Below, one piece after another: positions 1 to 61,981 of a stretch of DNA of 61,981 nt. The position numbers were made by a program, and so were the translations under genes. Within the stretch, counting starts at the first letter, position 1; each line of letters opens with the position of its first letter. The DNA comes from a virus. Lineage: Duplodnaviria > Caudoviricetes. The notes below the pieces were generated by a model. That model searched no databases. It saw nothing but the letters and a program-made list of their open reading frames with translations, and was not told where the DNA came from. Location: the IMG/VR virus record IMGVR_UViG_3300033076_000890, positions 1 to 61,981 of that record; one strand, written 5' to 3'.

Positions 1-9
1 TAACACAAT

Positions 10-432
10 ATGTTTTATTCAGTATGCGAGTACGAAGAATGGTCAACTGACCACTACGATTATGCACGTGACCAGCACTACACAGAAGACGGGGAGATTC
101 TCTCCCCGTGCGTTGGTGTAGAGTTGATGTCGCGTGTAGGCAAAATGATATTCACAGATGTCAGCGTTGTATACGAAGACAGGCGCGTCATTGAATTCAT
201 TGACGAGGCTGTTAAGAAGATGAAGATTGATAGGCCAACAAGTGACGAGATCGAGAGGTTTTGTGCACTTGTTGCATCTACATATCATGAGTCAAACATT
301 GACGAGTTCAATGATGCGATGTTTGAGTTCATCTACGACTGTACATACAACGAATGGACAGACATGTATAGCGGTCAAGACTTATACACAGACGCATCAC
401 TACTACAACCAGATGGATGGGGAGAAGACTAA
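10..432 (+). CDS. hypothetical acidic early protein
   Basis: 140 aa ORF, very acidic; stop overlaps the next start (TAATG). Confidence 0.75.
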   Translation: MFYSVCEYEEWSTDHYDYARDQHYTEDGEILSPCVGVELMSRVGKMIFTDVSVVYEDRRVIEFIDEAVKKMKIDRPTSDEIERFCALVASTYHESNIDEFNDAMFEFIYDCTYNEWTDMYSGQDLYTDASLLQPDGWGED

Positions 433-725
433 TGACAGAAGAAGAATGGAATGACAGAGACACAGCGTTTGAAACAGCACTACGTAAACTCCGGGAGGAA
501 TACCCGGAGTTCTACATTGAAGCATGGGGTCCATATGATTTTGTAAGTGGTTACAGACGAGACTTGCATCTAACACACAACATTATTATGGATGAAATAC
601 TTGAGAAGAAGGATGAATGGCCGACTGTAGTTGATGAATTACACGAAGGATTTGATGCCAACTACGGCACAAACTGGGACAGAATTAAAATGACAGTACA
701 TGAGGTAAGAAGACATGGAAGCTAG
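432..725 (+). CDS. hypothetical protein
   Basis: ATG at 432 coupled to upstream stop, GGAGAA upstream; acidic 97 aa. Confidence 0.75.
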   Translation: MTEEEWNDRDTAFETALRKLREEYPEFYIEAWGPYDFVSGYRRDLHLTHNIIMDEILEKKDEWPTVVDELHEGFDANYGTNWDRIKMTVHEVRRHGS

Positions 726-1044
726 AGATAGTCATATTGTTTGGATAATTGGCGCAATCAAACATGATTTCTGGTTTGACCAGATTTACGAAGCACTTAA
801 CTACTGTGAATGGGTTAATGAGTGGAAGGGTAGTCGTCCGTTTGATACAGAAGATTACTTTAGGTTTGAGTTGACTGACGATGAAGGCAAGGAGCATATG
901 TTCACTAGTATAGATGTTGAAATCGAGCTTAAATCTATGTGGTACGAAGGCATACAGTCATTTGAGGAGTCACAGCAAGTTGATCAGGAAGTTATAGACA
1001 CACTGATACAAAGAATCATTTACGGTGAATTAGTTTACGGATAA
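715..1044 (+). CDS. hypothetical protein
   Basis: 109 aa acidic ORF in a tightly packed + strand run. Confidence 0.75.
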   Translation: MEARDSHIVWIIGAIKHDFWFDQIYEALNYCEWVNEWKGSRPFDTEDYFRFELTDDEGKEHMFTSIDVEIELKSMWYEGIQSFEESQQVDQEVIDTLIQRIIYGELVYG

Positions 1045-1055
1045 GGAATAAAACA

Positions 1056-1553
1056 ATGCCTAATTGGTGTATGAATGAGTTAACAATCACTGGCCCAGCA
1101 GACAAAGTGTCTGCTTGGGCTGAGTTACACACTACAAAGTATGAGACAAGCACATCAGTACTAGACTTTAACAAATCTGTGCCAGAGCCATTGGATGAGA
1201 ATGGTTGTGGTGATGTCAACTGGCAATACAATAACTGGGGTACTAAGTGGGGAGCTTGCGACACAAGCTACTTAGACTTTAAAGAAGGTCACATTGTTAT
1301 TGGTTTTGATACAGCATGGGGTCCAGCTGATACATGGCTACACACTATGTCTGACATGTTCCCTGATCTTGAGTTCCACTGTAGATATGCTGAACCCGGC
1401 ATGATGTTTGCTGGTGATATCTACGCAGGACCAAAAGGATACAGTCACGAACAGCGTTCAGATGATGACCTAACAGATGACGACCTACATCTCATGGGTG
1501 CAGAAACGTGTGTCCAATGCGAGAACTGGGAGCACAAATGCACCTGTGAGTAG
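1056..1553 (+). CDS. YubB/DUF1281-type ferredoxin-like domain protein
   Basis: Signature MPNWCxNxLxI ... NWGTKW ... FDTAWGP ... YAEPGMMFAG; AAGGAA upstream. Confidence 0.85.
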   Translation: MPNWCMNELTITGPADKVSAWAELHTTKYETSTSVLDFNKSVPEPLDENGCGDVNWQYNNWGTKWGACDTSYLDFKEGHIVIGFDTAWGPADTWLHTMSDMFPDLEFHCRYAEPGMMFAGDIYAGPKGYSHEQRSDDDLTDDDLHLMGAETCVQCENWEHKCTCE

Positions 1554-1592
1554 GGTATACTCATGTATTACTTTAATGATTGAAAGGTTTGT

Positions 1593-1994
1593 ATGTTACA
1601 AGAATTAATTAAGCTACTTGACGTAATGAAAGATGGTAGCGAATACGCTGAAGGGTGGTCAAAACTAGAGCCACTCATTGGATTAAATGGAACTGTCACA
1701 TTATCGTGGCCTCAATGGCGACTTAAAATTGTGACATTTAAAATGCCTAAAGACTGGGATGGATCCAGTGATGCCGCAGAAAATATTGAGGCTCTGGATA
1801 ACTTATATTGGGATCAAGACATGAATATCATATGGAAGACACATGCTAATGAACGAGATTACGACTGGGTAAATATGACGAGATGTACTGCAGCCGATGT
1901 TGTTGATACGTTTCTTTCTGGGAACTGGACGCCTCCATGGAAATGTGGGTTTTGCGTCTCTAGGCATAAAGGTCAAATACAACCAAGGTTTTAA
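1593..1994 (+). CDS. hypothetical protein
   Basis: 133 aa ORF, GAAAGG upstream, C-terminal CxxC. Confidence 0.75.
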   Translation: MLQELIKLLDVMKDGSEYAEGWSKLEPLIGLNGTVTLSWPQWRLKIVTFKMPKDWDGSSDAAENIEALDNLYWDQDMNIIWKTHANERDYDWVNMTRCTAADVVDTFLSGNWTPPWKCGFCVSRHKGQIQPRF

Positions 1995-2551
1995 TGCCTA
2001 CCAGAAAACGAAATAACTATTATCCTGTGTGTTATCTGATTACTTCAGGTTCATACAGGATATCTGTCAGTAATCAATTTACTGCAAAAATCATCTATCA
2101 GTTGTGGTGTCAAATTGCTATACAAAAACAAACTTCAACTACAGTTACAGTCATGGCTTTAATGTCTCCATCATCATATGGAACATGGGGAAAGAAACAC
2201 ATTATTCAATTACTTAATGGTGTGTGGAAGCAAAGATTGGTAGCAAAGTCATTAATTAAACAAGGAGTACAACATGAACATACAGCAAATGCACAGTTTA
2301 AATTATATGGAGATGAATATGAATGGAGCGCAATTAAAACATATAATGCGCTACCTCCACATATTGCAGTATCAGTAACTAACGCACTGATGTATCCGCA
2401 AATCCTCCAATTACTTTTACGTGCGCCAACTGCACTAGCAGCTCATGTAGCTCTCAAGGTAGAAGGTTTGACTCACTATGATGATGATACAAAAATCACA
2501 AACATAAAGGAAGTTTGGAATTTTTTACATCATGAGGTTAAACGATTATGA
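1994..2551 (+). CDS. hypothetical protein
   Basis: 185 aa ORF, TAATG coupling to upstream gene. Confidence 0.7.
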   Translation: MPTRKRNNYYPVCYLITSGSYRISVSNQFTAKIIYQLWCQIAIQKQTSTTVTVMALMSPSSYGTWGKKHIIQLLNGVWKQRLVAKSLIKQGVQHEHTANAQFKLYGDEYEWSAIKTYNALPPHIAVSVTNALMYPQILQLLLRAPTALAAHVALKVEGLTHYDDDTKITNIKEVWNFLHHEVKRL

Positions 2552-2666
2552 TTACAACGATAAGTACAAAGCACATGTCAACAACAACCCATATTTTGGT
2601 TGTTTAGGCGTTATTGCTAACATCATTATTATGATTGTTATGTATTTGATATATAGTCGGTTATGA
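2532..2666 (+). CDS. small membrane protein (44 aa, not in ORF track)
   Basis: MRLNDYDYNDKYKAHVNNNPYFGCLGVIANIIIMIVMYLIYSRL; fills the gap and ends in an ATGA overlap with the next gene; one hydrophobic helix. Confidence 0.65.
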   Translation: MRLNDYDYNDKYKAHVNNNPYFGCLGVIANIIIMIVMYLIYSRL

Positions 2667-3046
2667 GAAAAAATGCCGAGGCACTATTGCAACAGCAAGT
2701 TAAAACCTTGCTTACAACGTGTGGTTACACTGTTATAGAAGTTGGTAAAACAAGAGCCAAAATTAAATGCAACTCATGTGGAGCTTGGTCTTATCCACGT
2801 GGATGGCAAGGCAATACACTTGGTGCGCCTGATCTATACATACACCATAAACAATGGAATAGAACAGCTCTCGGCATTGAACTCAAAACTGAGAAAGGAG
2901 CTGTAAGAGAAAAACAACAAGAATTAGCAGATAGTAATTTAACTACTATATGTAGAAGCCTAGACGACGTAGTCGTTGCGGTAATGAAAGTAGACGAAAT
3001 GTTTAACTTAGACTCAAAACTAAAGAAAGTAACTTGGATAGATTAA
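2663..3046 (+). CDS. VRR-NUC (PD-(D/E)xK) nuclease / putative Holliday junction resolvase
   Basis: ExxLQ ... GAPDL ... IELKTEKG ... Q pattern; inserted CNSC knuckle. Confidence 0.8.
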   Translation: MRKNAEALLQQQVKTLLTTCGYTVIEVGKTRAKIKCNSCGAWSYPRGWQGNTLGAPDLYIHHKQWNRTALGIELKTEKGAVREKQQELADSNLTTICRSLDDVVVAVMKVDEMFNLDSKLKKVTWID

Positions 3047-3696
3047 TGGATTGGGATTTTACATTAGATAATCATGACTGTGACGTAATCACAGAAGCAT
3101 ACGAGAAACTGTACGTTTTAGTACGCGCAGCAGAAGCAGGCGATTATGACAGAGATTTATTTGACTGCTTCATGTCACGTAATGGCGAGTTTACTTACTT
3201 GCTTACATTTACATCACTATGGAATGCAGAGCAGTACGCTATCAAACACGAGATGGATAAACACAAGTATGTAATAACAGACGTGTCACCCTGTGACATA
3301 TTTACACGATTCCGATGTGTATCAATTGATGGGGAAAAATTACTTGCTTTTGCACATAATGGCAGACCAATCATTACCCCATTGATGTTACCGACATACA
3401 ACATATATCCAAATGAAAGCATGATATGGCTGTATTACAAATCAAATAAGACAGGAGATATAGTTCTAGATCGTAACTTTATATTAGCTGACACAGTGCC
3501 AGATAGATTACGCACTGCATTAATAGAGGTCATTGGCATATATCCTGATGATATTTGCAACTACACTATGATCGGTACAACACTCAAAGATATCAACAAG
3601 CAACATGAATATTTATCTTGTCGTGGCATTGAGTGGAATATCACAGACGCGTTGCGGTTCTCCAAGACCCAGCGTATAGAAAGAGGAGAAGAGTAA
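3046..3696 (+). CDS. hypothetical protein
   Basis: ATG at 3046 coupled to upstream TAA; 216 aa. Confidence 0.75.
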   Translation: MDWDFTLDNHDCDVITEAYEKLYVLVRAAEAGDYDRDLFDCFMSRNGEFTYLLTFTSLWNAEQYAIKHEMDKHKYVITDVSPCDIFTRFRCVSIDGEKLLAFAHNGRPIITPLMLPTYNIYPNESMIWLYYKSNKTGDIVLDRNFILADTVPDRLRTALIEVIGIYPDDICNYTMIGTTLKDINKQHEYLSCRGIEWNITDALRFSKTQRIERGEE

Positions 3697-4301
3697 TGTT
3701 TAATCCACGTGATCACTTTTTAAATCTAAAAGGTAAGCAATACTTACCAGTTGCTGCACGTATCGCATGGTTTCGTGAAGATCATGCAGACTGGACAATC
3801 AATACATATCCAGTCGCAGAACTATCAGGGCCTGACTATGTTACGTTTGCGGCAGAGATACTTGACGGTGAAGGAAGACTAATTGCCAAAGCACATAAAA
3901 CAGAACACGAGAAACATTTTTCTGACTACAGAGAGAAAGCAGAGACTGGTGCAATCGGTCGCGCACTTGCACTATGTGGATACGGCACACTATTTGCTCA
4001 GGAACTAGAAGAACCTGTAACACCAGCTGGTGATATGCGCATTGTCGATACACCACAACAAGTCAAAACTCCTGCGCTTACACCGGGAAAGCAGTTTGCT
4101 TTTGAATGCAAGCGCATATGGGGCGCAGATATTACACCGTCGGACATGAAGCGTGTGTTTGCACGTCTTGCTGGACACAGTAACACAACCGACGAAAACC
4201 TACGACTTGTAATAGAAGTACTACAAGGTTTTAATACACCAGAAGAAGCAGAAGCAGTTTTTTTGGCAATAGAAGATGAGGGACTAAATGGACAAATCTA
4301 A
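3696..4301 (+). CDS. Sak/Rad52-like single-strand annealing protein
   Basis: LKGKQYLPVAARIAWFR and EKAETGAIGRALALCGYG motifs; next to Gam-like gene; ATG at 3696. Confidence 0.7.
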   Translation: MFNPRDHFLNLKGKQYLPVAARIAWFREDHADWTINTYPVAELSGPDYVTFAAEILDGEGRLIAKAHKTEHEKHFSDYREKAETGAIGRALALCGYGTLFAQELEEPVTPAGDMRIVDTPQQVKTPALTPGKQFAFECKRIWGADITPSDMKRVFARLAGHSNTTDENLRLVIEVLQGFNTPEEAEAVFLAIEDEGLNGQI

Positions 4302-4851
4302 ATTTGATATTATTGGCGACAGCTATTATGACATTGAAACTGGTGAGTACGCTGGCCCAGTAGACGGCTGGCTTGGCGAGGAACTGGCATCAGAAGACGA
4401 TGTGCTCCTAGCAATGCAACGCTTACTTAAATACGAGACAGAACTTAAGGCAGAGCAACTTGCTATGCAGTCTGTAGTTGACAGATGCAAGCAGCTCGTC
4501 AAAGAGAAAGAACGCAAGGTTGAATGGTTCAAGAGTCGATATGGCGATCAAATTGCCGACTTTGCACAGTCTCAACTCACTGGCAAGGCAAAGACATGGA
4601 AGTGTCCGTGGGGTCAAGTTGCTTTCCGCACAGTCCCTTCATCGTTTACTATAATGGATGAACAAAAAGCAGCTATGCTTATACCACCATCTTGCGATGC
4701 AGTAGTGCAGCAATACAAAGTATATAAAAGCAGAATCCCAAAAGAAGTCCAACTTACTCTAATAGAAGAATATCCAGATGTGTTCTGTGTTTCTCAGGCT
4801 ACTGAAAATGTATCAATTAAAGCATTGACAGCAACGGATATAGAGGAGTAA
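4288..4851 (+). CDS. Mu Gam-like / Gp157-like DNA end-protection protein
   Basis: Coiled coil followed by KAKTWKCPWGQVAFR, resembling the Gam-family KTxxLPxGxVxFR motif. Confidence 0.65.
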   Translation: MDKSKFDIIGDSYYDIETGEYAGPVDGWLGEELASEDDVLLAMQRLLKYETELKAEQLAMQSVVDRCKQLVKEKERKVEWFKSRYGDQIADFAQSQLTGKAKTWKCPWGQVAFRTVPSSFTIMDEQKAAMLIPPSCDAVVQQYKVYKSRIPKEVQLTLIEEYPDVFCVSQATENVSIKALTATDIEE

Positions 4852-4905
4852 GATTGCATTGCCCCTGAAACCATATCAACACAGGGGTGAACAACTACCA
4901 AATGG

Positions 4906-4936
4906 AGGACCACGGCATCAACACCGTGGTCCTTTT
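4906..4936 (+). terminator. intrinsic terminator-like hairpin upstream of LmbU-like gene
   Basis: AGGACCACGG-CATCAACA-CCGTGGTCCT followed by TTT. Confidence 0.6.
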
Positions 4937-4956
4937 GTCCCACAGAAAGAAAGAGA

Positions 4957-5559
4957 ATGAGTGACGAATTAGTTTACATAGGCAGTATTCCAGATGCAGT
5001 AAGCGTTACTGATGTAGGTTTACAGTTTAATCACGATATTGAATATGATCAGTGGTTGCGACTGATGGCTACACTACAACAATTAACTACAGCGTTTCAG
5101 TTTGCAATTGGAGACGCACTTAATTATGGACAAAAACGCTATGGTGAAAAGTATGCACAGGCTATGGATGCTACTGGTTGCGCTTATCAGAGCCTTGCTA
5201 ACTGGAGCTGGGTTTCTAATCATGTTCCTATTAGTAACCGCGTTGCAGGTCTTAGCTGGACTCATCATCGCTTGGTTGCAAATATGGGAACGGAACAGCA
5301 AAAGCAAATACTAGAATCAGCAAAAGCCCGTGGAATTTCTGTAACAGAATTTGAAAGAGAATTAAAAGGTGAACAAGAAGAGGAAAAGAAACCACTAAAA
5401 CAAATCAGCATTCCAGAAGGATGGACTGTTGATGATGCAAACAAAGCACTTGAAATAGTTAGTTCATATAGACAAGGTCTTGAAAGATTAAGCGCAGCAT
5501 TAGATGCTACTGATGAACCAGTACAAAGATATTGCGCTGAATGCCCATATAACAATTAG
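4957..5559 (+). CDS. LmbU-family transcriptional regulator
   Basis: FAIGDALNYGQKRYGEKYAQAMDATGCAYQSLANWSWVS...RVAGLSWTHHRLVA follows the LmbU/NovE-type pattern WxxGDWxxYGxxRYGxRY..A...TGL.YQTLRNYAWV...RR..LSF.HH.EVA. Confidence 0.75.
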   Translation: MSDELVYIGSIPDAVSVTDVGLQFNHDIEYDQWLRLMATLQQLTTAFQFAIGDALNYGQKRYGEKYAQAMDATGCAYQSLANWSWVSNHVPISNRVAGLSWTHHRLVANMGTEQQKQILESAKARGISVTEFERELKGEQEEEKKPLKQISIPEGWTVDDANKALEIVSSYRQGLERLSAALDATDEPVQRYCAECPYNN

Positions 5560-5568
5560 AGGTAAAGC

Positions 5569-6276
5569 ATGATTACCGTATTTAATGGCAAGTCATTTGG
5601 CTTGTCCGGAGCGTCTTCGTCTGGCTTTGTACAGATAGATAGACTTCTTGTAAATCACATTGCAAGTTTTACACCATCCGGATTTGTCACGTTTATGGCG
5701 TTAGTTATGCACGTTGACAATGAGGGATACTGTTGGCCTAGTATCAAACGTTTGTGTGAATGCACAGGTTTATCGGAGACAACAGTAAAGACTGCACTAC
5801 ATCATCTATCAACAATGAAAATCAATAACTGTCGTCTACTTGAAGTCAATGGCAGAACTTCTCCTAATGGGAGAACAACAAGCAATGGTTACAAGTTATT
5901 TCCAGATTCCATACAGCATGCAGATGATGTGAAAATTCAAGCAGTAAAACAAGTGCAAAAGGAGGTGGCTAAAGAAAATGATCCCGCGTTTCCACTCATG
6001 CAAGCATTTATGTACGAAAGATGGGGTGAGTTTTCAGCTCAAAGCATAACGGATAAAGAATGGAAAAATAATAGATTAATCATCTGGCAAATGCATAAGG
6101 CTGGAGTCAAGCCTAGTGATGTTATGGAGAGAGTTCAGACACTTAAGAGTAAATGGCAACTAGAGATGATTACCGTTAGATCACTATGGAAGCATTGGGA
6201 TACATATGCTTCATCGACGTATGGGAAAGTTACAAAAACTGCAAAGATAGAGGATTGGTTCAATGACAACGACTGA
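5569..6276 (+). CDS. replication initiator (N-terminal HTH_36-type wHTH)
   Basis: DNEGYCWPSIKRLCECTGLSETTVKTALHHL...NGRTTSNGYKL; first gene of an initiator-loader-helicase trio. Confidence 0.8.
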   Translation: MITVFNGKSFGLSGASSSGFVQIDRLLVNHIASFTPSGFVTFMALVMHVDNEGYCWPSIKRLCECTGLSETTVKTALHHLSTMKINNCRLLEVNGRTSPNGRTTSNGYKLFPDSIQHADDVKIQAVKQVQKEVAKENDPAFPLMQAFMYERWGEFSAQSITDKEWKNNRLIIWQMHKAGVKPSDVMERVQTLKSKWQLEMITVRSLWKHWDTYASSTYGKVTKTAKIEDWFNDND

Positions 6277-6691
6277 CAAGTTACTCGCGATTCTTTCACA
6301 ACTGCCTAGCTCGATACCATGGACAGAGACTAGCGATACCGTATACAGGGTTGCAGTCAAAGGTTTGCCAGATGAAGATATCAAGCTTGGTATGCAACGC
6401 ATTCTCACACGCACAAAGTTTCGTCCTACACCATCTGAGGTACTGCTAAACGTAGCAATAGCAAAGTACGGCGATGCGCAACCACATATGGTCACACAAG
6501 ACATATCAGAAGCGATACGGCTTGGACTTGATCCAAACAAGTTACATCCTACTGTTGTGCTAGTGTTGCGCAAGACGGGTGGTTTACGTGCATGGCGAAT
6601 AGAACCACCACTTAAAGGACAACAACTTGCCGATGTTATTAGTGAAGTGTTATTGGTCAGATTAACGGATTATATTAATGAGCAACAGTAA
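6263..6691 (+). CDS. putative helicase loader/inhibitor (G39P/lambda P-like)
   Basis: KFRPTPSEV motif; lies between initiator and DnaB. Confidence 0.6.
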   Translation: MTTTDKLLAILSQLPSSIPWTETSDTVYRVAVKGLPDEDIKLGMQRILTRTKFRPTPSEVLLNVAIAKYGDAQPHMVTQDISEAIRLGLDPNKLHPTVVLVLRKTGGLRAWRIEPPLKGQQLADVISEVLLVRLTDYINEQQ

Positions 6692-8054
6692 AAGTCTTGG
6701 TTTCAACATAGAGATTCCATACGATGTTATGAGTGAGCAATCACTCATAGCATCTATTCTTCTCGGTGGCAACAAACTATTCAAGTCAATGCAACGCATT
6801 GACAAGTCTATGTTCTATCGTGTTGCCCACAGTTTGATATGGGATGCATATAAAGCTGTAGATGATGCCAACAAAGAGATAGACATTGTCACGATCAATG
6901 AGGAATTAGTAAAGCGTAATGCGCTAGAAGCATGTGGTGGCCTTGCATATCTAATGCAATGTGCAGAACTACTACCAACTACAGGTCACTGTAATAGTTA
7001 TGCTGACCTTGTATGGGAATATCATAAGAGGCGTGAGATTATATTTGCATCCGAACATGCAAGTAAGCGAGCATCTACTGGTGATGATGCTACTGAAGAT
7101 ATAATCGCCGATTTAAATAAATCTGTTACATTCATTCAATCCGGAAAGGCTGTAGATGATTTATCTGTATTAATTTCTGACATTACAACAGAAGCTATCT
7201 ACCGCACTGAAGACGCAATAGACTACAGTGTTTCTAGCGGATTCATGGAGGTTGACAGTATTACTGGCGGATGGCGTGACGGTGAGTTAATCATTGTTGG
7301 TGGTCGTCCGTCGATGGGTAAGTCAAGTCTAGGCCTACAGTATGCATGGAATGCAGCTCTTGCATTACGAAAGGAAGAGAAGCGTACTGGGGTTCTAATC
7401 GTTAGCGCAGAAATGTCTAAGGCTATGGTTACTGCTAGAATGCTTAGCATATACAGTGGAGTAGACAGCCAATCCATACAGTCAAAGAAACTATCTAGTT
7501 ACGACAAAGACAGTCTCTCGGTTGTTGCTCGGACAGCCAAGAGCCTAACAATACAAGTGGTTGCTGATCAAACAGTTACACTACAATCGATCAGGGAAGC
7601 AGCCAACAGTATGAAGAAGACTGCCGACGTTGGATTGATTGTAGTTGATTACCTGCAGATGATAACGATGCCAGCAAATGTCAAGTCCGAGAATAGGACT
7701 AGAGATATTGGTGTGATTAGTCGTGGATTGAAAGACATTGCTCGTGAGTTTAACTGTCCTGTGATCGCACTATCATCATTATCTCGTGCAGTGGAGCAAC
7801 GGCAAGACAAGCGACCAATGATGTCAGACTTGCGTGAGTCTGGTGATATTGAATCAGATGCAGACGTGATTCAGTTTATTTACAGGGCTGGATATTACGA
7901 AAAGAAACAGGCAGATGATCACATGGATGATATTGATAAAGCAGAAATCATAACGGCTAAGAACCGTAATGGCAGGACGGGCGTATCACTACTCAACTTT
8001 GAGAGTAAGTACGCCCGGTTTACTGACTTTACATCAGACGACTTGTTTCTTTAA
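6678..8054 (+). CDS. dnaB: replicative DNA helicase
   Basis: Walker A GGRPSMGKS, SAEMS, VVDYLQM, DKRPMMSDLRESG, AKNRNG. Confidence 0.97.
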   Translation: MSNSKSLGFNIEIPYDVMSEQSLIASILLGGNKLFKSMQRIDKSMFYRVAHSLIWDAYKAVDDANKEIDIVTINEELVKRNALEACGGLAYLMQCAELLPTTGHCNSYADLVWEYHKRREIIFASEHASKRASTGDDATEDIIADLNKSVTFIQSGKAVDDLSVLISDITTEAIYRTEDAIDYSVSSGFMEVDSITGGWRDGELIIVGGRPSMGKSSLGLQYAWNAALALRKEEKRTGVLIVSAEMSKAMVTARMLSIYSGVDSQSIQSKKLSSYDKDSLSVVARTAKSLTIQVVADQTVTLQSIREAANSMKKTADVGLIVVDYLQMITMPANVKSENRTRDIGVISRGLKDIAREFNCPVIALSSLSRAVEQRQDKRPMMSDLRESGDIESDADVIQFIYRAGYYEKKQADDHMDDIDKAEIITAKNRNGRTGVSLLNFESKYARFTDFTSDDLFL

Positions 8055-8819
8055 GTAGACCTTTTTTTGGTCACTATTGACGATACAGTCAAAACCAAGA
8101 TTACGGGCAATATCTCTGATAGGTGCATACGATTTGCCATCACGTAAAATACATTGAACGGCCAGTACTTCACCGTTGAGGACTGGCCCATCTTCCCAAG
8201 CCAATACAAAATCATCCCCAATGACAAGCCGAATAAAATCACGGACAGGCGCGTACGTCCTTCCGTTTTGCACCAATGCAAGAATGTGTTTGTCTCCATT
8301 GACTATCTTCCAATCCTGTCCGCTTTGAACAATAGACCACGGTCGAACAAAATACAGTGCATCTTTACTGCGGTTTCTGTATAAAGGTCGATGAGCTACC
8401 TCATATCCATTACGGCTTCCGTCGTTATTACTGTTCCCTTCAATGGAATACCAAACTCCATTTTCATCCTGTCCCTCAACAATACCAATATGGAATGCAT
8501 CCTGTTGTCCATTTTTTAGGGTCTTTACAAGCAATACAAGGTCACCGCTCATGGGCGCACGATGAAGTACACCATGTTTTTTAGCCACAGCTAACCAGAC
8601 ATCGCAGTCTGCGCTAAAACACAGTGGCCAATCCAATCCACTTTTACTTTCCCATTCAGAAGCAATTCCACTAACAAACGATGCGCACCAAAAACTACCT
8701 ATTGGTGCATTCACTAATGTATTCCAACGATCTATAAGTGGACCACAATTGCTACCCATTGGATCTTCTTTTATACCAATGTATTTTTGAGCTATCTCCA
8801 CAAATAATTTATTACTCAT
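8034..8819 (-). CDS. endolysin: CHAP amidase/peptidase plus C-terminal Cu-amine-oxidase-N-like (stalk) domain
   Basis: FWCASFV ... HIGIVE ... SIEGNSN; C-terminal GRTYAPVRD / GKSYAPIRDIARNLG repeats. Confidence 0.85.
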   Translation of the reverse strand: MSNKLFVEIAQKYIGIKEDPMGSNCGPLIDRWNTLVNAPIGSFWCASFVSGIASEWESKSGLDWPLCFSADCDVWLAVAKKHGVLHRAPMSGDLVLLVKTLKNGQQDAFHIGIVEGQDENGVWYSIEGNSNNDGSRNGYEVAHRPLYRNRSKDALYFVRPWSIVQSGQDWKIVNGDKHILALVQNGRTYAPVRDFIRLVIGDDFVLAWEDGPVLNGEVLAVQCILRDGKSYAPIRDIARNLGFDCIVNSDQKKVYLKKQVV

Positions 8820-11800
8820 TAGTCAACCATTCTTCCTGTAATGAAATCACTCGGAACATTAAGCTTAGGCTGTGACTGCCGTTGTTTAATCTTTTCAAGA
8901 TAATCCGGATTTACAGTGCTTTCTCGCAGTACTGCAGCGTCAGGTATTCCACGCATCTTATCGGAACCCCAAGCAGGTTCTTGGCCATATCCACCACTTT
9001 CTGGTATTCCATACAGTAATGCTGATAAACCAAACTTTTTAACAACCGAACTAGCATTTGGATAGTTATATTTGTATTTCCGAGTAAGGAATTCAAATTG
9101 CTTTCCAGACATACCGGCTCGATCTTCTTTTGTAATCAGGTCCTGCATATAGTAATCACCCATTCTGCCTTCTAGTCCGAATACTCTAGTGAAAGCAGGG
9201 AACTGATATTGCACAAGATCTGGATTATTTTCACCTTGAATAGGTAATACGTGTTGCGAATAACCTAATTCCTCCATATCTTTTAAAGCAGTTTGAACCT
9301 GAAGGTTAGTAAGCATTGACAATGCGTATCTAGATATGCCATTCGGAAATAACTTTGCCAATACTTTTATGTGAGGATACGACGGATTGTAAATAGCTGG
9401 TGCAAGCTTTTTAATTTCTCTGTTGTATTTATCAGCAAGACTATTGTTACCACTACGTTTAGCCTCGTCCATTAATTCACGATAACGTTCAATTTTCTTT
9501 TCTGTGTCTATCCATACTTTTAATCCCGGCATCTTCTGTAAAGCCGCTTCTTCAACATATGTACGACCACTAGCAAGTTGTTTAATTCCTTGAATAGGTG
9601 GGCCAAATCGCCCTTCAATATTTGATTTATATAATTCAGCTGCGTATTTTGCTGCTTTCTCCTGAGTTGATGCATTAGGCTCATTTGTTGCTTGAATATA
9701 CGGAGCCAGAAACAAACGTTTATATAACGTAAATATTGCTGGCATTTGCCATTGCAATGTATTAGCAGCTCTAACAATGCCAAAGTCTGGATTAGTTGGA
9801 TCCCACCACTTTTGTTGATCAATACGTAACTTAGAGGCTAGGTCAACACCTTCATCGTTTAATACTGGTGAATTAATTTTCCTCCAATCTAAAAAGTCTA
9901 CGTACTTACCGTCATTTATTTCATGTAGTTGACGCCGTTCTGCATATATTCCCATAAGTTGCAATACGGCACCAATAACTCCGGCTTGTACAAATGAAGC
10001 AATAAATGTATTGCGATGCTGCCGTTGAACATCTTTTGTACGTAAAGTTCTGAACCACTTTTCCTCAGGAGATGTGTCAATGACATCAAATCCAACTCCA
10101 TATATATCCATGTTCCGTGTTGCTGCACGAGATACATAATTAACTCCTTCTGCAACATACATCTTAGCCATTGATGGAAGATACGTCTGCATCATCAAGG
10201 AGTTAAACCAGTTTGGCGATGTGTAGATAGTTCTAAGTGTCTGATTAAACAAGTTTTGATTATCAGACATCATTAAGTTGTTACCAGTTGGGTGTCCGGT
10301 TACAACATTCAAAAACGCAGCATAATCGCGCTTTGCTTGATCCCTTTGATAATCGTATGAATAATCGTAGCTTTGATCAACATACGCAGAAAACTCTAAG
10401 AATGATTTGACCCTTAAAATATCAGTTGATAACGCACCTGCTCGTTCCCACATATTCACAAATGGTATACGTCTAGCTAATATGCCTTCACCGATATTTT
10501 CTGCTTGTGTTGTAGCAATAGGCATTTCAAACGGATTAATTGTTGGGTCAATTAATTTAGCAGCTTCGTAATTCCTGAACCAGTCACCATAGGTTGTTTT
10601 CAAGCCATATTCAGCTAAATCATTCCATCCATAGGTTTGATTAACTTGACGCTTATGAATTCCCGGTATTCCATATCCAATAACATTTCCCTTAGTACCA
10701 TATTTATTAATATAGTTAAACATCTTGGCATGATACTGAGCATCACCCCACGCTAAGTCTGGTCTGTGTCCAAGAGCAAAGTTTAAGAATTTACCAGTGC
10801 CAGTAGTCGGTGTACCGAATACTTTTGAACCGGGTAGCCACATGTTTGGAAGAAATGCTGATAAACCCCAGAATTGAGCTGCAAAGTTTTTAGGATTCAT
10901 AGCAGTCAACCTGTAGTTTTGTAGCATTACACGGGCAAAGTCTCCGCTTAAAATTAATGCTTTAGCTGCAGATGTAAGCTCGTGATATATACCTAGCGCT
11001 GTAACAGCACCACGCTTAGTAAATGGATTGTTTAAAAACGGAATACTAGCAACACCACCCTTAGGAACTCCAATTGTAGATGGGTGAGGAGTTGGTGAAC
11101 CAGTTGGTCCACTTGCACTAAACATTGTTCGTGAAACATATTCATAATCAGCATCAGGGATACTGACATAAATGTCTTGATCTTTAGCAGTTACACCAAC
11201 TTTAGTAATTGATGGATCAGCTTCACGTTTTATAATGACACGCTTTGGCTGTGGTACAGACAATGCCTTTTCAAGCGCACGTGTTGTAGCAGTTTGATTA
11301 TATTGATCTCGTAATACTGGATCTTGAGCCTGTTCTGGTGATAAGTCAAACGGCATTTTGAAGTACGCCATTTCCTCCGGTGTCATTTCTTGATTATCAT
11401 AATGACCCTCTTCAACACCATCACTCATCCACGTTTTAGTTCTATTGTGTTCAACACGTGGATTTTCCATTGCGTCAGCAATACTGGCTTCTTTATCACC
11501 TTCTAATAGACGTTGTCGTGCTAAGGTGTCTGTTGCATTTTTTCTTTTCCATGCATTCGGAACCTGTCCACTGTCATCAATTAATGCGCGACTAACTAAT
11601 AGTTTAGCAATATGCACTTCTCGTGGGACAATTACAGTATTTCCAACAGATTCTTTTGCAGTTTGTTCTAATGATGGATTACTTAAAAATGCTCTGCGTA
11701 ATAAATCATTGACTGGCTGTTGAAGTAATCGCTGATTATTTACCCATACATCTTGATTTTCACCTGTTATATATCCACTCTTGTATGAATGTTGTAACTC

Positions 11801-14800
11801 ACTCACATTAATTTTTTCGTACTGGTCCCCAAATTGAGTATTTTGATTATTCATTGATTTGCCAGTTTTATTTATGCGGAATATGCGTAGATTAGGAGTA
11901 AGCTGTGCTCCATTTTCATCATGAGTGCGATTTTCTATTCCAAATGGACGAACAATGTCTACACTCCCGCTTAAATTCAATGCGTTGCGTTCTTCTGGAG
12001 ACAAATTTAAATCACGCAATGCATATGGGGTTGGCTCATTTGTTGTTGAACGTAACGAAACTTGACGATTTGGGTTATATAAAGCAAACATCTGACTAAA
12101 TGGACTAGCGTCAATATATGCCCCAGTGCTTACATCACGAGCAACAGATTCTACAAAATTGCGTGGATTATTTAAATTAACTCTGAATGTTGCTCCATCT
12201 GGACTTTGAATAATAACAGACGTAGTATTGCCAGTAGCTCCTCTAAATGACTCTTGGCCATCTAATAACGACCAATCTTTCCATGCATATAAGGCTCTGC
12301 CTAACTCACGACTTTGAGCATCAAGTGTATGCGCTACAGCAAGAAATTCACTAAATGCGCTATTTTTAGCTTGTACTGCGAGCCGATATCGTTCGCGTTC
12401 CTCAATGTCATACACTATGTCACCGTAGTTATTTACATCAGTATCAGCAGTTAATCTCTGTAAGAACAAACGTTTGCTTTCAACTGAATTGCCATACGCA
12501 GCATTCATAAGTGCATCAAGTGTATACATAGCCATTGTAGGCTTAGCGGAATTTAACTCATATGGTGCGTCAATTTTTCCAGTCTCAATAAATGGAGCAA
12601 GCACGTTGTTCCATAAATTGTCATACGATGTATATACACTGGTCAGATCACTATTCGATAAAGATAAACGATCGTTACGCAATACCTGCAACATCATGTC
12701 ACGGACATGATATTCAGATCCGTCATCCAATGTCACTGAATCAGGTATACCAGCAAGTCCAAGCGCTCTATCAATACGTATATTTGGAGATACACGAACA
12801 TCACCACGAGTATTTAAAGCTACATACGCATCAGCGAGCTTGTTTTTTAAGACGTTTATATCACCTTCATCACCTAGCATTGACTTGAATACTGTATACA
12901 AAGCATTCATTTCAGGCGAATCAGGTTCAATTGTCATTGATGTTGTTTGATATGTATCTGCAGCATCGTGCCTAAATAACATCTGTTCTGCAATGTAAGG
13001 AGCGAGTACATTGCTTATTTCATCATTCAATGACTGAATGAATCGTTCCCCTTCTTCTGTAAGGACTTGCTCTCCATCAATATCCACACTAAATTCATTG
13101 AGTAGCATCTTAGATACAACGGCCTCAAACTGAGCAGCTCCATCTAAAACTAATGGCTGCATAGATGTTCGGCTTGCCTTGATGGCCTTGTATTCTGAGC
13201 TTTTAAAGTACGCGTCAAGCGCTTCACCTATAGGTGTTTGAGTACGCAATGTAAATGACTTAGCGTCTCCAGTGAGTAACTTACCTTGCAACTCAACTTG
13301 CTTTTTCCACCTTACATTACCAGTAGTGTTATATACAACACGACCTAGTTTTCGCGTAAGGTCATATACAAGAGCAGAAAATTTAGGGTCAAATTCTTGC
13401 GTGTATCCTACTAGAATTGGATCATATTGGCTTTGAGCATCTGGGCGTAAAGCACCTTCTCCAACCAAGAATCTAAATTGCGTAGGAAAATTTTGTTGTG
13501 ACTTTGTTGGCCCACCAACACGCACGACAACAGGAGCCTCAACTATATATGCATACTCATGCTGTCCAGCTACAGCATAGTCTAAAACGCGTGGATTATC
13601 AGATTGCACTCTAACACGTGGTTTAAACCATCCATCTTCATCAGCTTCGCCACGAACCCATATATTGTCTTTATCAAAAAACACTGGTTCAAATCCAGCA
13701 GCTATTGCTTCATCGAATGTGCGGAATCTCGTCTTAATTACCATCTCTTTGACTTGACCAGAAAATGATCGCGATGGCATAGAGTCTGGAGATGTTACAT
13801 TTGTATCATTGCGCCCATACTCTGGAAATACCTCTACAGTTGATAACAACTCAGGGTTCTGTACTAAATAAGTACGTAGGCTTCCATTTTCAAATGGCAG
13901 CCATGTTGATCCAACTGCATCACCAATTTGACCATCATGTTTAAAGCCAAATCTAAATCGACTTCCAGCAAAATCTCCAATGGTATTTAACGTCAAGCTA
14001 TCTTCAAGACCTGTAATCAACTGTGTGGGAGACATGATTGCAGATTGTGTTTCTTGACGGTTAGGGATGTTAATTCTTAAGTAATCGTCTTTGCGTAATT
14101 GTGCAAATTCAATGGTTCGAGTAAACCCAGTGCGTGGGTTAAGGGCGTTTAATGTAAATTGCTTTGGATTATGAACGCGCGTGAATTCGTATTTTTGTAT
14201 AGGAACACGTGAGTACCAAGCAGCATGTGGTGTACCATTAACGTCTTTAACTATGTCTAATGGTCGTTTGTTTGATATCTGTCGCATTACATAACGCAAC
14301 GTTGATCGCATCTGCTGGAAAACTTCAAGCGTTGCCATGTCAACAGAAGCAGCAGCATTCTTTGAAATCGGGACAGTGTAGTCCGAGATGAAGTTCATCA
14401 TACTAGTAACGAACTTCTCGTGACCATGTGCTATCCAACCCTCAGAAAGATCCTGCCCATTAAACATTAATCCCTTAAGTGGAGCTAACGCTTCATTAAG
14501 TGGCAATGTAGATGATTCTTTTGCTACACGGACTTGCAGGGCTAACGCTAACTCTGCGTTGTTGCGTTTGTCTAACACTTTCTGTATCTCTGCAATTTTT
14601 GTAGGTATTGCATCACGCAACATCCGGTTCTCTTTGCGAGCTGGAGCAAGGACCTCATTCAAAGCATCTACAGCCAATCCGCCCTTAGCAGATAACTGAT
14701 CCATAAATGCAACTTGAGTCACATCATCCATACCAGTAAACAACGGATGGAACATCTCATGAACTAGTGTAAGAGTAGAACGATATTTACTGTTTCCATT

Positions 14801-17800
14801 ACTACCAATATAAAGTAGTGACCCTAACGCCTTTTTCTGATTTGTTTGCAACGTTTGCGTAAATCCATACACGTCACGCTTATCAACAAACAAAGTTGCC
14901 TTAGCGTTTGCAGTCTCTAATATCTCGTCATTAACTAAATAAATTTTGTTGTGCGACGTATAATACTGCTTCTTATATTTAGCAGTTAAATACGACATGA
15001 TGTACGTTTTTTGAGATGGATCCAATTCTGACAAGAAACGTGTAGCTAATGTAGTTGGCTCCATCAGCCTATTAATGCTTTGCTCACCAATGCCTAATAC
15101 GCGCATTGCCTCAGCAATGTCCAATTTAAATTCATTGCTATTTGAGTTAATCTTTACCTCTAAGTGATCAACTGCAAACGAATTGGCATGTATGTCATAT
15201 AAATTAGCTAAGTTATCAGCTAATTGTTGTATTGCAACTCTTTCCATCTGCTGTTTTGTTTCAGCAGAACGTCTTGCATCACCAGTCTCACCCATAGCAT
15301 ATTCGTTATATGCGTCACGAGCACGAATTATAGCTTCAATGATTGGCTTTTCTCGCTCAGTTGCCGATTCGATTGGTGGAAGTTGATTATTGATAACATC
15401 ATCGTAAAGAGTAACTAATTGTGCAGCCGTGTCAATAGGCACGTCAGACATACGTAACGGAAGGTGAGCTAAACGAATTTGTGCATGATTAACAACTGGG
15501 TCATTAGATGTTGCTGCATATACAGACGCATCATCATTGCCAGATTTAAACTGAATACCTTTTGCATTTAACGTTGAAAGTAGTCTTCTTGTTGTAAATG
15601 CGGGGTCACTAGATAGACGTAAGTCATATGAGGAACCAATTTGCGCTGATAATGGCGTATCAACCAATGCCCTATTTGTTTCTGGATTCAGCATGTTAAT
15701 GATCGAATCAATTAATGCTGTCTTTTCCTCTTGGTTTGTAATCCTAATAATGCTCTTAAGGCGCTGGCGTAGATTATCGTAATAATTTTCAACAGTTTTG
15801 CCCGTAAAACTTGAAATCGTAGGCATTGTTTCAAGTTCGTATATAGCAGCTTCAACAGCTATTTTTAATTCCCTGTTGGCACGTGGCAATACATCTGTTT
15901 GCAATTTACGTAATGCCATACGCGTAAATTTACGAACATATGTTGCAGAATCATCATCCATAAGCAAGTTAATAAACTTGCCTTTTGCGTTCTTAAGCTT
16001 CTCCGCCATATATGTTGGATCTGCATAAGAATCCGATATAGCCTTTTTTATAGCTGTTTGATTTTGCTCTAAAGAATTTACAGCCGCCTCAATATCAGCG
16101 TACTTAAAATTACGTGCGAGCATAGTACGCATCAGCACGCGCATACCAGCAAGATTTTGAGCCGTATACGCAACAATGCTTTGGTCCTCAGGCTTTTCAA
16201 TTGTAATCATTCCACCAAAGCTGTCTGGAGACGAAATTACTTCTGCAGCTATTTGCGGAACATCACTGACAAACCTTTGCACGTCAGGATCCATGCTGTC
16301 AACAGATACGACCATCATGTCGTCATCAGTTACATTTACAGGCTCAGATTTATTTGATGGATTTAATGCATCAATAGACGCAATGGATTTTGCTACTTCT
16401 GGACTGATTTTGTATTTTTCTGCAAATACCTCAGGAGATAAAGAACCTGACTGCAATTCAATAACATCAGCCATAGACGCTGAAGCAAACGCTTCAGATT
16501 CTGCCATTCCAGAGCGTAATCGACGAACTTCATCCGTTGCTAGAATATTGCGCACTGATGAATCTGTTGTCAAGCTGCTAGAAATTTCATTTGTGACTAC
16601 ACTGTTACCTCTAGATAAACTCATATACATCTGATGTAAAGCGAGCATATCTACTATAGATATTGACGATGGGTCTAATTTTTGTAATTCTGTTTTTAAC
16701 TTTACACCAGCTGAATCAAGACGGTCGTATAACGTACTAAGTGCAGTAACTGATCTTTCAGCTGCTTTCTGCGCGTCCGTAAGTTGTCCCTGCAATACTT
16801 CGCGCTGCCTAATTAGTTCGTCAAGATTACCACCGGATCTACGAGCCTCAGCTAACTGTTGATCTAATTTACGTAATTCATTTCTCCAGATTTCAACATC
16901 TTCATCTGGAACTTTACTAACTTCATCTGCTATTGCAGATGCATCACCTTCAGTGTCGGCCCTTGCTCCATCTCTATCAAACTCATTAGATACAACCTGT
17001 ATGTCATCAATGGATATGATTCGCATTCGCAAATCAACAATCCTAGACAAAAAGTCATCAATGGCTTCACCTAAAGGTGTTGTCTCTTTAAATCCTTCAA
17101 TGCTTTGCCCAAATATATCTGTTCGGACAAAAGACTCGTTTGTTTCGTCTATGAGTTGCGTTTCTGGTTGCATTTGACGCAACATTTGTAATGTAGTTGT
17201 AGTTAATTTAAAAATAGAATCAAATTCTTCAGCTATTAACCTGTCACGTTCTGAATACAATGCGCGTTTTGCTTCTACATCATCTGGGTTTTCACGTTGA
17301 AGGCGTTCAATTCTGGCACGTACATCACGCACCTTAGGGCTATTATCTATACGGCTTTTTAAATTTGTGAATGATCGATCTAAGCCAAATAATTGGCTTG
17401 CTTGCTTAGCAAAGGTTTCAAACAAGGCAATGTGTTTTCGTTGCTGAGCTTCAGATAATGTCATGCCACTTTCTTTGACAAGATTACTAAGCGACTTGTC
17501 GTAGTGACGTTCAGCACTAAGTGCCTTTAAGTTAGCTGGTTGATCCTCTGCAATAACTTCGCCATTAACGGTAATATCTTGTCGCAACCTAGCTTCACGA
17601 GGCCCATCACTGTCATATTCAGCCAGCGCTTCCATGTCACTAGGTAGTAACATGTCGAGTTCTTGGACTACAGATGTAATTTTTCCAATAGCGTTAGACT
17701 TTTGTTCTGTCGAAAGATTTGGGTTCTCCTCAATAGCACTGATGATTTGATCGTGAAAAGCCCGTAATTCTGGCGCATACGAAATGTTATTTGTCTGTTC

Positions 17801-20800
17801 AGTTCGCCCTTCGGAGTCACGCATAAAATCGCCAGATGAAATCTTATTGTTGATTTGATCAACAACAACTTGAGGCAAGAATGTGTCATACATGTACGAC
17901 ATAGATTCATTCTGGAAATTTATCGCCTCTAACCTATTAGTCCGTAATCCACGTCGCACCATTGCTCTAGTAGTGTCATTAGCCATATGGAATAAGAACT
18001 CTAGTCCCGCATTACGCAAGCGAGCATATACAACATCAGACATCTTATACTTTTGTGATTGTCCTTCTACTTCAACCTCACGAGTTGAAGTAATAAGATC
18101 TCGAATGTCTTTTATGGCTTTATCAAACTTTGATTCAGAACCCCAGAAATCAAGAATTGAATCAGGGAGAATACTGTCACCGCGAACAAGACTTCTAATA
18201 CCAGCATCTTGTGCGGCACTTATTGCTCTGCCTAATGTTGCTTGAGCAGCGTGATTTGCACCTGACAACTTTGTCACGTGCCATAGATCTTGCATGTAAT
18301 AGAATACATGTGGCGCAATACCACGTAAGTTTTGCGCAAATTCTATAACCTTAGATTTACTTAAGTTTGCAATGTCTGCATCTAAACTACGAACAGAAGC
18401 CTTAAATAAATCTTCATCAGACATTGACTCAGCTCGCATCATAAGCATGTTCATGCGACGAGCAATCTGAAGCATTCCAGCTTTTTGTGATATAGAACGC
18501 GGAGCTGCTGCAAACCTAGTGCCATTAATTGCTGCTACGGATGCCCAAATAGCATGAACTCCATACAGCGTCTGATTAAACCCTCGACTTGTAAATACCT
18601 CGGTGGCTTTTCTGAGTTTAACAACAGGCACTTCTTTTCCCGGAGCCATGATGTCATTCATGACCTGTGCCATTACGTCATAAACACCTTCCGGTGTGTT
18701 ACGCGTAGCCCATTCTATTAATCCTAATTGAATACCTTCAACAGTAGCCCTACTATTAACAATCGCATCAAGCACAACCTCAAAAATCTTTTCTGGGGAT
18801 GCGTTAGCTATTTCCTGCTTGCGATCTACAGTTTCGGTAGCAGTAAGTAATCGCGCAATAGCCTCTTCATCAGAAACTGTCATTTCAACTGGACGTAATG
18901 GATTCTTGTTGTTGCCAGCAGAATATTCGTCATACTGCCGTTGTAATGCTTCACGACTGATATTCTTATCGGAAAGAATAAATCTGTCTGCTGAAAGCGT
19001 ATATGCAGCACCAGTAGGATCAGTAATATCTTTTACTGTAGCCATACCGTTATCTGCTTTTATTACAACTCCTTCGGTTACATCATTTGGGTTAGTTTCA
19101 TCACTGGCAAACAATACGCGATCACCAGCTTTTAACTCAACATCATTTACATAACGACCTGTTTGTGGATCTAAACGTAATGCCTTATCGCCAGTTAATC
19201 TATTTCCAGATATTTCATCAATAAGCACCGACATAATTTCTTGAGCTTTGACAGCATCGGGTGCATCTGACTCTAATATCTCACGCACTACTCCTTGTAT
19301 TTCAGTAGGCATTTCAACACGTGAGCGTGTGCCAAGGTTGTGAACATCGGCGTCAATATAACCTTTTCCATTTTTAACAAATGACTCAGCCTGTGCGAGC
19401 ACGGTCCTTGTTTGTAATTCAGGTGTTTGAGCAATATCGGATTCAGTAAGCGGAGAAAGCTTTTTATTTCCACTTTCGGTAATCCGACCTAATGCTACAC
19501 CGCCATCAGGTAATTGGTACAAACCAATTGGAGTTTGTAATCCTATAGTGTCAACAAGTCGGCCATTAACCTGCTCATTTGTCGTAAATTGGATTCTACT
19601 TGGGAAGTTTTCGCTATCACCAATGTCAATAACGGATTCTTTATTTGCGACATCACGACGCATGCCAGTTCGACTATAGACTTCATTTAAAGCGTTTAGT
19701 AACCCCTGAGTTCCGGGTATTCCTGATAAATCTTTTTGTACTTCTTCAAACGATGCATACGTGTAAGTAACATCTGTAACTCGTTCGCCATTACGACCAG
19801 ATGTGCCCTTTGATTCTTTTACTATAATTGTGCCGTCAGGACGGATGGCGCCAATGGCTTTAGATACACCATTGCGTATCCACATGTTATTTCTAGGAGA
19901 AAACTCAGACTTAAGTGATCGCATGACATTTGTCAAACGCTCAATTCGTGCATTAGCTCCTAACTTATCTTGATTGATTGAGTCAATAATACGTACGTCT
20001 TCTAACCCAGCTTCACCGCGATGTAAAGACGCGTCACTAAATCGTTTGTTATAGACAATGTATTCAGGTTGTCCATCTTGCTCGCCAATTTTAATAGCGT
20101 AAAACTTTTTGTCTGGCTGTTGCTCTATAGCAGCTTCATCTCCAGCATACTTTGCACCACGCTGCATCATGTCGTATTCGGCAGCAATTGCTGGTTCAAG
20201 TTGACGTGCTAATTGAGCAACGGCCTTCTTGCGGAATGCAGGATCAATAGGAAACAAGTTTTTATTAACTGTCATTTGATGTAATGGGCTATCAAATGGC
20301 AAACTCTCATTATCTCCACGAACGCGCATTTGTTTAATTACGTCATCAGCGGTGGCCGAATTGACACTTTTCCCATTCAATATTTCAAAAAATATTTGAT
20401 CAAGTGACTTTACTGTTGGAGCAGATCTATCCTGTTGCTGAAACTCTTGTGCTGCCATTTCATACAGCATTGACGTCACCCGTTGTAAGTCTTGTGTGTT
20501 TGCACTACGACCACCACGTAAAGTCTCATAACGGGCGTTTACACCCAACGCATGGAAAGATGCATTGTCAATTGCATCCATTGCAGCAAATCTTGCCTGA
20601 CCCTTAATATCGGTGCTGCGATTTAAGTTATTAGCAAACAGTGGTTGCAGTGCCTTGTGTGGTCTTACTGCAACTGCTGTCAATAATGCAGTTCTTGCCC
20701 ACTCTTTAGCAGTTGGTGCTTGTACATTCTCATAATACTTAGATCCCCATGACCTTGCTATTGGGTCAAATACGTTTGTTAAACCAAACGCAACGTCAGG

Positions 20801-22240
20801 AAGTACTTCGGATTGTAAACGCGTATATTCATTAAGTAAGTTTCGACCTTCTACTGATGCTGGATTTACCTTCGCTATTCTTCCAAATGCACCAGCCCTG
20901 CCCAATTGCTTGCTAAGTTTAAACAGTTTTCCAGCATCTTTATATAAGCTTGGAGCACCCAGACCAAACATGCCAAGGGTCATAGCCATGTTTTGCGTCT
21001 GCATGTCTTCGTCTTGATTTATTTCTTGGCGTAATTGATACTCACCCGGAGCAGAACCTACTCGCTGTGCAGCTTCCAATGGATTTGCAACATCTTGTAG
21101 GACTTGATTATCAGTACCTGCTCCAACAGCACCAACTATGGAAGGTAATACCATTCCACTTGCGCGTACAGCATTTAATTGTAAGCTGTTTTGTATAACA
21201 GGCATAAACACTTTAGTTACAGCATTTCCAATAACTTGCATGCCGTATAAATTTGCCATTGCCAGAGGAGCTTGCTGTGTCGTATTTAAAGCAGTTATAC
21301 GTGCTTTCTGTCGCTCAAGATTCTCAGGGTCTCCCGTTAAATCGCTATACCATTGGTTAATACCTAATTCATCATATACACGCTGTTTTTCATCTGCTTG
21401 AGCTTTGGCATCCTTTTCAGATTTTCCTAATCCACCAGCAAATTGGCTTACTTTATTTCCGATGTTTCCACCAACTACAGCAGGTGATGCAACTGCTTGT
21501 GTAGTACCAGCAGCTGATCCAGAGAACGCTTCAAGAAATGGATCGATATCTTCGCCTTTTTTCGCTTTATCTTCTAGGTATTTAGTTAATTGTTCTTCCC
21601 ATCCTTTTTGGCCAGAAAGGCGCATAGCCATACCCATAGGAGTAGTAGCTAAAGACGCCATGCTTCCGTACACAGTGCCAGCGGTAGCTTTTGCACCAGC
21701 TAATCCTTCTGTCAACCAGTCAGGTGTCTGTCCTCGTTTAAAGGATTCTTTTCGTAACTCATATCCTAATTCATCTTGTGTGTCGCGTCTTTTACGTGCC
21801 ACCTGACTAGGATCTAATCCAGCCTCTCGGCCTGATACAGTTTTGGGACCCTGTGTTTTTCGGGCCTCCATTAACTTTTGACTAAACTGATTTACTAAAT
21901 TATCTCTAGTCCTCTTGTCAATAAATCCCTGTCGAAAACCTTCTTCAATTTGTCTCTGTGATTGATTATTTAAAACGGATGTATAACTTGGACCACGTAA
22001 TGCACTGACAATAGGGTCAAGTGTATTACGTTTATACTCTTCGCTTTTGCGTTGAGCCTGTGCAATTGCGCGAGCATTTTGTTGTGGATCAAAAGCTGCC
22101 CCATATTTAAATGCTCGTCCTCTGATATTCTTTCTTAAGTCATCGTCAATCTGCATCTTGTTAAGCAGAAGCTGATACATTTCAGATTCTGGATGCCAAT
22201 TACTAATATTAAAAAGATCTTCGTTAGGCCTTGCTTGCAT
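8819..22240 (-). CDS. giant internal virion / DNA ejection protein (4473 aa, polyvalent-like, HExxH metallopeptidase motif)
   Basis: Last and largest of three genes after the nozzle; LVHEMFHP at 14747-14761; SH3/KOW-like LKAGDRVLF segment. Confidence 0.7.
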   Translation of the reverse strand: MQARPNEDLFNISNWHPESEMYQLLLNKMQIDDDLRKNIRGRAFKYGAAFDPQQNARAIAQAQRKSEEYKRNTLDPIVSALRGPSYTSVLNNQSQRQIEEGFRQGFIDKRTRDNLVNQFSQKLMEARKTQGPKTVSGREAGLDPSQVARKRRDTQDELGYELRKESFKRGQTPDWLTEGLAGAKATAGTVYGSMASLATTPMGMAMRLSGQKGWEEQLTKYLEDKAKKGEDIDPFLEAFSGSAAGTTQAVASPAVVGGNIGNKVSQFAGGLGKSEKDAKAQADEKQRVYDELGINQWYSDLTGDPENLERQKARITALNTTQQAPLAMANLYGMQVIGNAVTKVFMPVIQNSLQLNAVRASGMVLPSIVGAVGAGTDNQVLQDVANPLEAAQRVGSAPGEYQLRQEINQDEDMQTQNMAMTLGMFGLGAPSLYKDAGKLFKLSKQLGRAGAFGRIAKVNPASVEGRNLLNEYTRLQSEVLPDVAFGLTNVFDPIARSWGSKYYENVQAPTAKEWARTALLTAVAVRPHKALQPLFANNLNRSTDIKGQARFAAMDAIDNASFHALGVNARYETLRGGRSANTQDLQRVTSMLYEMAAQEFQQQDRSAPTVKSLDQIFFEILNGKSVNSATADDVIKQMRVRGDNESLPFDSPLHQMTVNKNLFPIDPAFRKKAVAQLARQLEPAIAAEYDMMQRGAKYAGDEAAIEQQPDKKFYAIKIGEQDGQPEYIVYNKRFSDASLHRGEAGLEDVRIIDSINQDKLGANARIERLTNVMRSLKSEFSPRNNMWIRNGVSKAIGAIRPDGTIIVKESKGTSGRNGERVTDVTYTYASFEEVQKDLSGIPGTQGLLNALNEVYSRTGMRRDVANKESVIDIGDSENFPSRIQFTTNEQVNGRLVDTIGLQTPIGLYQLPDGGVALGRITESGNKKLSPLTESDIAQTPELQTRTVLAQAESFVKNGKGYIDADVHNLGTRSRVEMPTEIQGVVREILESDAPDAVKAQEIMSVLIDEISGNRLTGDKALRLDPQTGRYVNDVELKAGDRVLFASDETNPNDVTEGVVIKADNGMATVKDITDPTGAAYTLSADRFILSDKNISREALQRQYDEYSAGNNKNPLRPVEMTVSDEEAIARLLTATETVDRKQEIANASPEKIFEVVLDAIVNSRATVEGIQLGLIEWATRNTPEGVYDVMAQVMNDIMAPGKEVPVVKLRKATEVFTSRGFNQTLYGVHAIWASVAAINGTRFAAAPRSISQKAGMLQIARRMNMLMMRAESMSDEDLFKASVRSLDADIANLSKSKVIEFAQNLRGIAPHVFYYMQDLWHVTKLSGANHAAQATLGRAISAAQDAGIRSLVRGDSILPDSILDFWGSESKFDKAIKDIRDLITSTREVEVEGQSQKYKMSDVVYARLRNAGLEFLFHMANDTTRAMVRRGLRTNRLEAINFQNESMSYMYDTFLPQVVVDQINNKISSGDFMRDSEGRTEQTNNISYAPELRAFHDQIISAIEENPNLSTEQKSNAIGKITSVVQELDMLLPSDMEALAEYDSDGPREARLRQDITVNGEVIAEDQPANLKALSAERHYDKSLSNLVKESGMTLSEAQQRKHIALFETFAKQASQLFGLDRSFTNLKSRIDNSPKVRDVRARIERLQRENPDDVEAKRALYSERDRLIAEEFDSIFKLTTTTLQMLRQMQPETQLIDETNESFVRTDIFGQSIEGFKETTPLGEAIDDFLSRIVDLRMRIISIDDIQVVSNEFDRDGARADTEGDASAIADEVSKVPDEDVEIWRNELRKLDQQLAEARRSGGNLDELIRQREVLQGQLTDAQKAAERSVTALSTLYDRLDSAGVKLKTELQKLDPSSISIVDMLALHQMYMSLSRGNSVVTNEISSSLTTDSSVRNILATDEVRRLRSGMAESEAFASASMADVIELQSGSLSPEVFAEKYKISPEVAKSIASIDALNPSNKSEPVNVTDDDMMVVSVDSMDPDVQRFVSDVPQIAAEVISSPDSFGGMITIEKPEDQSIVAYTAQNLAGMRVLMRTMLARNFKYADIEAAVNSLEQNQTAIKKAISDSYADPTYMAEKLKNAKGKFINLLMDDDSATYVRKFTRMALRKLQTDVLPRANRELKIAVEAAIYELETMPTISSFTGKTVENYYDNLRQRLKSIIRITNQEEKTALIDSIINMLNPETNRALVDTPLSAQIGSSYDLRLSSDPAFTTRRLLSTLNAKGIQFKSGNDDASVYAATSNDPVVNHAQIRLAHLPLRMSDVPIDTAAQLVTLYDDVINNQLPPIESATEREKPIIEAIIRARDAYNEYAMGETGDARRSAETKQQMERVAIQQLADNLANLYDIHANSFAVDHLEVKINSNSNEFKLDIAEAMRVLGIGEQSINRLMEPTTLATRFLSELDPSQKTYIMSYLTAKYKKQYYTSHNKIYLVNDEILETANAKATLFVDKRDVYGFTQTLQTNQKKALGSLLYIGSNGNSKYRSTLTLVHEMFHPLFTGMDDVTQVAFMDQLSAKGGLAVDALNEVLAPARKENRMLRDAIPTKIAEIQKVLDKRNNAELALALQVRVAKESSTLPLNEALAPLKGLMFNGQDLSEGWIAHGHEKFVTSMMNFISDYTVPISKNAAASVDMATLEVFQQMRSTLRYVMRQISNKRPLDIVKDVNGTPHAAWYSRVPIQKYEFTRVHNPKQFTLNALNPRTGFTRTIEFAQLRKDDYLRINIPNRQETQSAIMSPTQLITGLEDSLTLNTIGDFAGSRFRFGFKHDGQIGDAVGSTWLPFENGSLRTYLVQNPELLSTVEVFPEYGRNDTNVTSPDSMPSRSFSGQVKEMVIKTRFRTFDEAIAAGFEPVFFDKDNIWVRGEADEDGWFKPRVRVQSDNPRVLDYAVAGQHEYAYIVEAPVVVRVGGPTKSQQNFPTQFRFLVGEGALRPDAQSQYDPILVGYTQEFDPKFSALVYDLTRKLGRVVYNTTGNVRWKKQVELQGKLLTGDAKSFTLRTQTPIGEALDAYFKSSEYKAIKASRTSMQPLVLDGAAQFEAVVSKMLLNEFSVDIDGEQVLTEEGERFIQSLNDEISNVLAPYIAEQMLFRHDAADTYQTTSMTIEPDSPEMNALYTVFKSMLGDEGDINVLKNKLADAYVALNTRGDVRVSPNIRIDRALGLAGIPDSVTLDDGSEYHVRDMMLQVLRNDRLSLSNSDLTSVYTSYDNLWNNVLAPFIETGKIDAPYELNSAKPTMAMYTLDALMNAAYGNSVESKRLFLQRLTADTDVNNYGDIVYDIEERERYRLAVQAKNSAFSEFLAVAHTLDAQSRELGRALYAWKDWSLLDGQESFRGATGNTTSVIIQSPDGATFRVNLNNPRNFVESVARDVSTGAYIDASPFSQMFALYNPNRQVSLRSTTNEPTPYALRDLNLSPEERNALNLSGSVDIVRPFGIENRTHDENGAQLTPNLRIFRINKTGKSMNNQNTQFGDQYEKINVSELQHSYKSGYITGENQDVWVNNQRLLQQPVNDLLRRAFLSNPSLEQTAKESVGNTVIVPREVHIAKLLVSRALIDDSGQVPNAWKRKNATDTLARQRLLEGDKEASIADAMENPRVEHNRTKTWMSDGVEEGHYDNQEMTPEEMAYFKMPFDLSPEQAQDPVLRDQYNQTATTRALEKALSVPQPKRVIIKREADPSITKVGVTAKDQDIYVSIPDADYEYVSRTMFSASGPTGSPTPHPSTIGVPKGGVASIPFLNNPFTKRGAVTALGIYHELTSAAKALILSGDFARVMLQNYRLTAMNPKNFAAQFWGLSAFLPNMWLPGSKVFGTPTTGTGKFLNFALGHRPDLAWGDAQYHAKMFNYINKYGTKGNVIGYGIPGIHKRQVNQTYGWNDLAEYGLKTTYGDWFRNYEAAKLIDPTINPFEMPIATTQAENIGEGILARRIPFVNMWERAGALSTDILRVKSFLEFSAYVDQSYDYSYDYQRDQAKRDYAAFLNVVTGHPTGNNLMMSDNQNLFNQTLRTIYTSPNWFNSLMMQTYLPSMAKMYVAEGVNYVSRAATRNMDIYGVGFDVIDTSPEEKWFRTLRTKDVQRQHRNTFIASFVQAGVIGAVLQLMGIYAERRQLHEINDGKYVDFLDWRKINSPVLNDEGVDLASKLRIDQQKWWDPTNPDFGIVRAANTLQWQMPAIFTLYKRLFLAPYIQATNEPNASTQEKAAKYAAELYKSNIEGRFGPPIQGIKQLASGRTYVEEAALQKMPGLKVWIDTEKKIERYRELMDEAKRSGNNSLADKYNREIKKLAPAIYNPSYPHIKVLAKLFPNGISRYALSMLTNLQVQTALKDMEELGYSQHVLPIQGENNPDLVQYQFPAFTRVFGLEGRMGDYYMQDLITKEDRAGMSGKQFEFLTRKYKYNYPNASSVVKKFGLSALLYGIPESGGYGQEPAWGSDKMRGIPDAAVLRESTVNPDYLEKIKQRQSQPKLNVPSDFITGRMVD

Positions 22241-22254
22241 ATATAGTTATATCC

Positions 22255-24126
22255 TTATTTTCCCTTCAATAGTTCAGCTAATTGATCTCTGTCTTCTCTT
22301 AATGACTGAAGTAATTTTACATCGTCGTCATCTTTTAACAGTGGTGTTCCGCCAGCGCCATCTTTTTTAGCGGCTACTTTTTCATCTTGCAACTTTATTC
22401 CAGCCTCAAGACCACGTAAACGACTAACTAAAATAGACCTTGCTTTTTTGCTTCCGTAATTATTTACAACAGCGACCGGATTGGAAAAATCGGTAATTAC
22501 ATGCTTATCAGTCTCTTTAATCATTGTTGATGTAGTAGTGTCTACAATACGCTTGGCAACATCAATAGGTATACGTTGTTTAGTTTTTGGTGAACTAAAT
22601 CCAATTTCTTCTAGTGTAGTAGGATTACCAGCAGCTAGTGTGCCGTTTATTCGTTTCATTTCATCTGTATACATACTGTCTGCGTTTTCTATTTTGCTAG
22701 ATATGTACGTCATTGTTGCTTGGCCAGCCGTTTTTGCAGCTGCTTGAATTTGTCCATCCTTGCTCAAGCGAGCAATTGCCAATTGATTTTCTCTGTTGAG
22801 TTTGTTTTGAGTTGCCTCAAAAGCTCTATCAGCCTCAGCTTTAATTGCAGCATAATTTTCTTTTACGGCACTAGCCTGTTGAGCTGTCCAATCAGATACC
22901 GTCTTTGGATCTACAGCAATAAATGGCATCATTGCAGCTTTTAATGCAGCTCCACCATCAGCTGGTGTCTGTGGATTTCCATCAGCATCTAGTGGCCAGT
23001 TTGCTGGATCGTCACCAATGAGACCTCTTTGCAAGTCTGCAACAGTGCGTCCCATTTGTCGAGCAGTCGCTTGAAATGCTTGGCCAATAGGACCGTACAT
23101 ACCTTGCACAACTTTTCCGTAATCAATCGATGGAAGTGGTGCATTTGGATCAATAAGCCCTTTGTTGTTTAATTGAACGCGACCAAGGCTCTGCGGACCA
23201 ACTAACGATCCAAGATTTCTCCCCTTAAGACCTTCCATCATAACCTTGTATTCGTCAGGCGTTAATTCGTGATCTTTTCCGGGAGCGATTGACAAACCTA
23301 ATCCAGACAGATACGTAGATAATCCAGCATCTATACCTACATTTCCATTTGGAAGTTGAACAGGAGCAGATGGTGGTGCTGCCTGAGTTTGTTGGTTTCC
23401 TATTAATCCTGTTGGCTTCACTGCGCCAAGGTTACCTGTTTGTACATTTTGAGCATTAAATGACGTCATTGGCAGTCCAGTTGCAGGAGATTGTTGCGCT
23501 CCGGGCAATGTAAAACCTGACCGAGTAGGTGCTCCAGATACATTAAAACCACCACTCTGTGTCTGTGATGGGGCATTTTGCACCTGTGGCTGTGAAGCAT
23601 CTTGCCCAAACATCATCAGTTCATCAATCTGTTCTGGTTTTAAACCAAAGGTAGACAATGTTTGCTTGTATTCGTTTTTGCGGCGATTTACATCACGTCG
23701 AATAAGATTAATCTCAGCAAGAATAGACTGTTGTTTTGCAGGATTTCTTTCAGAAGAATACGCAGAAATAAGTTTTGGTAAACCAGCTTCTGCTGCTGCT
23801 ATCTGATCTGCTATTGGCTTACGTGCGTTTAAGGCGCGAGTGTATGGGTCATTTGCTTGTTTTTGTGTATCTAACGTTATCTTATTCAAATCGAACTGTT
23901 GATCAGCAGCACGTTTTGCTTGAGCAGCAGCGTCTTTTTGCAACTGAAACGCATCGCGCTGTTGTTGCTCTAGGCGATTCTGCCTATTAAATTCATTATT
24001 CTCTTTAGCAAACTGCAAACCCATTTGCGCAGTTTGATCCTGATATTGACGCCGTTCTTGCTTCCCTTTATCAAGACCTGTCAAAAAACCTAATAAGCCA
24101 CTAACGCCAGATTGATTGAATGTCAT
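22255..24126 (-). CDS. internal virion / DNA ejection protein
   Basis: 623 aa, Q/A-rich coiled coils, hydrophobic G-rich N-terminus; position matches podoviral ejection genes. Confidence 0.6.
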   Translation of the reverse strand: MTFNQSGVSGLLGFLTGLDKGKQERRQYQDQTAQMGLQFAKENNEFNRQNRLEQQQRDAFQLQKDAAAQAKRAADQQFDLNKITLDTQKQANDPYTRALNARKPIADQIAAAEAGLPKLISAYSSERNPAKQQSILAEINLIRRDVNRRKNEYKQTLSTFGLKPEQIDELMMFGQDASQPQVQNAPSQTQSGGFNVSGAPTRSGFTLPGAQQSPATGLPMTSFNAQNVQTGNLGAVKPTGLIGNQQTQAAPPSAPVQLPNGNVGIDAGLSTYLSGLGLSIAPGKDHELTPDEYKVMMEGLKGRNLGSLVGPQSLGRVQLNNKGLIDPNAPLPSIDYGKVVQGMYGPIGQAFQATARQMGRTVADLQRGLIGDDPANWPLDADGNPQTPADGGAALKAAMMPFIAVDPKTVSDWTAQQASAVKENYAAIKAEADRAFEATQNKLNRENQLAIARLSKDGQIQAAAKTAGQATMTYISSKIENADSMYTDEMKRINGTLAAGNPTTLEEIGFSSPKTKQRIPIDVAKRIVDTTTSTMIKETDKHVITDFSNPVAVVNNYGSKKARSILVSRLRGLEAGIKLQDEKVAAKKDGAGGTPLLKDDDDVKLLQSLREDRDQLAELLKGK

Positions 24127-24135
24127 TTGTTTTTC

Positions 24136-24912
24136 CTAACCTGTCGGATAATTACCACTAGGGAATATAGGGTTGTTTAACCTATTAATTTGCGCGTCGA
24201 TTAATCCTTGGCGCTGTTTAAAGTCTCTGTCAGCACTCATGCCTGATAAATAACTTCCACCAAGTTGCCCGAACATTCCAGCAATTTGATCACGTTGATT
24301 TTGTAATGCTGCGTCACGTTGCATTTCAGCTTGAGCTTCAGCTTGATACTGGCCATATAAATTATTGCCAGCATTTTGCGCATTACCAAAAGCTGTGTTA
24401 GCAGCACCTTGATAAGTCCCATACCCTTGACCTGCCAAACCTAATGCTTGCTGACGTCGTGCATCTGCACCCATTGCATACTGAACTGCACCCTGCGACA
24501 ATGCAGTTGAAATTGGGTTGTTCCAGAAATTATCTGTCATCATAGTATTTGTCATACCGTCACCCATATTCAACGCATTACCCATAGCGTTATAACGACC
24601 TTGAGCTTGGGCTGCATTTGCAGTTATATTGCCCATTTGTGCTCCAGCTTGTCGCAACATATTATTAGTGGCATCTGGGTTATTTAAGCGTTCCATTTCA
24701 TTTTGTAAGCCACGGGAGTACATACCGCTAAATCTGTTTGCTGTTGATTGATTTTGTTGTCCTAATTGATTTTGTTGATTTTGGTAGTTTTGGTTATACA
24801 TTCGCTGTTGCGATAATTGTGCCTGATATGGATTCGATTGCTTTTTAAATAACCCACCAGCAATCTGACCTAAAAATTGACTTCCTAAACCTACTGCTAA
24901 TTGAGGTGGCAT
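24136..24912 (-). CDS. internal virion / DNA pilot protein (P22 gp7-like position)
   Basis: 258 aa G/Q/N/A-rich; hydrophobic N-terminus LAVGLGSQFLGQIAGGLF. Confidence 0.6.
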   Translation of the reverse strand: MPPQLAVGLGSQFLGQIAGGLFKKQSNPYQAQLSQQRMYNQNYQNQQNQLGQQNQSTANRFSGMYSRGLQNEMERLNNPDATNNMLRQAGAQMGNITANAAQAQGRYNAMGNALNMGDGMTNTMMTDNFWNNPISTALSQGAVQYAMGADARRQQALGLAGQGYGTYQGAANTAFGNAQNAGNNLYGQYQAEAQAEMQRDAALQNQRDQIAGMFGQLGGSYLSGMSADRDFKQRQGLIDAQINRLNNPIFPSGNYPTG

Positions 24913-24922
24913 TTTATTTCTC

Positions 24923-25360
24923 CTACTGTAAAACGTACCATATTCCAGCCCCAGTTGCGTCTGTCTGAGCTACTAGAGTCACTGTTTCGTATTGTGCTAC
25001 TGGCCATGCTTTTGCTGTCGCTTTTCCTAAAGTATCCCCAGATTGAACTGCAGCACTAACTTGATTAGCTGTTGAATCTGTTTTGATTATATGTACAAAT
25101 TGCCCATTAGCATAGTATGCACGTGGCAATGTAATAACAATGGCAGCAGAAGATGCATTGGCACTAACAATTAATTGACCAGTGTCAACTGTCAGGCTAG
25201 ATGATACAGACAGTGGCGTAAAGTTTGCTGGTGGATATTCTGGAGGAAATGCTCCTGATTTTTGCACAGTAGTTTCAATAACACTACTTTTACCCGGACC
25301 GGAGATAGTTCCCGGTTTTGGTGCTGGGCTTTGTGGCGCACCGCCACCAAATGTAGGCAT
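24923..25360 (-). CDS. small tail-associated protein
   Basis: ANASSAAIVITLP...GQFVHIIKTD beta-strand motif common in fibre domains; follows the nozzle. Confidence 0.55.
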   Translation of the reverse strand: MPTFGGGAPQSPAPKPGTISGPGKSSVIETTVQKSGAFPPEYPPANFTPLSVSSSLTVDTGQLIVSANASSAAIVITLPRAYYANGQFVHIIKTDSTANQVSAAVQSGDTLGKATAKAWPVAQYETVTLVAQTDATGAGIWYVLQ

Positions 25361-28300
25361 TACCCTCTCCTCACTCCACTCTCTGTAGACATTACGCCTA
25401 GCGCATGTACTTCTATTCTGCTCGTAGCATTAGTTCCGGACAGTTCTACTTCCAACCACGTTCCGCGTAACTCATTTGGTATCTGCCTAAACCCAATAGC
25501 CTTGTCTTGATTTGCTAAAGTCGTGTAATTTCCAGAAGCACTAATAGATTTATTGTTTGTTAATTTCCATGTAAATGTTGTAATTGATGGTGTGTAATAA
25601 TGGACGTTCACCTGATGTGGCCTATTAGTTCCGTAGTAAGCAACTCCTTCAGCATAGGTTTGACCATATCGACGCGTTGTTAATTTCCAGTCTATTCCTT
25701 GTGTTGCTCCAGAATATGTAGGTCTATCTGAAAAACCTTCTAGTCTATATATTTGACCACTTGAAGAGCCAACATACATATCTGCGACATCATTAGTGGA
25801 TGTACAGGATACAGCACTTGTGGCATACATTTGAGACCCGCCAAACGCTGGCAACTTCCATTTAACCCAGCCTGTGGTTCGTGTGTCATATATATAAATA
25901 ACACTATTTTGATTATTTGTAGATGCACCAGCTATTGGTGCAAATACATATAATCTGCGCTCATGAGGCAGTAATACTATGTCACTATATGCTGCAGCTC
26001 CGATGTAATTAACTGATCCTGTTGGGCCATAGTCCATTGACCTTGGGTTAAGGACTCCTTCTAATGGCAAACTAATTGGTTCAATTTTTGTTCCGTTCAT
26101 TACACTAATGCCAAAACTAGATACGTGTAAAGCTTGACCAACTAGACTGGCAGCTCCTTTACTTGCCAATAAACCAGCTCCCGGTTCACGTATAAACTGT
26201 TGAGCTTGAAATGAAGTTGGATCAAAACCAACAATTGGAACAATACTGTTTTCTCTATACGCAATAAGTATTGCCGACGTATCTCCACCAGCAGCTACTA
26301 TTCCATCAGCAGCATATGAAATAAGATTTACTACTTTCTCATTATCATCTTGCGATCCGATCGTCATAAATGCGCCTTTTATTGCCATAAAAGGATCTTG
26401 AACATTAGGTATGTTTGTAGTGTATACACCATACTCGTTGTCCTTATTTAACGGCCATGTCGCGTATATGCCATTGTCTTTAGATGTAAATAGTCGCTGT
26501 TTATGATTTGCTATAGTAGACAAGCCAACTGGAAGCTGATCTCTTCCAGAATGATGGAACATACCGGGACGACCAACATTAGTTGGATATAAAATATCGG
26601 TATCACGCACATCATCATAAATGGTGTAACTTGCTGTGTTTGTAGACCAAGTTACATCGAATGTTACACTTCCACTATTTACTAGTGTTCCAGTTGTATA
26701 GTCAAAAATCTTTGCATCCTGATTTGTATATGATCCAGCAATTCCTAAGTTGATTGGTATCATGGCAACAAGACGCGGCATTCCATCAGTAAATATTGTG
26801 TCGCATCGTCGATAAATTAAAAGATAATCATATAAATAATCAGTTGTTGATGTACGCAATCCAGTATCAGTAAAAGTAATACGCCCCTTGCTGTAGGCAA
26901 CTGACGATTCAATATCTGGACTAAATTCACTAGATAGTGTTTCAATACCCTCTCCGGGTGGAGCTGTTATGTTGTATGCACTAGTAGCCCTCCATGCAAC
27001 TGGAGCAGATTTCCACCTAGTGTAAATGTATTTGTACCTATTGTCTGGCGTTAATCCACCTTGTCTTACAACATCTCCTAACGCAATAAGAACGGCGTCA
27101 TTTGGTACATTCTCAATGTCTTCATCAAATCGCAAGTATATTGCAGTAACAGCATCTCTTACTGCTCCGGGAATTGGAAACAGTTGAAATTCCAAGAATC
27201 GTGTTTGCGGATTGTAAGCAGCTTGGCCAGTCCAGTTAATTGCTCCGCCTTCTTGAATGCCAAGACTAATAGGTATTTCAACAGTCCTGATATTTGGATG
27301 CAATTCTGCTCGTATGCCAATTCCTTTATCATTAGATAAATCAGGATTTCCTGTAATCGCTAATTTAATTAGGCGATTCTGCATATATCCGCCAAATTGA
27401 CCTTTAATATTTGTATTAATTTGAGCAGCTTTAAAACCAGCTAATCCGAGATCAGTTGTTGTAGCATTGTCATTAGGACTACAAAGCATACTGAACAAAT
27501 AAACACCATCGATTAAAATACCGGGGTCATTATCTCTATTCCAACCACTATTTGACAAGGTAACCTGCAACGCTTGCAATGTTCCTTCAAATTCACGGAA
27601 ATCTACTACATACTCAAATTGAACCCAGTCGGCTGTAGTTTGTTTTGGTGGAGCGTCGGCAGTTGCGGAAAATGATGCAATTTGGTTATTAGTTGTAATT
27701 GTAGTACTGCTGTGACCTGTTACTGTTACATTTAAATATTGACCATTAAATGGTTTTGCGTCATCGTAATTCATTAAGTAGAACGACAATTTAAATAAAC
27801 CGTTAGTTTTTGCAGTACCTCCATTTTGAGAATAAGTAGGCAAACTTGTTACATTTTGCTGAATGTAGTCTGTTGATTTGTCAATGTGCGCAACATTACC
27901 TGTTGTACGCCCATCAGCACCTGTACTTACAGTTCCCTTAGATCCAGCCCATGGTAGTGCTTTTATGTTTACTAGTTGACCAGTGTTAGTACCAATAGAT
28001 GGAGTTCCTGTTGTATTCCAGTTAGCACACGTAGTTGCTGTAGCTGTTCCAAATATTGGATTCAATATGCGATTGTCGGAAGGCAAAGAACTACTAAATG
28101 TAGCTTGAGCTGCACTATCGCCATACGTGCCAGAAGTGTATGTTTTGATTGCCTTGACAATGCCTACGGCATTTGGCTTAGTAGATGTTGGACCAGAAAC
28201 ACTTGGCAAAGATGCAGCAATAGTTCCATTAGTACGAAATAAAGAAAACGTAGATCCACTACCACCAACACCATATATGTATCTCCCATACTGTGTCATT

Positions 28301-28680
28301 CTTACTAGTTTTCCAGATGACGGAAAACTAAATGATAAGCCTGTTGTTTGATCTGTTAACTCAGTTTCAATTGCTGGGGTTGCGGATGGATCAGATGCAT
28401 ATAACTTTCCGTTTTTTGCATATATCAACTTACTGACAACAGCTGAGCTTTTTAATGCAGTAAGCTCGTAGACTGGATTTGCAATGAATGTATTCATTAT
28501 TCCACGGAAACCGTTCCTTAAAACAGGTGAGTTTCCATCAATCATCATGTTTTCAATATTTTGCGCATAACCATCTTTAAGTTTATTGGCTTGAATTCGT
28601 GTGTCCATGCCAATCCACGTCACATCACCCAATACATAGGTTTGCTGATTGTTCATTGCTTGTTTAGGCATTACAAACAT
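25360..28680 (-). CDS. tail nozzle / stabilization protein (P22 gp10 / T7 gp12-like)
   Basis: 1106 aa beta-rich; N-terminal GMDTR...NIENM...RNG; C-terminal IYIYDTRTTGW and ELRGTWLEVEL. Confidence 0.7.
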   Translation of the reverse strand: MFVMPKQAMNNQQTYVLGDVTWIGMDTRIQANKLKDGYAQNIENMMIDGNSPVLRNGFRGIMNTFIANPVYELTALKSSAVVSKLIYAKNGKLYASDPSATPAIETELTDQTTGLSFSFPSSGKLVRMTQYGRYIYGVGGSGSTFSLFRTNGTIAASLPSVSGPTSTKPNAVGIVKAIKTYTSGTYGDSAAQATFSSSLPSDNRILNPIFGTATATTCANWNTTGTPSIGTNTGQLVNIKALPWAGSKGTVSTGADGRTTGNVAHIDKSTDYIQQNVTSLPTYSQNGGTAKTNGLFKLSFYLMNYDDAKPFNGQYLNVTVTGHSSTTITTNNQIASFSATADAPPKQTTADWVQFEYVVDFREFEGTLQALQVTLSNSGWNRDNDPGILIDGVYLFSMLCSPNDNATTTDLGLAGFKAAQINTNIKGQFGGYMQNRLIKLAITGNPDLSNDKGIGIRAELHPNIRTVEIPISLGIQEGGAINWTGQAAYNPQTRFLEFQLFPIPGAVRDAVTAIYLRFDEDIENVPNDAVLIALGDVVRQGGLTPDNRYKYIYTRWKSAPVAWRATSAYNITAPPGEGIETLSSEFSPDIESSVAYSKGRITFTDTGLRTSTTDYLYDYLLIYRRCDTIFTDGMPRLVAMIPINLGIAGSYTNQDAKIFDYTTGTLVNSGSVTFDVTWSTNTASYTIYDDVRDTDILYPTNVGRPGMFHHSGRDQLPVGLSTIANHKQRLFTSKDNGIYATWPLNKDNEYGVYTTNIPNVQDPFMAIKGAFMTIGSQDDNEKVVNLISYAADGIVAAGGDTSAILIAYRENSIVPIVGFDPTSFQAQQFIREPGAGLLASKGAASLVGQALHVSSFGISVMNGTKIEPISLPLEGVLNPRSMDYGPTGSVNYIGAAAYSDIVLLPHERRLYVFAPIAGASTNNQNSVIYIYDTRTTGWVKWKLPAFGGSQMYATSAVSCTSTNDVADMYVGSSSGQIYRLEGFSDRPTYSGATQGIDWKLTTRRYGQTYAEGVAYYGTNRPHQVNVHYYTPSITTFTWKLTNNKSISASGNYTTLANQDKAIGFRQIPNELRGTWLEVELSGTNATSRIEVHALGVMSTESGVRRG

Positions 28681-31157
28681 CCCATCCTTTTGAATCGCTT
28701 TGGCAATGTTTCTGTTTTTAAAGCAGTATCTGCCAATGTAACATCTCTTTCAAACTGTCCGTTTGTTATATTGATAACATCATACTCCGCATTACCCGGA
28801 AGTACTTCTGATACGTTTCGCAACCTAAAAACAGGAAGCGTAAATGGTAAATCATATTTCTCAGTAGATTCTGCACAGAACGGAGAATACTCCGTGCCGT
28901 CAATTAATGGCATTACGTTTTCGTAATTGTCATTTATACACGTCTCAACATAGTAATTGCGAGTAATTGTTACAGGTGTTTCGTACACATCTACATGACT
29001 TGGTGTGTTTTCCCATGAGCCATTAGTAATATTTGTAATTTCATAGTCAATTAAAATTGGTGGATCAGAACCAAATATGTGCAATCTAAATGATGGCAAT
29101 GTAAATGGAAGATCGTATGTACCATATGAGTCAACACATGGAGGCAACACTTCCCAAGCGCACGTAAGATTTAAAATATTTTCGTAGTCAGGGCATAAAC
29201 ATTCAGGCGGAACATAATAATCTGCACTCAAGGAGGCAATTGCTGTAATTGCTGACGATCGAGTAAAACCCGGAGCTGAAGGATTTATGTTAATTGAAAA
29301 TACATTAGCTATGCCACGAATCAAAACTGTTCCATTAAATTGAACTGCACTATTAATAATCGCCACACCAGTTAGTGGTGTTACAAAATATGTAGGATTG
29401 ACAATTAAATAATTACTATTTATTGCGGCATTAATACGAATAGTAATGCTTACACTGAAAGACGCAATCCTAGATGACAAAGATGAGGCACCACGTATTA
29501 AACATGTTGGCGCAATGTTATTTTGTATTAAATATGATGCAGTACATACTGCGTAACACTCAATATGTAATTGAGCAAATTCAATTTGCAACAAGCTGTC
29601 AAGCGTTGCATTCCCAATAATTAAACAGTTGGCATCATAGCCAATTTCTTCATTAGGTTCTAACCTAGAACGACCATTTATTGCAGAATTTACTGGTATG
29701 TCTGTTTGAACAGTTGGTGTTGCGTTTATTACAGCATAGCCACTGATTGATGATGAACTGCTATACGTAACTACCGAGCTGACTATTGCGTATGCGTATA
29801 AGTCAGAATTTGATGGTCGTGTAAATGACGACTGTAAAGTAGCGTTACCATAGATATTACAGGTTAAAAATCGGGAATACGTTGAATCTAATCTAGCATA
29901 TCCAGATAACTGCGTATTACTACCAATGCCACCAACGCTATTAACAACAGCATATGCGGAAATAGAACTACTATTAAATTGCGTAAATGTGCTATTAACT
30001 ACGGCATAACCAATTACACCAATAAAGGATGGTCGATCAATGGTTGCGCTAACTGTTGATTTACCAAGTATGTCAATTTGCACATTGACATTTGTAGGTG
30101 GTGCATTAGTTGTATATGCATATCCAGATATTTGTGCAGATACAGAATACGAACCTGGAGCACTTAACGTGGATACTCCGCGTATGTCCGCAATACTGTT
30201 GTATGCATTATCAGCAATAAGTAATCCGCGCCCATTGATTGCAGTAGTGCGTTCAAATGTGGCAGAGCTATTTACTATTCCGTATCCAGTTATACTAGAT
30301 GCTGCATCACGCGTTATATTTGCACTGAGATTTGCCGTACCAGTAAGTTGCGATGACGCAGATGATAAAGATGACCCACTGGCTGTAACTAATGCATATG
30401 CAGAAATAGATGACGTTGATTGCCAGTTAATACTTGCACTAAGCAAACTATAGCCACGGATGTCGGAAGATAATAGGATGACCACATTTGATGACGTGGT
30501 TGCAACACCACGAATATCAGAAGACCCAACGTAATTACCGCTTGACGTTACGACGCCATAACCAGTTAATGATGAGGTGCCATTCCAGTTATATGCACCC
30601 GACATTGTGGCCACACCAAATATAGATGATGACCGTAGATTATCTATTGTTGATGTTGCTGTTAGTTGAGCATAACCACTAAGTGCTGATGTTTTATCAA
30701 GTTGTATAGATCCTTGAAGGAGTCCATATCCAGATATAGAAGTAGTTGCCGCATATGATCCATCAGCTTGTAATGTCGATTTACCAAATAAATCTGCGGT
30801 GGCAATACGTGTAATGTCTGCTTGTAATCTTGCATACCCAGAAAATGAAGATGTTGAATTAAAAATTACACTGGATGAAAGAGTGCTAACAGCTCTTATG
30901 TCTGATGTTAACTGTATTACTGGTTGCGCTTGTAATAGCGCTTTTCCAACTGTCTGACTTTCTCCTACGCGGGTAACTGTTCCAGATAAATTACTGTAAG
31001 CAGAAATAGAACAGGTACGCGGGAAACTGACATTAGCAGAAAGGGTACTAATGCCATTAAGGCTTGCTGATACCGCGTAGTTTCCTGTTAGCGGAGCAGC
31101 AAGCCTTGCAGCAATGAAGGCTATAGTTATATAGCCAGCACTATTTGGTATAGCCAC
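28671..31157 (-). CDS. repetitive beta-rich fibre-like structural protein
   Basis: Many ~20 aa repeats of S-x-I-x-G-Y-A-x-L-x-A; duplicated Cys-flanked C-terminal YDLPFTLP motif. Confidence 0.6.
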   Translation of the reverse strand: MAIPNSAGYITIAFIAARLAAPLTGNYAVSASLNGISTLSANVSFPRTCSISAYSNLSGTVTRVGESQTVGKALLQAQPVIQLTSDIRAVSTLSSSVIFNSTSSFSGYARLQADITRIATADLFGKSTLQADGSYAATTSISGYGLLQGSIQLDKTSALSGYAQLTATSTIDNLRSSSIFGVATMSGAYNWNGTSSLTGYGVVTSSGNYVGSSDIRGVATTSSNVVILLSSDIRGYSLLSASINWQSTSSISAYALVTASGSSLSSASSQLTGTANLSANITRDAASSITGYGIVNSSATFERTTAINGRGLLIADNAYNSIADIRGVSTLSAPGSYSVSAQISGYAYTTNAPPTNVNVQIDILGKSTVSATIDRPSFIGVIGYAVVNSTFTQFNSSSISAYAVVNSVGGIGSNTQLSGYARLDSTYSRFLTCNIYGNATLQSSFTRPSNSDLYAYAIVSSVVTYSSSSSISGYAVINATPTVQTDIPVNSAINGRSRLEPNEEIGYDANCLIIGNATLDSLLQIEFAQLHIECYAVCTASYLIQNNIAPTCLIRGASSLSSRIASFSVSITIRINAAINSNYLIVNPTYFVTPLTGVAIINSAVQFNGTVLIRGIANVFSININPSAPGFTRSSAITAIASLSADYYVPPECLCPDYENILNLTCAWEVLPPCVDSYGTYDLPFTLPSFRLHIFGSDPPILIDYEITNITNGSWENTPSHVDVYETPVTITRNYYVETCINDNYENVMPLIDGTEYSPFCAESTEKYDLPFTLPVFRLRNVSEVLPGNAEYDVINITNGQFERDVTLADTALKTETLPKRFKRMGCL

Positions 31158-31161
31158 AGTA

Positions 31162-31626
31162 TTAGTCTAACTGTACTGTAATTGCTCCAGCCGCAAACGT
31201 AATGGACTGTCCACTATTAAGTGTAACCGATCCACCAGTTAGCTCACCGTAGTACAACAAACTAGTGTCAGATGAAATTGTTGCACTTAACGTAGCGCTA
31301 GTACAAATTGCAATTCCTGTAATGCCAGCAATAGTTCCTGTGGCACTAAAAGAGATTGCGTTAATGTTTGCTAAAACTGGAGTGGCAGCGTCAGCATCAC
31401 CAGTAGATCCCTGTTTTTGAAAACATTGAGCTGCTGTTGCTGTAAATGCAATGCGGGATGTGTATCCAGATCCAGATGTAACTTCCGCCACTGTACTGTC
31501 AGTTAACGCGTTTGTTAATAACGCGAGATAAAGTGTTGCTCCACCAGTTGCCGTAAATGCTACACCACGAAGAGTAGAGTTTAAAACCTTTGCCTCTAAA
31601 TGGTTAGCGAATGCTGTATTTGCCAT
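31162..31626 (-). CDS. phage fibre-associated structural protein
   Basis: AFANHLEAKVLN...LYLALLT...EVTSGSGY.SR...LLYYGEL...ITFAAGAITVQLD, a widespread small virion family. Confidence 0.65.
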   Translation of the reverse strand: MANTAFANHLEAKVLNSTLRGVAFTATGGATLYLALLTNALTDSTVAEVTSGSGYTSRIAFTATAAQCFQKQGSTGDADAATPVLANINAISFSATGTIAGITGIAICTSATLSATISSDTSLLYYGELTGGSVTLNSGQSITFAAGAITVQLD

Positions 31627-31627
31627 G

Positions 31628-32446
31628 TCAACCTACCTTTACAATTGGAGATGCTGATCCGCTAGTTGTTATGGTAGCAGACCAAATCACAGTCGTATCA
31701 GATTCATTATATACATCAACTTGAGATCCTGTTGAAGCATCAATTTTATTACGCAAAATGCGTAACGCATTCCTGACCGTTCTGTCCGACGATGTAGTAG
31801 ACGTCTCGTTTCCTGAGCTGTCTAACTTCCGGGCAAGGATACCATCTGCAATTTCAGCAACTGCCGAGGCAGATAATTCAGCGTTGGTAATAGCATCAGT
31901 TGCAATTGCATTTGCATCAATTGCTCCTGCTGCAAATGAGGTGTTACTGATAGCTGAAGAACCAACAGTTCCGATTGTCTGACTGGACGAGATTGTGGTT
32001 CCAGTGAGTGCTAAAGCTGTAGTTGGAGAACCTACGTTAGCCCAATCAATGCCAGCTTCTCCACCAGTAGTAACATCAAGTTTACGACCAGCTGTAGTTG
32101 GATATAAAGCTGCTTGATTCCTAAGTGTAAACCTACCAACACATGATCCAACTACACTTACAGAATCAACTGTACCAGTAGTTATCACACACTCAAATGA
32201 TGAACCATCAGAATAAAATGTACCATCCAATGATGTATCGATTTTTACATGATTCAAACCAGTGACAGAATCAAAATCAACAGTTAATGTTACTCCAGTA
32301 GTCGATTGCGTAATACTGTCATCTTTATACACAGAAATTGCAGGTGTACCTGCTAATGTAAAACAAGCTCCTGTGGATGGTCTAAATGTTGTAAATTTGA
32401 AATTAATAACATTGGTTGTTGCGTAGTCGCCAAGATATTTACTCAT
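31628..32446 (-). CDS. fibre/stalk protein A (paralogue of 33770-34921)
   Basis: C-terminal IAD..L.R.LDSSG...RTVR.ALR..RNK shared with 33770-34921. Confidence 0.6.
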   Translation of the reverse strand: MSKYLGDYATTNVINFKFTTFRPSTGACFTLAGTPAISVYKDDSITQSTTGVTLTVDFDSVTGLNHVKIDTSLDGTFYSDGSSFECVITTGTVDSVSVVGSCVGRFTLRNQAALYPTTAGRKLDVTTGGEAGIDWANVGSPTTALALTGTTISSSQTIGTVGSSAISNTSFAAGAIDANAIATDAITNAELSASAVAEIADGILARKLDSSGNETSTTSSDRTVRNALRILRNKIDASTGSQVDVYNESDTTVIWSATITTSGSASPIVKVG

Positions 32447-33552
32447 CCTACATAACCTCCCAATGGATTTGCAGCTAATCCAGCATTAATAGGATTGTCC
32501 TCAGTAGATCCTACTGCTGGTGGTGATGGTCGCGTATAACCATACATGTCTGTTGCTGGAGCGCCAGTTGCTGTGCCATCGCCACTAACTACATTTGATA
32601 CATATGGCATCCAGAACGGTCTATTAGGAGTATTAAATAACGTGTTAGCACTAAAACCTAGACATGCGTTAACGTTTTGCAATGTGTTTAATCCTGTGGC
32701 TACATTAGATCTAGGACCTGTGTATCCAGATAACCTATTCCAATCCTCATCCATTTGACCAAGAGTGAATGCAACAAATGGAGTTGTTGCAAAAATAATA
32801 TATGTATTACGCACAGTGACGGATGCAGTTGTTGATCTATAGGTAGACGTATTTATCTGAATACTATTTGTGCCACCCCATAACGTGCAATTTGTTATAG
32901 TGATTCCACTTAATGTGCCTGTAGTGCCAGCAGAGTTCATGAATACGCATCTATTTGTCTGTGCTTGCATATAACAGTTTTGCACTGTTATATCCATATT
33001 TAAATCTCCAGATGTTGGAGCTGAACCTACAATAACTAAAGTGTCCGATCTGCCAACTAAAATGCAATTTTTAATAATGTGGCTACCACTGTTGTTAGAT
33101 GGAGATTCTAAACGACAACAGTTTGCACCAGTAGACACAAATACGCATCTGTCAATAACGTTGAAGCGTGATGTGGCTACACGCAAAGCATATCCAGAAC
33201 CACTTTCAAATCGTATGCCATAAAAATTTAAATAATTGCGAGACGATGTGTTGAGTGTGTCGGATGCTGACGGTGCTGCATCATCACCTGATGTAAATCC
33301 AGTTATCCTAACTTCACCTGCTGTACCAAATATAGCCCCATCAAAATCACCTTTGATGTACGTATTGGCAGTAGGATTTGTCATTGCTACTGTTACAGTT
33401 TCACGATAAACACCAGCTGCTATCCATAACGTGTCACCACTAGCAAAACCAGATGTTGCACCTAACGCGTACGCAATAGTAAGCCACGGAGCAGTTGTAG
33501 ACGTCCCTGCATTAGCATTAGATCCTGTCGTACTAACGTAATATGTAGCCAC
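32443..33552 (-). CDS. right-handed beta-helix (pectin lyase-like) receptor-binding/depolymerase protein
   Basis: ATYYVSTTGSNANAGTS..APWLTI...GDTLWIAAGVYRE start; I.NC repeats; TDMYGYTRPSPPAVGS end. Confidence 0.75.
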   Translation of the reverse strand: MATYYVSTTGSNANAGTSTTAPWLTIAYALGATSGFASGDTLWIAAGVYRETVTVAMTNPTANTYIKGDFDGAIFGTAGEVRITGFTSGDDAAPSASDTLNTSSRNYLNFYGIRFESGSGYALRVATSRFNVIDRCVFVSTGANCCRLESPSNNSGSHIIKNCILVGRSDTLVIVGSAPTSGDLNMDITVQNCYMQAQTNRCVFMNSAGTTGTLSGITITNCTLWGGTNSIQINTSTYRSTTASVTVRNTYIIFATTPFVAFTLGQMDEDWNRLSGYTGPRSNVATGLNTLQNVNACLGFSANTLFNTPNRPFWMPYVSNVVSGDGTATGAPATDMYGYTRPSPPAVGSTEDNPINAGLAANPLGGYVG

Positions 33553-33770
33553 TAATCATTACCTACAATTTGTTTACCGATAACAGCAGAAAATAGTAAT
33601 ACGTATTCACGCTGAAATTCTTCTGGTTGACTATTCCACCATTGATTAACAGATAAGCCATCTACTCCAAAATCATGCACAACATTTCCTGCGTCATCCT
33701 GTATTGTCCCTTTTATTAACCAATCAGGAACAGGAGATGTAATATGCTCAAACGTAACCATCATATTCAT
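33552..33770 (-). CDS. hypothetical protein (possible fibre chaperone)
   Basis: 72 aa, translationally coupled at both ends, inside the fibre cluster. Confidence 0.6.
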   Translation of the reverse strand: MNMMVTFEHITSPVPDWLIKGTIQDDAGNVVHDFGVDGLSVNQWWNSQPEEFQREYVLLFSAVIGKQIVGND

Positions 33771-34921
33771 TAACTGCCACCCGTTGGATTAACTGTAACA
33801 TCTGCCGTATTTGATAACGTACCTGTCCATGCAGTAGTTGCATCATCCTCTTTATATACAGTCATTGTGCCAGATCCGACACTAACTTTGTTTCGCATTG
33901 CGCGTAATGCGGACCGAACCGTTCTTTCGTCTGTTGTGTCAGTCCCGCTGCCACTACTGTCTAAGTTGCGACTTAAAACAGCATCCGCAATTTGTACTGC
34001 GGTTGGTGGTGTTGCGCCACCAGTAAGTTCTGTAACATATGTGGCATCCGTTGCAGCAGCAGTTAATACATCATTCTGAAATGCGTGTACATCAGCAGCA
34101 ATGTGATTTGAACCCGTAACGGCACATGTAGACTGTGATGTAGTTGACCGCAATAATCTCTGACCAAAACTGTTTGCAACAGTATAAGAACTAAGCAATG
34201 CATCCCAGACAGCAGACGCAGTTTGGCCAGCAGTTAAAGGCGCCGTAGTCAATGAGTATCCAGTCTTGTCATTATTTGTTGTAACAGTTACACCAGTAGT
34301 CACTGAATTGACAGCTCCTGTAACTGATCCTACACTTCCAGTTGTACTAAATGTTTGTGACGTAGCAAGGGAAAATCCAGTCTTGTCACCAACCAGTACT
34401 GAAGCACCGATATCACGAGCAGTTTGTGCTGTACCATTAATCTGCAATACGTTTACAGCGCCAGCAGCATTAACTGATAGTGGAACACCACCTGATGCTC
34501 CAGCAGTTGCGTTTGGCAAAGCAGTCATACCCATACGCACAGAATCATCTGGATTGAATTGAACTATCTGATATTCCAATACAACTGGAGCCATGTTTGT
34601 AGCGCCTTTTAAAATTAAAATAGCTTTATCAGTATTTGCAACAGAAAATAATCCATTCGGCACGTCAAATCTATAGATGCCCGGCATATTTGTATTATCT
34701 ACGGCAATAAAACCGCCTGATGAATATGCTGCAGTTGCACTAGCTAATGTGACCAATGTTATATTTGTGCGAGCACCTCGTTCAACACAATAATCAGCAG
34801 TTAATCCAGCAGAGTTAAACAATAGATTAGCAAGACCAGCTCCTGTTGTACTTGATGAATCTTGAATAAATATGTATTCCGATCGCGATGTATTATTAGC
34901 CTGTACAAGATGTTTAGCCAT
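33770..34921 (-). CDS. fibre/stalk protein B
   Basis: T/S/G/A-rich; repeated DKTG(F/Y)SL; C-terminus paralogous to 31628-32446. Confidence 0.6.
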   Translation of the reverse strand: MAKHLVQANNTSRSEYIFIQDSSSTTGAGLANLLFNSAGLTADYCVERGARTNITLVTLASATAAYSSGGFIAVDNTNMPGIYRFDVPNGLFSVANTDKAILILKGATNMAPVVLEYQIVQFNPDDSVRMGMTALPNATAGASGGVPLSVNAAGAVNVLQINGTAQTARDIGASVLVGDKTGFSLATSQTFSTTGSVGSVTGAVNSVTTGVTVTTNNDKTGYSLTTAPLTAGQTASAVWDALLSSYTVANSFGQRLLRSTTSQSTCAVTGSNHIAADVHAFQNDVLTAAATDATYVTELTGGATPPTAVQIADAVLSRNLDSSGSGTDTTDERTVRSALRAMRNKVSVGSGTMTVYKEDDATTAWTGTLSNTADVTVNPTGGS

Positions 34922-36059
34922 TTATCCCTCCACTTAATCCGGGATGTACTTTCATACCACTAGTTGATGTACCTGCGTCCAAAGCAACTACAATTGCTTG
35001 CATTGCAAATAATTGGTTAGTGTTCTCAGTCCAAGCACCAGCATTAGTCCTAGACGTGTACTGTACATCTGATGCTGTACCAACAATTGCCGTCTTATCT
35101 CCATCAGCTCTAAATGTAAAATATTGCACTGGACCCATTGCTGTTGTAGTAGACGGGCGAACAACTAATCTATAAAATGATCCAGCCGTTAAAGTTGGCA
35201 ATGTTGCACCTGTAAAGTTATATCTATAACATCCATGAGTAGTCTGATTTTGTTGATCAACGTCTACTGTAACAGATGCTAATACAGTAGTTCCATTAGT
35301 ATCATAAAGTAACACGTCAAAGTTAGTTGCAACTAAACACCCTAGACGTATGCCAGCTACTTGATATGTGCTACATGATCCCGTTGGCAATCTGAAATAC
35401 ATGCCATATTCGTCTGGTGTAGAACCACTATTATTATTTAACGACGTAACTGTTTCATATGGTAGTCCATACGTTTTAGTAGATGTTCTATATAGAAACG
35501 TTGGGCAGTCAACTGTATTGTCAGCATATGTAGACGCCGTAATACCGCCACAATAAGGAAAATTAAATGATGGATATGTGCTTGTAAAACCTGACCGTAT
35601 GTTTATAAAATTACTAGTGTCCCATGTTCCACTAACTGGGTCTGCACATATTCCAAATACAGTACCTCTAGAAATTGTTACAGCTGTTGTCAATGTAGCA
35701 ATTAAATTTTGGTTAATAGTAATACCTGATGTTGCATTAAAGTCTTGATATGCAGTTCCGGAACCTCCGCTAAAAGTAGCGTCTGCCCATGTTGGAGTTG
35801 GTGAAGTTGTCGGAAAACCTGTTGTAGCATCAATATACGTTATTCCAACTCTTAGGCCTGTTGCTGTATTTCCGGGTGATCCAGTTCTAGTTGTTACATG
35901 AAATCCAACAGCAGTGATAGTAACAGTTTCTTCAGCTTGACATATCCATACCTGCGCATCACTTGTTCCATTGATAGCAATATTAGCTGCAGCAGTTATT
36001 GCTCCACCTTGAGGCATTATGACTTTTGGATATAAAAAGTCGATTTCTGTTAGTGCCAT
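34914..36059 (-). CDS. putative receptor-binding beta-sandwich protein
   Basis: T-rich 381 aa; ends in GMKVHPGLSGGING. Confidence 0.55.
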   Translation of the reverse strand: MALTEIDFLYPKVIMPQGGAITAAANIAINGTSDAQVWICQAEETVTITAVGFHVTTRTGSPGNTATGLRVGITYIDATTGFPTTSPTPTWADATFSGGSGTAYQDFNATSGITINQNLIATLTTAVTISRGTVFGICADPVSGTWDTSNFINIRSGFTSTYPSFNFPYCGGITASTYADNTVDCPTFLYRTSTKTYGLPYETVTSLNNNSGSTPDEYGMYFRLPTGSCSTYQVAGIRLGCLVATNFDVLLYDTNGTTVLASVTVDVDQQNQTTHGCYRYNFTGATLPTLTAGSFYRLVVRPSTTTAMGPVQYFTFRADGDKTAIVGTASDVQYTSRTNAGAWTENTNQLFAMQAIVVALDAGTSTSGMKVHPGLSGGING

Positions 36060-36343
36060 TAGTTTTCAATTTTCTTTATGTATTTTTCAGAAATTACGTG
36101 AAATAGTTGCACTGACCTTAGACCAAGTGTCCCTAGCAAAAACGACAACCCGACCATTTCTTCCGGTGTTTTCCATCCAATCCTATGAGCAACAATTGGT
36201 GTCAAGTAAATTGCGGACATTGCTCCAACAAACACAGTCAATAATCCTTGAAATACTGTTTTTACTTTTGGCCAGTCGGTTCCAGCAATAGCACCAGCTA
36301 GACCTGCTAAAAACTGATTAATGTCTATGTGCAGTTTATCCAT
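36059..36343 (-). CDS. holin-like membrane protein
   Basis: Three hydrophobic segments (FLAGLAGAIAG, VFVGAMSAIYLTP, LSFLLGTLG), basic C-terminus; likely start MDKLH at 36343. Confidence 0.7.
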   Translation of the reverse strand: MDKLHIDINQFLAGLAGAIAGTDWPKVKTVFQGLLTVFVGAMSAIYLTPIVAHRIGWKTPEEMVGLSFLLGTLGLRSVQLFHVISEKYIKKIEN

Positions 36344-36632
36344 CAAGGTTCCTCGTCGTTTCACTGACTTTTTTCACCTCCGGTAACTTTGTAGAGAACA
36401 CTGGTAGGTTACTATCTTGTCGCATAAAGAAGGCAATCAACGCAGTTGTCATTGCCGGTATACCAGCACGTATGCCTTCTATGCTACACAAAAGTAGTGC
36501 GCGAGTCACCGTTCCAAATGAAGCTGTATCAGCAATGTGTTGTGATTTCCATGCAGCATCAAATTCAGGAGCAGCACTGGCAGTAAATGCACCTAATGCA
36601 ATGAGGATTAATCGACCCCATGCGATATTCAT
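36336..36632 (-). CDS. small membrane protein (lysis accessory?)
   Basis: Hydrophobic N-terminus and TALIAFFMR helix; adjacent to the holin. Confidence 0.55.
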   Translation of the reverse strand: MNIAWGRLILIALGAFTASAAPEFDAAWKSQHIADTASFGTVTRALLLCSIEGIRAGIPAMTTALIAFFMRQDSNLPVFSTKLPEVKKVSETTRNLDG

Positions 36633-37546
36633 TATTTTCCACCACTTACAACAGGAGGAATGCTAAAAATACCATTAGGAGTTTTATACGATGAATCCAA
36701 CCTAGCCCATAATTGCATGCGGACTTGATCGTAATAGTCACCCCAAAATGCACGTCCAACAATAGATGGGTCATCATAATTTTTTAATGCAATTTTCCGT
36801 GCTGCATACGCTGGCAACGCTTGCATTAAAAGATCATCGCTAATAAACGAGTACGTTCCACCATAAACTGTAAACGTACCGCCTGTTCCTCCTGTCGGAG
36901 TTATAGCAGTACCACCTACGGTACTAGATATTTGAAATTGCGTTGAACTAAGAGATGTTGCTAATACATAATAAGTCGCGCCAGCAGTTATATTTGTGAC
37001 AGTAGAACTATCAAAAATTACTACTTGACCAGCAGTAAACGTATTTACTCCACTAATAGTTGGATTAGTTAAAGTTACTGTTGCAGATACACTCGTCAAT
37101 GGATTAGGCAATCCAGCACCACGAGCGGTAAATGCCGTATTAGTTGATGGAACTGGATAGAAGCCAATGTTGTTATATCCAGCCTCATACCAATGAGTCG
37201 GTGTTCCAGACGTATATGTATACGCTAAGTCGTAAGAACGTAATTCATTTTCTCCACAATGCAAAATTGCGGATGTGCCAATATGTAAAGTTATTGGTGC
37301 TACTAATGTTGAATTACTAAAATCATAAGTGCGACCAGTGTGAGTAGATACAGTCAGTACAGTAGGTAAATAAACACATGTGCGACACATATCGTAAGCT
37401 GCGTCATTAAGATACTGAAAAATGGCAGCACTATTTGTAGATGTCGTACCTCCAACGCCATCCGGTATTTCAGCAATTACTGAATCTCCAGTTTCATTAA
37501 GCAACCTGAGTGTTTCGTTTTTTAAATCGGTAAAACCCTTAGCCAT
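36632..37546 (-). CDS. head-tail adaptor protein 2 with inserted beta domain
   Basis: LKNETLRLLNE...IFQYLNDA...GTPTHWY...IGFYPVP adaptor pattern; insertion FTAGQVV...AGATYYV...FQIS. Confidence 0.65.
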   Translation of the reverse strand: MAKGFTDLKNETLRLLNETGDSVIAEIPDGVGGTTSTNSAAIFQYLNDAAYDMCRTCVYLPTVLTVSTHTGRTYDFSNSTLVAPITLHIGTSAILHCGENELRSYDLAYTYTSGTPTHWYEAGYNNIGFYPVPSTNTAFTARGAGLPNPLTSVSATVTLTNPTISGVNTFTAGQVVIFDSSTVTNITAGATYYVLATSLSSTQFQISSTVGGTAITPTGGTGGTFTVYGGTYSFISDDLLMQALPAYAARKIALKNYDDPSIVGRAFWGDYYDQVRMQLWARLDSSYKTPNGIFSIPPVVSGGK

Positions 37547-38193
37547 TATCGTGTTCTCCTAGCATATGTACTTGCATAATTTTCTACCATAGCAAGTCGT
37601 TGTAGGTACTCTGGCTTAAATATTTGCATTCCATTAGGATCGGCCATCTGCATAGCTCTAGCTTGCAATACTGCATAAACTAAACAGTCATGTGCTACTT
37701 CTGGAAGTGGGCATTCAGTAGCATCAGTATTTGGAATTGCATTTCCTGCACTGTCATACGCCCAATAATCTCCGGGTTGAGCATATCCTTCTAAAAGAAG
37801 GCCATTATTAATCGTTGTTGTAACTGCTGGATAAACACTTATGTTATTCATGCCACGTAACACAACAACCTCAGGACGTGCGTCATCGGGTAAATTTCTC
37901 CAATTATCAACGTACTGATTACTGTAATCAAAAATACGCACCTGTTGATATTCATTATTTGTATCTAATATTTTAATGACTTTAATTCTATATATATCTG
38001 GGGCGCAATAATCTTTAACTGTTGCTGTCAAGTCTAAAAAACGGCGGCCAACCAGACAGTCAGTTTGTCTGGCTATCTGGTTGGCCTGTTCAATAATTAA
38101 ATAATCTAGACCAAATGGATCACGATCTGCATCAGTGCCAAAGTAATTTCTACCCAGCATCCTTACATTTCGTTTAATTTGGCCTAGATTCAT
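37546..38193 (-). CDS. head-tail adaptor protein 1
   Basis: MNLGQIKRNVR...ISVYPAV...PLPEVAHDCLVYAVL adaptor pattern. Confidence 0.7.
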   Translation of the reverse strand: MNLGQIKRNVRMLGRNYFGTDADRDPFGLDYLIIEQANQIARQTDCLVGRRFLDLTATVKDYCAPDIYRIKVIKILDTNNEYQQVRIFDYSNQYVDNWRNLPDDARPEVVVLRGMNNISVYPAVTTTINNGLLLEGYAQPGDYWAYDSAGNAIPNTDATECPLPEVAHDCLVYAVLQARAMQMADPNGMQIFKPEYLQRLAMVENYASTYARRTR

Positions 38194-38195
38194 AA

Positions 38196-38741
38196 TTAAA
38201 GGTTACCTTCGCGTCCGGTCTGTAAATGCATCTGAGTAATGTTTACAGCAGCTCCAGATCGGTTTGTTGTTGCTGTAATTACCATCTTTACAAACTTTGC
38301 GTAGGACTGCAATGGCACAATGACAATACCAGCACCTGTTGCAGCAGCAGCCGTATACACAGTAGATGCTAAAACAGTTGTAGTACTTGGCGTAAAACCA
38401 GCAGTGTCTGATCCATGCAATGCAACTGTAAACGTATCAGCTGCCGTTACACCTGTATGGTTTAAACCAACACGTAAATATAACGGATTTAAAATCTGAC
38501 CACGCACGTAATCTGCGCTTGTCACAGATCCATCCTGATTGTTATCCATCACTGCACCAGATACGCCGTTGGTTAATAAACCACCGTAGTTAAGGTCATT
38601 TGATGTGATTGCAGGAGAACCAGTTGTTGATGCGTTCATTGCTGCAGACACAGCACCATTGCTGGAAGCTGTGGTAACGGCCATTACACCAGCACCTGCG
38701 GTTTGCACTGGAACGGAAAATGTAAGTTTAGCGTCTCTCAT
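38196..38741 (-). CDS. capsid cement/decoration protein (Bbp16-like)
   Basis: MRDAKLTFS...PLYLRV...TVALHGSDTAGF...KFVKM; immediately after the capsid gene. Confidence 0.6.
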   Translation of the reverse strand: MRDAKLTFSVPVQTAGAGVMAVTTASSNGAVSAAMNASTTGSPAITSNDLNYGGLLTNGVSGAVMDNNQDGSVTSADYVRGQILNPLYLRVGLNHTGVTAADTFTVALHGSDTAGFTPSTTTVLASTVYTAAAATGAGIVIVPLQSYAKFVKMVITATTNRSGAAVNITQMHLQTGREGNL

Positions 38742-38752
38742 TGTTTATCTCC

Positions 38753-39766
38753 TTAGTTGGTTGCCAGTCGTAAACGACCAAGAGAGCGAGTGTTTGGCAT
38801 CCAAAGACCCATTCCCCAATCAAACAGCACGTTGTGCATAATGCCGTTTTCTTTAGACTTGCCTAAATATTCAGGCTTAAATGGACCAGACTGCCAACCC
38901 TGCACATATCCAGTTCCATAACGAACGGCATAAATATCAGCAAAGTTACTTGGTGCAGAAATGACTGCAGTAGTACCATCAATCTTTCGTCCAACGGTAC
39001 GAATCTTTGCGCCCTTATACGAGTCTACATTACGGTCAAATGCATCCTTGTTAGCATCAAAACCAGTACCGGATCCTAATGCACGAATGACGAATTCAAA
39101 GCGACGCTTTGTGTCTTCATTCATGTAAAGAACAATTCCGTTTCCATCTGGGGAATTTAAATTGTCAAACAGTTCCTGTAATGCAGACATACAGCCATTA
39201 GCTTCAAGTGCATTGTAAGAACTTGTCGTGTCTAACGATGCAGATGTAGATGCTGGAGCAACTAAACAGTCAGATGGAATATCGTACTGAGCACGGTTTT
39301 CAAGGCGATACTTTAACCCCGGAAAACAGTCTGCGCTATTACCAGCAGCGGAAGATGTTGGGTCATTATTAATGAATTTATCATTAAAATCATACGCAAA
39401 TCCTTCCATGAAAATCTTGATCTGTGCTTCTACAGGATCAATGATATTGTTTGGCTGGTCAAGCAAACGAGAGTCAACCGTAATCTTGTTACGGATGAGA
39501 TACATCTGCTCTTCGTACGACTTTGGCTTTCCTTTAACGGCATTTGGTTCACCGTTAATAGTTGACCACGTTGGAACTGGAATAGTGCCAGCCTCATTCG
39601 TATAGCGTACACCTACCTGTCGTAAAGAAGGTGATGTGTAAAACGGGATGTCCTTAATAGCGTTCCATGTCTGGTGCAAAGACATAGTGATTTCTTTTAC
39701 AAGAGGATCATTTGAAAGGACAGCTTGATCTGCAAGTGTAAGTGCACCGTTAAAATCGATAGCCAT
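38753..39766 (-). CDS. major capsid protein
   Basis: 337 aa after the scaffold; LTLAD start, FPGLKYRL, YAVRYG, RSLGRL end; GGAG RBS. Confidence 0.85.
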   Translation of the reverse strand: MAIDFNGALTLADQAVLSNDPLVKEITMSLHQTWNAIKDIPFYTSPSLRQVGVRYTNEAGTIPVPTWSTINGEPNAVKGKPKSYEEQMYLIRNKITVDSRLLDQPNNIIDPVEAQIKIFMEGFAYDFNDKFINNDPTSSAAGNSADCFPGLKYRLENRAQYDIPSDCLVAPASTSASLDTTSSYNALEANGCMSALQELFDNLNSPDGNGIVLYMNEDTKRRFEFVIRALGSGTGFDANKDAFDRNVDSYKGAKIRTVGRKIDGTTAVISAPSNFADIYAVRYGTGYVQGWQSGPFKPEYLGKSKENGIMHNVLFDWGMGLWMPNTRSLGRLRLATN

Positions 39767-39775
39767 TTTCTACTC

Positions 39776-40636
39776 CTAACGCCCAATACCAAGCAATCGC
39801 GTTATCCCTGATAAAGCATTTCGCTGTGGTTGCTGGGGCTGAACTACTGGTTGAGCTGATGCGCTCGTGTCAATTGGTGTCGGCACGTTCTGACGTTCTG
39901 TGACCATATCAAGAAGTTCTGGAACTAATGATTCAACAAGACCTTGCACTTGATTGTGTACTGCTCTTGCTGCCTCAATTGGACTAATTCCAGAGCCAAT
40001 TAATTGCTCAACAACATCTTCTGCACGACGTGCATATGGAAATTGTTCATATGCCTCTACGCGTTGTTGTGAAATCATATAATTGTTCATTTGTGATACA
40101 ACTTGGTCGTATCTAAACTTATTGATTTCTGCTTCCGCGTAGGCATTTGCAGCTTGGGGATCAAAATATTCGGTGTTGACTTTCTGTTGCCAACGATCTC
40201 GAATTCCCTGTTCCTGCCTAGCAATTTCCTGCTGCTGTAATGCTTTTTGGACATCAGCTGCAGATTTGAAACCGCTACTTTCAAATTGAGTTATGACATC
40301 TTTCCATCTTTCAAGTGCCTCTTGTTGTTGACGTAAAGCTTTTGCTTCTTCGTTAACTTCTCGAAACCTATCATATGGGACACTAGCTGGCTTTTCCGGT
40401 ACTACCGTATCGAGCAGCTTTTGCCTAACTCTTGTTTCTACGTCTGTTTGATTAAAAACATCTGAAACATCATCATTGAAGTCATCTGATTGGAATACGG
40501 GTTCATTATTTAACGCCTCGAACCCATCGTTGTCAGGTGCGGCGTTTTCCCTGACAAAGTCCATCAATGCTCCACCAACATTGCCCGGTGCCGCTGCTGG
40601 CGAATCAGCGGTTCGTGTCACCATCTCTTCGGACAT
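39776..40636 (-). CDS. scaffolding protein
   Basis: Acidic N-terminus, SVPYDRFREVNEE motif, coiled coil; between portal and capsid. Confidence 0.75.
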   Translation of the reverse strand: MSEEMVTRTADSPAAAPGNVGGALMDFVRENAAPDNDGFEALNNEPVFQSDDFNDDVSDVFNQTDVETRVRQKLLDTVVPEKPASVPYDRFREVNEEAKALRQQQEALERWKDVITQFESSGFKSAADVQKALQQQEIARQEQGIRDRWQQKVNTEYFDPQAANAYAEAEINKFRYDQVVSQMNNYMISQQRVEAYEQFPYARRAEDVVEQLIGSGISPIEAARAVHNQVQGLVESLVPELLDMVTERQNVPTPIDTSASAQPVVQPQQPQRNALSGITRLLGIGR

Positions 40637-42841
40637 TTACATCATACCTTCTTGTGTTTTGTCATTGCCAGCCTGTTCTGGCTCCATGGCTTGCATTAAT
40701 TTTTGCTTACCAAGGTCTGTTATGGCTCCATCTTCATTTGCTGCAGCCATAATTCCTGCTTTAGCTGTTTCAAGTGCAATATCAGCTTCTAATTGCGCTT
40801 GTATTTCAGCTGTTCGTTTTTGCATTTCTATTTGAGCTTTAATTTGCTCTTCTTCTGGATTAAATACTTTTCCAGCATTTTGCTGAGCAGCTTGCTGTTG
40901 CATCATTTCCATTTGTTGCATCTGCATTGCTTGTTGCTTTTGGGCTTGCCCATCAAGATGTTGGTATATCCGTGATGCATGAGGCATATTTGTAAGTTCA
41001 ATAAACAATCGGTTCGTATCTGGATCCATTGGATCTCCAAATACACCCATCTGCCTTAATGCAGCCATTTTTTGTAATCTCTGATCAGGGCCATCTTCCA
41101 TAGATGATCCGGGCACATAGACAATCCTGTATTGCCCACCAGATTTCAATGCGTCAAAGCGCATGACTCCTTGTGCAATTTGATCTTGAGGTAGCATTTT
41201 CCCTTGTATGTTCCCAACAAAAGGAACAATTCCAAATTGCTCAATAAGCGCAACTTCCCATTCTTTGATCTTTGCCGCGCTTATTTCGATGTCAGCTCGG
41301 ATGTAACTATGTTGTGTATTATCACTTCTCTGCAATAACCTGACAGCTTCAGCTGGTGTTCCAGCTGCTGCTTGTCCTTGAGAAACATCGTGCAATCCAG
41401 CAATATCCATCATGTCACGCTCAATAAATTGTAAAAGCGGAAATAGATCAGATCCAATGCCGGGAGCGCGTTGTATTGTTGGAGGGTGACTGCCTCTCAT
41501 ATAATTAATACGACGGTAGATTCTATTCTTGTCATCAATCTCGTCACTGCTATTGTCATATGCATCAGCACCAACACCACTTAAGTTTTCTACTAAAATA
41601 TAATCTTTTTGTCCTTCAAACTGTTCAAGTAGTCGTGAGTACACACGGTTATACGTACTTTGCAATGCACACAGATCAAAACCTAATGAATATCCATATG
41701 GCGTTCCTGAACGAGGTTGCCAGCGCAATGGAATAAATGGGAACGAATCTTTCTTTTTATATGGCCATACACCTGCGTACAGCAAACAACTGTTTGTAGA
41801 AACTATATATCGTCCATTTGGATACAATGCAGATGGCTTTTCCCAGTATTCATATACTACTGCAGCCATTTTTTTAGTATCTTGGTTATTCATTGCTGCA
41901 GTAGATGGTTGTGTCCATCCACGTCCAGCGCCATTTGATCCGTGAATATAACTATCTACATAGCCACTATTAGTTCCAGTTTGTGAATCAGGCTTGACTG
42001 CTTTGCCAGCCTCACCATAAGAATCAACAAACCACGACAACGGCTTAACCATTGCGTGAATCATCCAACGCACGTCATCGTCACGCTTTGCTGATGGATC
42101 TAAATAAACATCAAATGCTGGCAGTATTTGTTCCACAACATCGCCAACGCGCATTTTTGTATGTCCAATAACACTTTGCCCCATAGCATCCATTTGCGGA
42201 ACAACTTGTTCTCGATTGCTATCCCAGAACAGCTTTACATATGATGTACCGCAAACACATGCCCAACGTACACGTTCTTTAGTTTGTGTTTCTCGGTCAT
42301 ATTTGCGATTGTAATGACTTAGTAAAAAATTCGCTTCATCTGCAGCAGATAGGTCAACCGGGTTGTGGCTAATTGGAACGGCGGATACATCCGGTGAACA
42401 CTGTGTCAATTTTCCAACAACGCCATCAATAAGAGGGCGTATCTTGTTGACTGTCATGTAACGATTTGGTTCTTTGTCGTTTTGGATTGAAACTAAATTG
42501 CGCGTTTCACTGTTTACTCTAAACCATTGCCTTCCCTCAAAAAAGGCTGTCGCCATAATCCATTCAAGTTCCATTTCCTGACGAGCACGATAAGTTAAAT
42601 CAAACTGCTCTTTTACAAATGCCGTAATCTTTTTTGCTTCATCAGGCTGATCTTTCGGCGATACTTTCCAATCTTTATTATTTAAATCTAGTTTTAAATT
42701 ATCTTTATCTTCTTTTTCAATTGATTTAATATCAAATGAACCAATAGTTCCAGTAGCTGGACTTTTTTGATAGGCAGTAACTTTTGGCTGCTTATTAGCA
42801 CCACCAAGCAAACTATTCATCACCATCTCTTGCAGACTCAT
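40637..42841 (-). CDS. portal protein
   Basis: AFFEGRQW, VNKIRPLID, CGTSYVKLFWD; Q/M-rich C-terminal barrel; follows terL; likely start MSLQEM at 42841. Confidence 0.9.
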   Translation of the reverse strand: MSLQEMVMNSLLGGANKQPKVTAYQKSPATGTIGSFDIKSIEKEDKDNLKLDLNNKDWKVSPKDQPDEAKKITAFVKEQFDLTYRARQEMELEWIMATAFFEGRQWFRVNSETRNLVSIQNDKEPNRYMTVNKIRPLIDGVVGKLTQCSPDVSAVPISHNPVDLSAADEANFLLSHYNRKYDRETQTKERVRWACVCGTSYVKLFWDSNREQVVPQMDAMGQSVIGHTKMRVGDVVEQILPAFDVYLDPSAKRDDDVRWMIHAMVKPLSWFVDSYGEAGKAVKPDSQTGTNSGYVDSYIHGSNGAGRGWTQPSTAAMNNQDTKKMAAVVYEYWEKPSALYPNGRYIVSTNSCLLYAGVWPYKKKDSFPFIPLRWQPRSGTPYGYSLGFDLCALQSTYNRVYSRLLEQFEGQKDYILVENLSGVGADAYDNSSDEIDDKNRIYRRINYMRGSHPPTIQRAPGIGSDLFPLLQFIERDMMDIAGLHDVSQGQAAAGTPAEAVRLLQRSDNTQHSYIRADIEISAAKIKEWEVALIEQFGIVPFVGNIQGKMLPQDQIAQGVMRFDALKSGGQYRIVYVPGSSMEDGPDQRLQKMAALRQMGVFGDPMDPDTNRLFIELTNMPHASRIYQHLDGQAQKQQAMQMQQMEMMQQQAAQQNAGKVFNPEEEQIKAQIEMQKRTAEIQAQLEADIALETAKAGIMAAANEDGAITDLGKQKLMQAMEPEQAGNDKTQEGMM

Positions 42842-42843
42842 TA

Positions 42844-42987
42844 TTACACCCACTTCTGCCCGTCATTTATTTGGGCAATTAATAAACGTTCGTCTTTGAT
42901 TTCTCGCAATATGCTAACTACGTGCATCATGAGATAAACATGTGCAATTGCGCAAATTGAGACGATGATTGAAACTGCTACACCCAT
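42844..42987 (-). CDS. small membrane protein (47 aa, not in ORF track)
   Basis: MGVAVSIIVSICAIAHVYLMMHVVSILREIKDERLLIAQINDGQKWV fills the terL-portal gap. Confidence 0.65.
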   Translation of the reverse strand: MGVAVSIIVSICAIAHVYLMMHVVSILREIKDERLLIAQINDGQKWV

Positions 42988-44720
42988 TCTGTATTGCTGC
43001 CTTTATTCATCCATCTAGGTATATATCGACCAGAAGTGCCATGCTCTGATGAAACTTCAGGACATTTTACTGGATATTCACGCCACATCATTCCATAGCG
43101 AAAACTATCAATTGCGTGATCATTCTTTGTGCCACTATCTATATCTTCTGGATCTCTAGGATGAGCCATTGTGTTGGACAGTTGTTTAATTAAGTTAGGA
43201 CATGTTCCACGGACTATCTGTAACTTTGGTTTTATAACTCCATTGACAGATGTTGTTGCCTCTAACCATTCCTTTACGCGTCTCCAACCAGCCTTACGGT
43301 CTTTTACAGCTCTAACAGCTGGAAGATTTCTTTCCCACCATACCTCGACAGGATATTCACCAATTCGATCTTGAGCGTTCATGGGTGGAAACGTGTTAGC
43401 CCAGTCAAAAGCAATTGCCTCAAGTTTGTTATTCCATCGCCCGTCACGTAGTTTTGTATTAATTGGCTCAGCAAGGTTATACTTTTCTAGCATGTCAAGC
43501 ACTTTTTGCGCTTGAGCACTACTTACTAATCCAGCTTCATACATCTCTCCAAGTACATAAACATTTTCATTGTCATCACTTGCGTATAAGAGAAAGCATG
43601 CAGGAGCGCCTGTACCAAAGTCGTGACTACCCCAGACTCTCCACCATGGCTGTACGTCAACATGATCAACTACATGCCAGCTTGCGCCATCGGATCCATA
43701 CTCTTTAAATGTATTAAAAAATAACCCGCCTACACCTACCTCGTGTTGGCACTCCCTCAAAAAAGACATCAAGCCATAAGTATCAATTTCATGTTGGCAT
43801 ACTTCTAAAGTTTTATGTTCCCACGCTGGCGTACCACCCGTGATTTTATATCCGACGCGCCCATCTTCTCGTTCAAATGTGTCATATTGCAGATCATGTA
43901 CAGCTGGAACAATAGGGCTTTGTATGCGATTTTGAAGCATATCTAATTCGCCACTTAGCACATGACTCATCACACTATTTGCATGGATTCTGTTTTGCAC
44001 AAACACAACAGCACAATCCGTACTTCTTGCTGGCAAAATTGTTTGAGTGATTGTACGTATTTTTTTATCAACCGCATTTACAGAATCATCTAACTCATCA
44101 ATGTCGTCAAGGATAATCATGTCTGGACGCAAGTGATCTAATTTAACACCACGAGCGCCGGTGTCTAATCCAAATGCAAGTACATTAAAACCATTTGCCG
44201 TACGTAATTTTGATGCGCTCCATCCTTTAGAGAATCCATATTTATTTACAGCTCTTTCAATACCACAGCGCTCCATTGCTGTTGCAATATCTTGAACGTG
44301 TCTGTCTGCCATGTCCTGCGTAGCGCATACATACACAACAAATCGCCGTGTTGCTTTTACAGCTAATCGACTAACAATCAATTCCATTGTGGTGCTTTTT
44401 CCACCACCTCGAAACCAACATTCAATTAACGCAGGTGGCGTAAACCCCGGTTCTAATTTCTCAGCCCATTGCCATGCTCTATGATGGTGGTCGCCAAGTT
44501 TACTAGAAGCTGCATGTGGCGCATATGTTGAAAGCCATGTTTCGTATGTTAATTCATGTCCAATTAGTTTTGACGCAACACCGTTGTCATAGTCACCAAC
44601 TTCAATTGCTTGTGATAACTCATCACCAAGTGCCTCTAATAAAGCGACAGCTAATGGCTTTGTTGGTTTTACATATTTTCTAAATGCGCGAGGAGCCGCT
44701 TTACTCAGTGTCTTGTTCAT
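42978..44720 (-). CDS. terL: terminase large subunit
   Basis: Walker A FRGGGKST, Walker B IILDDID, nuclease GSHDFG and DHAIDSFRY. Confidence 0.93.
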   Translation of the reverse strand: MNKTLSKAAPRAFRKYVKPTKPLAVALLEALGDELSQAIEVGDYDNGVASKLIGHELTYETWLSTYAPHAASSKLGDHHHRAWQWAEKLEPGFTPPALIECWFRGGGKSTTMELIVSRLAVKATRRFVVYVCATQDMADRHVQDIATAMERCGIERAVNKYGFSKGWSASKLRTANGFNVLAFGLDTGARGVKLDHLRPDMIILDDIDELDDSVNAVDKKIRTITQTILPARSTDCAVVFVQNRIHANSVMSHVLSGELDMLQNRIQSPIVPAVHDLQYDTFEREDGRVGYKITGGTPAWEHKTLEVCQHEIDTYGLMSFLRECQHEVGVGGLFFNTFKEYGSDGASWHVVDHVDVQPWWRVWGSHDFGTGAPACFLLYASDDNENVYVLGEMYEAGLVSSAQAQKVLDMLEKYNLAEPINTKLRDGRWNNKLEAIAFDWANTFPPMNAQDRIGEYPVEVWWERNLPAVRAVKDRKAGWRRVKEWLEATTSVNGVIKPKLQIVRGTCPNLIKQLSNTMAHPRDPEDIDSGTKNDHAIDSFRYGMMWREYPVKCPEVSSEHGTSGRYIPRWMNKGSNTEWV

Positions 44721-45429
44721 CTACTATTTCTGCATCCATAATGTCATCTTGTTGATATTGCTTTAGTAATTTAGCAAATCCAGCCTTTATGCCATTTAAC
44801 TCATCTACATTCCTGACGTGTTGTTTGACGACACCAAGTATCTGCATAGCTAAACTATACGCTTGGTCAACTTCAAGTGTGTATGCCTTTGTATGCATCA
44901 TACGTGCTTCTGCTTCTACTAATTCTGTGCGCTTGTCTATTAATTGAACAACATCTTGACTTGCTTTATACAAGTCAATACCTTCATTTATAATCTTTCC
45001 AAGTTGTTTAAACGCTGGCATAAATTCATCTGTGCCGTATGTTGCACGACATACATTCATTTGATCTTTAATTGATTCATAGTGCTCAACAGAAATTCCA
45101 TTACTAGCAGCTTCAGCACGTACGTCCATCAATGCTGTTAAATACGCAGCATCATCTCGCAGTGAAAATAAATCTGGATCTTCCCTTAACTCATCAATAC
45201 GTGTAAGTAGCGTAGGTGCAACTTGACTGAATCGACGCCTTTGCTTACTCCATAATCCAGTTTTAAATGCTGGATTATCTACGCCTGTTAACGTTTTTCC
45301 ACCATGATGGATGCAAAATTCACGTCCAGTCACAGCTATATTTTTACATTTCTCACCGTTTCTTTTTTGTGATGAGCACAGTTTTATTTTTGCTCCATTG
45401 ACTTCACGAATTGCTATTTCAGTTGTCAT
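44701..45429 (-). CDS. terminase small subunit-like (HGGxSTG domain)
   Basis: C....RNGEKC.N.A..G...C.HHGGKT...N.AFKTGLWSK; directly upstream of terL. Confidence 0.7.
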   Translation of the reverse strand: MTTEIAIREVNGAKIKLCSSQKRNGEKCKNIAVTGREFCIHHGGKTLTGVDNPAFKTGLWSKQRRRFSQVAPTLLTRIDELREDPDLFSLRDDAAYLTALMDVRAEAASNGISVEHYESIKDQMNVCRATYGTDEFMPAFKQLGKIINEGIDLYKASQDVVQLIDKRTELVEAEARMMHTKAYTLEVDQAYSLAMQILGVVKQHVRNVDELNGIKAGFAKLLKQYQQDDIMDAEIVDEQDTE

Positions 45430-46265
45430 TAGTTACCAGATAAAAACTTTTGTAGATTTTGTTGAAATGCGTTTTTTAATTCGTTTCCAACAAACTTAGC
45501 ATCACGAACACCACCACTAATTGACCGTCTTACGTTACTGTTGATATCAGTAGCAACACCGACAGCATTTTTTGTTATTCTATCTACTGTTGGATGAACA
45601 TTTTTTGGCAGGATATTTTTCAGTGGTTGTGAAAAAAATTGGTTTATGTCACCTTTTTGGTTTATTAATTTTTCTCTTTCATAACCTTCCATGCTAGTTA
45701 CATCATCTGCTGCTCCCGGTTGCTGTGCAATCATCTCTAACAGTGGAAGTATTTCAGAATACTGTGCTTGCATTTTCCCCTGATTAAAAAATGAATCTAC
45801 TGCTTTTGTAGCGTCAGCTGCTTTTTCACCAAGATTTCTGTCAAATATCTGTTCACGCATACCGCCATATACAGGATTCATCAACGCTCCTTTTAGGGCA
45901 AATACTCCAGATTGAACATTAGGATTAGCTGCTGCTGATACACCTTTTGTTGCAAGCAAGGCCATTAATGCTTTTAAGCCAGCATCAGTAGTTATATCCA
46001 ATCCAAGAGTGGCTGCAGTAGAAAGCAATGCGTTCATACGTGCATCTCGTGGCATGTCTGGATGAAATGCTTGTCCAAGTTGTGGTTTTTGACTGCCAGC
46101 AAGTGACAGGTCGCCAATAATTCTTCCGCCCATACCGGGCGCTACAAATTGACCAATTGTTGCAGTTGGTGCTGAATACATTTGCAATAAATCAGCAGTT
46201 TTTTTATCAAGTTCTGGGCCAGGTTGAGGTCTACGAGATGTTTTTGTTTGTTTACCTTGAGGCAT
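45429..46265 (-). CDS. hypothetical protein (possible internal virion protein)
   Basis: 278 aa, coupled to neighbours. Confidence 0.7.
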   Translation of the reverse strand: MPQGKQTKTSRRPQPGPELDKKTADLLQMYSAPTATIGQFVAPGMGGRIIGDLSLAGSQKPQLGQAFHPDMPRDARMNALLSTAATLGLDITTDAGLKALMALLATKGVSAAANPNVQSGVFALKGALMNPVYGGMREQIFDRNLGEKAADATKAVDSFFNQGKMQAQYSEILPLLEMIAQQPGAADDVTSMEGYEREKLINQKGDINQFFSQPLKNILPKNVHPTVDRITKNAVGVATDINSNVRRSISGGVRDAKFVGNELKNAFQQNLQKFLSGN

Positions 46266-49200
46266 TACTTACTCCTTTGATCCAATGCGTCACTTGTTGT
46301 TTTGAGAAGTCCCCACAATGTCATTGCGCTACCAATTCCTTTTCCTTTGGCTCCTCGCATACTAGCCCTCATTGCATCGGCTCGACTTTGCGGTTTTGCT
46401 GGTGAAACAACAGGTTTTTGCGTTGCTATTGGAGCTGCATTTTTACTTGATGGGGTAAATGCAGCACGTTGTTCCGCTAAACCTGTATCTGATTTAAATA
46501 AACTATTTGCAATGCGACCTCCCATTGCTGCATACTTTGCTTTATCCTGTGCAACAATAGCATATTTTTTATCTTTTAATTGCCCTCTGTTAAATCCAGC
46601 ACTCTGACCTGCACCTACTTCTAGGAGTAATCCATTTGCTTGATTTTCAGGAATACCTGCTTTTACTAACACCTTAACGGCATCAGCTTTTGTCATTACC
46701 TTACCATTTCGATTAAAAACACTATTGGCTGATTCCAAGATATCTAAGTATCCCGGATGCCAATCGCTATTAGTAATGGTTATTGCGAGACCATTATTAA
46801 TTTTTACACGTACTCTATTACCAGCCTTCGCTGCTGCAGCAATTGCTTCTTGCTCTTCTCTAACTTTAGCTGCGCTGATAGCTTTTACATATTTATCTTT
46901 ATCATCATTAAGTCCACCAATTTGCAATTCAAGTTGTCTGATGTTTTCTTCTGCAGAAGCAATTTTTTGCCTATGCTCATCTACTTTGGATTTGATTGGT
47001 TTGACTTTACGTAATGCTTGTAATTCTGTCCTTGCGTTATCTAAATCGGAATTAGCAGTTTTGATATCTCTGATAATTTTACGTGTTGCAGTAGAAATAT
47101 CAGCAGAACTCATTTTAGTAAGATCAACGGCTGACTTAGTTGCCTTAGGTTGAGGCTTAGCTGGTTCTGGCGTTGGTTCCGGAGTTGGTTCCGGAGTTGT
47201 TTTCGGTTTTAATTTAGCCTCACGTAAAGCTGCTCGCTTACGTAAGATATCTAATTTTCTCTTATCCGCTGGACTTAAATTCAACTCTTCAACACGTAAG
47301 TTAAGTCCTTGCATATCTGCTCCTGCTCTTACTAATGCAGTGTCAGATTCAGGCAAGGTTATTCCTGCATTCTTGGCTCTTGCAATGCGTTGAACTAAAT
47401 CAGAGAGGGCTTCATTCTTTGCGTTTGTAGTAGTAGCCTTTTCATAATTTTCTATAGCCATGACAATTCCATCCGTAAATGGATGTCGTGCTGCACGTAA
47501 ACTAGCTCTTGCTCTGCTATCTGGCGCAAAATTCAATATATTAATAGCATCGGTTATTGCAGTAGATACAAGATTCTTCCTACTTGTTTTTCGATCTGCT
47601 ACTCTACCTTTACCTTCGCCGATATCTACTCCAGCTCCACTTACACTTGGTGCTGATTTTATATTTCCTGCCTCTGCTTGTTTTGCTACAACATCACCAG
47701 CGTAACCATAAACAGCATCCATAAACGACATTCTCGCTCTGCTGTTATTTTTGTCATCATAAACAAGACTGGTAACTTGATCTTTAACTGCTTGCTCAAA
47801 AGCTGGTCGTAATTCTGGCGTAATATCTGCATCGCCAGTCCTATCCTCAAGAACGGTTTTAACAATTCGTGATATCTGTGCCTCTTTGTCTAAACCAGAA
47901 CCTTCTTGGAGATAGATATTACGGGCAGTTGCAAATGCACTTTGTATTTTAGTTTTATGATTCTGAATAATAATGTCTTCAGCTGCTCGTCTGTCACCAG
48001 CATCAACCTTATTAACAACATCACGCTCTAGTCTACTTTCACTGCTTCGTGGACCAGATGTGCCATTCATTGTTCCCGGAGCACGAGAATCTGGTTTAAA
48101 GTCGCGTCCTCTTGCAATTTCTAAAATAGAATGCAATGCGCTACCTTGCCTACGACTCATATCAGTAACTACGCGTTGTAATTCTTGTTGAGTAATACCT
48201 GTGTTACTTAACTGATCGATGACGTTTTGGTCACCTGTAAACAGTACGTATTTAGCAAATGAATCAACTGCTTCAGGGAAGTTTTTAAATGCAGTATTCA
48301 ATTCTGCATGTAATTGATTAAACGATGAAACAATGTAATTTGCAGGTAATCCATACTTGCCCTGTGATGCGCTTTGTGTGGCTACTGTAGAAACACCAAC
48401 GCGTTCGGTTTGTTGATTAGTGCGAACTCTTACTGTTTTTGGTTTTCCATCTTCACCAATTACAGGCACATAACGACCATCTTTTAATTGATATTGTTGT
48501 ACGTTAGCTGTTCCTGTTTTTGGATCAACGTCATACGATTTAATTAAATTTTTGTCATTAATTGTTCTACCATTAACATCAACAGGCATAAGTTGGACTG
48601 TTGATCTTGTAGATTGACGTGCGCCTTCAACTAGATTTATTCCTGAAAATAATTTTTTGAAGTTGATATCAGATCCACCAGAAGCCCAGTGGTCTAACAT
48701 GTCTAATGTTTGATCTAATCTTGCTGATCCTGTAACTTGACGTGGGCGCATATAGTCAGGTGTGCCATCAGCTTTTAATTGGAATCCTGTAGATACACCA
48801 ATGCCACCAACTTGCGACCTAATATCATCTGCTGATGTTATTAATGAGTTAAGTTGTCCAAGCGCACCACGCAAATTAGTGTATTGATCTGGAGTTAATA
48901 TCGATGGAAAATCTGCGGATGCTTTGGAGGATGTAAGCACATACTCATCACCGCGCTTTTCGTACATATCTAAATTAGTTTTTAATCGTGTCTGCATTGC
49001 TTTAGCAGTGTCGTACATTTCTGCACCTGCTTTATCAACATATAGGACACCATTTTCATCCGCTGGAATTCGCATTAACTGCTTGAGGTCACTCACGACA
49101 TCTGCCATTGTCTCAAGACTTGATTGCGATCCACTTACAACGCGAGCGCCACGTGCCATGTCGCCATATTCGTTTTGTACAATATCTAAGTTTTTTGTTC

Positions 49201-51496
49201 TTCCTAATGTAAATGTATTTCGCTTGCTAAGTTCTTTAAATCTTACATCTGTTTGCAGTTGCTTCATTAAAGCGTTCGGGTTTTCAGCAGCTTCAAGCAA
49301 TGATTGCATTTTTAGAATATATTTGCGATCATCAAAACTAATAGGTGAACCAGACTTTGATGTTACTTGTAATACAGAATCTGGGTGATTTGTTAACCTA
49401 AAATTAGTTGTTTTTCCCTCTGGAGCTTCACCAGATGTTAACGCTTGCGTTGTTGCTAAACGAGGTGTTGCAAAGCCAAACAATGAAGAAGGAACACCTT
49501 GTTCTGCAAATAAAGCACCGAGTAACTGATGTGGAGTCATTTGTGTGCGCAATGGTTTTGCGTCACGTTTAATTTCTGCTTCAATGATGCGCTGTTCTGA
49601 AGCTCGCATATTACTGACTAATTCTGATCCAGCACCAGTAGAAACACCAACTGTGCGACCACTGTCGTATCCTTCTACTCCAGTGTCTCCATACATCATT
49701 TGTAAGGCTTGTGTTGTGTAATAGGGAGCAGCTTTTTTAGCAGCAGCAGCATTATTGTTATTTTGCTGATCTATTTGAGCTGCTTGCATGTCTTTTACGT
49801 AATCAGCCTCACGTCCAGAAAAATTTGGTTCTGTAATCTGACGCAATGTTGCAGCAATGTCAAACTGACCACCAAAACGTCTTGCAACAACATCATTTCC
49901 CATAGCTTCGTTAAAGCTAAAGGCTTTACCCATGTTGCGACGCTCATACATGTCGGCAACATCCATATAAATAGAATCAACTATATTTCTGCGCACGGTG
50001 TTAGATTCTGTCCAGTCTACTGATGAGACACCTTCTGGCTGAGGCATAGCCAATGGACCTAACACACTTGTTGCAATATCACGTGCAGTAACAAACGCTG
50101 GCGCACTACCACGTGACATACTAGTAAGAACTTTATTAGCAACACCGCTAAGAGATTTATTGATACCTGTATAAACAGCGTCAAATCGACGACTTCTTGT
50201 TCGTTCTGCACGGTCTTTTTGTGATCCAAATTTAGTGGCAAAAACAGAATTTTCGTCACTACTCATTGCATCCATTAATTCCGGAGATACATCATAAACA
50301 TCTTGAGGACGATAGTCTGGGTCTCCAGCTAATTTAAATAAATCAACTGCATCATTAAATGTTTGAGTACTATGTTTTGAACCCGGTTTAGATCCACGAT
50401 CAAAATAGTCTGCTATGGCAGCAAGTCCATCATTTAATAAACGCTTCTGTCCTTCAGTACGACCACTGCCTTGTAATTGATTATAGGTCTCTAGTATTTT
50501 GTACATAGGGCTATTGCGATCAGCATCAGTAGCACTATTGAACACTCGCCGAGCAGCTTCAGGTAAACTTACACCCGCAGTAATAGATGACCTTAATTTA
50601 CCAACCATAGTCATTGTTGAGATTTCATTACCTTGGAAAGATGATAACAATCCCTCACTATCTAAATTAGATGTAAATTTGCTTGACGTCGGTTCATTTT
50701 TAGCTGTATTAGCTCGTGTTTCAACATATTGTTGCGATGATGCTCCCGGAATGTAGTCTCTGCTAGGTGTAAATTTCTTTTCGCCCGGAGTAAACGGCTT
50801 ATCAAAATACTCAACAGCTTGCTTAAGGTTTCCGCTTTCGTCAAACATACTGCCAAATTCGATAGGTGTTTTTGGTTGAGGTGCTTCACCTTCTGTTGGC
50901 CTTGTTCCTTTTCCAAGCCATTGACCAAAAGATGGCGTTTGGCTTGGTGGCTGTGCTCTACTTTCTACATACTGAGTTCTAGCTTGTTCTAATTGTTGAC
51001 CAAATTGCCCAGCCTCTGGAGCATTTAATCTATTTTGTGCAGCACGATATTGTTCTTCTTCTTCTTGTGTTCGCCTTACTGGTACATCTAAATCATTTGA
51101 TTTTCCAGATCCGTACCTCTGTAAGAATGCACTGGCAATATTGCCAGCTTCACCTTTATATTCGCGCCCAATTTCCCCAGCACTAGTACTTAGGCCCGGC
51201 GCAAAAATTCCACTCTTTTCTGGTCTTACATCACGTATTGGTAAAGTTTCAGATGCAAACGACTTTGATAAATCACCTACATCTACAAGTGGTTTTTGTT
51301 GAGTTGTTCCTTCAAGGCGTTTATTGTAATCAGCCAATCTGGTTTTTAATTCGGAATCAGATCTAGCCTCTGCATCTTCAACTACTTGTTTTCCTTGTGT
51401 TGACACAGGTTTACGAGTTGTTTTAGTAGGTCGTACAACTTGACGACCACCTTTTTTTTCTTCGTCAACCATCATATTCATTAATGCAGAGGCCAT
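46265..51496 (-). CDS. large hypothetical protein (1743 aa; possible capsid cargo)
   Basis: Long ORF with AGGAG RBS; PEPT linker and coiled coil near the C-terminus; no catalytic motif recognised. Confidence 0.8.
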   Translation of the reverse strand: MASALMNMMVDEEKKGGRQVVRPTKTTRKPVSTQGKQVVEDAEARSDSELKTRLADYNKRLEGTTQQKPLVDVGDLSKSFASETLPIRDVRPEKSGIFAPGLSTSAGEIGREYKGEAGNIASAFLQRYGSGKSNDLDVPVRRTQEEEEQYRAAQNRLNAPEAGQFGQQLEQARTQYVESRAQPPSQTPSFGQWLGKGTRPTEGEAPQPKTPIEFGSMFDESGNLKQAVEYFDKPFTPGEKKFTPSRDYIPGASSQQYVETRANTAKNEPTSSKFTSNLDSEGLLSSFQGNEISTMTMVGKLRSSITAGVSLPEAARRVFNSATDADRNSPMYKILETYNQLQGSGRTEGQKRLLNDGLAAIADYFDRGSKPGSKHSTQTFNDAVDLFKLAGDPDYRPQDVYDVSPELMDAMSSDENSVFATKFGSQKDRAERTRSRRFDAVYTGINKSLSGVANKVLTSMSRGSAPAFVTARDIATSVLGPLAMPQPEGVSSVDWTESNTVRRNIVDSIYMDVADMYERRNMGKAFSFNEAMGNDVVARRFGGQFDIAATLRQITEPNFSGREADYVKDMQAAQIDQQNNNNAAAAKKAAPYYTTQALQMMYGDTGVEGYDSGRTVGVSTGAGSELVSNMRASEQRIIEAEIKRDAKPLRTQMTPHQLLGALFAEQGVPSSLFGFATPRLATTQALTSGEAPEGKTTNFRLTNHPDSVLQVTSKSGSPISFDDRKYILKMQSLLEAAENPNALMKQLQTDVRFKELSKRNTFTLGRTKNLDIVQNEYGDMARGARVVSGSQSSLETMADVVSDLKQLMRIPADENGVLYVDKAGAEMYDTAKAMQTRLKTNLDMYEKRGDEYVLTSSKASADFPSILTPDQYTNLRGALGQLNSLITSADDIRSQVGGIGVSTGFQLKADGTPDYMRPRQVTGSARLDQTLDMLDHWASGGSDINFKKLFSGINLVEGARQSTRSTVQLMPVDVNGRTINDKNLIKSYDVDPKTGTANVQQYQLKDGRYVPVIGEDGKPKTVRVRTNQQTERVGVSTVATQSASQGKYGLPANYIVSSFNQLHAELNTAFKNFPEAVDSFAKYVLFTGDQNVIDQLSNTGITQQELQRVVTDMSRRQGSALHSILEIARGRDFKPDSRAPGTMNGTSGPRSSESRLERDVVNKVDAGDRRAAEDIIIQNHKTKIQSAFATARNIYLQEGSGLDKEAQISRIVKTVLEDRTGDADITPELRPAFEQAVKDQVTSLVYDDKNNSRARMSFMDAVYGYAGDVVAKQAEAGNIKSAPSVSGAGVDIGEGKGRVADRKTSRKNLVSTAITDAINILNFAPDSRARASLRAARHPFTDGIVMAIENYEKATTTNAKNEALSDLVQRIARAKNAGITLPESDTALVRAGADMQGLNLRVEELNLSPADKRKLDILRKRAALREAKLKPKTTPEPTPEPTPEPAKPQPKATKSAVDLTKMSSADISTATRKIIRDIKTANSDLDNARTELQALRKVKPIKSKVDEHRQKIASAEENIRQLELQIGGLNDDKDKYVKAISAAKVREEQEAIAAAAKAGNRVRVKINNGLAITITNSDWHPGYLDILESANSVFNRNGKVMTKADAVKVLVKAGIPENQANGLLLEVGAGQSAGFNRGQLKDKKYAIVAQDKAKYAAMGGRIANSLFKSDTGLAEQRAAFTPSSKNAAPIATQKPVVSPAKPQSRADAMRASMRGAKGKGIGSAMTLWGLLKTTSDALDQRSK
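47160..47199. repeat. 12-bp tandem repeat encoding a TPEPTPEPTPEP linker
   Basis: (GTTGGTTCCGGA) x2 plus a degenerate copy. Confidence 0.8.
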
Positions 51497-51505
51497 ATAT
51501 TTCTC

Positions 51506-52168
51506 CTACTTTTTGACAGGAATGCCGAGGGCTTTAGTAATTGGTGCACGATTTGGACCAGCTTTAGCTGTAGATGTTTTTGCCGTTGGTCCCTTAGACA
51601 TAGCACCTTTTTTAGGTGGCATTACGGACTGAGCAGACGTTGCTTGTCCACGCTCGTTAAACATGCGTCCCTGACGTTGCCCGATAATCTGCTCGCGTGA
51701 ACCAATATTAGGTGATGGCGCACCTTGTGTACGTGTCTGGGACTTAGCTTTATTAATTTCCGCTTCATTTAATGTGAAGGCATCACTCATGGCAGTAACA
51801 GCGCCTAATCCTGCAGCAATTGCTCCACCTGTACGTCCAGCTCCACGCATACGTGATCGCATTGCATTGCGTCGCTGTTCAGCACGGAATTGATTTGTTT
51901 TACGTGTATTGAGCATCTGCTGGCGCATCTTGCCAGCCATATTAGCTTGGCGTTTATTTTCATCAGAAGAAACTGCCATTGCTTGTACTGCCGGAGAAGC
52001 TCCAGATCGAGCAACATTTTCTCCAGTAACACTACGACTAATGGTTGGGTCCATATTAAAACGTCTTCGAGTAAAACTCTTTGCCGATTTTGGCGCACGT
52101 TCCATTTGAGTTCCAGCTCGTCGCCCTTTTCGGAGAGCTGCATTTACTTGAGGTGGTCTTGCTGGCAT
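51506..52168 (-). CDS. basic low-complexity protein
   Basis: 220 aa R/K/A-rich; AGGAGG RBS. Confidence 0.75.
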   Translation of the reverse strand: MPARPPQVNAALRKGRRAGTQMERAPKSAKSFTRRRFNMDPTISRSVTGENVARSGASPAVQAMAVSSDENKRQANMAGKMRQQMLNTRKTNQFRAEQRRNAMRSRMRGAGRTGGAIAAGLGAVTAMSDAFTLNEAEINKAKSQTRTQGAPSPNIGSREQIIGQRQGRMFNERGQATSAQSVMPPKKGAMSKGPTAKTSTAKAGPNRAPITKALGIPVKK

Positions 52169-52178
52169 ATTATGCCTC

Positions 52179-52337
52179 CTACTTTACTTTACGTAAGCGT
52201 GGGTTTTTCCGCTTAGCCGTAACGGATGCTTTACGTGTTGATGCAGCAAGAATTGCACCTGCTGCTTTTTGGCTAATACCCTGTTTTGAAGCAATGGTGT
52301 TTTGCACAGCTTTAAAACCGGGATGCTTTTTTAACAA
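52179..52337 (-). CDS. small basic protein (52 aa, not in ORF track)
   Basis: KKHPGFKAVQNTIASKQGISQKAAGAILAASTRKASVTAKRKNPRLRKVK; TTG start assumed; fills the gap. Confidence 0.65.
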   Translation of the reverse strand: MLKKHPGFKAVQNTIASKQGISQKAAGAILAASTRKASVTAKRKNPRLRKVK

Positions 52338-52528
52338 CTGCAGGAAGCCTTTCCGCACTTAGGACATTTTTTGCCATTTCCATATTCTGCTTTTTCGTGC
52401 TTTGCTAACATTTTTGCTGACATACCTTTTTTACTGTATTCACGTTTTTCGGCAGCAGCCATAGATTTACTCATATTTTTATGGCCACCCATTTTGATGC
52501 CCATCATCTGACCCATTGTTTTTCTCAT
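52331..52528 (-). CDS. small basic protein with C-terminal CxxCxxxxCxC
   Basis: ATGA overlap with upstream gene; K/M-rich. Confidence 0.7.
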   Translation of the reverse strand: MRKTMGQMMGIKMGGHKNMSKSMAAAEKREYSKKGMSAKMLAKHEKAEYGNGKKCPKCGKASCSC

Positions 52529-52776
52529 TTGCAATTCCATGCCCTTAATGACTTATTGATCCGACTATTTGGATCATTAGCGGTTTTTGCAGACGTATTT
52601 TTAGCTTTCATGCCTGACATACGTGCACAAAAAGAGGCACGACGACCAGCGTCTGCCTTTGTTTTTGGGTTTGGTGCTGGAGGTTTTAAATTAGCTCCAG
52701 TCGTGCGTTTAAAATAAGCACGTCCTGCAGCATTCAGTCCTCCAGATGGATTTTGATACTTTTTTACAACTCCCAT
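52525..52776 (-). CDS. DUF6321-like small basic phage protein
   Basis: NPSGGLNAAGR...NLKPP...RRASFCARM...DPNSRINKSLRAWNC. Confidence 0.75.
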   Translation of the reverse strand: MGVVKKYQNPSGGLNAAGRAYFKRTTGANLKPPAPNPKTKADAGRRASFCARMSGMKAKNTSAKTANDPNSRINKSLRAWNCK

Positions 52777-52801
52777 GCGTACACCTCAATCCATTATACA
52801 T

Positions 52802-52830
52802 AAAAAAGACCCGCATATAGCGGGTCGTTT
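52802..52830 (-). terminator. intrinsic terminator after ssb, abutting a TATAAT
   Basis: - strand GACCCGC-TATAT-GCGGGTC-TTTTTT. Confidence 0.75.
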
Positions 52831-52832
52831 GC

Positions 52833-53222
52833 TTAGTCAGCAAATGGATCATCAATATCATCAACTTGTATCTTATTAGTTGATTTTTGATTTGACGGTG
52901 GTTGATCACTATCTTTGCGCGAGTCAAGTAATTGCCAATTGTCAATGATAATTTTTACTGTTTGTTGCTTAGCGCCTTCTTTGTTGACATATTGCTCTAG
53001 CTGAATTTTTCCAACAATGCCAATTAATCGTCCTTTTTGAGCGTATTCTGCAAGTGCATCACCCTGCTGTCCAAATGCCGTGCAACTAAAAAAGTCTGTT
53101 TCCTTTTCGCGCCCCTTGCGATCAACGGCTACTCGAATACTACACACAGACTTTCCATTTGGCGTCTGTCTTGACTCAGGATCAGCAACTAATCGCCCAA
53201 CGATTGTGCACTGATTAATCAT
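52833..53222 (-). CDS. ssb: single-stranded DNA-binding protein
   Basis: INQCTIVGRLVADPE...KGRLIGIVGKI; acidic DDIDDPF tail. Confidence 0.95.
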   Translation of the reverse strand: MINQCTIVGRLVADPESRQTPNGKSVCSIRVAVDRKGREKETDFFSCTAFGQQGDALAEYAQKGRLIGIVGKIQLEQYVNKEGAKQQTVKIIIDNWQLLDSRKDSDQPPSNQKSTNKIQVDDIDDPFAD

Positions 53223-53871
53223 TATTTCCACTCTCCTCTTTCATCCAATATTGTTTAAACGCTTTAGTTGTTACTGGAAGTACTTCTGTTAGCACGTTCC
53301 AGCAATCATTTGCAATTTCTCTGTGTTCTTGTTGCGTATCCGCCTCCATGCGCACATGACAATAATGCAACCAATCTCGCACAGTGCCTTTCATGTACAA
53401 ACGCGTACCAACACACAACGGTAACACCATTCTTGCAGACTCTAACGCAACGCCAGACTTAATTAAGTCATCATAAGCTCGCACAGCAACCAAAATTGGA
53501 GCAAGCGCTTTATTATCCATTTGAAATTGTGTTTCTTGATCCTCAAATTCAACACTTCCCTGCCTATTTGTGTTGCCTTTTCGCCTCATTTTCGGTAAAT
53601 CTAGCTCAATTTTACTGGCAACAGCGTACCTTTGACTGAATTCCTGAAAATGAAAGCTTCTGTGACGCAGAATTTGCGCTGAAACAGCTCTAGATGTGTA
53701 AATTTCCATCACAACATCCACCATTTGGAATACGGACCAGTGTCCTTTACGCATGCAGTATCGCAATAGTTTTTCAAATTCAGGATTATCTTCATTATCG
53801 GATGAAATCCGAGCTAAATGAATCATAAATTCTTCGGCGTCGGGTTGAATATATTTAAGTGTGGCTGCCAT
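53215..53871 (-). CDS. thyX: FAD-dependent thymidylate synthase
   Basis: RHRSFHFQEFSQRY motif, HWSVFQ, QQEHREIA; likely start MAATLKY with GGAGG. Confidence 0.95.
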   Translation of the reverse strand: MAATLKYIQPDAEEFMIHLARISSDNEDNPEFEKLLRYCMRKGHWSVFQMVDVVMEIYTSRAVSAQILRHRSFHFQEFSQRYAVASKIELDLPKMRRKGNTNRQGSVEFEDQETQFQMDNKALAPILVAVRAYDDLIKSGVALESARMVLPLCVGTRLYMKGTVRDWLHYCHVRMEADTQQEHREIANDCWNVLTEVLPVTTKAFKQYWMKEESGNND

Positions 53872-53881
53872 TTTTCCTCCA

Positions 53882-53962
53882 TGCCTCAGACGGGACTCGA
53901 ACCCGTACGTCTTGCGACAACGGATTTTAAGTCCGTCGTGTCTACCATTCCACCACCGAGGC
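53882..53962 (-). tRNA. tRNA-Leu (anticodon TAA)
   Basis: GCCTCGG...TGGTAGAC...ACGGA-CTTAAAA-TCCGT, long variable arm, GGTTCGAGTCC, CTGAGGC-A; CCA not encoded. Confidence 0.93.
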
Positions 53963-54072
53963 TGATGGCATATTGTATCACCATGTAATACATGATAGTA
54001 TACAAACAAGACGCGATGATAGTTTAAAAAGTCAGCCCATCATGCCTTAGAGACATTTAAACCGAGCGAATT

Positions 54073-54101
54073 AAAAGCCCCTTCACAGAGGGGCTTTTTT
54101 T
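54073..54101. terminator. bidirectional intrinsic terminator
   Basis: AAAAGCCCCT-TCACAG-AGGGGCTTTTTTT. Confidence 0.8.
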
Positions 54102-54357
54102 ATTTTACTGAGTGGTCACTATTTCGTTTGAATGACCTATTAGCGGATGGACTTTTAAGTATTAAGTTACTCATTGAGTTTGAGCCACCTTTAGATAGTG
54201 GTTTTTTATGATCAATATCTTTGCCTGAACGATCAATTCCTTTAGCATCCATAGCACGGCGAGCGCGTTGCCTATCCATTCGTAATGGATGTTCCCCTCG
54301 TGCTTTTTGCTGTTGGTATTCCTTTTTATATGGTCGAGCTTTATTTACGTATGGCAT
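54100..54357 (-). CDS. small HNH endonuclease
   Basis: KDIDHKKPLSKGGSN...NL......NRS. Confidence 0.85.
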   Translation of the reverse strand: MPYVNKARPYKKEYQQQKARGEHPLRMDRQRARRAMDAKGIDRSGKDIDHKKPLSKGGSNSMSNLILKSPSANRSFKRNSDHSVK

Positions 54358-54734
54358 TACTTCACCTCTGCTTCAGCTGTTATTTTTTTCTTTGTTCCAC
54401 CAAAGTACTCGTATGTACCCATAGTCTTCATGATTTCTACATTGAGTGTTGATGGAGACCTATCTGTTTTGACATGCACTAATCGTCGTCCGTATTTATC
54501 TGCTTTTTGCAACACTTGAATGCTAAATCGTTCGGCTGTATTTTGCCTTGAGTTGAACCATTCTTTTGCTGCTTCTGCAGCTGCCTTACCTGCTTCAGTG
54601 TTCTTCTCTGGTGTATCCACGCCAAAGAGACGACAGTGCTGATCCACAAGCCAAATACCAAAGCCGAGATCAATATCACAAACAAAGGTATCGCCATCGA
54701 TAAGTCGTTTGTATCGTATTCCATATTCATACAT
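54357..54734 (-). CDS. thermonuclease (SNase-like) family protein
   Basis: MYEY...IDGDT...DIDLGF...RLFGVDTPE...DKYGR; TATAAT lies 6 nt before the ATG at 54734. Confidence 0.88.
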   Translation of the reverse strand: MYEYGIRYKRLIDGDTFVCDIDLGFGIWLVDQHCRLFGVDTPEKNTEAGKAAAEAAKEWFNSRQNTAERFSIQVLQKADKYGRRLVHVKTDRSPSTLNVEIMKTMGTYEYFGGTKKKITAEAEVK

Positions 54735-54749
54735 AGATGCATTATAACC

Positions 54750-54780
54750 AAAAAAGACCAGCGTGGCTGACTGGTCTTTT
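54750..54780 (-). terminator. intrinsic terminator abutting a TATAAT
   Basis: - strand AAAAGACCAG-TCAGCCACG-CTGGTCTTTTTT. Confidence 0.7.
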
Positions 54781-54941
54781 CTGTTTGCAGAGTACGTGTA
54801 AGTCGGGCAGGGCCTGGAGTTTCCTGCTTTCATACATAAAGCTCACCTATCGGTGGCAAAAATATAATACCACCCTGCAGCAGAAAGAGTAAGAACTGCA
54901 GAGTGGTATTTCCCAGTGCGTTTTCATGCATGGGGAATCGG

Positions 54942-55160
54942 TTACTTCTTGATTTTTAGAAGGCTAGACACATTCTTTTTTGCTGCATCTGCTGCCATCT
55001 GTCGTTTGAGTGCAGCTGTTTCAGGGAAGTTTCTATTGACGCGGTATGAGTTGTTAGCGCTAATTTGTGCCTGTGATCCAAGAGTGTCAATTACGTCATT
55101 GCGCTTTGATTTTGGCGCACGAGCAATTGCATCTGCATAAGGGCGTTTATTCTGTGGCAT
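54942..55160 (-). CDS. small basic hypothetical protein
   Basis: 72 aa, GAGG RBS; TATAAT just after the tRNA-Asn 3' end. Confidence 0.65.
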   Translation of the reverse strand: MPQNKRPYADAIARAPKSKRNDVIDTLGSQAQISANNSYRVNRNFPETAALKRQMAADAAKKNVSSLLKIKK

Positions 55161-55196
55161 AACTTAACCTCACTAAACCATGGTTATGTGATTATA

Positions 55197-55268
55197 CTCC
55201 TACTGCTGGGATCGAACCAGCGACCATTCGGTTAACAGCCGAACGCTCTACCGCTGAGCTAAGTAGGA
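55197..55268 (-). tRNA. tRNA-Asn (anticodon GTT)
   Basis: TCCTACT-TAGCTCAGCGGTAGAGC-G-TTCGG-CTGTTAA-CCGAA...GGTTCGATCCC...AGTAGGA-G. Confidence 0.95.
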
Positions 55269-55275
55269 AAACAAA

Positions 55276-55719
55276 CTATTCTATTGCTCCTTTGAGCCAT
55301 TGGCTAACTCGATCTGCGAAAGGTACGTCAGGTAATGCGTTATCGCACTTCTCACGAACCAACTCTGATTCCGTTTGCTGACCTTCGACTGTATAGCTGT
55401 CAACATTTCCGGTGTCATCCGCAGAACGAACATGCACGGATAGTTGACGTCTCGTTGCTTTCTTGTTTTCATCATCATCCCCTTGCGCCAACCTTTGACT
55501 TAAGCGCATAACGTCAATGACGTTAACAGCACAGTCAGTATCTTTACTTACAGCATATGCAAGGAACCACATTGCTTTAAGGACATCGTCCTCGTATGCA
55601 GCCCCTTTCTTCTTACCTGCCCTAGCAAGATATGCAACAGCAGTAAATAGATACCTATCAAGGTTCCACGCGTCAGCTGCGTGTACTGGCTGTAATTCGC
55701 TTTCATTGTAATACGCCAT
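55276..55719 (-). CDS. DUF3310-like protein with C-terminal extension
   Basis: AVAYLARAGKK....EDDVLKAMWFL. Confidence 0.7.
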   Translation of the reverse strand: MAYYNESELQPVHAADAWNLDRYLFTAVAYLARAGKKKGAAYEDDVLKAMWFLAYAVSKDTDCAVNVIDVMRLSQRLAQGDDDENKKATRRQLSVHVRSADDTGNVDSYTVEGQQTESELVREKCDNALPDVPFADRVSQWLKGAIE

Positions 55720-56178
55720 CTATACCCCCGTAGATCCAAATCCACCAGCACCACGTGGAGTCTCATCAAACAACGAGCCATCTTTAAGCACTACTGGAGT
55801 ACAAAGTGATACAGGAGCTACAACAAGCTGCGCAATACGCATGCCGGGCACAAACGTAAATGTCTCATCGCTCATATTTTTGATGATGACCTTTACCTCA
55901 CCTGTGTAATCAGCATCCACTGTACCGGGGCTGTTAAGCACAACGATCCCGTGTTTGTAAGCCATACCGCTGCGAGTACGTACCTGAGCTTCATAACCAT
56001 CCTCCAACTTGATCTTCATACCAGTTGGAATCAACATGATCTGCCCCGGTCTAATAGTGACGTTGCGCTCAGCAATGTACTGCAGGTCTATTCCTGATGC
56101 TTTCGCTGTAGCGCGTTGTGGATTAAATAAATACTCGCAAGACCGAGCACCGCAATAAATAATTTCAAGGCTATCCAC
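55720..56178 (-). CDS. dut: trimeric dUTPase
   Basis: ASGIDL, RSGMA, GTVDADYTGE, RIAQLV, RGAGGFGSTG. Confidence 0.97.
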   Translation of the reverse strand: MDSLEIIYCGARSCEYLFNPQRATAKASGIDLQYIAERNVTIRPGQIMLIPTGMKIKLEDGYEAQVRTRSGMAYKHGIVVLNSPGTVDADYTGEVKVIIKNMSDETFTFVPGMRIAQLVVAPVSLCTPVVLKDGSLFDETPRGAGGFGSTGV

Positions 56179-56438
56179 TACTCCGCTGCTCCAGCATCAA
56201 ACGTAGTAACAATGCTATCCAGCGCCATCATCAAAAAATCAATTACAAACCGAGCTGGAATTTTTACACCGTCATTGCGCAAATTAGCACAATACTGAGC
56301 AGCCTCTACAAGCGACAGCCCAGTCTGGTACTCAGGAACATTGCCGTCATCCTTGCGCTTCACAGTAACCGAATACCCATGCTTAGCACTTTGCTGCACA
56401 GTTACTTCACTGTCATTACCCTGCGTTAATAAAAACAT
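56178..56438 (-). CDS. hypothetical protein
   Basis: 86 aa, GAGGTG RBS; first gene of the - strand arm. Confidence 0.75.
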   Translation of the reverse strand: MFLLTQGNDSEVTVQQSAKHGYSVTVKRKDDGNVPEYQTGLSLVEAAQYCANLRNDGVKIPARFVIDFLMMALDSIVTTFDAGAAE

Positions 56439-56492
56439 AGCACACCTCTATATATGTATAACATATGGTACCACAATTGTATGGATCCTAAT

Positions 56493-56528
56493 TTCTCCGT
56501 TGGGAGAAGATGTTCTCCGATGGGAGAA
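56493..56528. promoter_or_regulatory. tandem palindromic operator pair
   Basis: TTCTCC-GTTG-GGAGAA and TTCTCC-GATG-GGAGAA, 20 bp apart, upstream of a - strand TGnTACCAT. Confidence 0.6.
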
Positions 56529-56708
56529 ATGTATAGAAAAGCTGAGAGAATATATCTGTCGGAGTCACAACTAACTACTGATTGAGAGGGCAGGGGGTGA
56601 CTGGTGGGTGGGCGGCTGGCGGGGGATGGCCATGGGCTATCTAAGCAACGGCTCTACGGTTGCACCTCATGTGTGTCGGTAGCGTGCAGTTCGCTCCCGG
56701 CGGATGCG

Positions 56709-56739
56709 GACGGGATGAAGCGGACGGCTTCATCCCGTC
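56709..56739. repeat. perfect 13-bp inverted repeat in the early leader
   Basis: GACGGGATGAAGC-GGACG-GCTTCATCCCGTC. Confidence 0.85.
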
Positions 56740-56810
56740 TTATTCGTTTCCGTCCGCTTTTGTTTGGATTCGTTTCTGTTTGGGTTTGCCGATACTTAGG
56801 AGGTATCACC

Positions 56811-57152
56811 ATGTCAACGTCAATCGTTCGTGCGTTTCTCACTCACGCCGCTGAAACCGACCTGCCAATCAGCAGGGACGCCGCTATCCGCATGAAACAG
56901 GCGGAAATCGGCGAGATTCGCGCCGCTCGCCTCGGTGCCGATGCCATTGAGGCGGCACGTGCAAAGTCGGTCGGTGTGTGCAAAAAAGTGGTCACCGACC
57001 ACTACACCGATGGTCTCAACGACCTTGAGTTCATCACCGACGCGATGCGTGTCCTTGCTGATGCATGGGGCAAGGGCATCGAGAAGGTCGATGTCCCCGA
57101 GAGCGTCAAGTTGGCGAACTCGGAACTGTTGGCTTGGAGGAAGACCCTCTAA
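56811..57152 (+). CDS. first early protein (hypothetical; possible host-takeover/anti-defence factor)
   Basis: Strong TAGGAGGT RBS, GC-rich codons, 113 aa. Confidence 0.8.
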   Translation: MSTSIVRAFLTHAAETDLPISRDAAIRMKQAEIGEIRAARLGADAIEAARAKSVGVCKKVVTDHYTDGLNDLEFITDAMRVLADAWGKGIEKVDVPESVKLANSELLAWRKTL

Positions 57153-57159
57153 GCCAGCC

Positions 57160-57192
57160 ACTACCCGGTACAACCAACCGGGTAGTTTTTTT
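57160..57192 (+). terminator. intrinsic terminator
   Basis: ACTACCCGGT-ACAACCA-ACCGGGTAGT-TTTTTT. Confidence 0.8.
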
Positions 57193-57254
57193 ATATATAT
57201 ATTGGGGTACTCGTGGCGACGAGTGCCCCTTTATCTTTTTTCATGGAGTTCATT

Positions 57255-57491
57255 ATGCATGCTGTTGATGTTTGCATTCAGCGAAACGAGTTGGTTATGG
57301 GTTTGTTGCAGATGGAGTGTCAGATAAAGAATCTGCGTGTCAGTATCAACCGCCTTCAGTTGGTTGAGCCTATCCTTGGCACGGAGGAACATACAACTTG
57401 GCATGCAGAGTTGTGTGACTTGCAGGACACACTGCATGCTGTTGAGAGTACGTTGGGTTTGGCGCGTAGAGCGCAGAAAAGGAGTGCGTAA
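57255..57491 (+). CDS. hypothetical coiled-coil early protein
   Basis: GGAG RBS before ATG 57255. Confidence 0.7.
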   Translation: MHAVDVCIQRNELVMGLLQMECQIKNLRVSINRLQLVEPILGTEEHTTWHAELCDLQDTLHAVESTLGLARRAQKRSA

Positions 57492-57832
57492 TGTACATCG
57501 CATTTTGGTGGTCTCTTGTTTGTGCGTTGCTCTGGTTGGTGGCATTCGTGGAGATGATTGTCACTCGTGGTCAAGGCGTTGTATGCCGTGACATCTTCCT
57601 GTTCTCTTGCTTGGCATACGTCATCATCGTGGTGGCTGCCATTGTCAAGGCCAGTTGGCCGTGGATGAAACGCAACGCAACAAAGTGTTGGATTGGTGCG
57701 TGTTGGCTTGCCATCTTTGGTGGCATGTGGTTCGCACATACGGTTGCTCAAGCCGACCTTGAGCGTCAGCATCAGGTAGAGATTGAGAACATGCGTCATG
57801 ACATGTATGTGAACAATGAGGTGACACGATGA
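57491..57832 (+). CDS. membrane protein (3 TM), early
   Basis: AAGGAG RBS, TAATG coupling, three hydrophobic helices. Confidence 0.75.
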   Translation: MYIAFWWSLVCALLWLVAFVEMIVTRGQGVVCRDIFLFSCLAYVIIVVAAIVKASWPWMKRNATKCWIGACWLAIFGGMWFAHTVAQADLERQHQVEIENMRHDMYVNNEVTR

Positions 57833-58035
57833 TTGGAAAAGACGGGTTGTTTCGTACCACGTTTTACCGTGGCATTCGCAGTGTTGGTGGCAAGCGTAAG
57901 TTTGTCACCATCTCTATGATTGGTGAGCGTCAGTTCGAGTTTACAATAGGGCGATTCCTGCCTAGTGTGCATGTTGCACATTGGTTGGGCGGAACGCTTG
58001 AGGAGTTCATCGACACCACGCTTGAGTGGATGTGA
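57829..58035 (+). CDS. hypothetical early protein
   Basis: GAGGTG RBS, ATGA overlap. Confidence 0.7.
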   Translation: MIGKDGLFRTTFYRGIRSVGGKRKFVTISMIGERQFEFTIGRFLPSVHVAHWLGGTLEEFIDTTLEWM

Positions 58036-58082
58036 TGACAACGAGGGGTGCGACTCGTGAACGCACAAAGAAGGAGACTGCT

Positions 58083-58319
58083 ATGGCAGCAAAACAAAAG
58101 GCTGGTATGTCCAGCAAGCAGTGGGTCATGAAGACCCCAACGATGTCCGCCCACACCACGCTGATGTGCTGTGAGCCTGATGATATCAGCGACTCAATGC
58201 TCGCTGAGTTGGAGCGCGAGGAGCTGGCGGATCACAAGATCTACGTCACCTCGCCCGATGACCGACTCCTTGCGTTGTACAGCGGTACACGCACACGAAA
58301 TCGGAGCGGTCGGTTCTAG
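58083..58319 (+). CDS. hypothetical early protein
   Basis: AAGGAG RBS before ATG 58083 (alternative start 58035). Confidence 0.65.
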   Translation: MAAKQKAGMSSKQWVMKTPTMSAHTTLMCCEPDDISDSMLAELEREELADHKIYVTSPDDRLLALYSGTRTRNRSGRF

Positions 58320-58320
58320 T

Positions 58321-58349
58321 GGGGATGGGCGCAAGCCCTCCCCTTTTTT
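58321..58349 (+). terminator. intrinsic terminator with GCAA loop
   Basis: GGGGATGGGC-GCAA-GCCCTCCCC-TTTTTT. Confidence 0.8.
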
Positions 58350-58382
58350 ATTTTTATTTTTTGTTTGAGTCTAGGAGTTTAT

Positions 58383-58928
58383 ATGAAACTGAAAACCGTG
58401 CTCGTTGAGAGCCTACTCGTCGTTAACCCAGAACTTGCACCATTTAAAGAAATGTGGGTCGGGTTCATTGAGAAAGTAATCACGGCTGACGCTATCTATC
58501 CGTTTGCTGATTACATGATGAAACGAACAGATAACATTGACTACGATAAACATTGTCGTGTTGTTCTTGGTAGTGTGCTTGCTGGTCGCATTGACCACTA
58601 TCTCTACTTCCAGAACTGCAGGCATAACCTAATTCAGGGTTGGCCATATTGGGTAACAAACCCAGATGTCAAAGACTTGGTGCCAATGAACAGCATAACC
58701 GAGGGCATTACCCTGCGAAGTGAGGCGGGTTCGTACCAAGTCATGGTGCAACAGTACGTTGATATACTCGATGTTCGTGTCTTGACAGACGTAAACATTG
58801 GAAGCATGTCAGTAATGACAACAAGGCCCACTGATGAGGACTGGGATATGTACCTCGCAATGGCTGAAGTTTTCATCGAACAAAAGCGAGAAGAAGCTGA
58901 CCGTCTCGACTTCAGTTACAACAACTAG
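58383..58928 (+). CDS. hypothetical early protein
   Basis: AGGAG RBS before ATG 58383; 181 aa. Confidence 0.75.
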   Translation: MKLKTVLVESLLVVNPELAPFKEMWVGFIEKVITADAIYPFADYMMKRTDNIDYDKHCRVVLGSVLAGRIDHYLYFQNCRHNLIQGWPYWVTNPDVKDLVPMNSITEGITLRSEAGSYQVMVQQYVDILDVRVLTDVNIGSMSVMTTRPTDEDWDMYLAMAEVFIEQKREEADRLDFSYNN

Positions 58929-58938
58929 ATCACACACA

Positions 58939-58963
58939 GGGAGGCGCAAGCCTCCCATTTTTT
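58939..58963 (+). terminator. intrinsic terminator with GCAA loop
   Basis: GGGAGGC-GCAA-GCCTCCC-ATTTTTT. Confidence 0.8.
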
Positions 58964-58979
58964 ATTTAAGGAGTTCAGT

Positions 58980-59471
58980 ATGCCAAAGAATAAATACGGT
59001 ATGGAAACAATGCCAGCAAACCCAATGACTATACACACGGCATGGGTTGCTAAACTCGTATCCCAAGATGAAGACTACGAGTGGACAACCGAATTGCTGT
59101 GCGTGTCACAAGACTACGACACTGCACACAAAGCATTCATCGACGCACTACCAGACAATATTCTGGGTTGGCAAATGCGATATCGATACTGGAATCAAAA
59201 GACGCTTGATAAGGTAATCGAGATTTACCCAGACTTTCAATCGTACCCTTGGCTCAAGGTATACGAAGCTCGGTTTGGTGGCACTGAGGATAAGCCACTC
59301 TATTCCCTTGATCGTGTATGGGATGTGGAAGAAGGGGAAGAAAAACCTCTTACCTTTGAACAGAAAGTTCAACTGTATGAACTGCTTGGTTCTTACTGGG
59401 ACAACACAAGCAATAGTCACTGTGAATACAAACTGGAAAAGATGGCGCTCGTGCCACTAGGAGTTAAATGA
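58980..59471 (+). CDS. hypothetical early protein
   Basis: AAGGAG RBS; 163 aa. Confidence 0.8.
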   Translation: MPKNKYGMETMPANPMTIHTAWVAKLVSQDEDYEWTTELLCVSQDYDTAHKAFIDALPDNILGWQMRYRYWNQKTLDKVIEIYPDFQSYPWLKVYEARFGGTEDKPLYSLDRVWDVEEGEEKPLTFEQKVQLYELLGSYWDNTSNSHCEYKLEKMALVPLGVK

Positions 59472-59725
59472 GTATGATTATCAGATCGCCCGAACGGGCA
59501 CGTGCAATCATGCACGACATTGCACACATCACACATGGATATGTACAAACATTATCCAATGGCACACACGACACGTTTATTAAAGTCACATCAACTAAAG
59601 GTGACATTGCACTGTGGTCACATGACATTGATGACTGTGAGATTGTAGTTATTCGTGAACACCCTAATGTGTCACGTTATCTACTTAACTTGGAAACACG
59701 AAGACAACTAAGGAGAATGCTATGA
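59468..59725 (+). CDS. hypothetical protein
   Basis: AGGAG RBS, ATGA overlap. Confidence 0.7.
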   Translation: MSMIIRSPERARAIMHDIAHITHGYVQTLSNGTHDTFIKVTSTKGDIALWSHDIDDCEIVVIREHPNVSRYLLNLETRRQLRRML

Positions 59726-60081
59726 GTCTTGACCTTGACCTCAGTAAACTAAAAATGCCAGCTAACCGCTGGCGAACAAACCTATGGCAGATCATCGATA
59801 CACCCGGTGGAATCAAGGATGTTCTGCACAAAGAACGAACAGCCGTTGGACACAAAGATAACAAAGGCGGGTTCTGGTTGCTGGCGTTTGAAGACATTGA
59901 ACACGCTGGAACCGTGTGCAAAGAATACGAAGAACAAGTGAAACACGAAGCACACATTGTGTCCGTCAATGTTTACTCACTGCCAGAAGACTGGAACCTA
60001 CGGTTGTACCGTATGGATGGCACGTGGATAGACATCCAACAGTGGGACTACCTGCAGCGATTGCATGAACAAAATAGGTAG
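59722..60081 (+). CDS. hypothetical protein
   Basis: AAGGAG RBS, ATGA overlap. Confidence 0.75.
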   Translation: MSLDLDLSKLKMPANRWRTNLWQIIDTPGGIKDVLHKERTAVGHKDNKGGFWLLAFEDIEHAGTVCKEYEEQVKHEAHIVSVNVYSLPEDWNLRLYRMDGTWIDIQQWDYLQRLHEQNR

Positions 60082-60096
60082 TTAGTCATCGTTACG

Positions 60097-60197
60097 GAGG
60101 GGTCAAATATTACACCCCTCTAATTTTTGTAGGGGGGAGGGGTCGGATTTTACCCCCCTCATTATATTGAATAATAATCAATGTAATACATATAATG
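60097..60197. other. candidate replication origin (two iteron-like palindromes plus AT-rich tract)
   Basis: GAGGGGTC-N9-(A/C)CCCCTC twice, 40 bp apart, then ATTATATTGAATAATAATCAATGTAATACATATAAT. Confidence 0.45.
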
Positions 60198-60219
60198 TAT
60201 CCGACACAAGGAGTTAGTC

Positions 60220-60597
60220 ATGGGTAAGTTAAAGTTGGCAATCGACAGCATCGAAGCATTGAGTGACGCACAGAAGTCTGTGCTTGTGAGAACTGGCATC
60301 ATTCGCATCGAGCCTACCGTCGCAGAGGAACAACTCTGGCAGATTGCATTGGTCATGCTTGACCGCTCTTATATCGCCGAACTACTTGGGCTTCAGCTGT
60401 CTACGTTCAATACGTATCTCGCAGACGAATATCGTTGCACCAAGATGAAAGAAAACCTGTTCATCAAACTTGGCAATGTCATCTCACAACGTGACATCAC
60501 TGTTGTACATAACATCTACACCAAGTTGAGCAAGCACCTTGAAAAGGTACACAACGACAAAGTTTGCGCTGAGTTTGTAAAGGAGCAAGAAGGATAA
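60220..60597 (+). CDS. putative HTH DNA-binding protein
   Basis: DRSYIAELLGLQLSTFNTYL HTH-like segment; AAGGAG RBS. Confidence 0.6.
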   Translation: MGKLKLAIDSIEALSDAQKSVLVRTGIIRIEPTVAEEQLWQIALVMLDRSYIAELLGLQLSTFNTYLADEYRCTKMKENLFIKLGNVISQRDITVVHNIYTKLSKHLEKVHNDKVCAEFVKEQEG

Positions 60598-60601
60598 TCA
60601 A

Positions 60602-60910
60602 ATGCTACACATTGGAGACAAAGTGTGCAATGTACGCCGTCCCGACAAAATCGGGACGGTTGTTTCATTAGATGCACCAAACAACAAATGGATGTCACGA
60701 CCTGAAGATATGCGTGTGCTAGTCAAATACGAACAACTATCTAAACGTTCTAATGGAACATGGAAATCAGGCATCCTTGATGAGCTACCCGTAGATCTTC
60801 TCCGCAACGGAGAAACTGTTCCAGATGCATTTCAACAGTTTAAACGTAGTGGTGATGAAGGAGGTATACACATCCGCATGTTAGCTAATGAAAGAAAGAA
60901 AAGACGATGA
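60602..60910 (+). CDS. hypothetical protein (KOW/SH3-like start)
   Basis: LHIGDKV......IGTVV. Confidence 0.7.
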   Translation: MLHIGDKVCNVRRPDKIGTVVSLDAPNNKWMSRPEDMRVLVKYEQLSKRSNGTWKSGILDELPVDLLRNGETVPDAFQQFKRSGDEGGIHIRMLANERKKRR

Positions 60911-61026
60911 TTTATTTAATTTTATGCACATTGATTGCAATCACTTCAATCTTTTCGCTGTTTGGTTGGCTTTATGTGTCAATCAATAACTATCAACGAC
61001 GTATCGATAAAGGAGAAACAGAATGA
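60907..61026 (+). CDS. small membrane protein (39 aa, not in ORF track)
   Basis: MIYLILCTLIAITSIFSLFGWLYVSINNYQRRIDKGETE; ATGA overlaps at both ends. Confidence 0.7.
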   Translation: MIYLILCTLIAITSIFSLFGWLYVSINNYQRRIDKGETE

Positions 61027-61232
61027 CACTGAAAGATAAAAAAGTAGCGTATTGGAAATGGGTAAACGACATGGTTCTCTTAAATGAGATGACTAATATG
61101 TTCTTGCCTAAGTCACTTAGAGCTGACTTTAAAAAAGAATTGCCTGACACTGACGATGTCGAAACACAGTATCAATTCATGCTTACCTACAATGCAAATA
61201 AGGCTAAGCAACTACGGGAGGAAATGAGTTAA
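61023..61232 (+). CDS. hypothetical protein
   Basis: AAGGAG RBS. Confidence 0.7.
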   Translation: MTLKDKKVAYWKWVNDMVLLNEMTNMFLPKSLRADFKKELPDTDDVETQYQFMLTYNANKAKQLREEMS

Positions 61233-61606
61233 TGAATTTACGTAATGAATACATAGCACCGCAGCTTGCTGCGTCATTAGTGTATGCACATGCTAGACAG
61301 GGATACACACACGCATTCACAAGAATGGGCATGCGCACTGGCGTAACAAGTTTTGATAAAGATAGGCCATATGCTTTGACTCAAACACTAAGAGTTGAGT
61401 TAGAAACGTACGAGCCATATCAAGCATATCAATTTACGGTTGATTGCGACCTTATTGATAAAACAGAAGGGCAAGTTCGCATTAATGGTGCACACTTCCA
61501 TGAAGTGTATGTATTTGAAAGCGATGCAAATGCCATAGAAGCATGGATCACACAATTCAGAATGTGGCTTAGGTCACAGTTAGAAAAGGACACAAATAAT
61601 GATTAA
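61232..61606 (+). CDS. hypothetical protein
   Basis: GGAGG RBS, TAATG coupling. Confidence 0.75.
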   Translation: MNLRNEYIAPQLAASLVYAHARQGYTHAFTRMGMRTGVTSFDKDRPYALTQTLRVELETYEPYQAYQFTVDCDLIDKTEGQVRINGAHFHEVYVFESDANAIEAWITQFRMWLRSQLEKDTNND

Positions 61607-61913
61607 ACATTACAAAGTTTTGATTTTACGTTTTGCTTACCTCCACATTCATCCGGGTGGAGGTTTCGAGAAGCTCATCAAGCTTACACCGCAGTTCCAG
61701 CAATTCCTCGATAAAGAGGCTCGTATGTTTCTTGCAGAGTTGCTTGACTTTGCTGATGCTCATGTGCCTCATGATTGTAGAAACGTAATGGGATTCGATG
61801 ACTGGCTCGGTGATGAGCCAACACATGAAGAACATCTACAGTTTGACAAATGGTTATCTGTTCTTCAAGAGGTACCGAAAGGTTGGGAGGAAGTAGATAC
61901 TAGCCATGGCTAA
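61599..61913 (+). CDS. hypothetical protein
   Basis: AAGGA RBS, 104 aa. Confidence 0.75.
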   Translation: MIKHYKVLILRFAYLHIHPGGGFEKLIKLTPQFQQFLDKEARMFLAELLDFADAHVPHDCRNVMGFDDWLGDEPTHEEHLQFDKWLSVLQEVPKGWEEVDTSHG

Positions 61914-61950
61914 TCGTCCATACAGTTATACTTGCCAGTGTTATGACTTT

Positions 61951-61981
61951 GAGGGCCGAGAATTCGGCCCTCCTACTCTTT
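61951..61981 (+). terminator. hairpin, possible terminator at window end
   Basis: GAGGGCCGA-GAAT-TCGGCCCTC followed by CTACTCTTT. Confidence 0.45.

Follow-up and report, generated by a model that had tools for sequence, protein, structure and literature searches.

The seven ORFs that open the rightward arm of this phage genome contain no TTA among their 74 leucine codons, and this deficit is real, frame-specific, exerted at the codon level and in excess of what GC3 predicts for this genome. The contrast between these early genes and the TTA-rich late genes is probably explained by temporal codon compensation, which is of a kind already known. The window, that is, the whole 61,981-nucleotide stretch of DNA that was analysed, has a GC content of 41%. 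Its main features are given in Table 1, where 'early' and 'late' are labels assigned from gene layout.

Table 1. Features of the phage genome (positions in the window; aa, amino acids; nt, nucleotides)
Feature	Position	Strand	Description
Early ORF 1	56811-57152	+	113 aa, ORFan; GC3 0.70; TTA 0/10 Leu
Early ORF 2	57243-57491	+	82 aa, alternative ATG 57255; TTA 0/12 Leu, TTG 8/12
Early ORF 3	57491-57832	+	113 aa; TTA 0/8 Leu
Early ORF 4	57829-58035	+	68 aa; TTA 0/5 Leu
Early ORF 5	58026-58319	+	97 aa, alternative ATG 58083; TTA 0/7 Leu
Early ORF 6	58365-58928	+	187 aa, alternative ATG 58383; TTA 0/16 Leu
Early ORF 7	58980-59471	+	163 aa; TTA 0/16 Leu
First in-frame TTA of rightward arm	59552-59554	+	within ORF 59468-59725
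Swappable early cassette	56530-60079	+	GC3-rich, TTA-poor; GC 0.46-0.50, versus 0.37-0.44 elsewhere in the genome
Divergent intergenic region	56439-56810	.	between leftward and rightward arms
Leftward early/middle-type unit	52808-56438	-	86-aa ORF, dUTPase, kinase-like ORF, tRNA-Asn, endonuclease, 85-aa ORF, tRNA-Leu, SSB
tRNA-Asn, anticodon GUU	55196-55269	-	ARAGORN and Rfam
tRNA-Leu, anticodon UAA	53882-53962	-	81 nt; ARAGORN cloverleaf, Rfam 61 bits
Late arm	8034-52776	-	1743-aa ORF, terminase, portal, major head protein, tail-type genes, 4473-aa ORF, CHAP lysin

TTA is depleted from the early block at the codon level

The pattern had been picked out in an earlier note, which counted no TTA among about 73 leucine codons in the seven ORFs and placed the first downstream in-frame TTA at 59552. 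Our recount gave 0/74 and the same position. The leucines are encoded by 20 TTG, 17 CTT, 17 CTC, 15 CTG and 5 CTA codons, and AGA is found at only 1 of 48 arginine codons. The depletion is confined to the reading frame: across the three codon phases of the seven ORFs, the trinucleotide TTA occurs 0, 8 and 6 times, and AGA 1, 24 and 18 times. Other A-ending codons are kept (CCA 58%, GCA 30%), and the TTA:TTG ratio of 0:20 differs from the A:G ratio of 56:74 (43% A-ending) at Lys, Glu and Gln codons (Fisher p=8e-5). Regression on GC3 predicted 10.4 TTA codons for the first eight genes, where 1 was observed (P=1e-4). GC3 therefore does not fully explain the depletion in this genome, whereas a full explanation by GC3 is what the earlier note had named as fatal to its idea.

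The strength of the deficit depends on the rate to which it is compared, in tests that are all post hoc, on the pattern chosen by the earlier note. Finding 0/74 has a probability of 6e-20 if late genes set the TTA rate, of 9e-10 if the rest of the rightward arm sets it, and of only 0.006 at the rate of the candidate host described below (6.7%) or 0.0005-0.0015 at the early-gene rates of relatives. For the 20 TTR codons alone, finding no TTA has a probability of 1.3e-5 at the A-ending share of Lys, Glu and Gln (56/130), and of 4.6e-4 at the combined GTA and CTA share (15/47).

A single choice of start codon affects the count. If ORF 2 used its longest possible start (GTG 57213), it would include one in-frame TTA, at 57231, which either ATG (57243 or 57255) excludes; GGAG lies 6 nt 5' of 57255, and this TTA is likely to be upstream of the start. 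An AGGAGG sequence resembling a Shine-Dalgarno site precedes the ATG of ORF 1, whose orthologues in relatives G002 and G001 are 88% and 76% identical. In relatives, conservation is higher for the rightward frames than for the ORFs overlapping them in antisense, with identities in G002 of 91% versus 77% for ORF 4 and 60% versus 47% in a second comparison. Searches with the seven ORFs and three neighbouring or antisense ORFs retrieved no PHROG family and, in Pfam, a single sub-threshold match (IRK, 16.5 bits; cut-off 22.7).

The phage carries a tRNA for the codon that its late genes favour

ARAGORN and Rfam each detected exactly two tRNA genes, Leu(UAA) and Asn(GUU), in agreement with the earlier claim that one of two phage tRNAs reads UUA. 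The tRNA-Leu(UAA) is conserved in seven relatives, and compensatory acceptor-stem changes among the eight phage copies indicate that the gene is intact and under purifying selection. Both tRNA genes lie in the leftward unit, which ends in a terminator-like hairpin (52808-52826) and in which TTA accounts for 9/41 leucine codons (five ORFs counted), with TTA-bearing genes upstream of tRNA-Leu.

TTA is frequent elsewhere. It encodes 500 of 1113 leucines (45%) in the late arm, where GC3 is 0.26, and 65 of 265 in the rightward arm beyond the seven ORFs. Several later genes have TTA at codons 2-5, and the examples given in the earlier note were recovered: the gene at 1593 begins ATG TTA CAA GAA TTA, and codon 5 of the lysin (8034-8819, minus strand) is TTA.

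The best lead to the host is an Armatimonadota lineage

Homologues of the portal protein were found in 8/301 Armatimonadota genomes. The best, 57% identical, lies on a 61,217-bp phage contig, a relative of the studied genome, in the genome bin G106 (~51% GC); a second homologue sits within a 7.6-Mb contig of G199. The same search on control sets gave 0/301 for Bacteroidota and 5/301 for Bacillota, the latter all at 24-32% identity. Codon usage of the seven early ORFs correlates with that of each of eight G106 contigs (r=0.78-0.85), which take ranks 1-8 among 57 reference loci, above loci of similar GC3. G106 uses TTA for 6.7% of Leu (118 long ORFs), AGA for 9% of Arg and ATA for 12% of Ile; the corresponding values for the seven ORFs are 0, 2% and 11%. 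Both phage tRNAs have their best match in G106 among five genomes tested. The single tRNA-Leu(UAA) gene of G106 shares an identical 7-nt anticodon loop with the phage gene and 67/81 positions overall. Spacer-like matches between positions 42000-61981 and 71 genomes of G106's order, with four candidates scored per genome, consisted only of tRNAs and the phage contig of G106 (G106:C8), a result that bears on the host in neither direction.

Through these genome bins, the one prophage-like match and the similarity in codon usage, the best lead to the host is to the Armatimonadota, with a GC content of about 51%. Such a lineage departs from the GC-rich host presumed in the earlier note: it is not GC-rich as Streptomyces is, has a tRNA-Leu(UAA) gene of its own and uses TTA for 6.7% of Leu. 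A limited literature search found no dedicated study of an Armatimonadota phage.

Late-gene codon usage, taken alone, would suggest a different host, since it resembles that of a low-GC genome (r=0.95 with a Flavobacterium locus). Bacteroidota seldom use Shine-Dalgarno sites. Shine-Dalgarno cores are present at 38/71 longest-ORF starts, compared with 8% of random 17-mers, and because of this frequency and the absence of the portal from all 301 Bacteroidota genomes, a low-GC Bacteroidota host was rejected.

Late TTA use covaries with the tRNA in relatives

Genes of related genomes were called with our own ORF-tiling script, which combines an amino-acid-composition score (92-94% accurate on 80-codon pieces of long ORFs) with single-strand tiling. 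ORFs shorter than 60 codons were excluded from the TTA and GC3-regression counts, the 2.7-kb 'early' span of each relative was set by the studied genome, and G003 and G916, which have no early region, were excluded from early-block counts.

Among 18 related genomes, the late TTA share is 0.37-0.45 in carriers of tRNA-Leu(UAA) (8/8) and 0.02-0.18 in non-carriers (9/9), and the difference persists in pairs with equal late GC3 (0.31-0.32). Carriage thus goes with late TTA use 2-3 times higher, while TTA use in the early blocks matches that of relatives without the tRNA. Similarly, two relatives that also have a tRNA-Arg(UCU) show the highest late AGA shares (0.27-0.29). Since all tRNA-Leu(UAA) carriers form one clade, the association of codon and tRNA amounts to one event in evolution.

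The zero of the early block is not conserved among relatives. Orthologues of the early genes use TTA for 10/119 leucines, three of these codons being in the G001 orthologue of ORF 3, and six further relatives with the tRNA use it for 36/370 in their early blocks. A deficit beyond GC3 was found at P<=0.05 in 3/7 tRNA-bearing genomes (G000, G004 and G005); P was 0.07 in G002, 0.12 in G010, 0.66 in G917 and 0.86 in G001. In most relatives early TTA use lies near the GC3 prediction, and much of the clade-wide pattern is as GC3 would predict. The zero seen here represents the lower end of a generally low rate of use (~7-10% of Leu) and reflects no obligatory rule. The early block of relatives without the tRNA lacks a deficit beyond GC3 in 9/9 cases, and so the idea survives the other challenge foreseen in the earlier note, that tRNA-less relatives might show the same pattern.

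Temporal codon compensation as the probable explanation

Taken together, TTA is commoner in the phage than in G106 (45% of late Leu versus 6.7%) and in late than in early genes, the tRNA that reads it is intact, and its presence covaries with codon use. We therefore favour temporal codon compensation. The phage probably infects a higher-GC bacterium; in the Armatimonadota lineage that is the best lead, both TTA and AGA count as minor codons. The rightward arm opens with a cassette of about 3 kb of small ORFans, presumably the first to be translated, which is kept in host-like codons (GC3 0.44-0.70, with TTA absent and AGA nearly so) and could thus be read by the host tRNA pool alone. The tRNA genes, being placed in a leftward operon for nucleotide metabolism and replication that is closed by a terminator-like hairpin, are proposed to be expressed before the structural genes, and the AT-rich middle and late genes (TTA 25-45% of Leu) would draw on the extra tRNA supplied by the phage. 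The order of expression is inferred from gene layout, and late translation may depend on the tRNA that the phage supplies.

Clear as it is, this case of codon-mismatch compensation is fairly ordinary and reveals no new mechanism. Codon usage is already reported to differ between early and late genes of 14 phages (PMC5683454), and late genes that favour phage tRNAs have been reviewed, and examined in Shigella phage Sf14 (PMC12482277). As in such systems, the tRNA reads a codon that the phage uses often and its presumed host seldom, use of that codon is highest in structural and late genes, and early genes are more host-like. Unlike them, the present case involves a minimal set of two tRNAs (three in some relatives), offers a natural comparison between sister lineages with and without the tRNA, and includes one genome whose early block lacks the codon altogether; host and timing are here deduced.

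The genome therefore offers a small-scale illustration of the co-evolution of phage tRNAs and codons, in which one tRNA-Leu(UAA) gene accompanies a 2-3-fold increase in late TTA use at the same GC3, and the cassette expected from gene layout to be expressed first remains at the host's TTA level. The idea that early genes use the host pool and late genes the phage pool could be tested here with a single tRNA, compared with 20-40 in large phages.

A stricter programme can be imagined, in which the cassette at 56530-60079, being read by single-copy host tRNAs, tolerates neither TTA nor AGA, and the tRNAs of the leftward operon pace middle and late translation. We give this version little credence. 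If true, its module would comprise Leu-UAA and Asn-GUU (with Arg-UCU in some relatives), the rest of the genome would have been freed to drift 10 GC points below the host, and a single tRNA gain would have reshaped codon usage across a clade whose hosts are probably little-studied Armatimonadota.

A possible neutral origin of the cassette

Low early TTA could be a by-product of high GC3, if the cassette had become GC3-rich through GC-biased repair during frequent recombination in a hypervariable region or through repeated imports from higher-GC phages. The region is indeed hypervariable: the seven genes are shared with G001, G002, L001 and L003 only, and in one contig of a relative (X2) the whole cassette is replaced by 2746 other letters. 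The tRNA-less relatives G007 and G008 likewise have a GC3-rich rightward arm, and, as described above, early TTA use is near the GC3 prediction in most relatives. However, the deficit is specific to TTA, AGA and the reading frame, with other A-ending codons common, and among genomes of similar GC3 one stands out as the best fit to the codon profile. Moreover, a high-GC3 early block (0.50-0.57) occupies the same place in G001, G002, G004, G005, G010 and G917 with unrelated early genes, and high GC3 persists in early orthologues only 37-50% identical at the amino-acid level. Recurring by position, with unrelated genes and with diverged orthologues, high GC3 is a standing positional property and not the mark of a recent import. 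We consider a neutral origin unlikely.

A proposed bldA-like gate

The earlier note had proposed a timing switch modelled on bldA, the tRNA-Leu(UAA) that controls TTA-containing genes of Streptomyces (PMC10732093; PMC2000904). Here, a limiting phage tRNA-Leu(UAA) would switch on TTA-containing genes as a timer, which the TTA-free early cassette would escape. Much of what prompted the proposal stands: the early deficit is frame-specific and, in this genome, above the GC3 prediction; TTA rises from none in the cassette to 25-45% of leucines later, reaching codons 2-5 of several genes; TTA use covaries with the tRNA, whose operon is of early type and lies upstream of the structural genes; and the candidate host has a single gene for this tRNA and uses TTA for a small share of Leu. 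The codon and anticodon are the same as for bldA, and rarity of the codon might hold back the translation of some genes. Other observations speak against the gate itself. The early genes are not consistently TTA-free, as the orthologues of the same genes show (10/119, with 36/370 in the six relatives), G001 and G917 have no deficit beyond GC3, and leftward genes ahead of the tRNA gene already hold TTA (9/41). In Streptomyces, UUA is exceptionally rare and phages usually lack it (PMC10732093). By contrast, the studied phage is TTA-rich and brings its own tRNA, and UUA is not nearly absent from genes of the candidate host (6.7% of Leu), if that host is the right one. Since the host itself reads TTA, such a gate would be leaky, and we judge it improbable.

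Possible replacement of a depleted host tRNA

Substitution by the phage tRNA for a host tRNA-Leu cleaved or depleted during infection is very hard to credit, even though anticodon-nuclease escape (van den Berg et al.) and loss of the host pool (Yang et al.) are established for other phages in the summary given in PMC12482277, an endonuclease gene adjoins the tRNAs, and the phage, as in escape systems, has a copy of a tRNA also present in the host: the two tRNAs here, and three at most in relatives, are far from a replacement set, and the higher TTA use of carriers is more simply explained by extra supply. The identity of the anticodon loop with that of the candidate host, unlike the situation in nuclease escape, means that nothing indicates evasion of a tRNA-cleaving defence, which the earlier note had offered as a second reading.

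Further observations

Megablast of positions 56000-61981 and 20000-30000 against the phage collection gave no match, and tblastn of the portal returned only 11 actinophage records, all below 24% identity. A search of the record for PF00940 gave no match, but neither did its control, so that this negative carries no weight, and a search for homologues of the lysin yielded 80 proteins with uninformative names. A metatranscriptome (X4) contains short contigs 90-99% identical over parts of the early and late regions, which carry no timing, strand or level information and may derive from DNA in the library. As a by-product, Armatimonadota emerge as the probable hosts of a widespread, uncultured clade of ~60-kb aquatic phages. 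Finally, in the intergenic region between the two arms a 16-nt palindrome-like motif occurs twice (56493-56508 and 56513-56528), and a perfect hairpin of 13 bp is also present (56709-56739).

In-frame absence of TTA from the first early genes

The first seven ORFs of the rightward arm tile the plus strand, with stops overlapping starts. Antisense ORFs over the same block are a product of locally high GC and are less conserved in relatives (for example, identities in the related genome G002 were 91% for an ORF frame vs 77% antisense, and 60% vs 47%). A recount found no TTA among the 74 Leu codons of the seven ORFs; a TTA at 57231 falls inside ORF2 only if translation starts at GTG 57213, and is excluded with ATG 57243 or 57255. 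The first in-frame TTA lies at 59552, and the examples of TTA cited in later genes were correct on checking. The absence of TTA described in the earlier note is therefore confirmed.

The seven ORFs have a GC3 of 0.44-0.70 vs ∼0.26 in late genes, and GC3 alone was a candidate explanation for the deficit. In the window's genome GC3 is not the whole explanation. The seven ORFs show no general avoidance of A-ending codons: these make up 43% (56/130) of Lys/Glu/Gln codons, CCA makes up 58% of Pro codons and GCA 30% of Ala codons; yet TTA:TTG is 0:20, and AGA represents 1/48 Arg codons. Counts by codon phase (TTA, 0/8/6; AGA, 1/24/18) revealed depletion in the reading frame only, pointing to translation as the cause rather than to an avoided DNA motif. 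Furthermore, when TTA share was regressed on GC3 in a logistic model, with all other genes as the fitting set and extrapolation past most of the training range, 10.4 TTA were expected in the first eight genes and 1 was observed (P=1e-4; this, like all tests of the deficit, was post hoc).

Early region of related genomes

Homologues of the seven ORFs were found only in G001, G002 and two loci (L001 and L003), in a search covering 103 IMG/VR loci, ten related viral records and a phage contig, G106:C8, from an Armatimonadota genome bin. The early cassette is hypervariable. In a relative's contig from sequencing run X2, 56530 is joined to 60079 via 2746 unrelated letters, so the entire cassette has been exchanged there with sharp borders.

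In the 2.7 kb at the start of the rightward arm, GC3 was 0.50-0.57 in all six other tRNA-Leu(UAA)-bearing genomes that include the region, and it remained high even in orthologues of the seven ORFs at 37-50% identity; a high GC3 is therefore a lasting feature of this position. Early-block TTA in these six genomes was low but not zero, at 36/370 when pooled; the orthologues of the seven ORFs contained 10/119, three of them in a single ORF3 orthologue. The strict zero is particular to the window's genome. By GC3 regression, an early deficit beyond GC3 was detected at P<=0.05 in the window, G004 and G005, was marginal in G002 (0.07) and G010 (0.12), and was not found in tRNA-bearing G001 and G917. 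None of nine tRNA-less genomes displayed it, and this comparison therefore does not refute the idea of the earlier note that the phage tRNA underlies a bldA-like timing switch.

Late TTA usage and the phage tRNA

Relatives are numerous in IMG/VR, where 87 portal loci matched and 80 of them were kept. We compared the window with 16 related viral records and the 61-kb bin contig, with genes called by our own script. tRNA-Leu(UAA) is present in eight genomes including the window (G000-G005, G010, G917) and was not found in nine (G006-G009, G918-G921, G106:C8), two of these nine with a completeness of just 74-84%; the G916 record is cut where the gene would sit. TTA accounted for 0.37-0.45 of late-gene Leu codons in 8/8 carriers vs 0.02-0.18 in 9/9 non-carriers. 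At matched late GC3, carriers G001 and G003 (0.31) used TTA at 0.37-0.40, and G919-G921 (0.31-0.32) at 0.16-0.17. tRNA-Arg(UCU) (tct) adjoins tRNA-Leu in G005 and G010, the two genomes with the highest late AGA share (0.27-0.29 vs 0.08-0.21 elsewhere). Carriers form one clade in the portal tree (support 100/100), and the codon-tRNA association therefore represents one evolutionary event, not many. The phage tRNA-Leu itself is intact, and its conserved copies differ by compensatory changes in the stem. The tRNA module differs among relatives: G009 has tRNA-Arg(ccg) (plus strand, 54099-54172), and G919 tRNA-Tyr and tRNA-Asn.

A probable temporal form of codon compensation

The explanations put forward for phage tRNAs, namely compensation for codon bias, host range, replacement of a destroyed host pool and escape from nucleases, were tested for phage Sf14, whose late genes showed the closest fit to the phage's own tRNA pool (PMC12482277). 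Codon usage differed between early and late genes in half of 14 phages (PMC5683454). The window's phage belongs to the known codon-compensation kind, and a temporal form of this model is the most economical reading. The first cassette would have codons fitted to the host tRNA pool, the phage tRNAs lie in a leftward operon of early type, and AT-rich middle and late genes, heavy in TTA and AAT (and AGA in relatives), would be served by the added supply. The case offers a minimal tRNA set, a contrast between sister lineages and a host lead.

The interpretation as a bldA-like switch was partly supported: the deficit beyond GC3 stood in the window, but evidence against a strict gate comes from the TTA in early-gene orthologues, from the 9/41 Leu codons that are TTA in leftward genes preceding the tRNA gene, and from the candidate host G106 having its own tRNA-Leu(UAA). 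In Streptomyces, UUA is reported as exceptionally rare and usually absent from its phages, and was proposed as a host-state sensor in one phage (PMC10732093); the window's phage resembles bldA only in codon identity. Protection from a tRNA-cleaving defence, also suggested earlier, is unsupported because the anticodon loops of the phage and G106 tRNA-Leu are identical.

Genome layout

The window spans an entire IMG/VR virus record and is 61,981 bp long (41% GC; completeness estimate 97%). It has no close match in the reference phage collection: megablast of 56000-61981 and 20000-30000 gave no matches, and the portal reached <=24% identity, to actinophages.

Layout of the window
Feature	Position	Strand	Content
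Intergenic region	56439-56810		divergence point of the two arms
Motif pair	56493-56528		16-nt palindrome-like TTCTCCGNTGGGAGAA, two copies, 20 nt apart
Leader before early ORF 1	56590-56790		∼200 nt, G-rich, GC-rich
Leader hairpin	56709-56739		perfect, 13 bp
Rightward arm	56811-61913, then 10-8054 if record circularly permuted	+	small ORFans, then Gam-like protein, replication initiator, DnaB-type helicase
Early ORFs 1-7	56811-59471	+	
Two terminator-like hairpins	57160-57229		directly 3′ of early ORF 1
Leftward arm, first unit		-	86-aa ORF, dUTPase, kinase-like ORF, tRNA-Asn(GUU), endonuclease, tRNA-Leu(UAA), SSB
Terminator-like hairpin	52808-52826		after SSB, leftward arm
Leftward arm past hairpin		-	1743-aa ORF, terminase, portal, major head protein, tail-type genes, 4473-aa ORF, CHAP lysin
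1743-aa ORF	46265-51496	-	late arm; no Pfam or PHROG match
4473-aa ORF	8819-22240	-	late arm; no Pfam or PHROG match
Lysin	8034-8819	-	weak Pfam matches

The motif pair looks like putative operators for a regulator of both arms. The leader hairpin and terminator-like pair around early ORF 1, which matched no Rfam family, may be attenuation or processing signals. The lysin's CHAP match, at the N-terminus, scored under the family cut-off; at the C-terminus, a copper-amine-oxidase-N-like match narrowly exceeded it.

A candidate host

Among reference genomes, full-length homologues of the lysin are located on two MAG contigs of Armatimonadota (L147 and L148), one of which also encodes a homologue of ORF 2663-3046. 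Portal homologues were found in 8/301 Armatimonadota genomes, vs 0/301 Bacteroidota and 5/301 Bacillota (24-32% identity). One, at 35% identity, lies near 6,444,567-6,446,009 on a 7.6-Mb contig (G199:C1); the best (57%) is on G106:C8 (61,217 bp), where terminase (73%) and portal (56-57%) both resemble the window's (L211-L214). This contig has 51.7% GC, no tRNA and TTA at 2% of late Leu. The other G106 contigs have ∼51% GC, with TTA at 6.7% of Leu and AGA at 9% of Arg, and most anticodons found, Leu(UAA) among them, are encoded once.

Codon usage of the seven ORFs correlated with each of eight G106 contigs (r=0.78-0.85), which ranked 1-8 of 57 reference loci (a convenience sample), above loci of similar GC3. 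Among five genomes tested, G106 gave the best matches to both phage tRNAs. A search of 71 genomes from G106's order with 42000-61981, scoring four candidates per genome, gave no spacer-type host link. The frequency of Shine-Dalgarno cores in the phage speaks against Bacteroidota as the host. The clade probably infects Armatimonadota; this is a lead, since finding a phage contig inside a genome bin is not proof of the host.

Contigs 90-99% identical to 42000-61981 were present in aquatic and freshwater libraries (runs X1, X2 and X4), including one metatranscriptome; contigs from RNA libraries span parts of early as well as late regions and give no information on timing. The clade thus occurs, and may be active, in fresh water.
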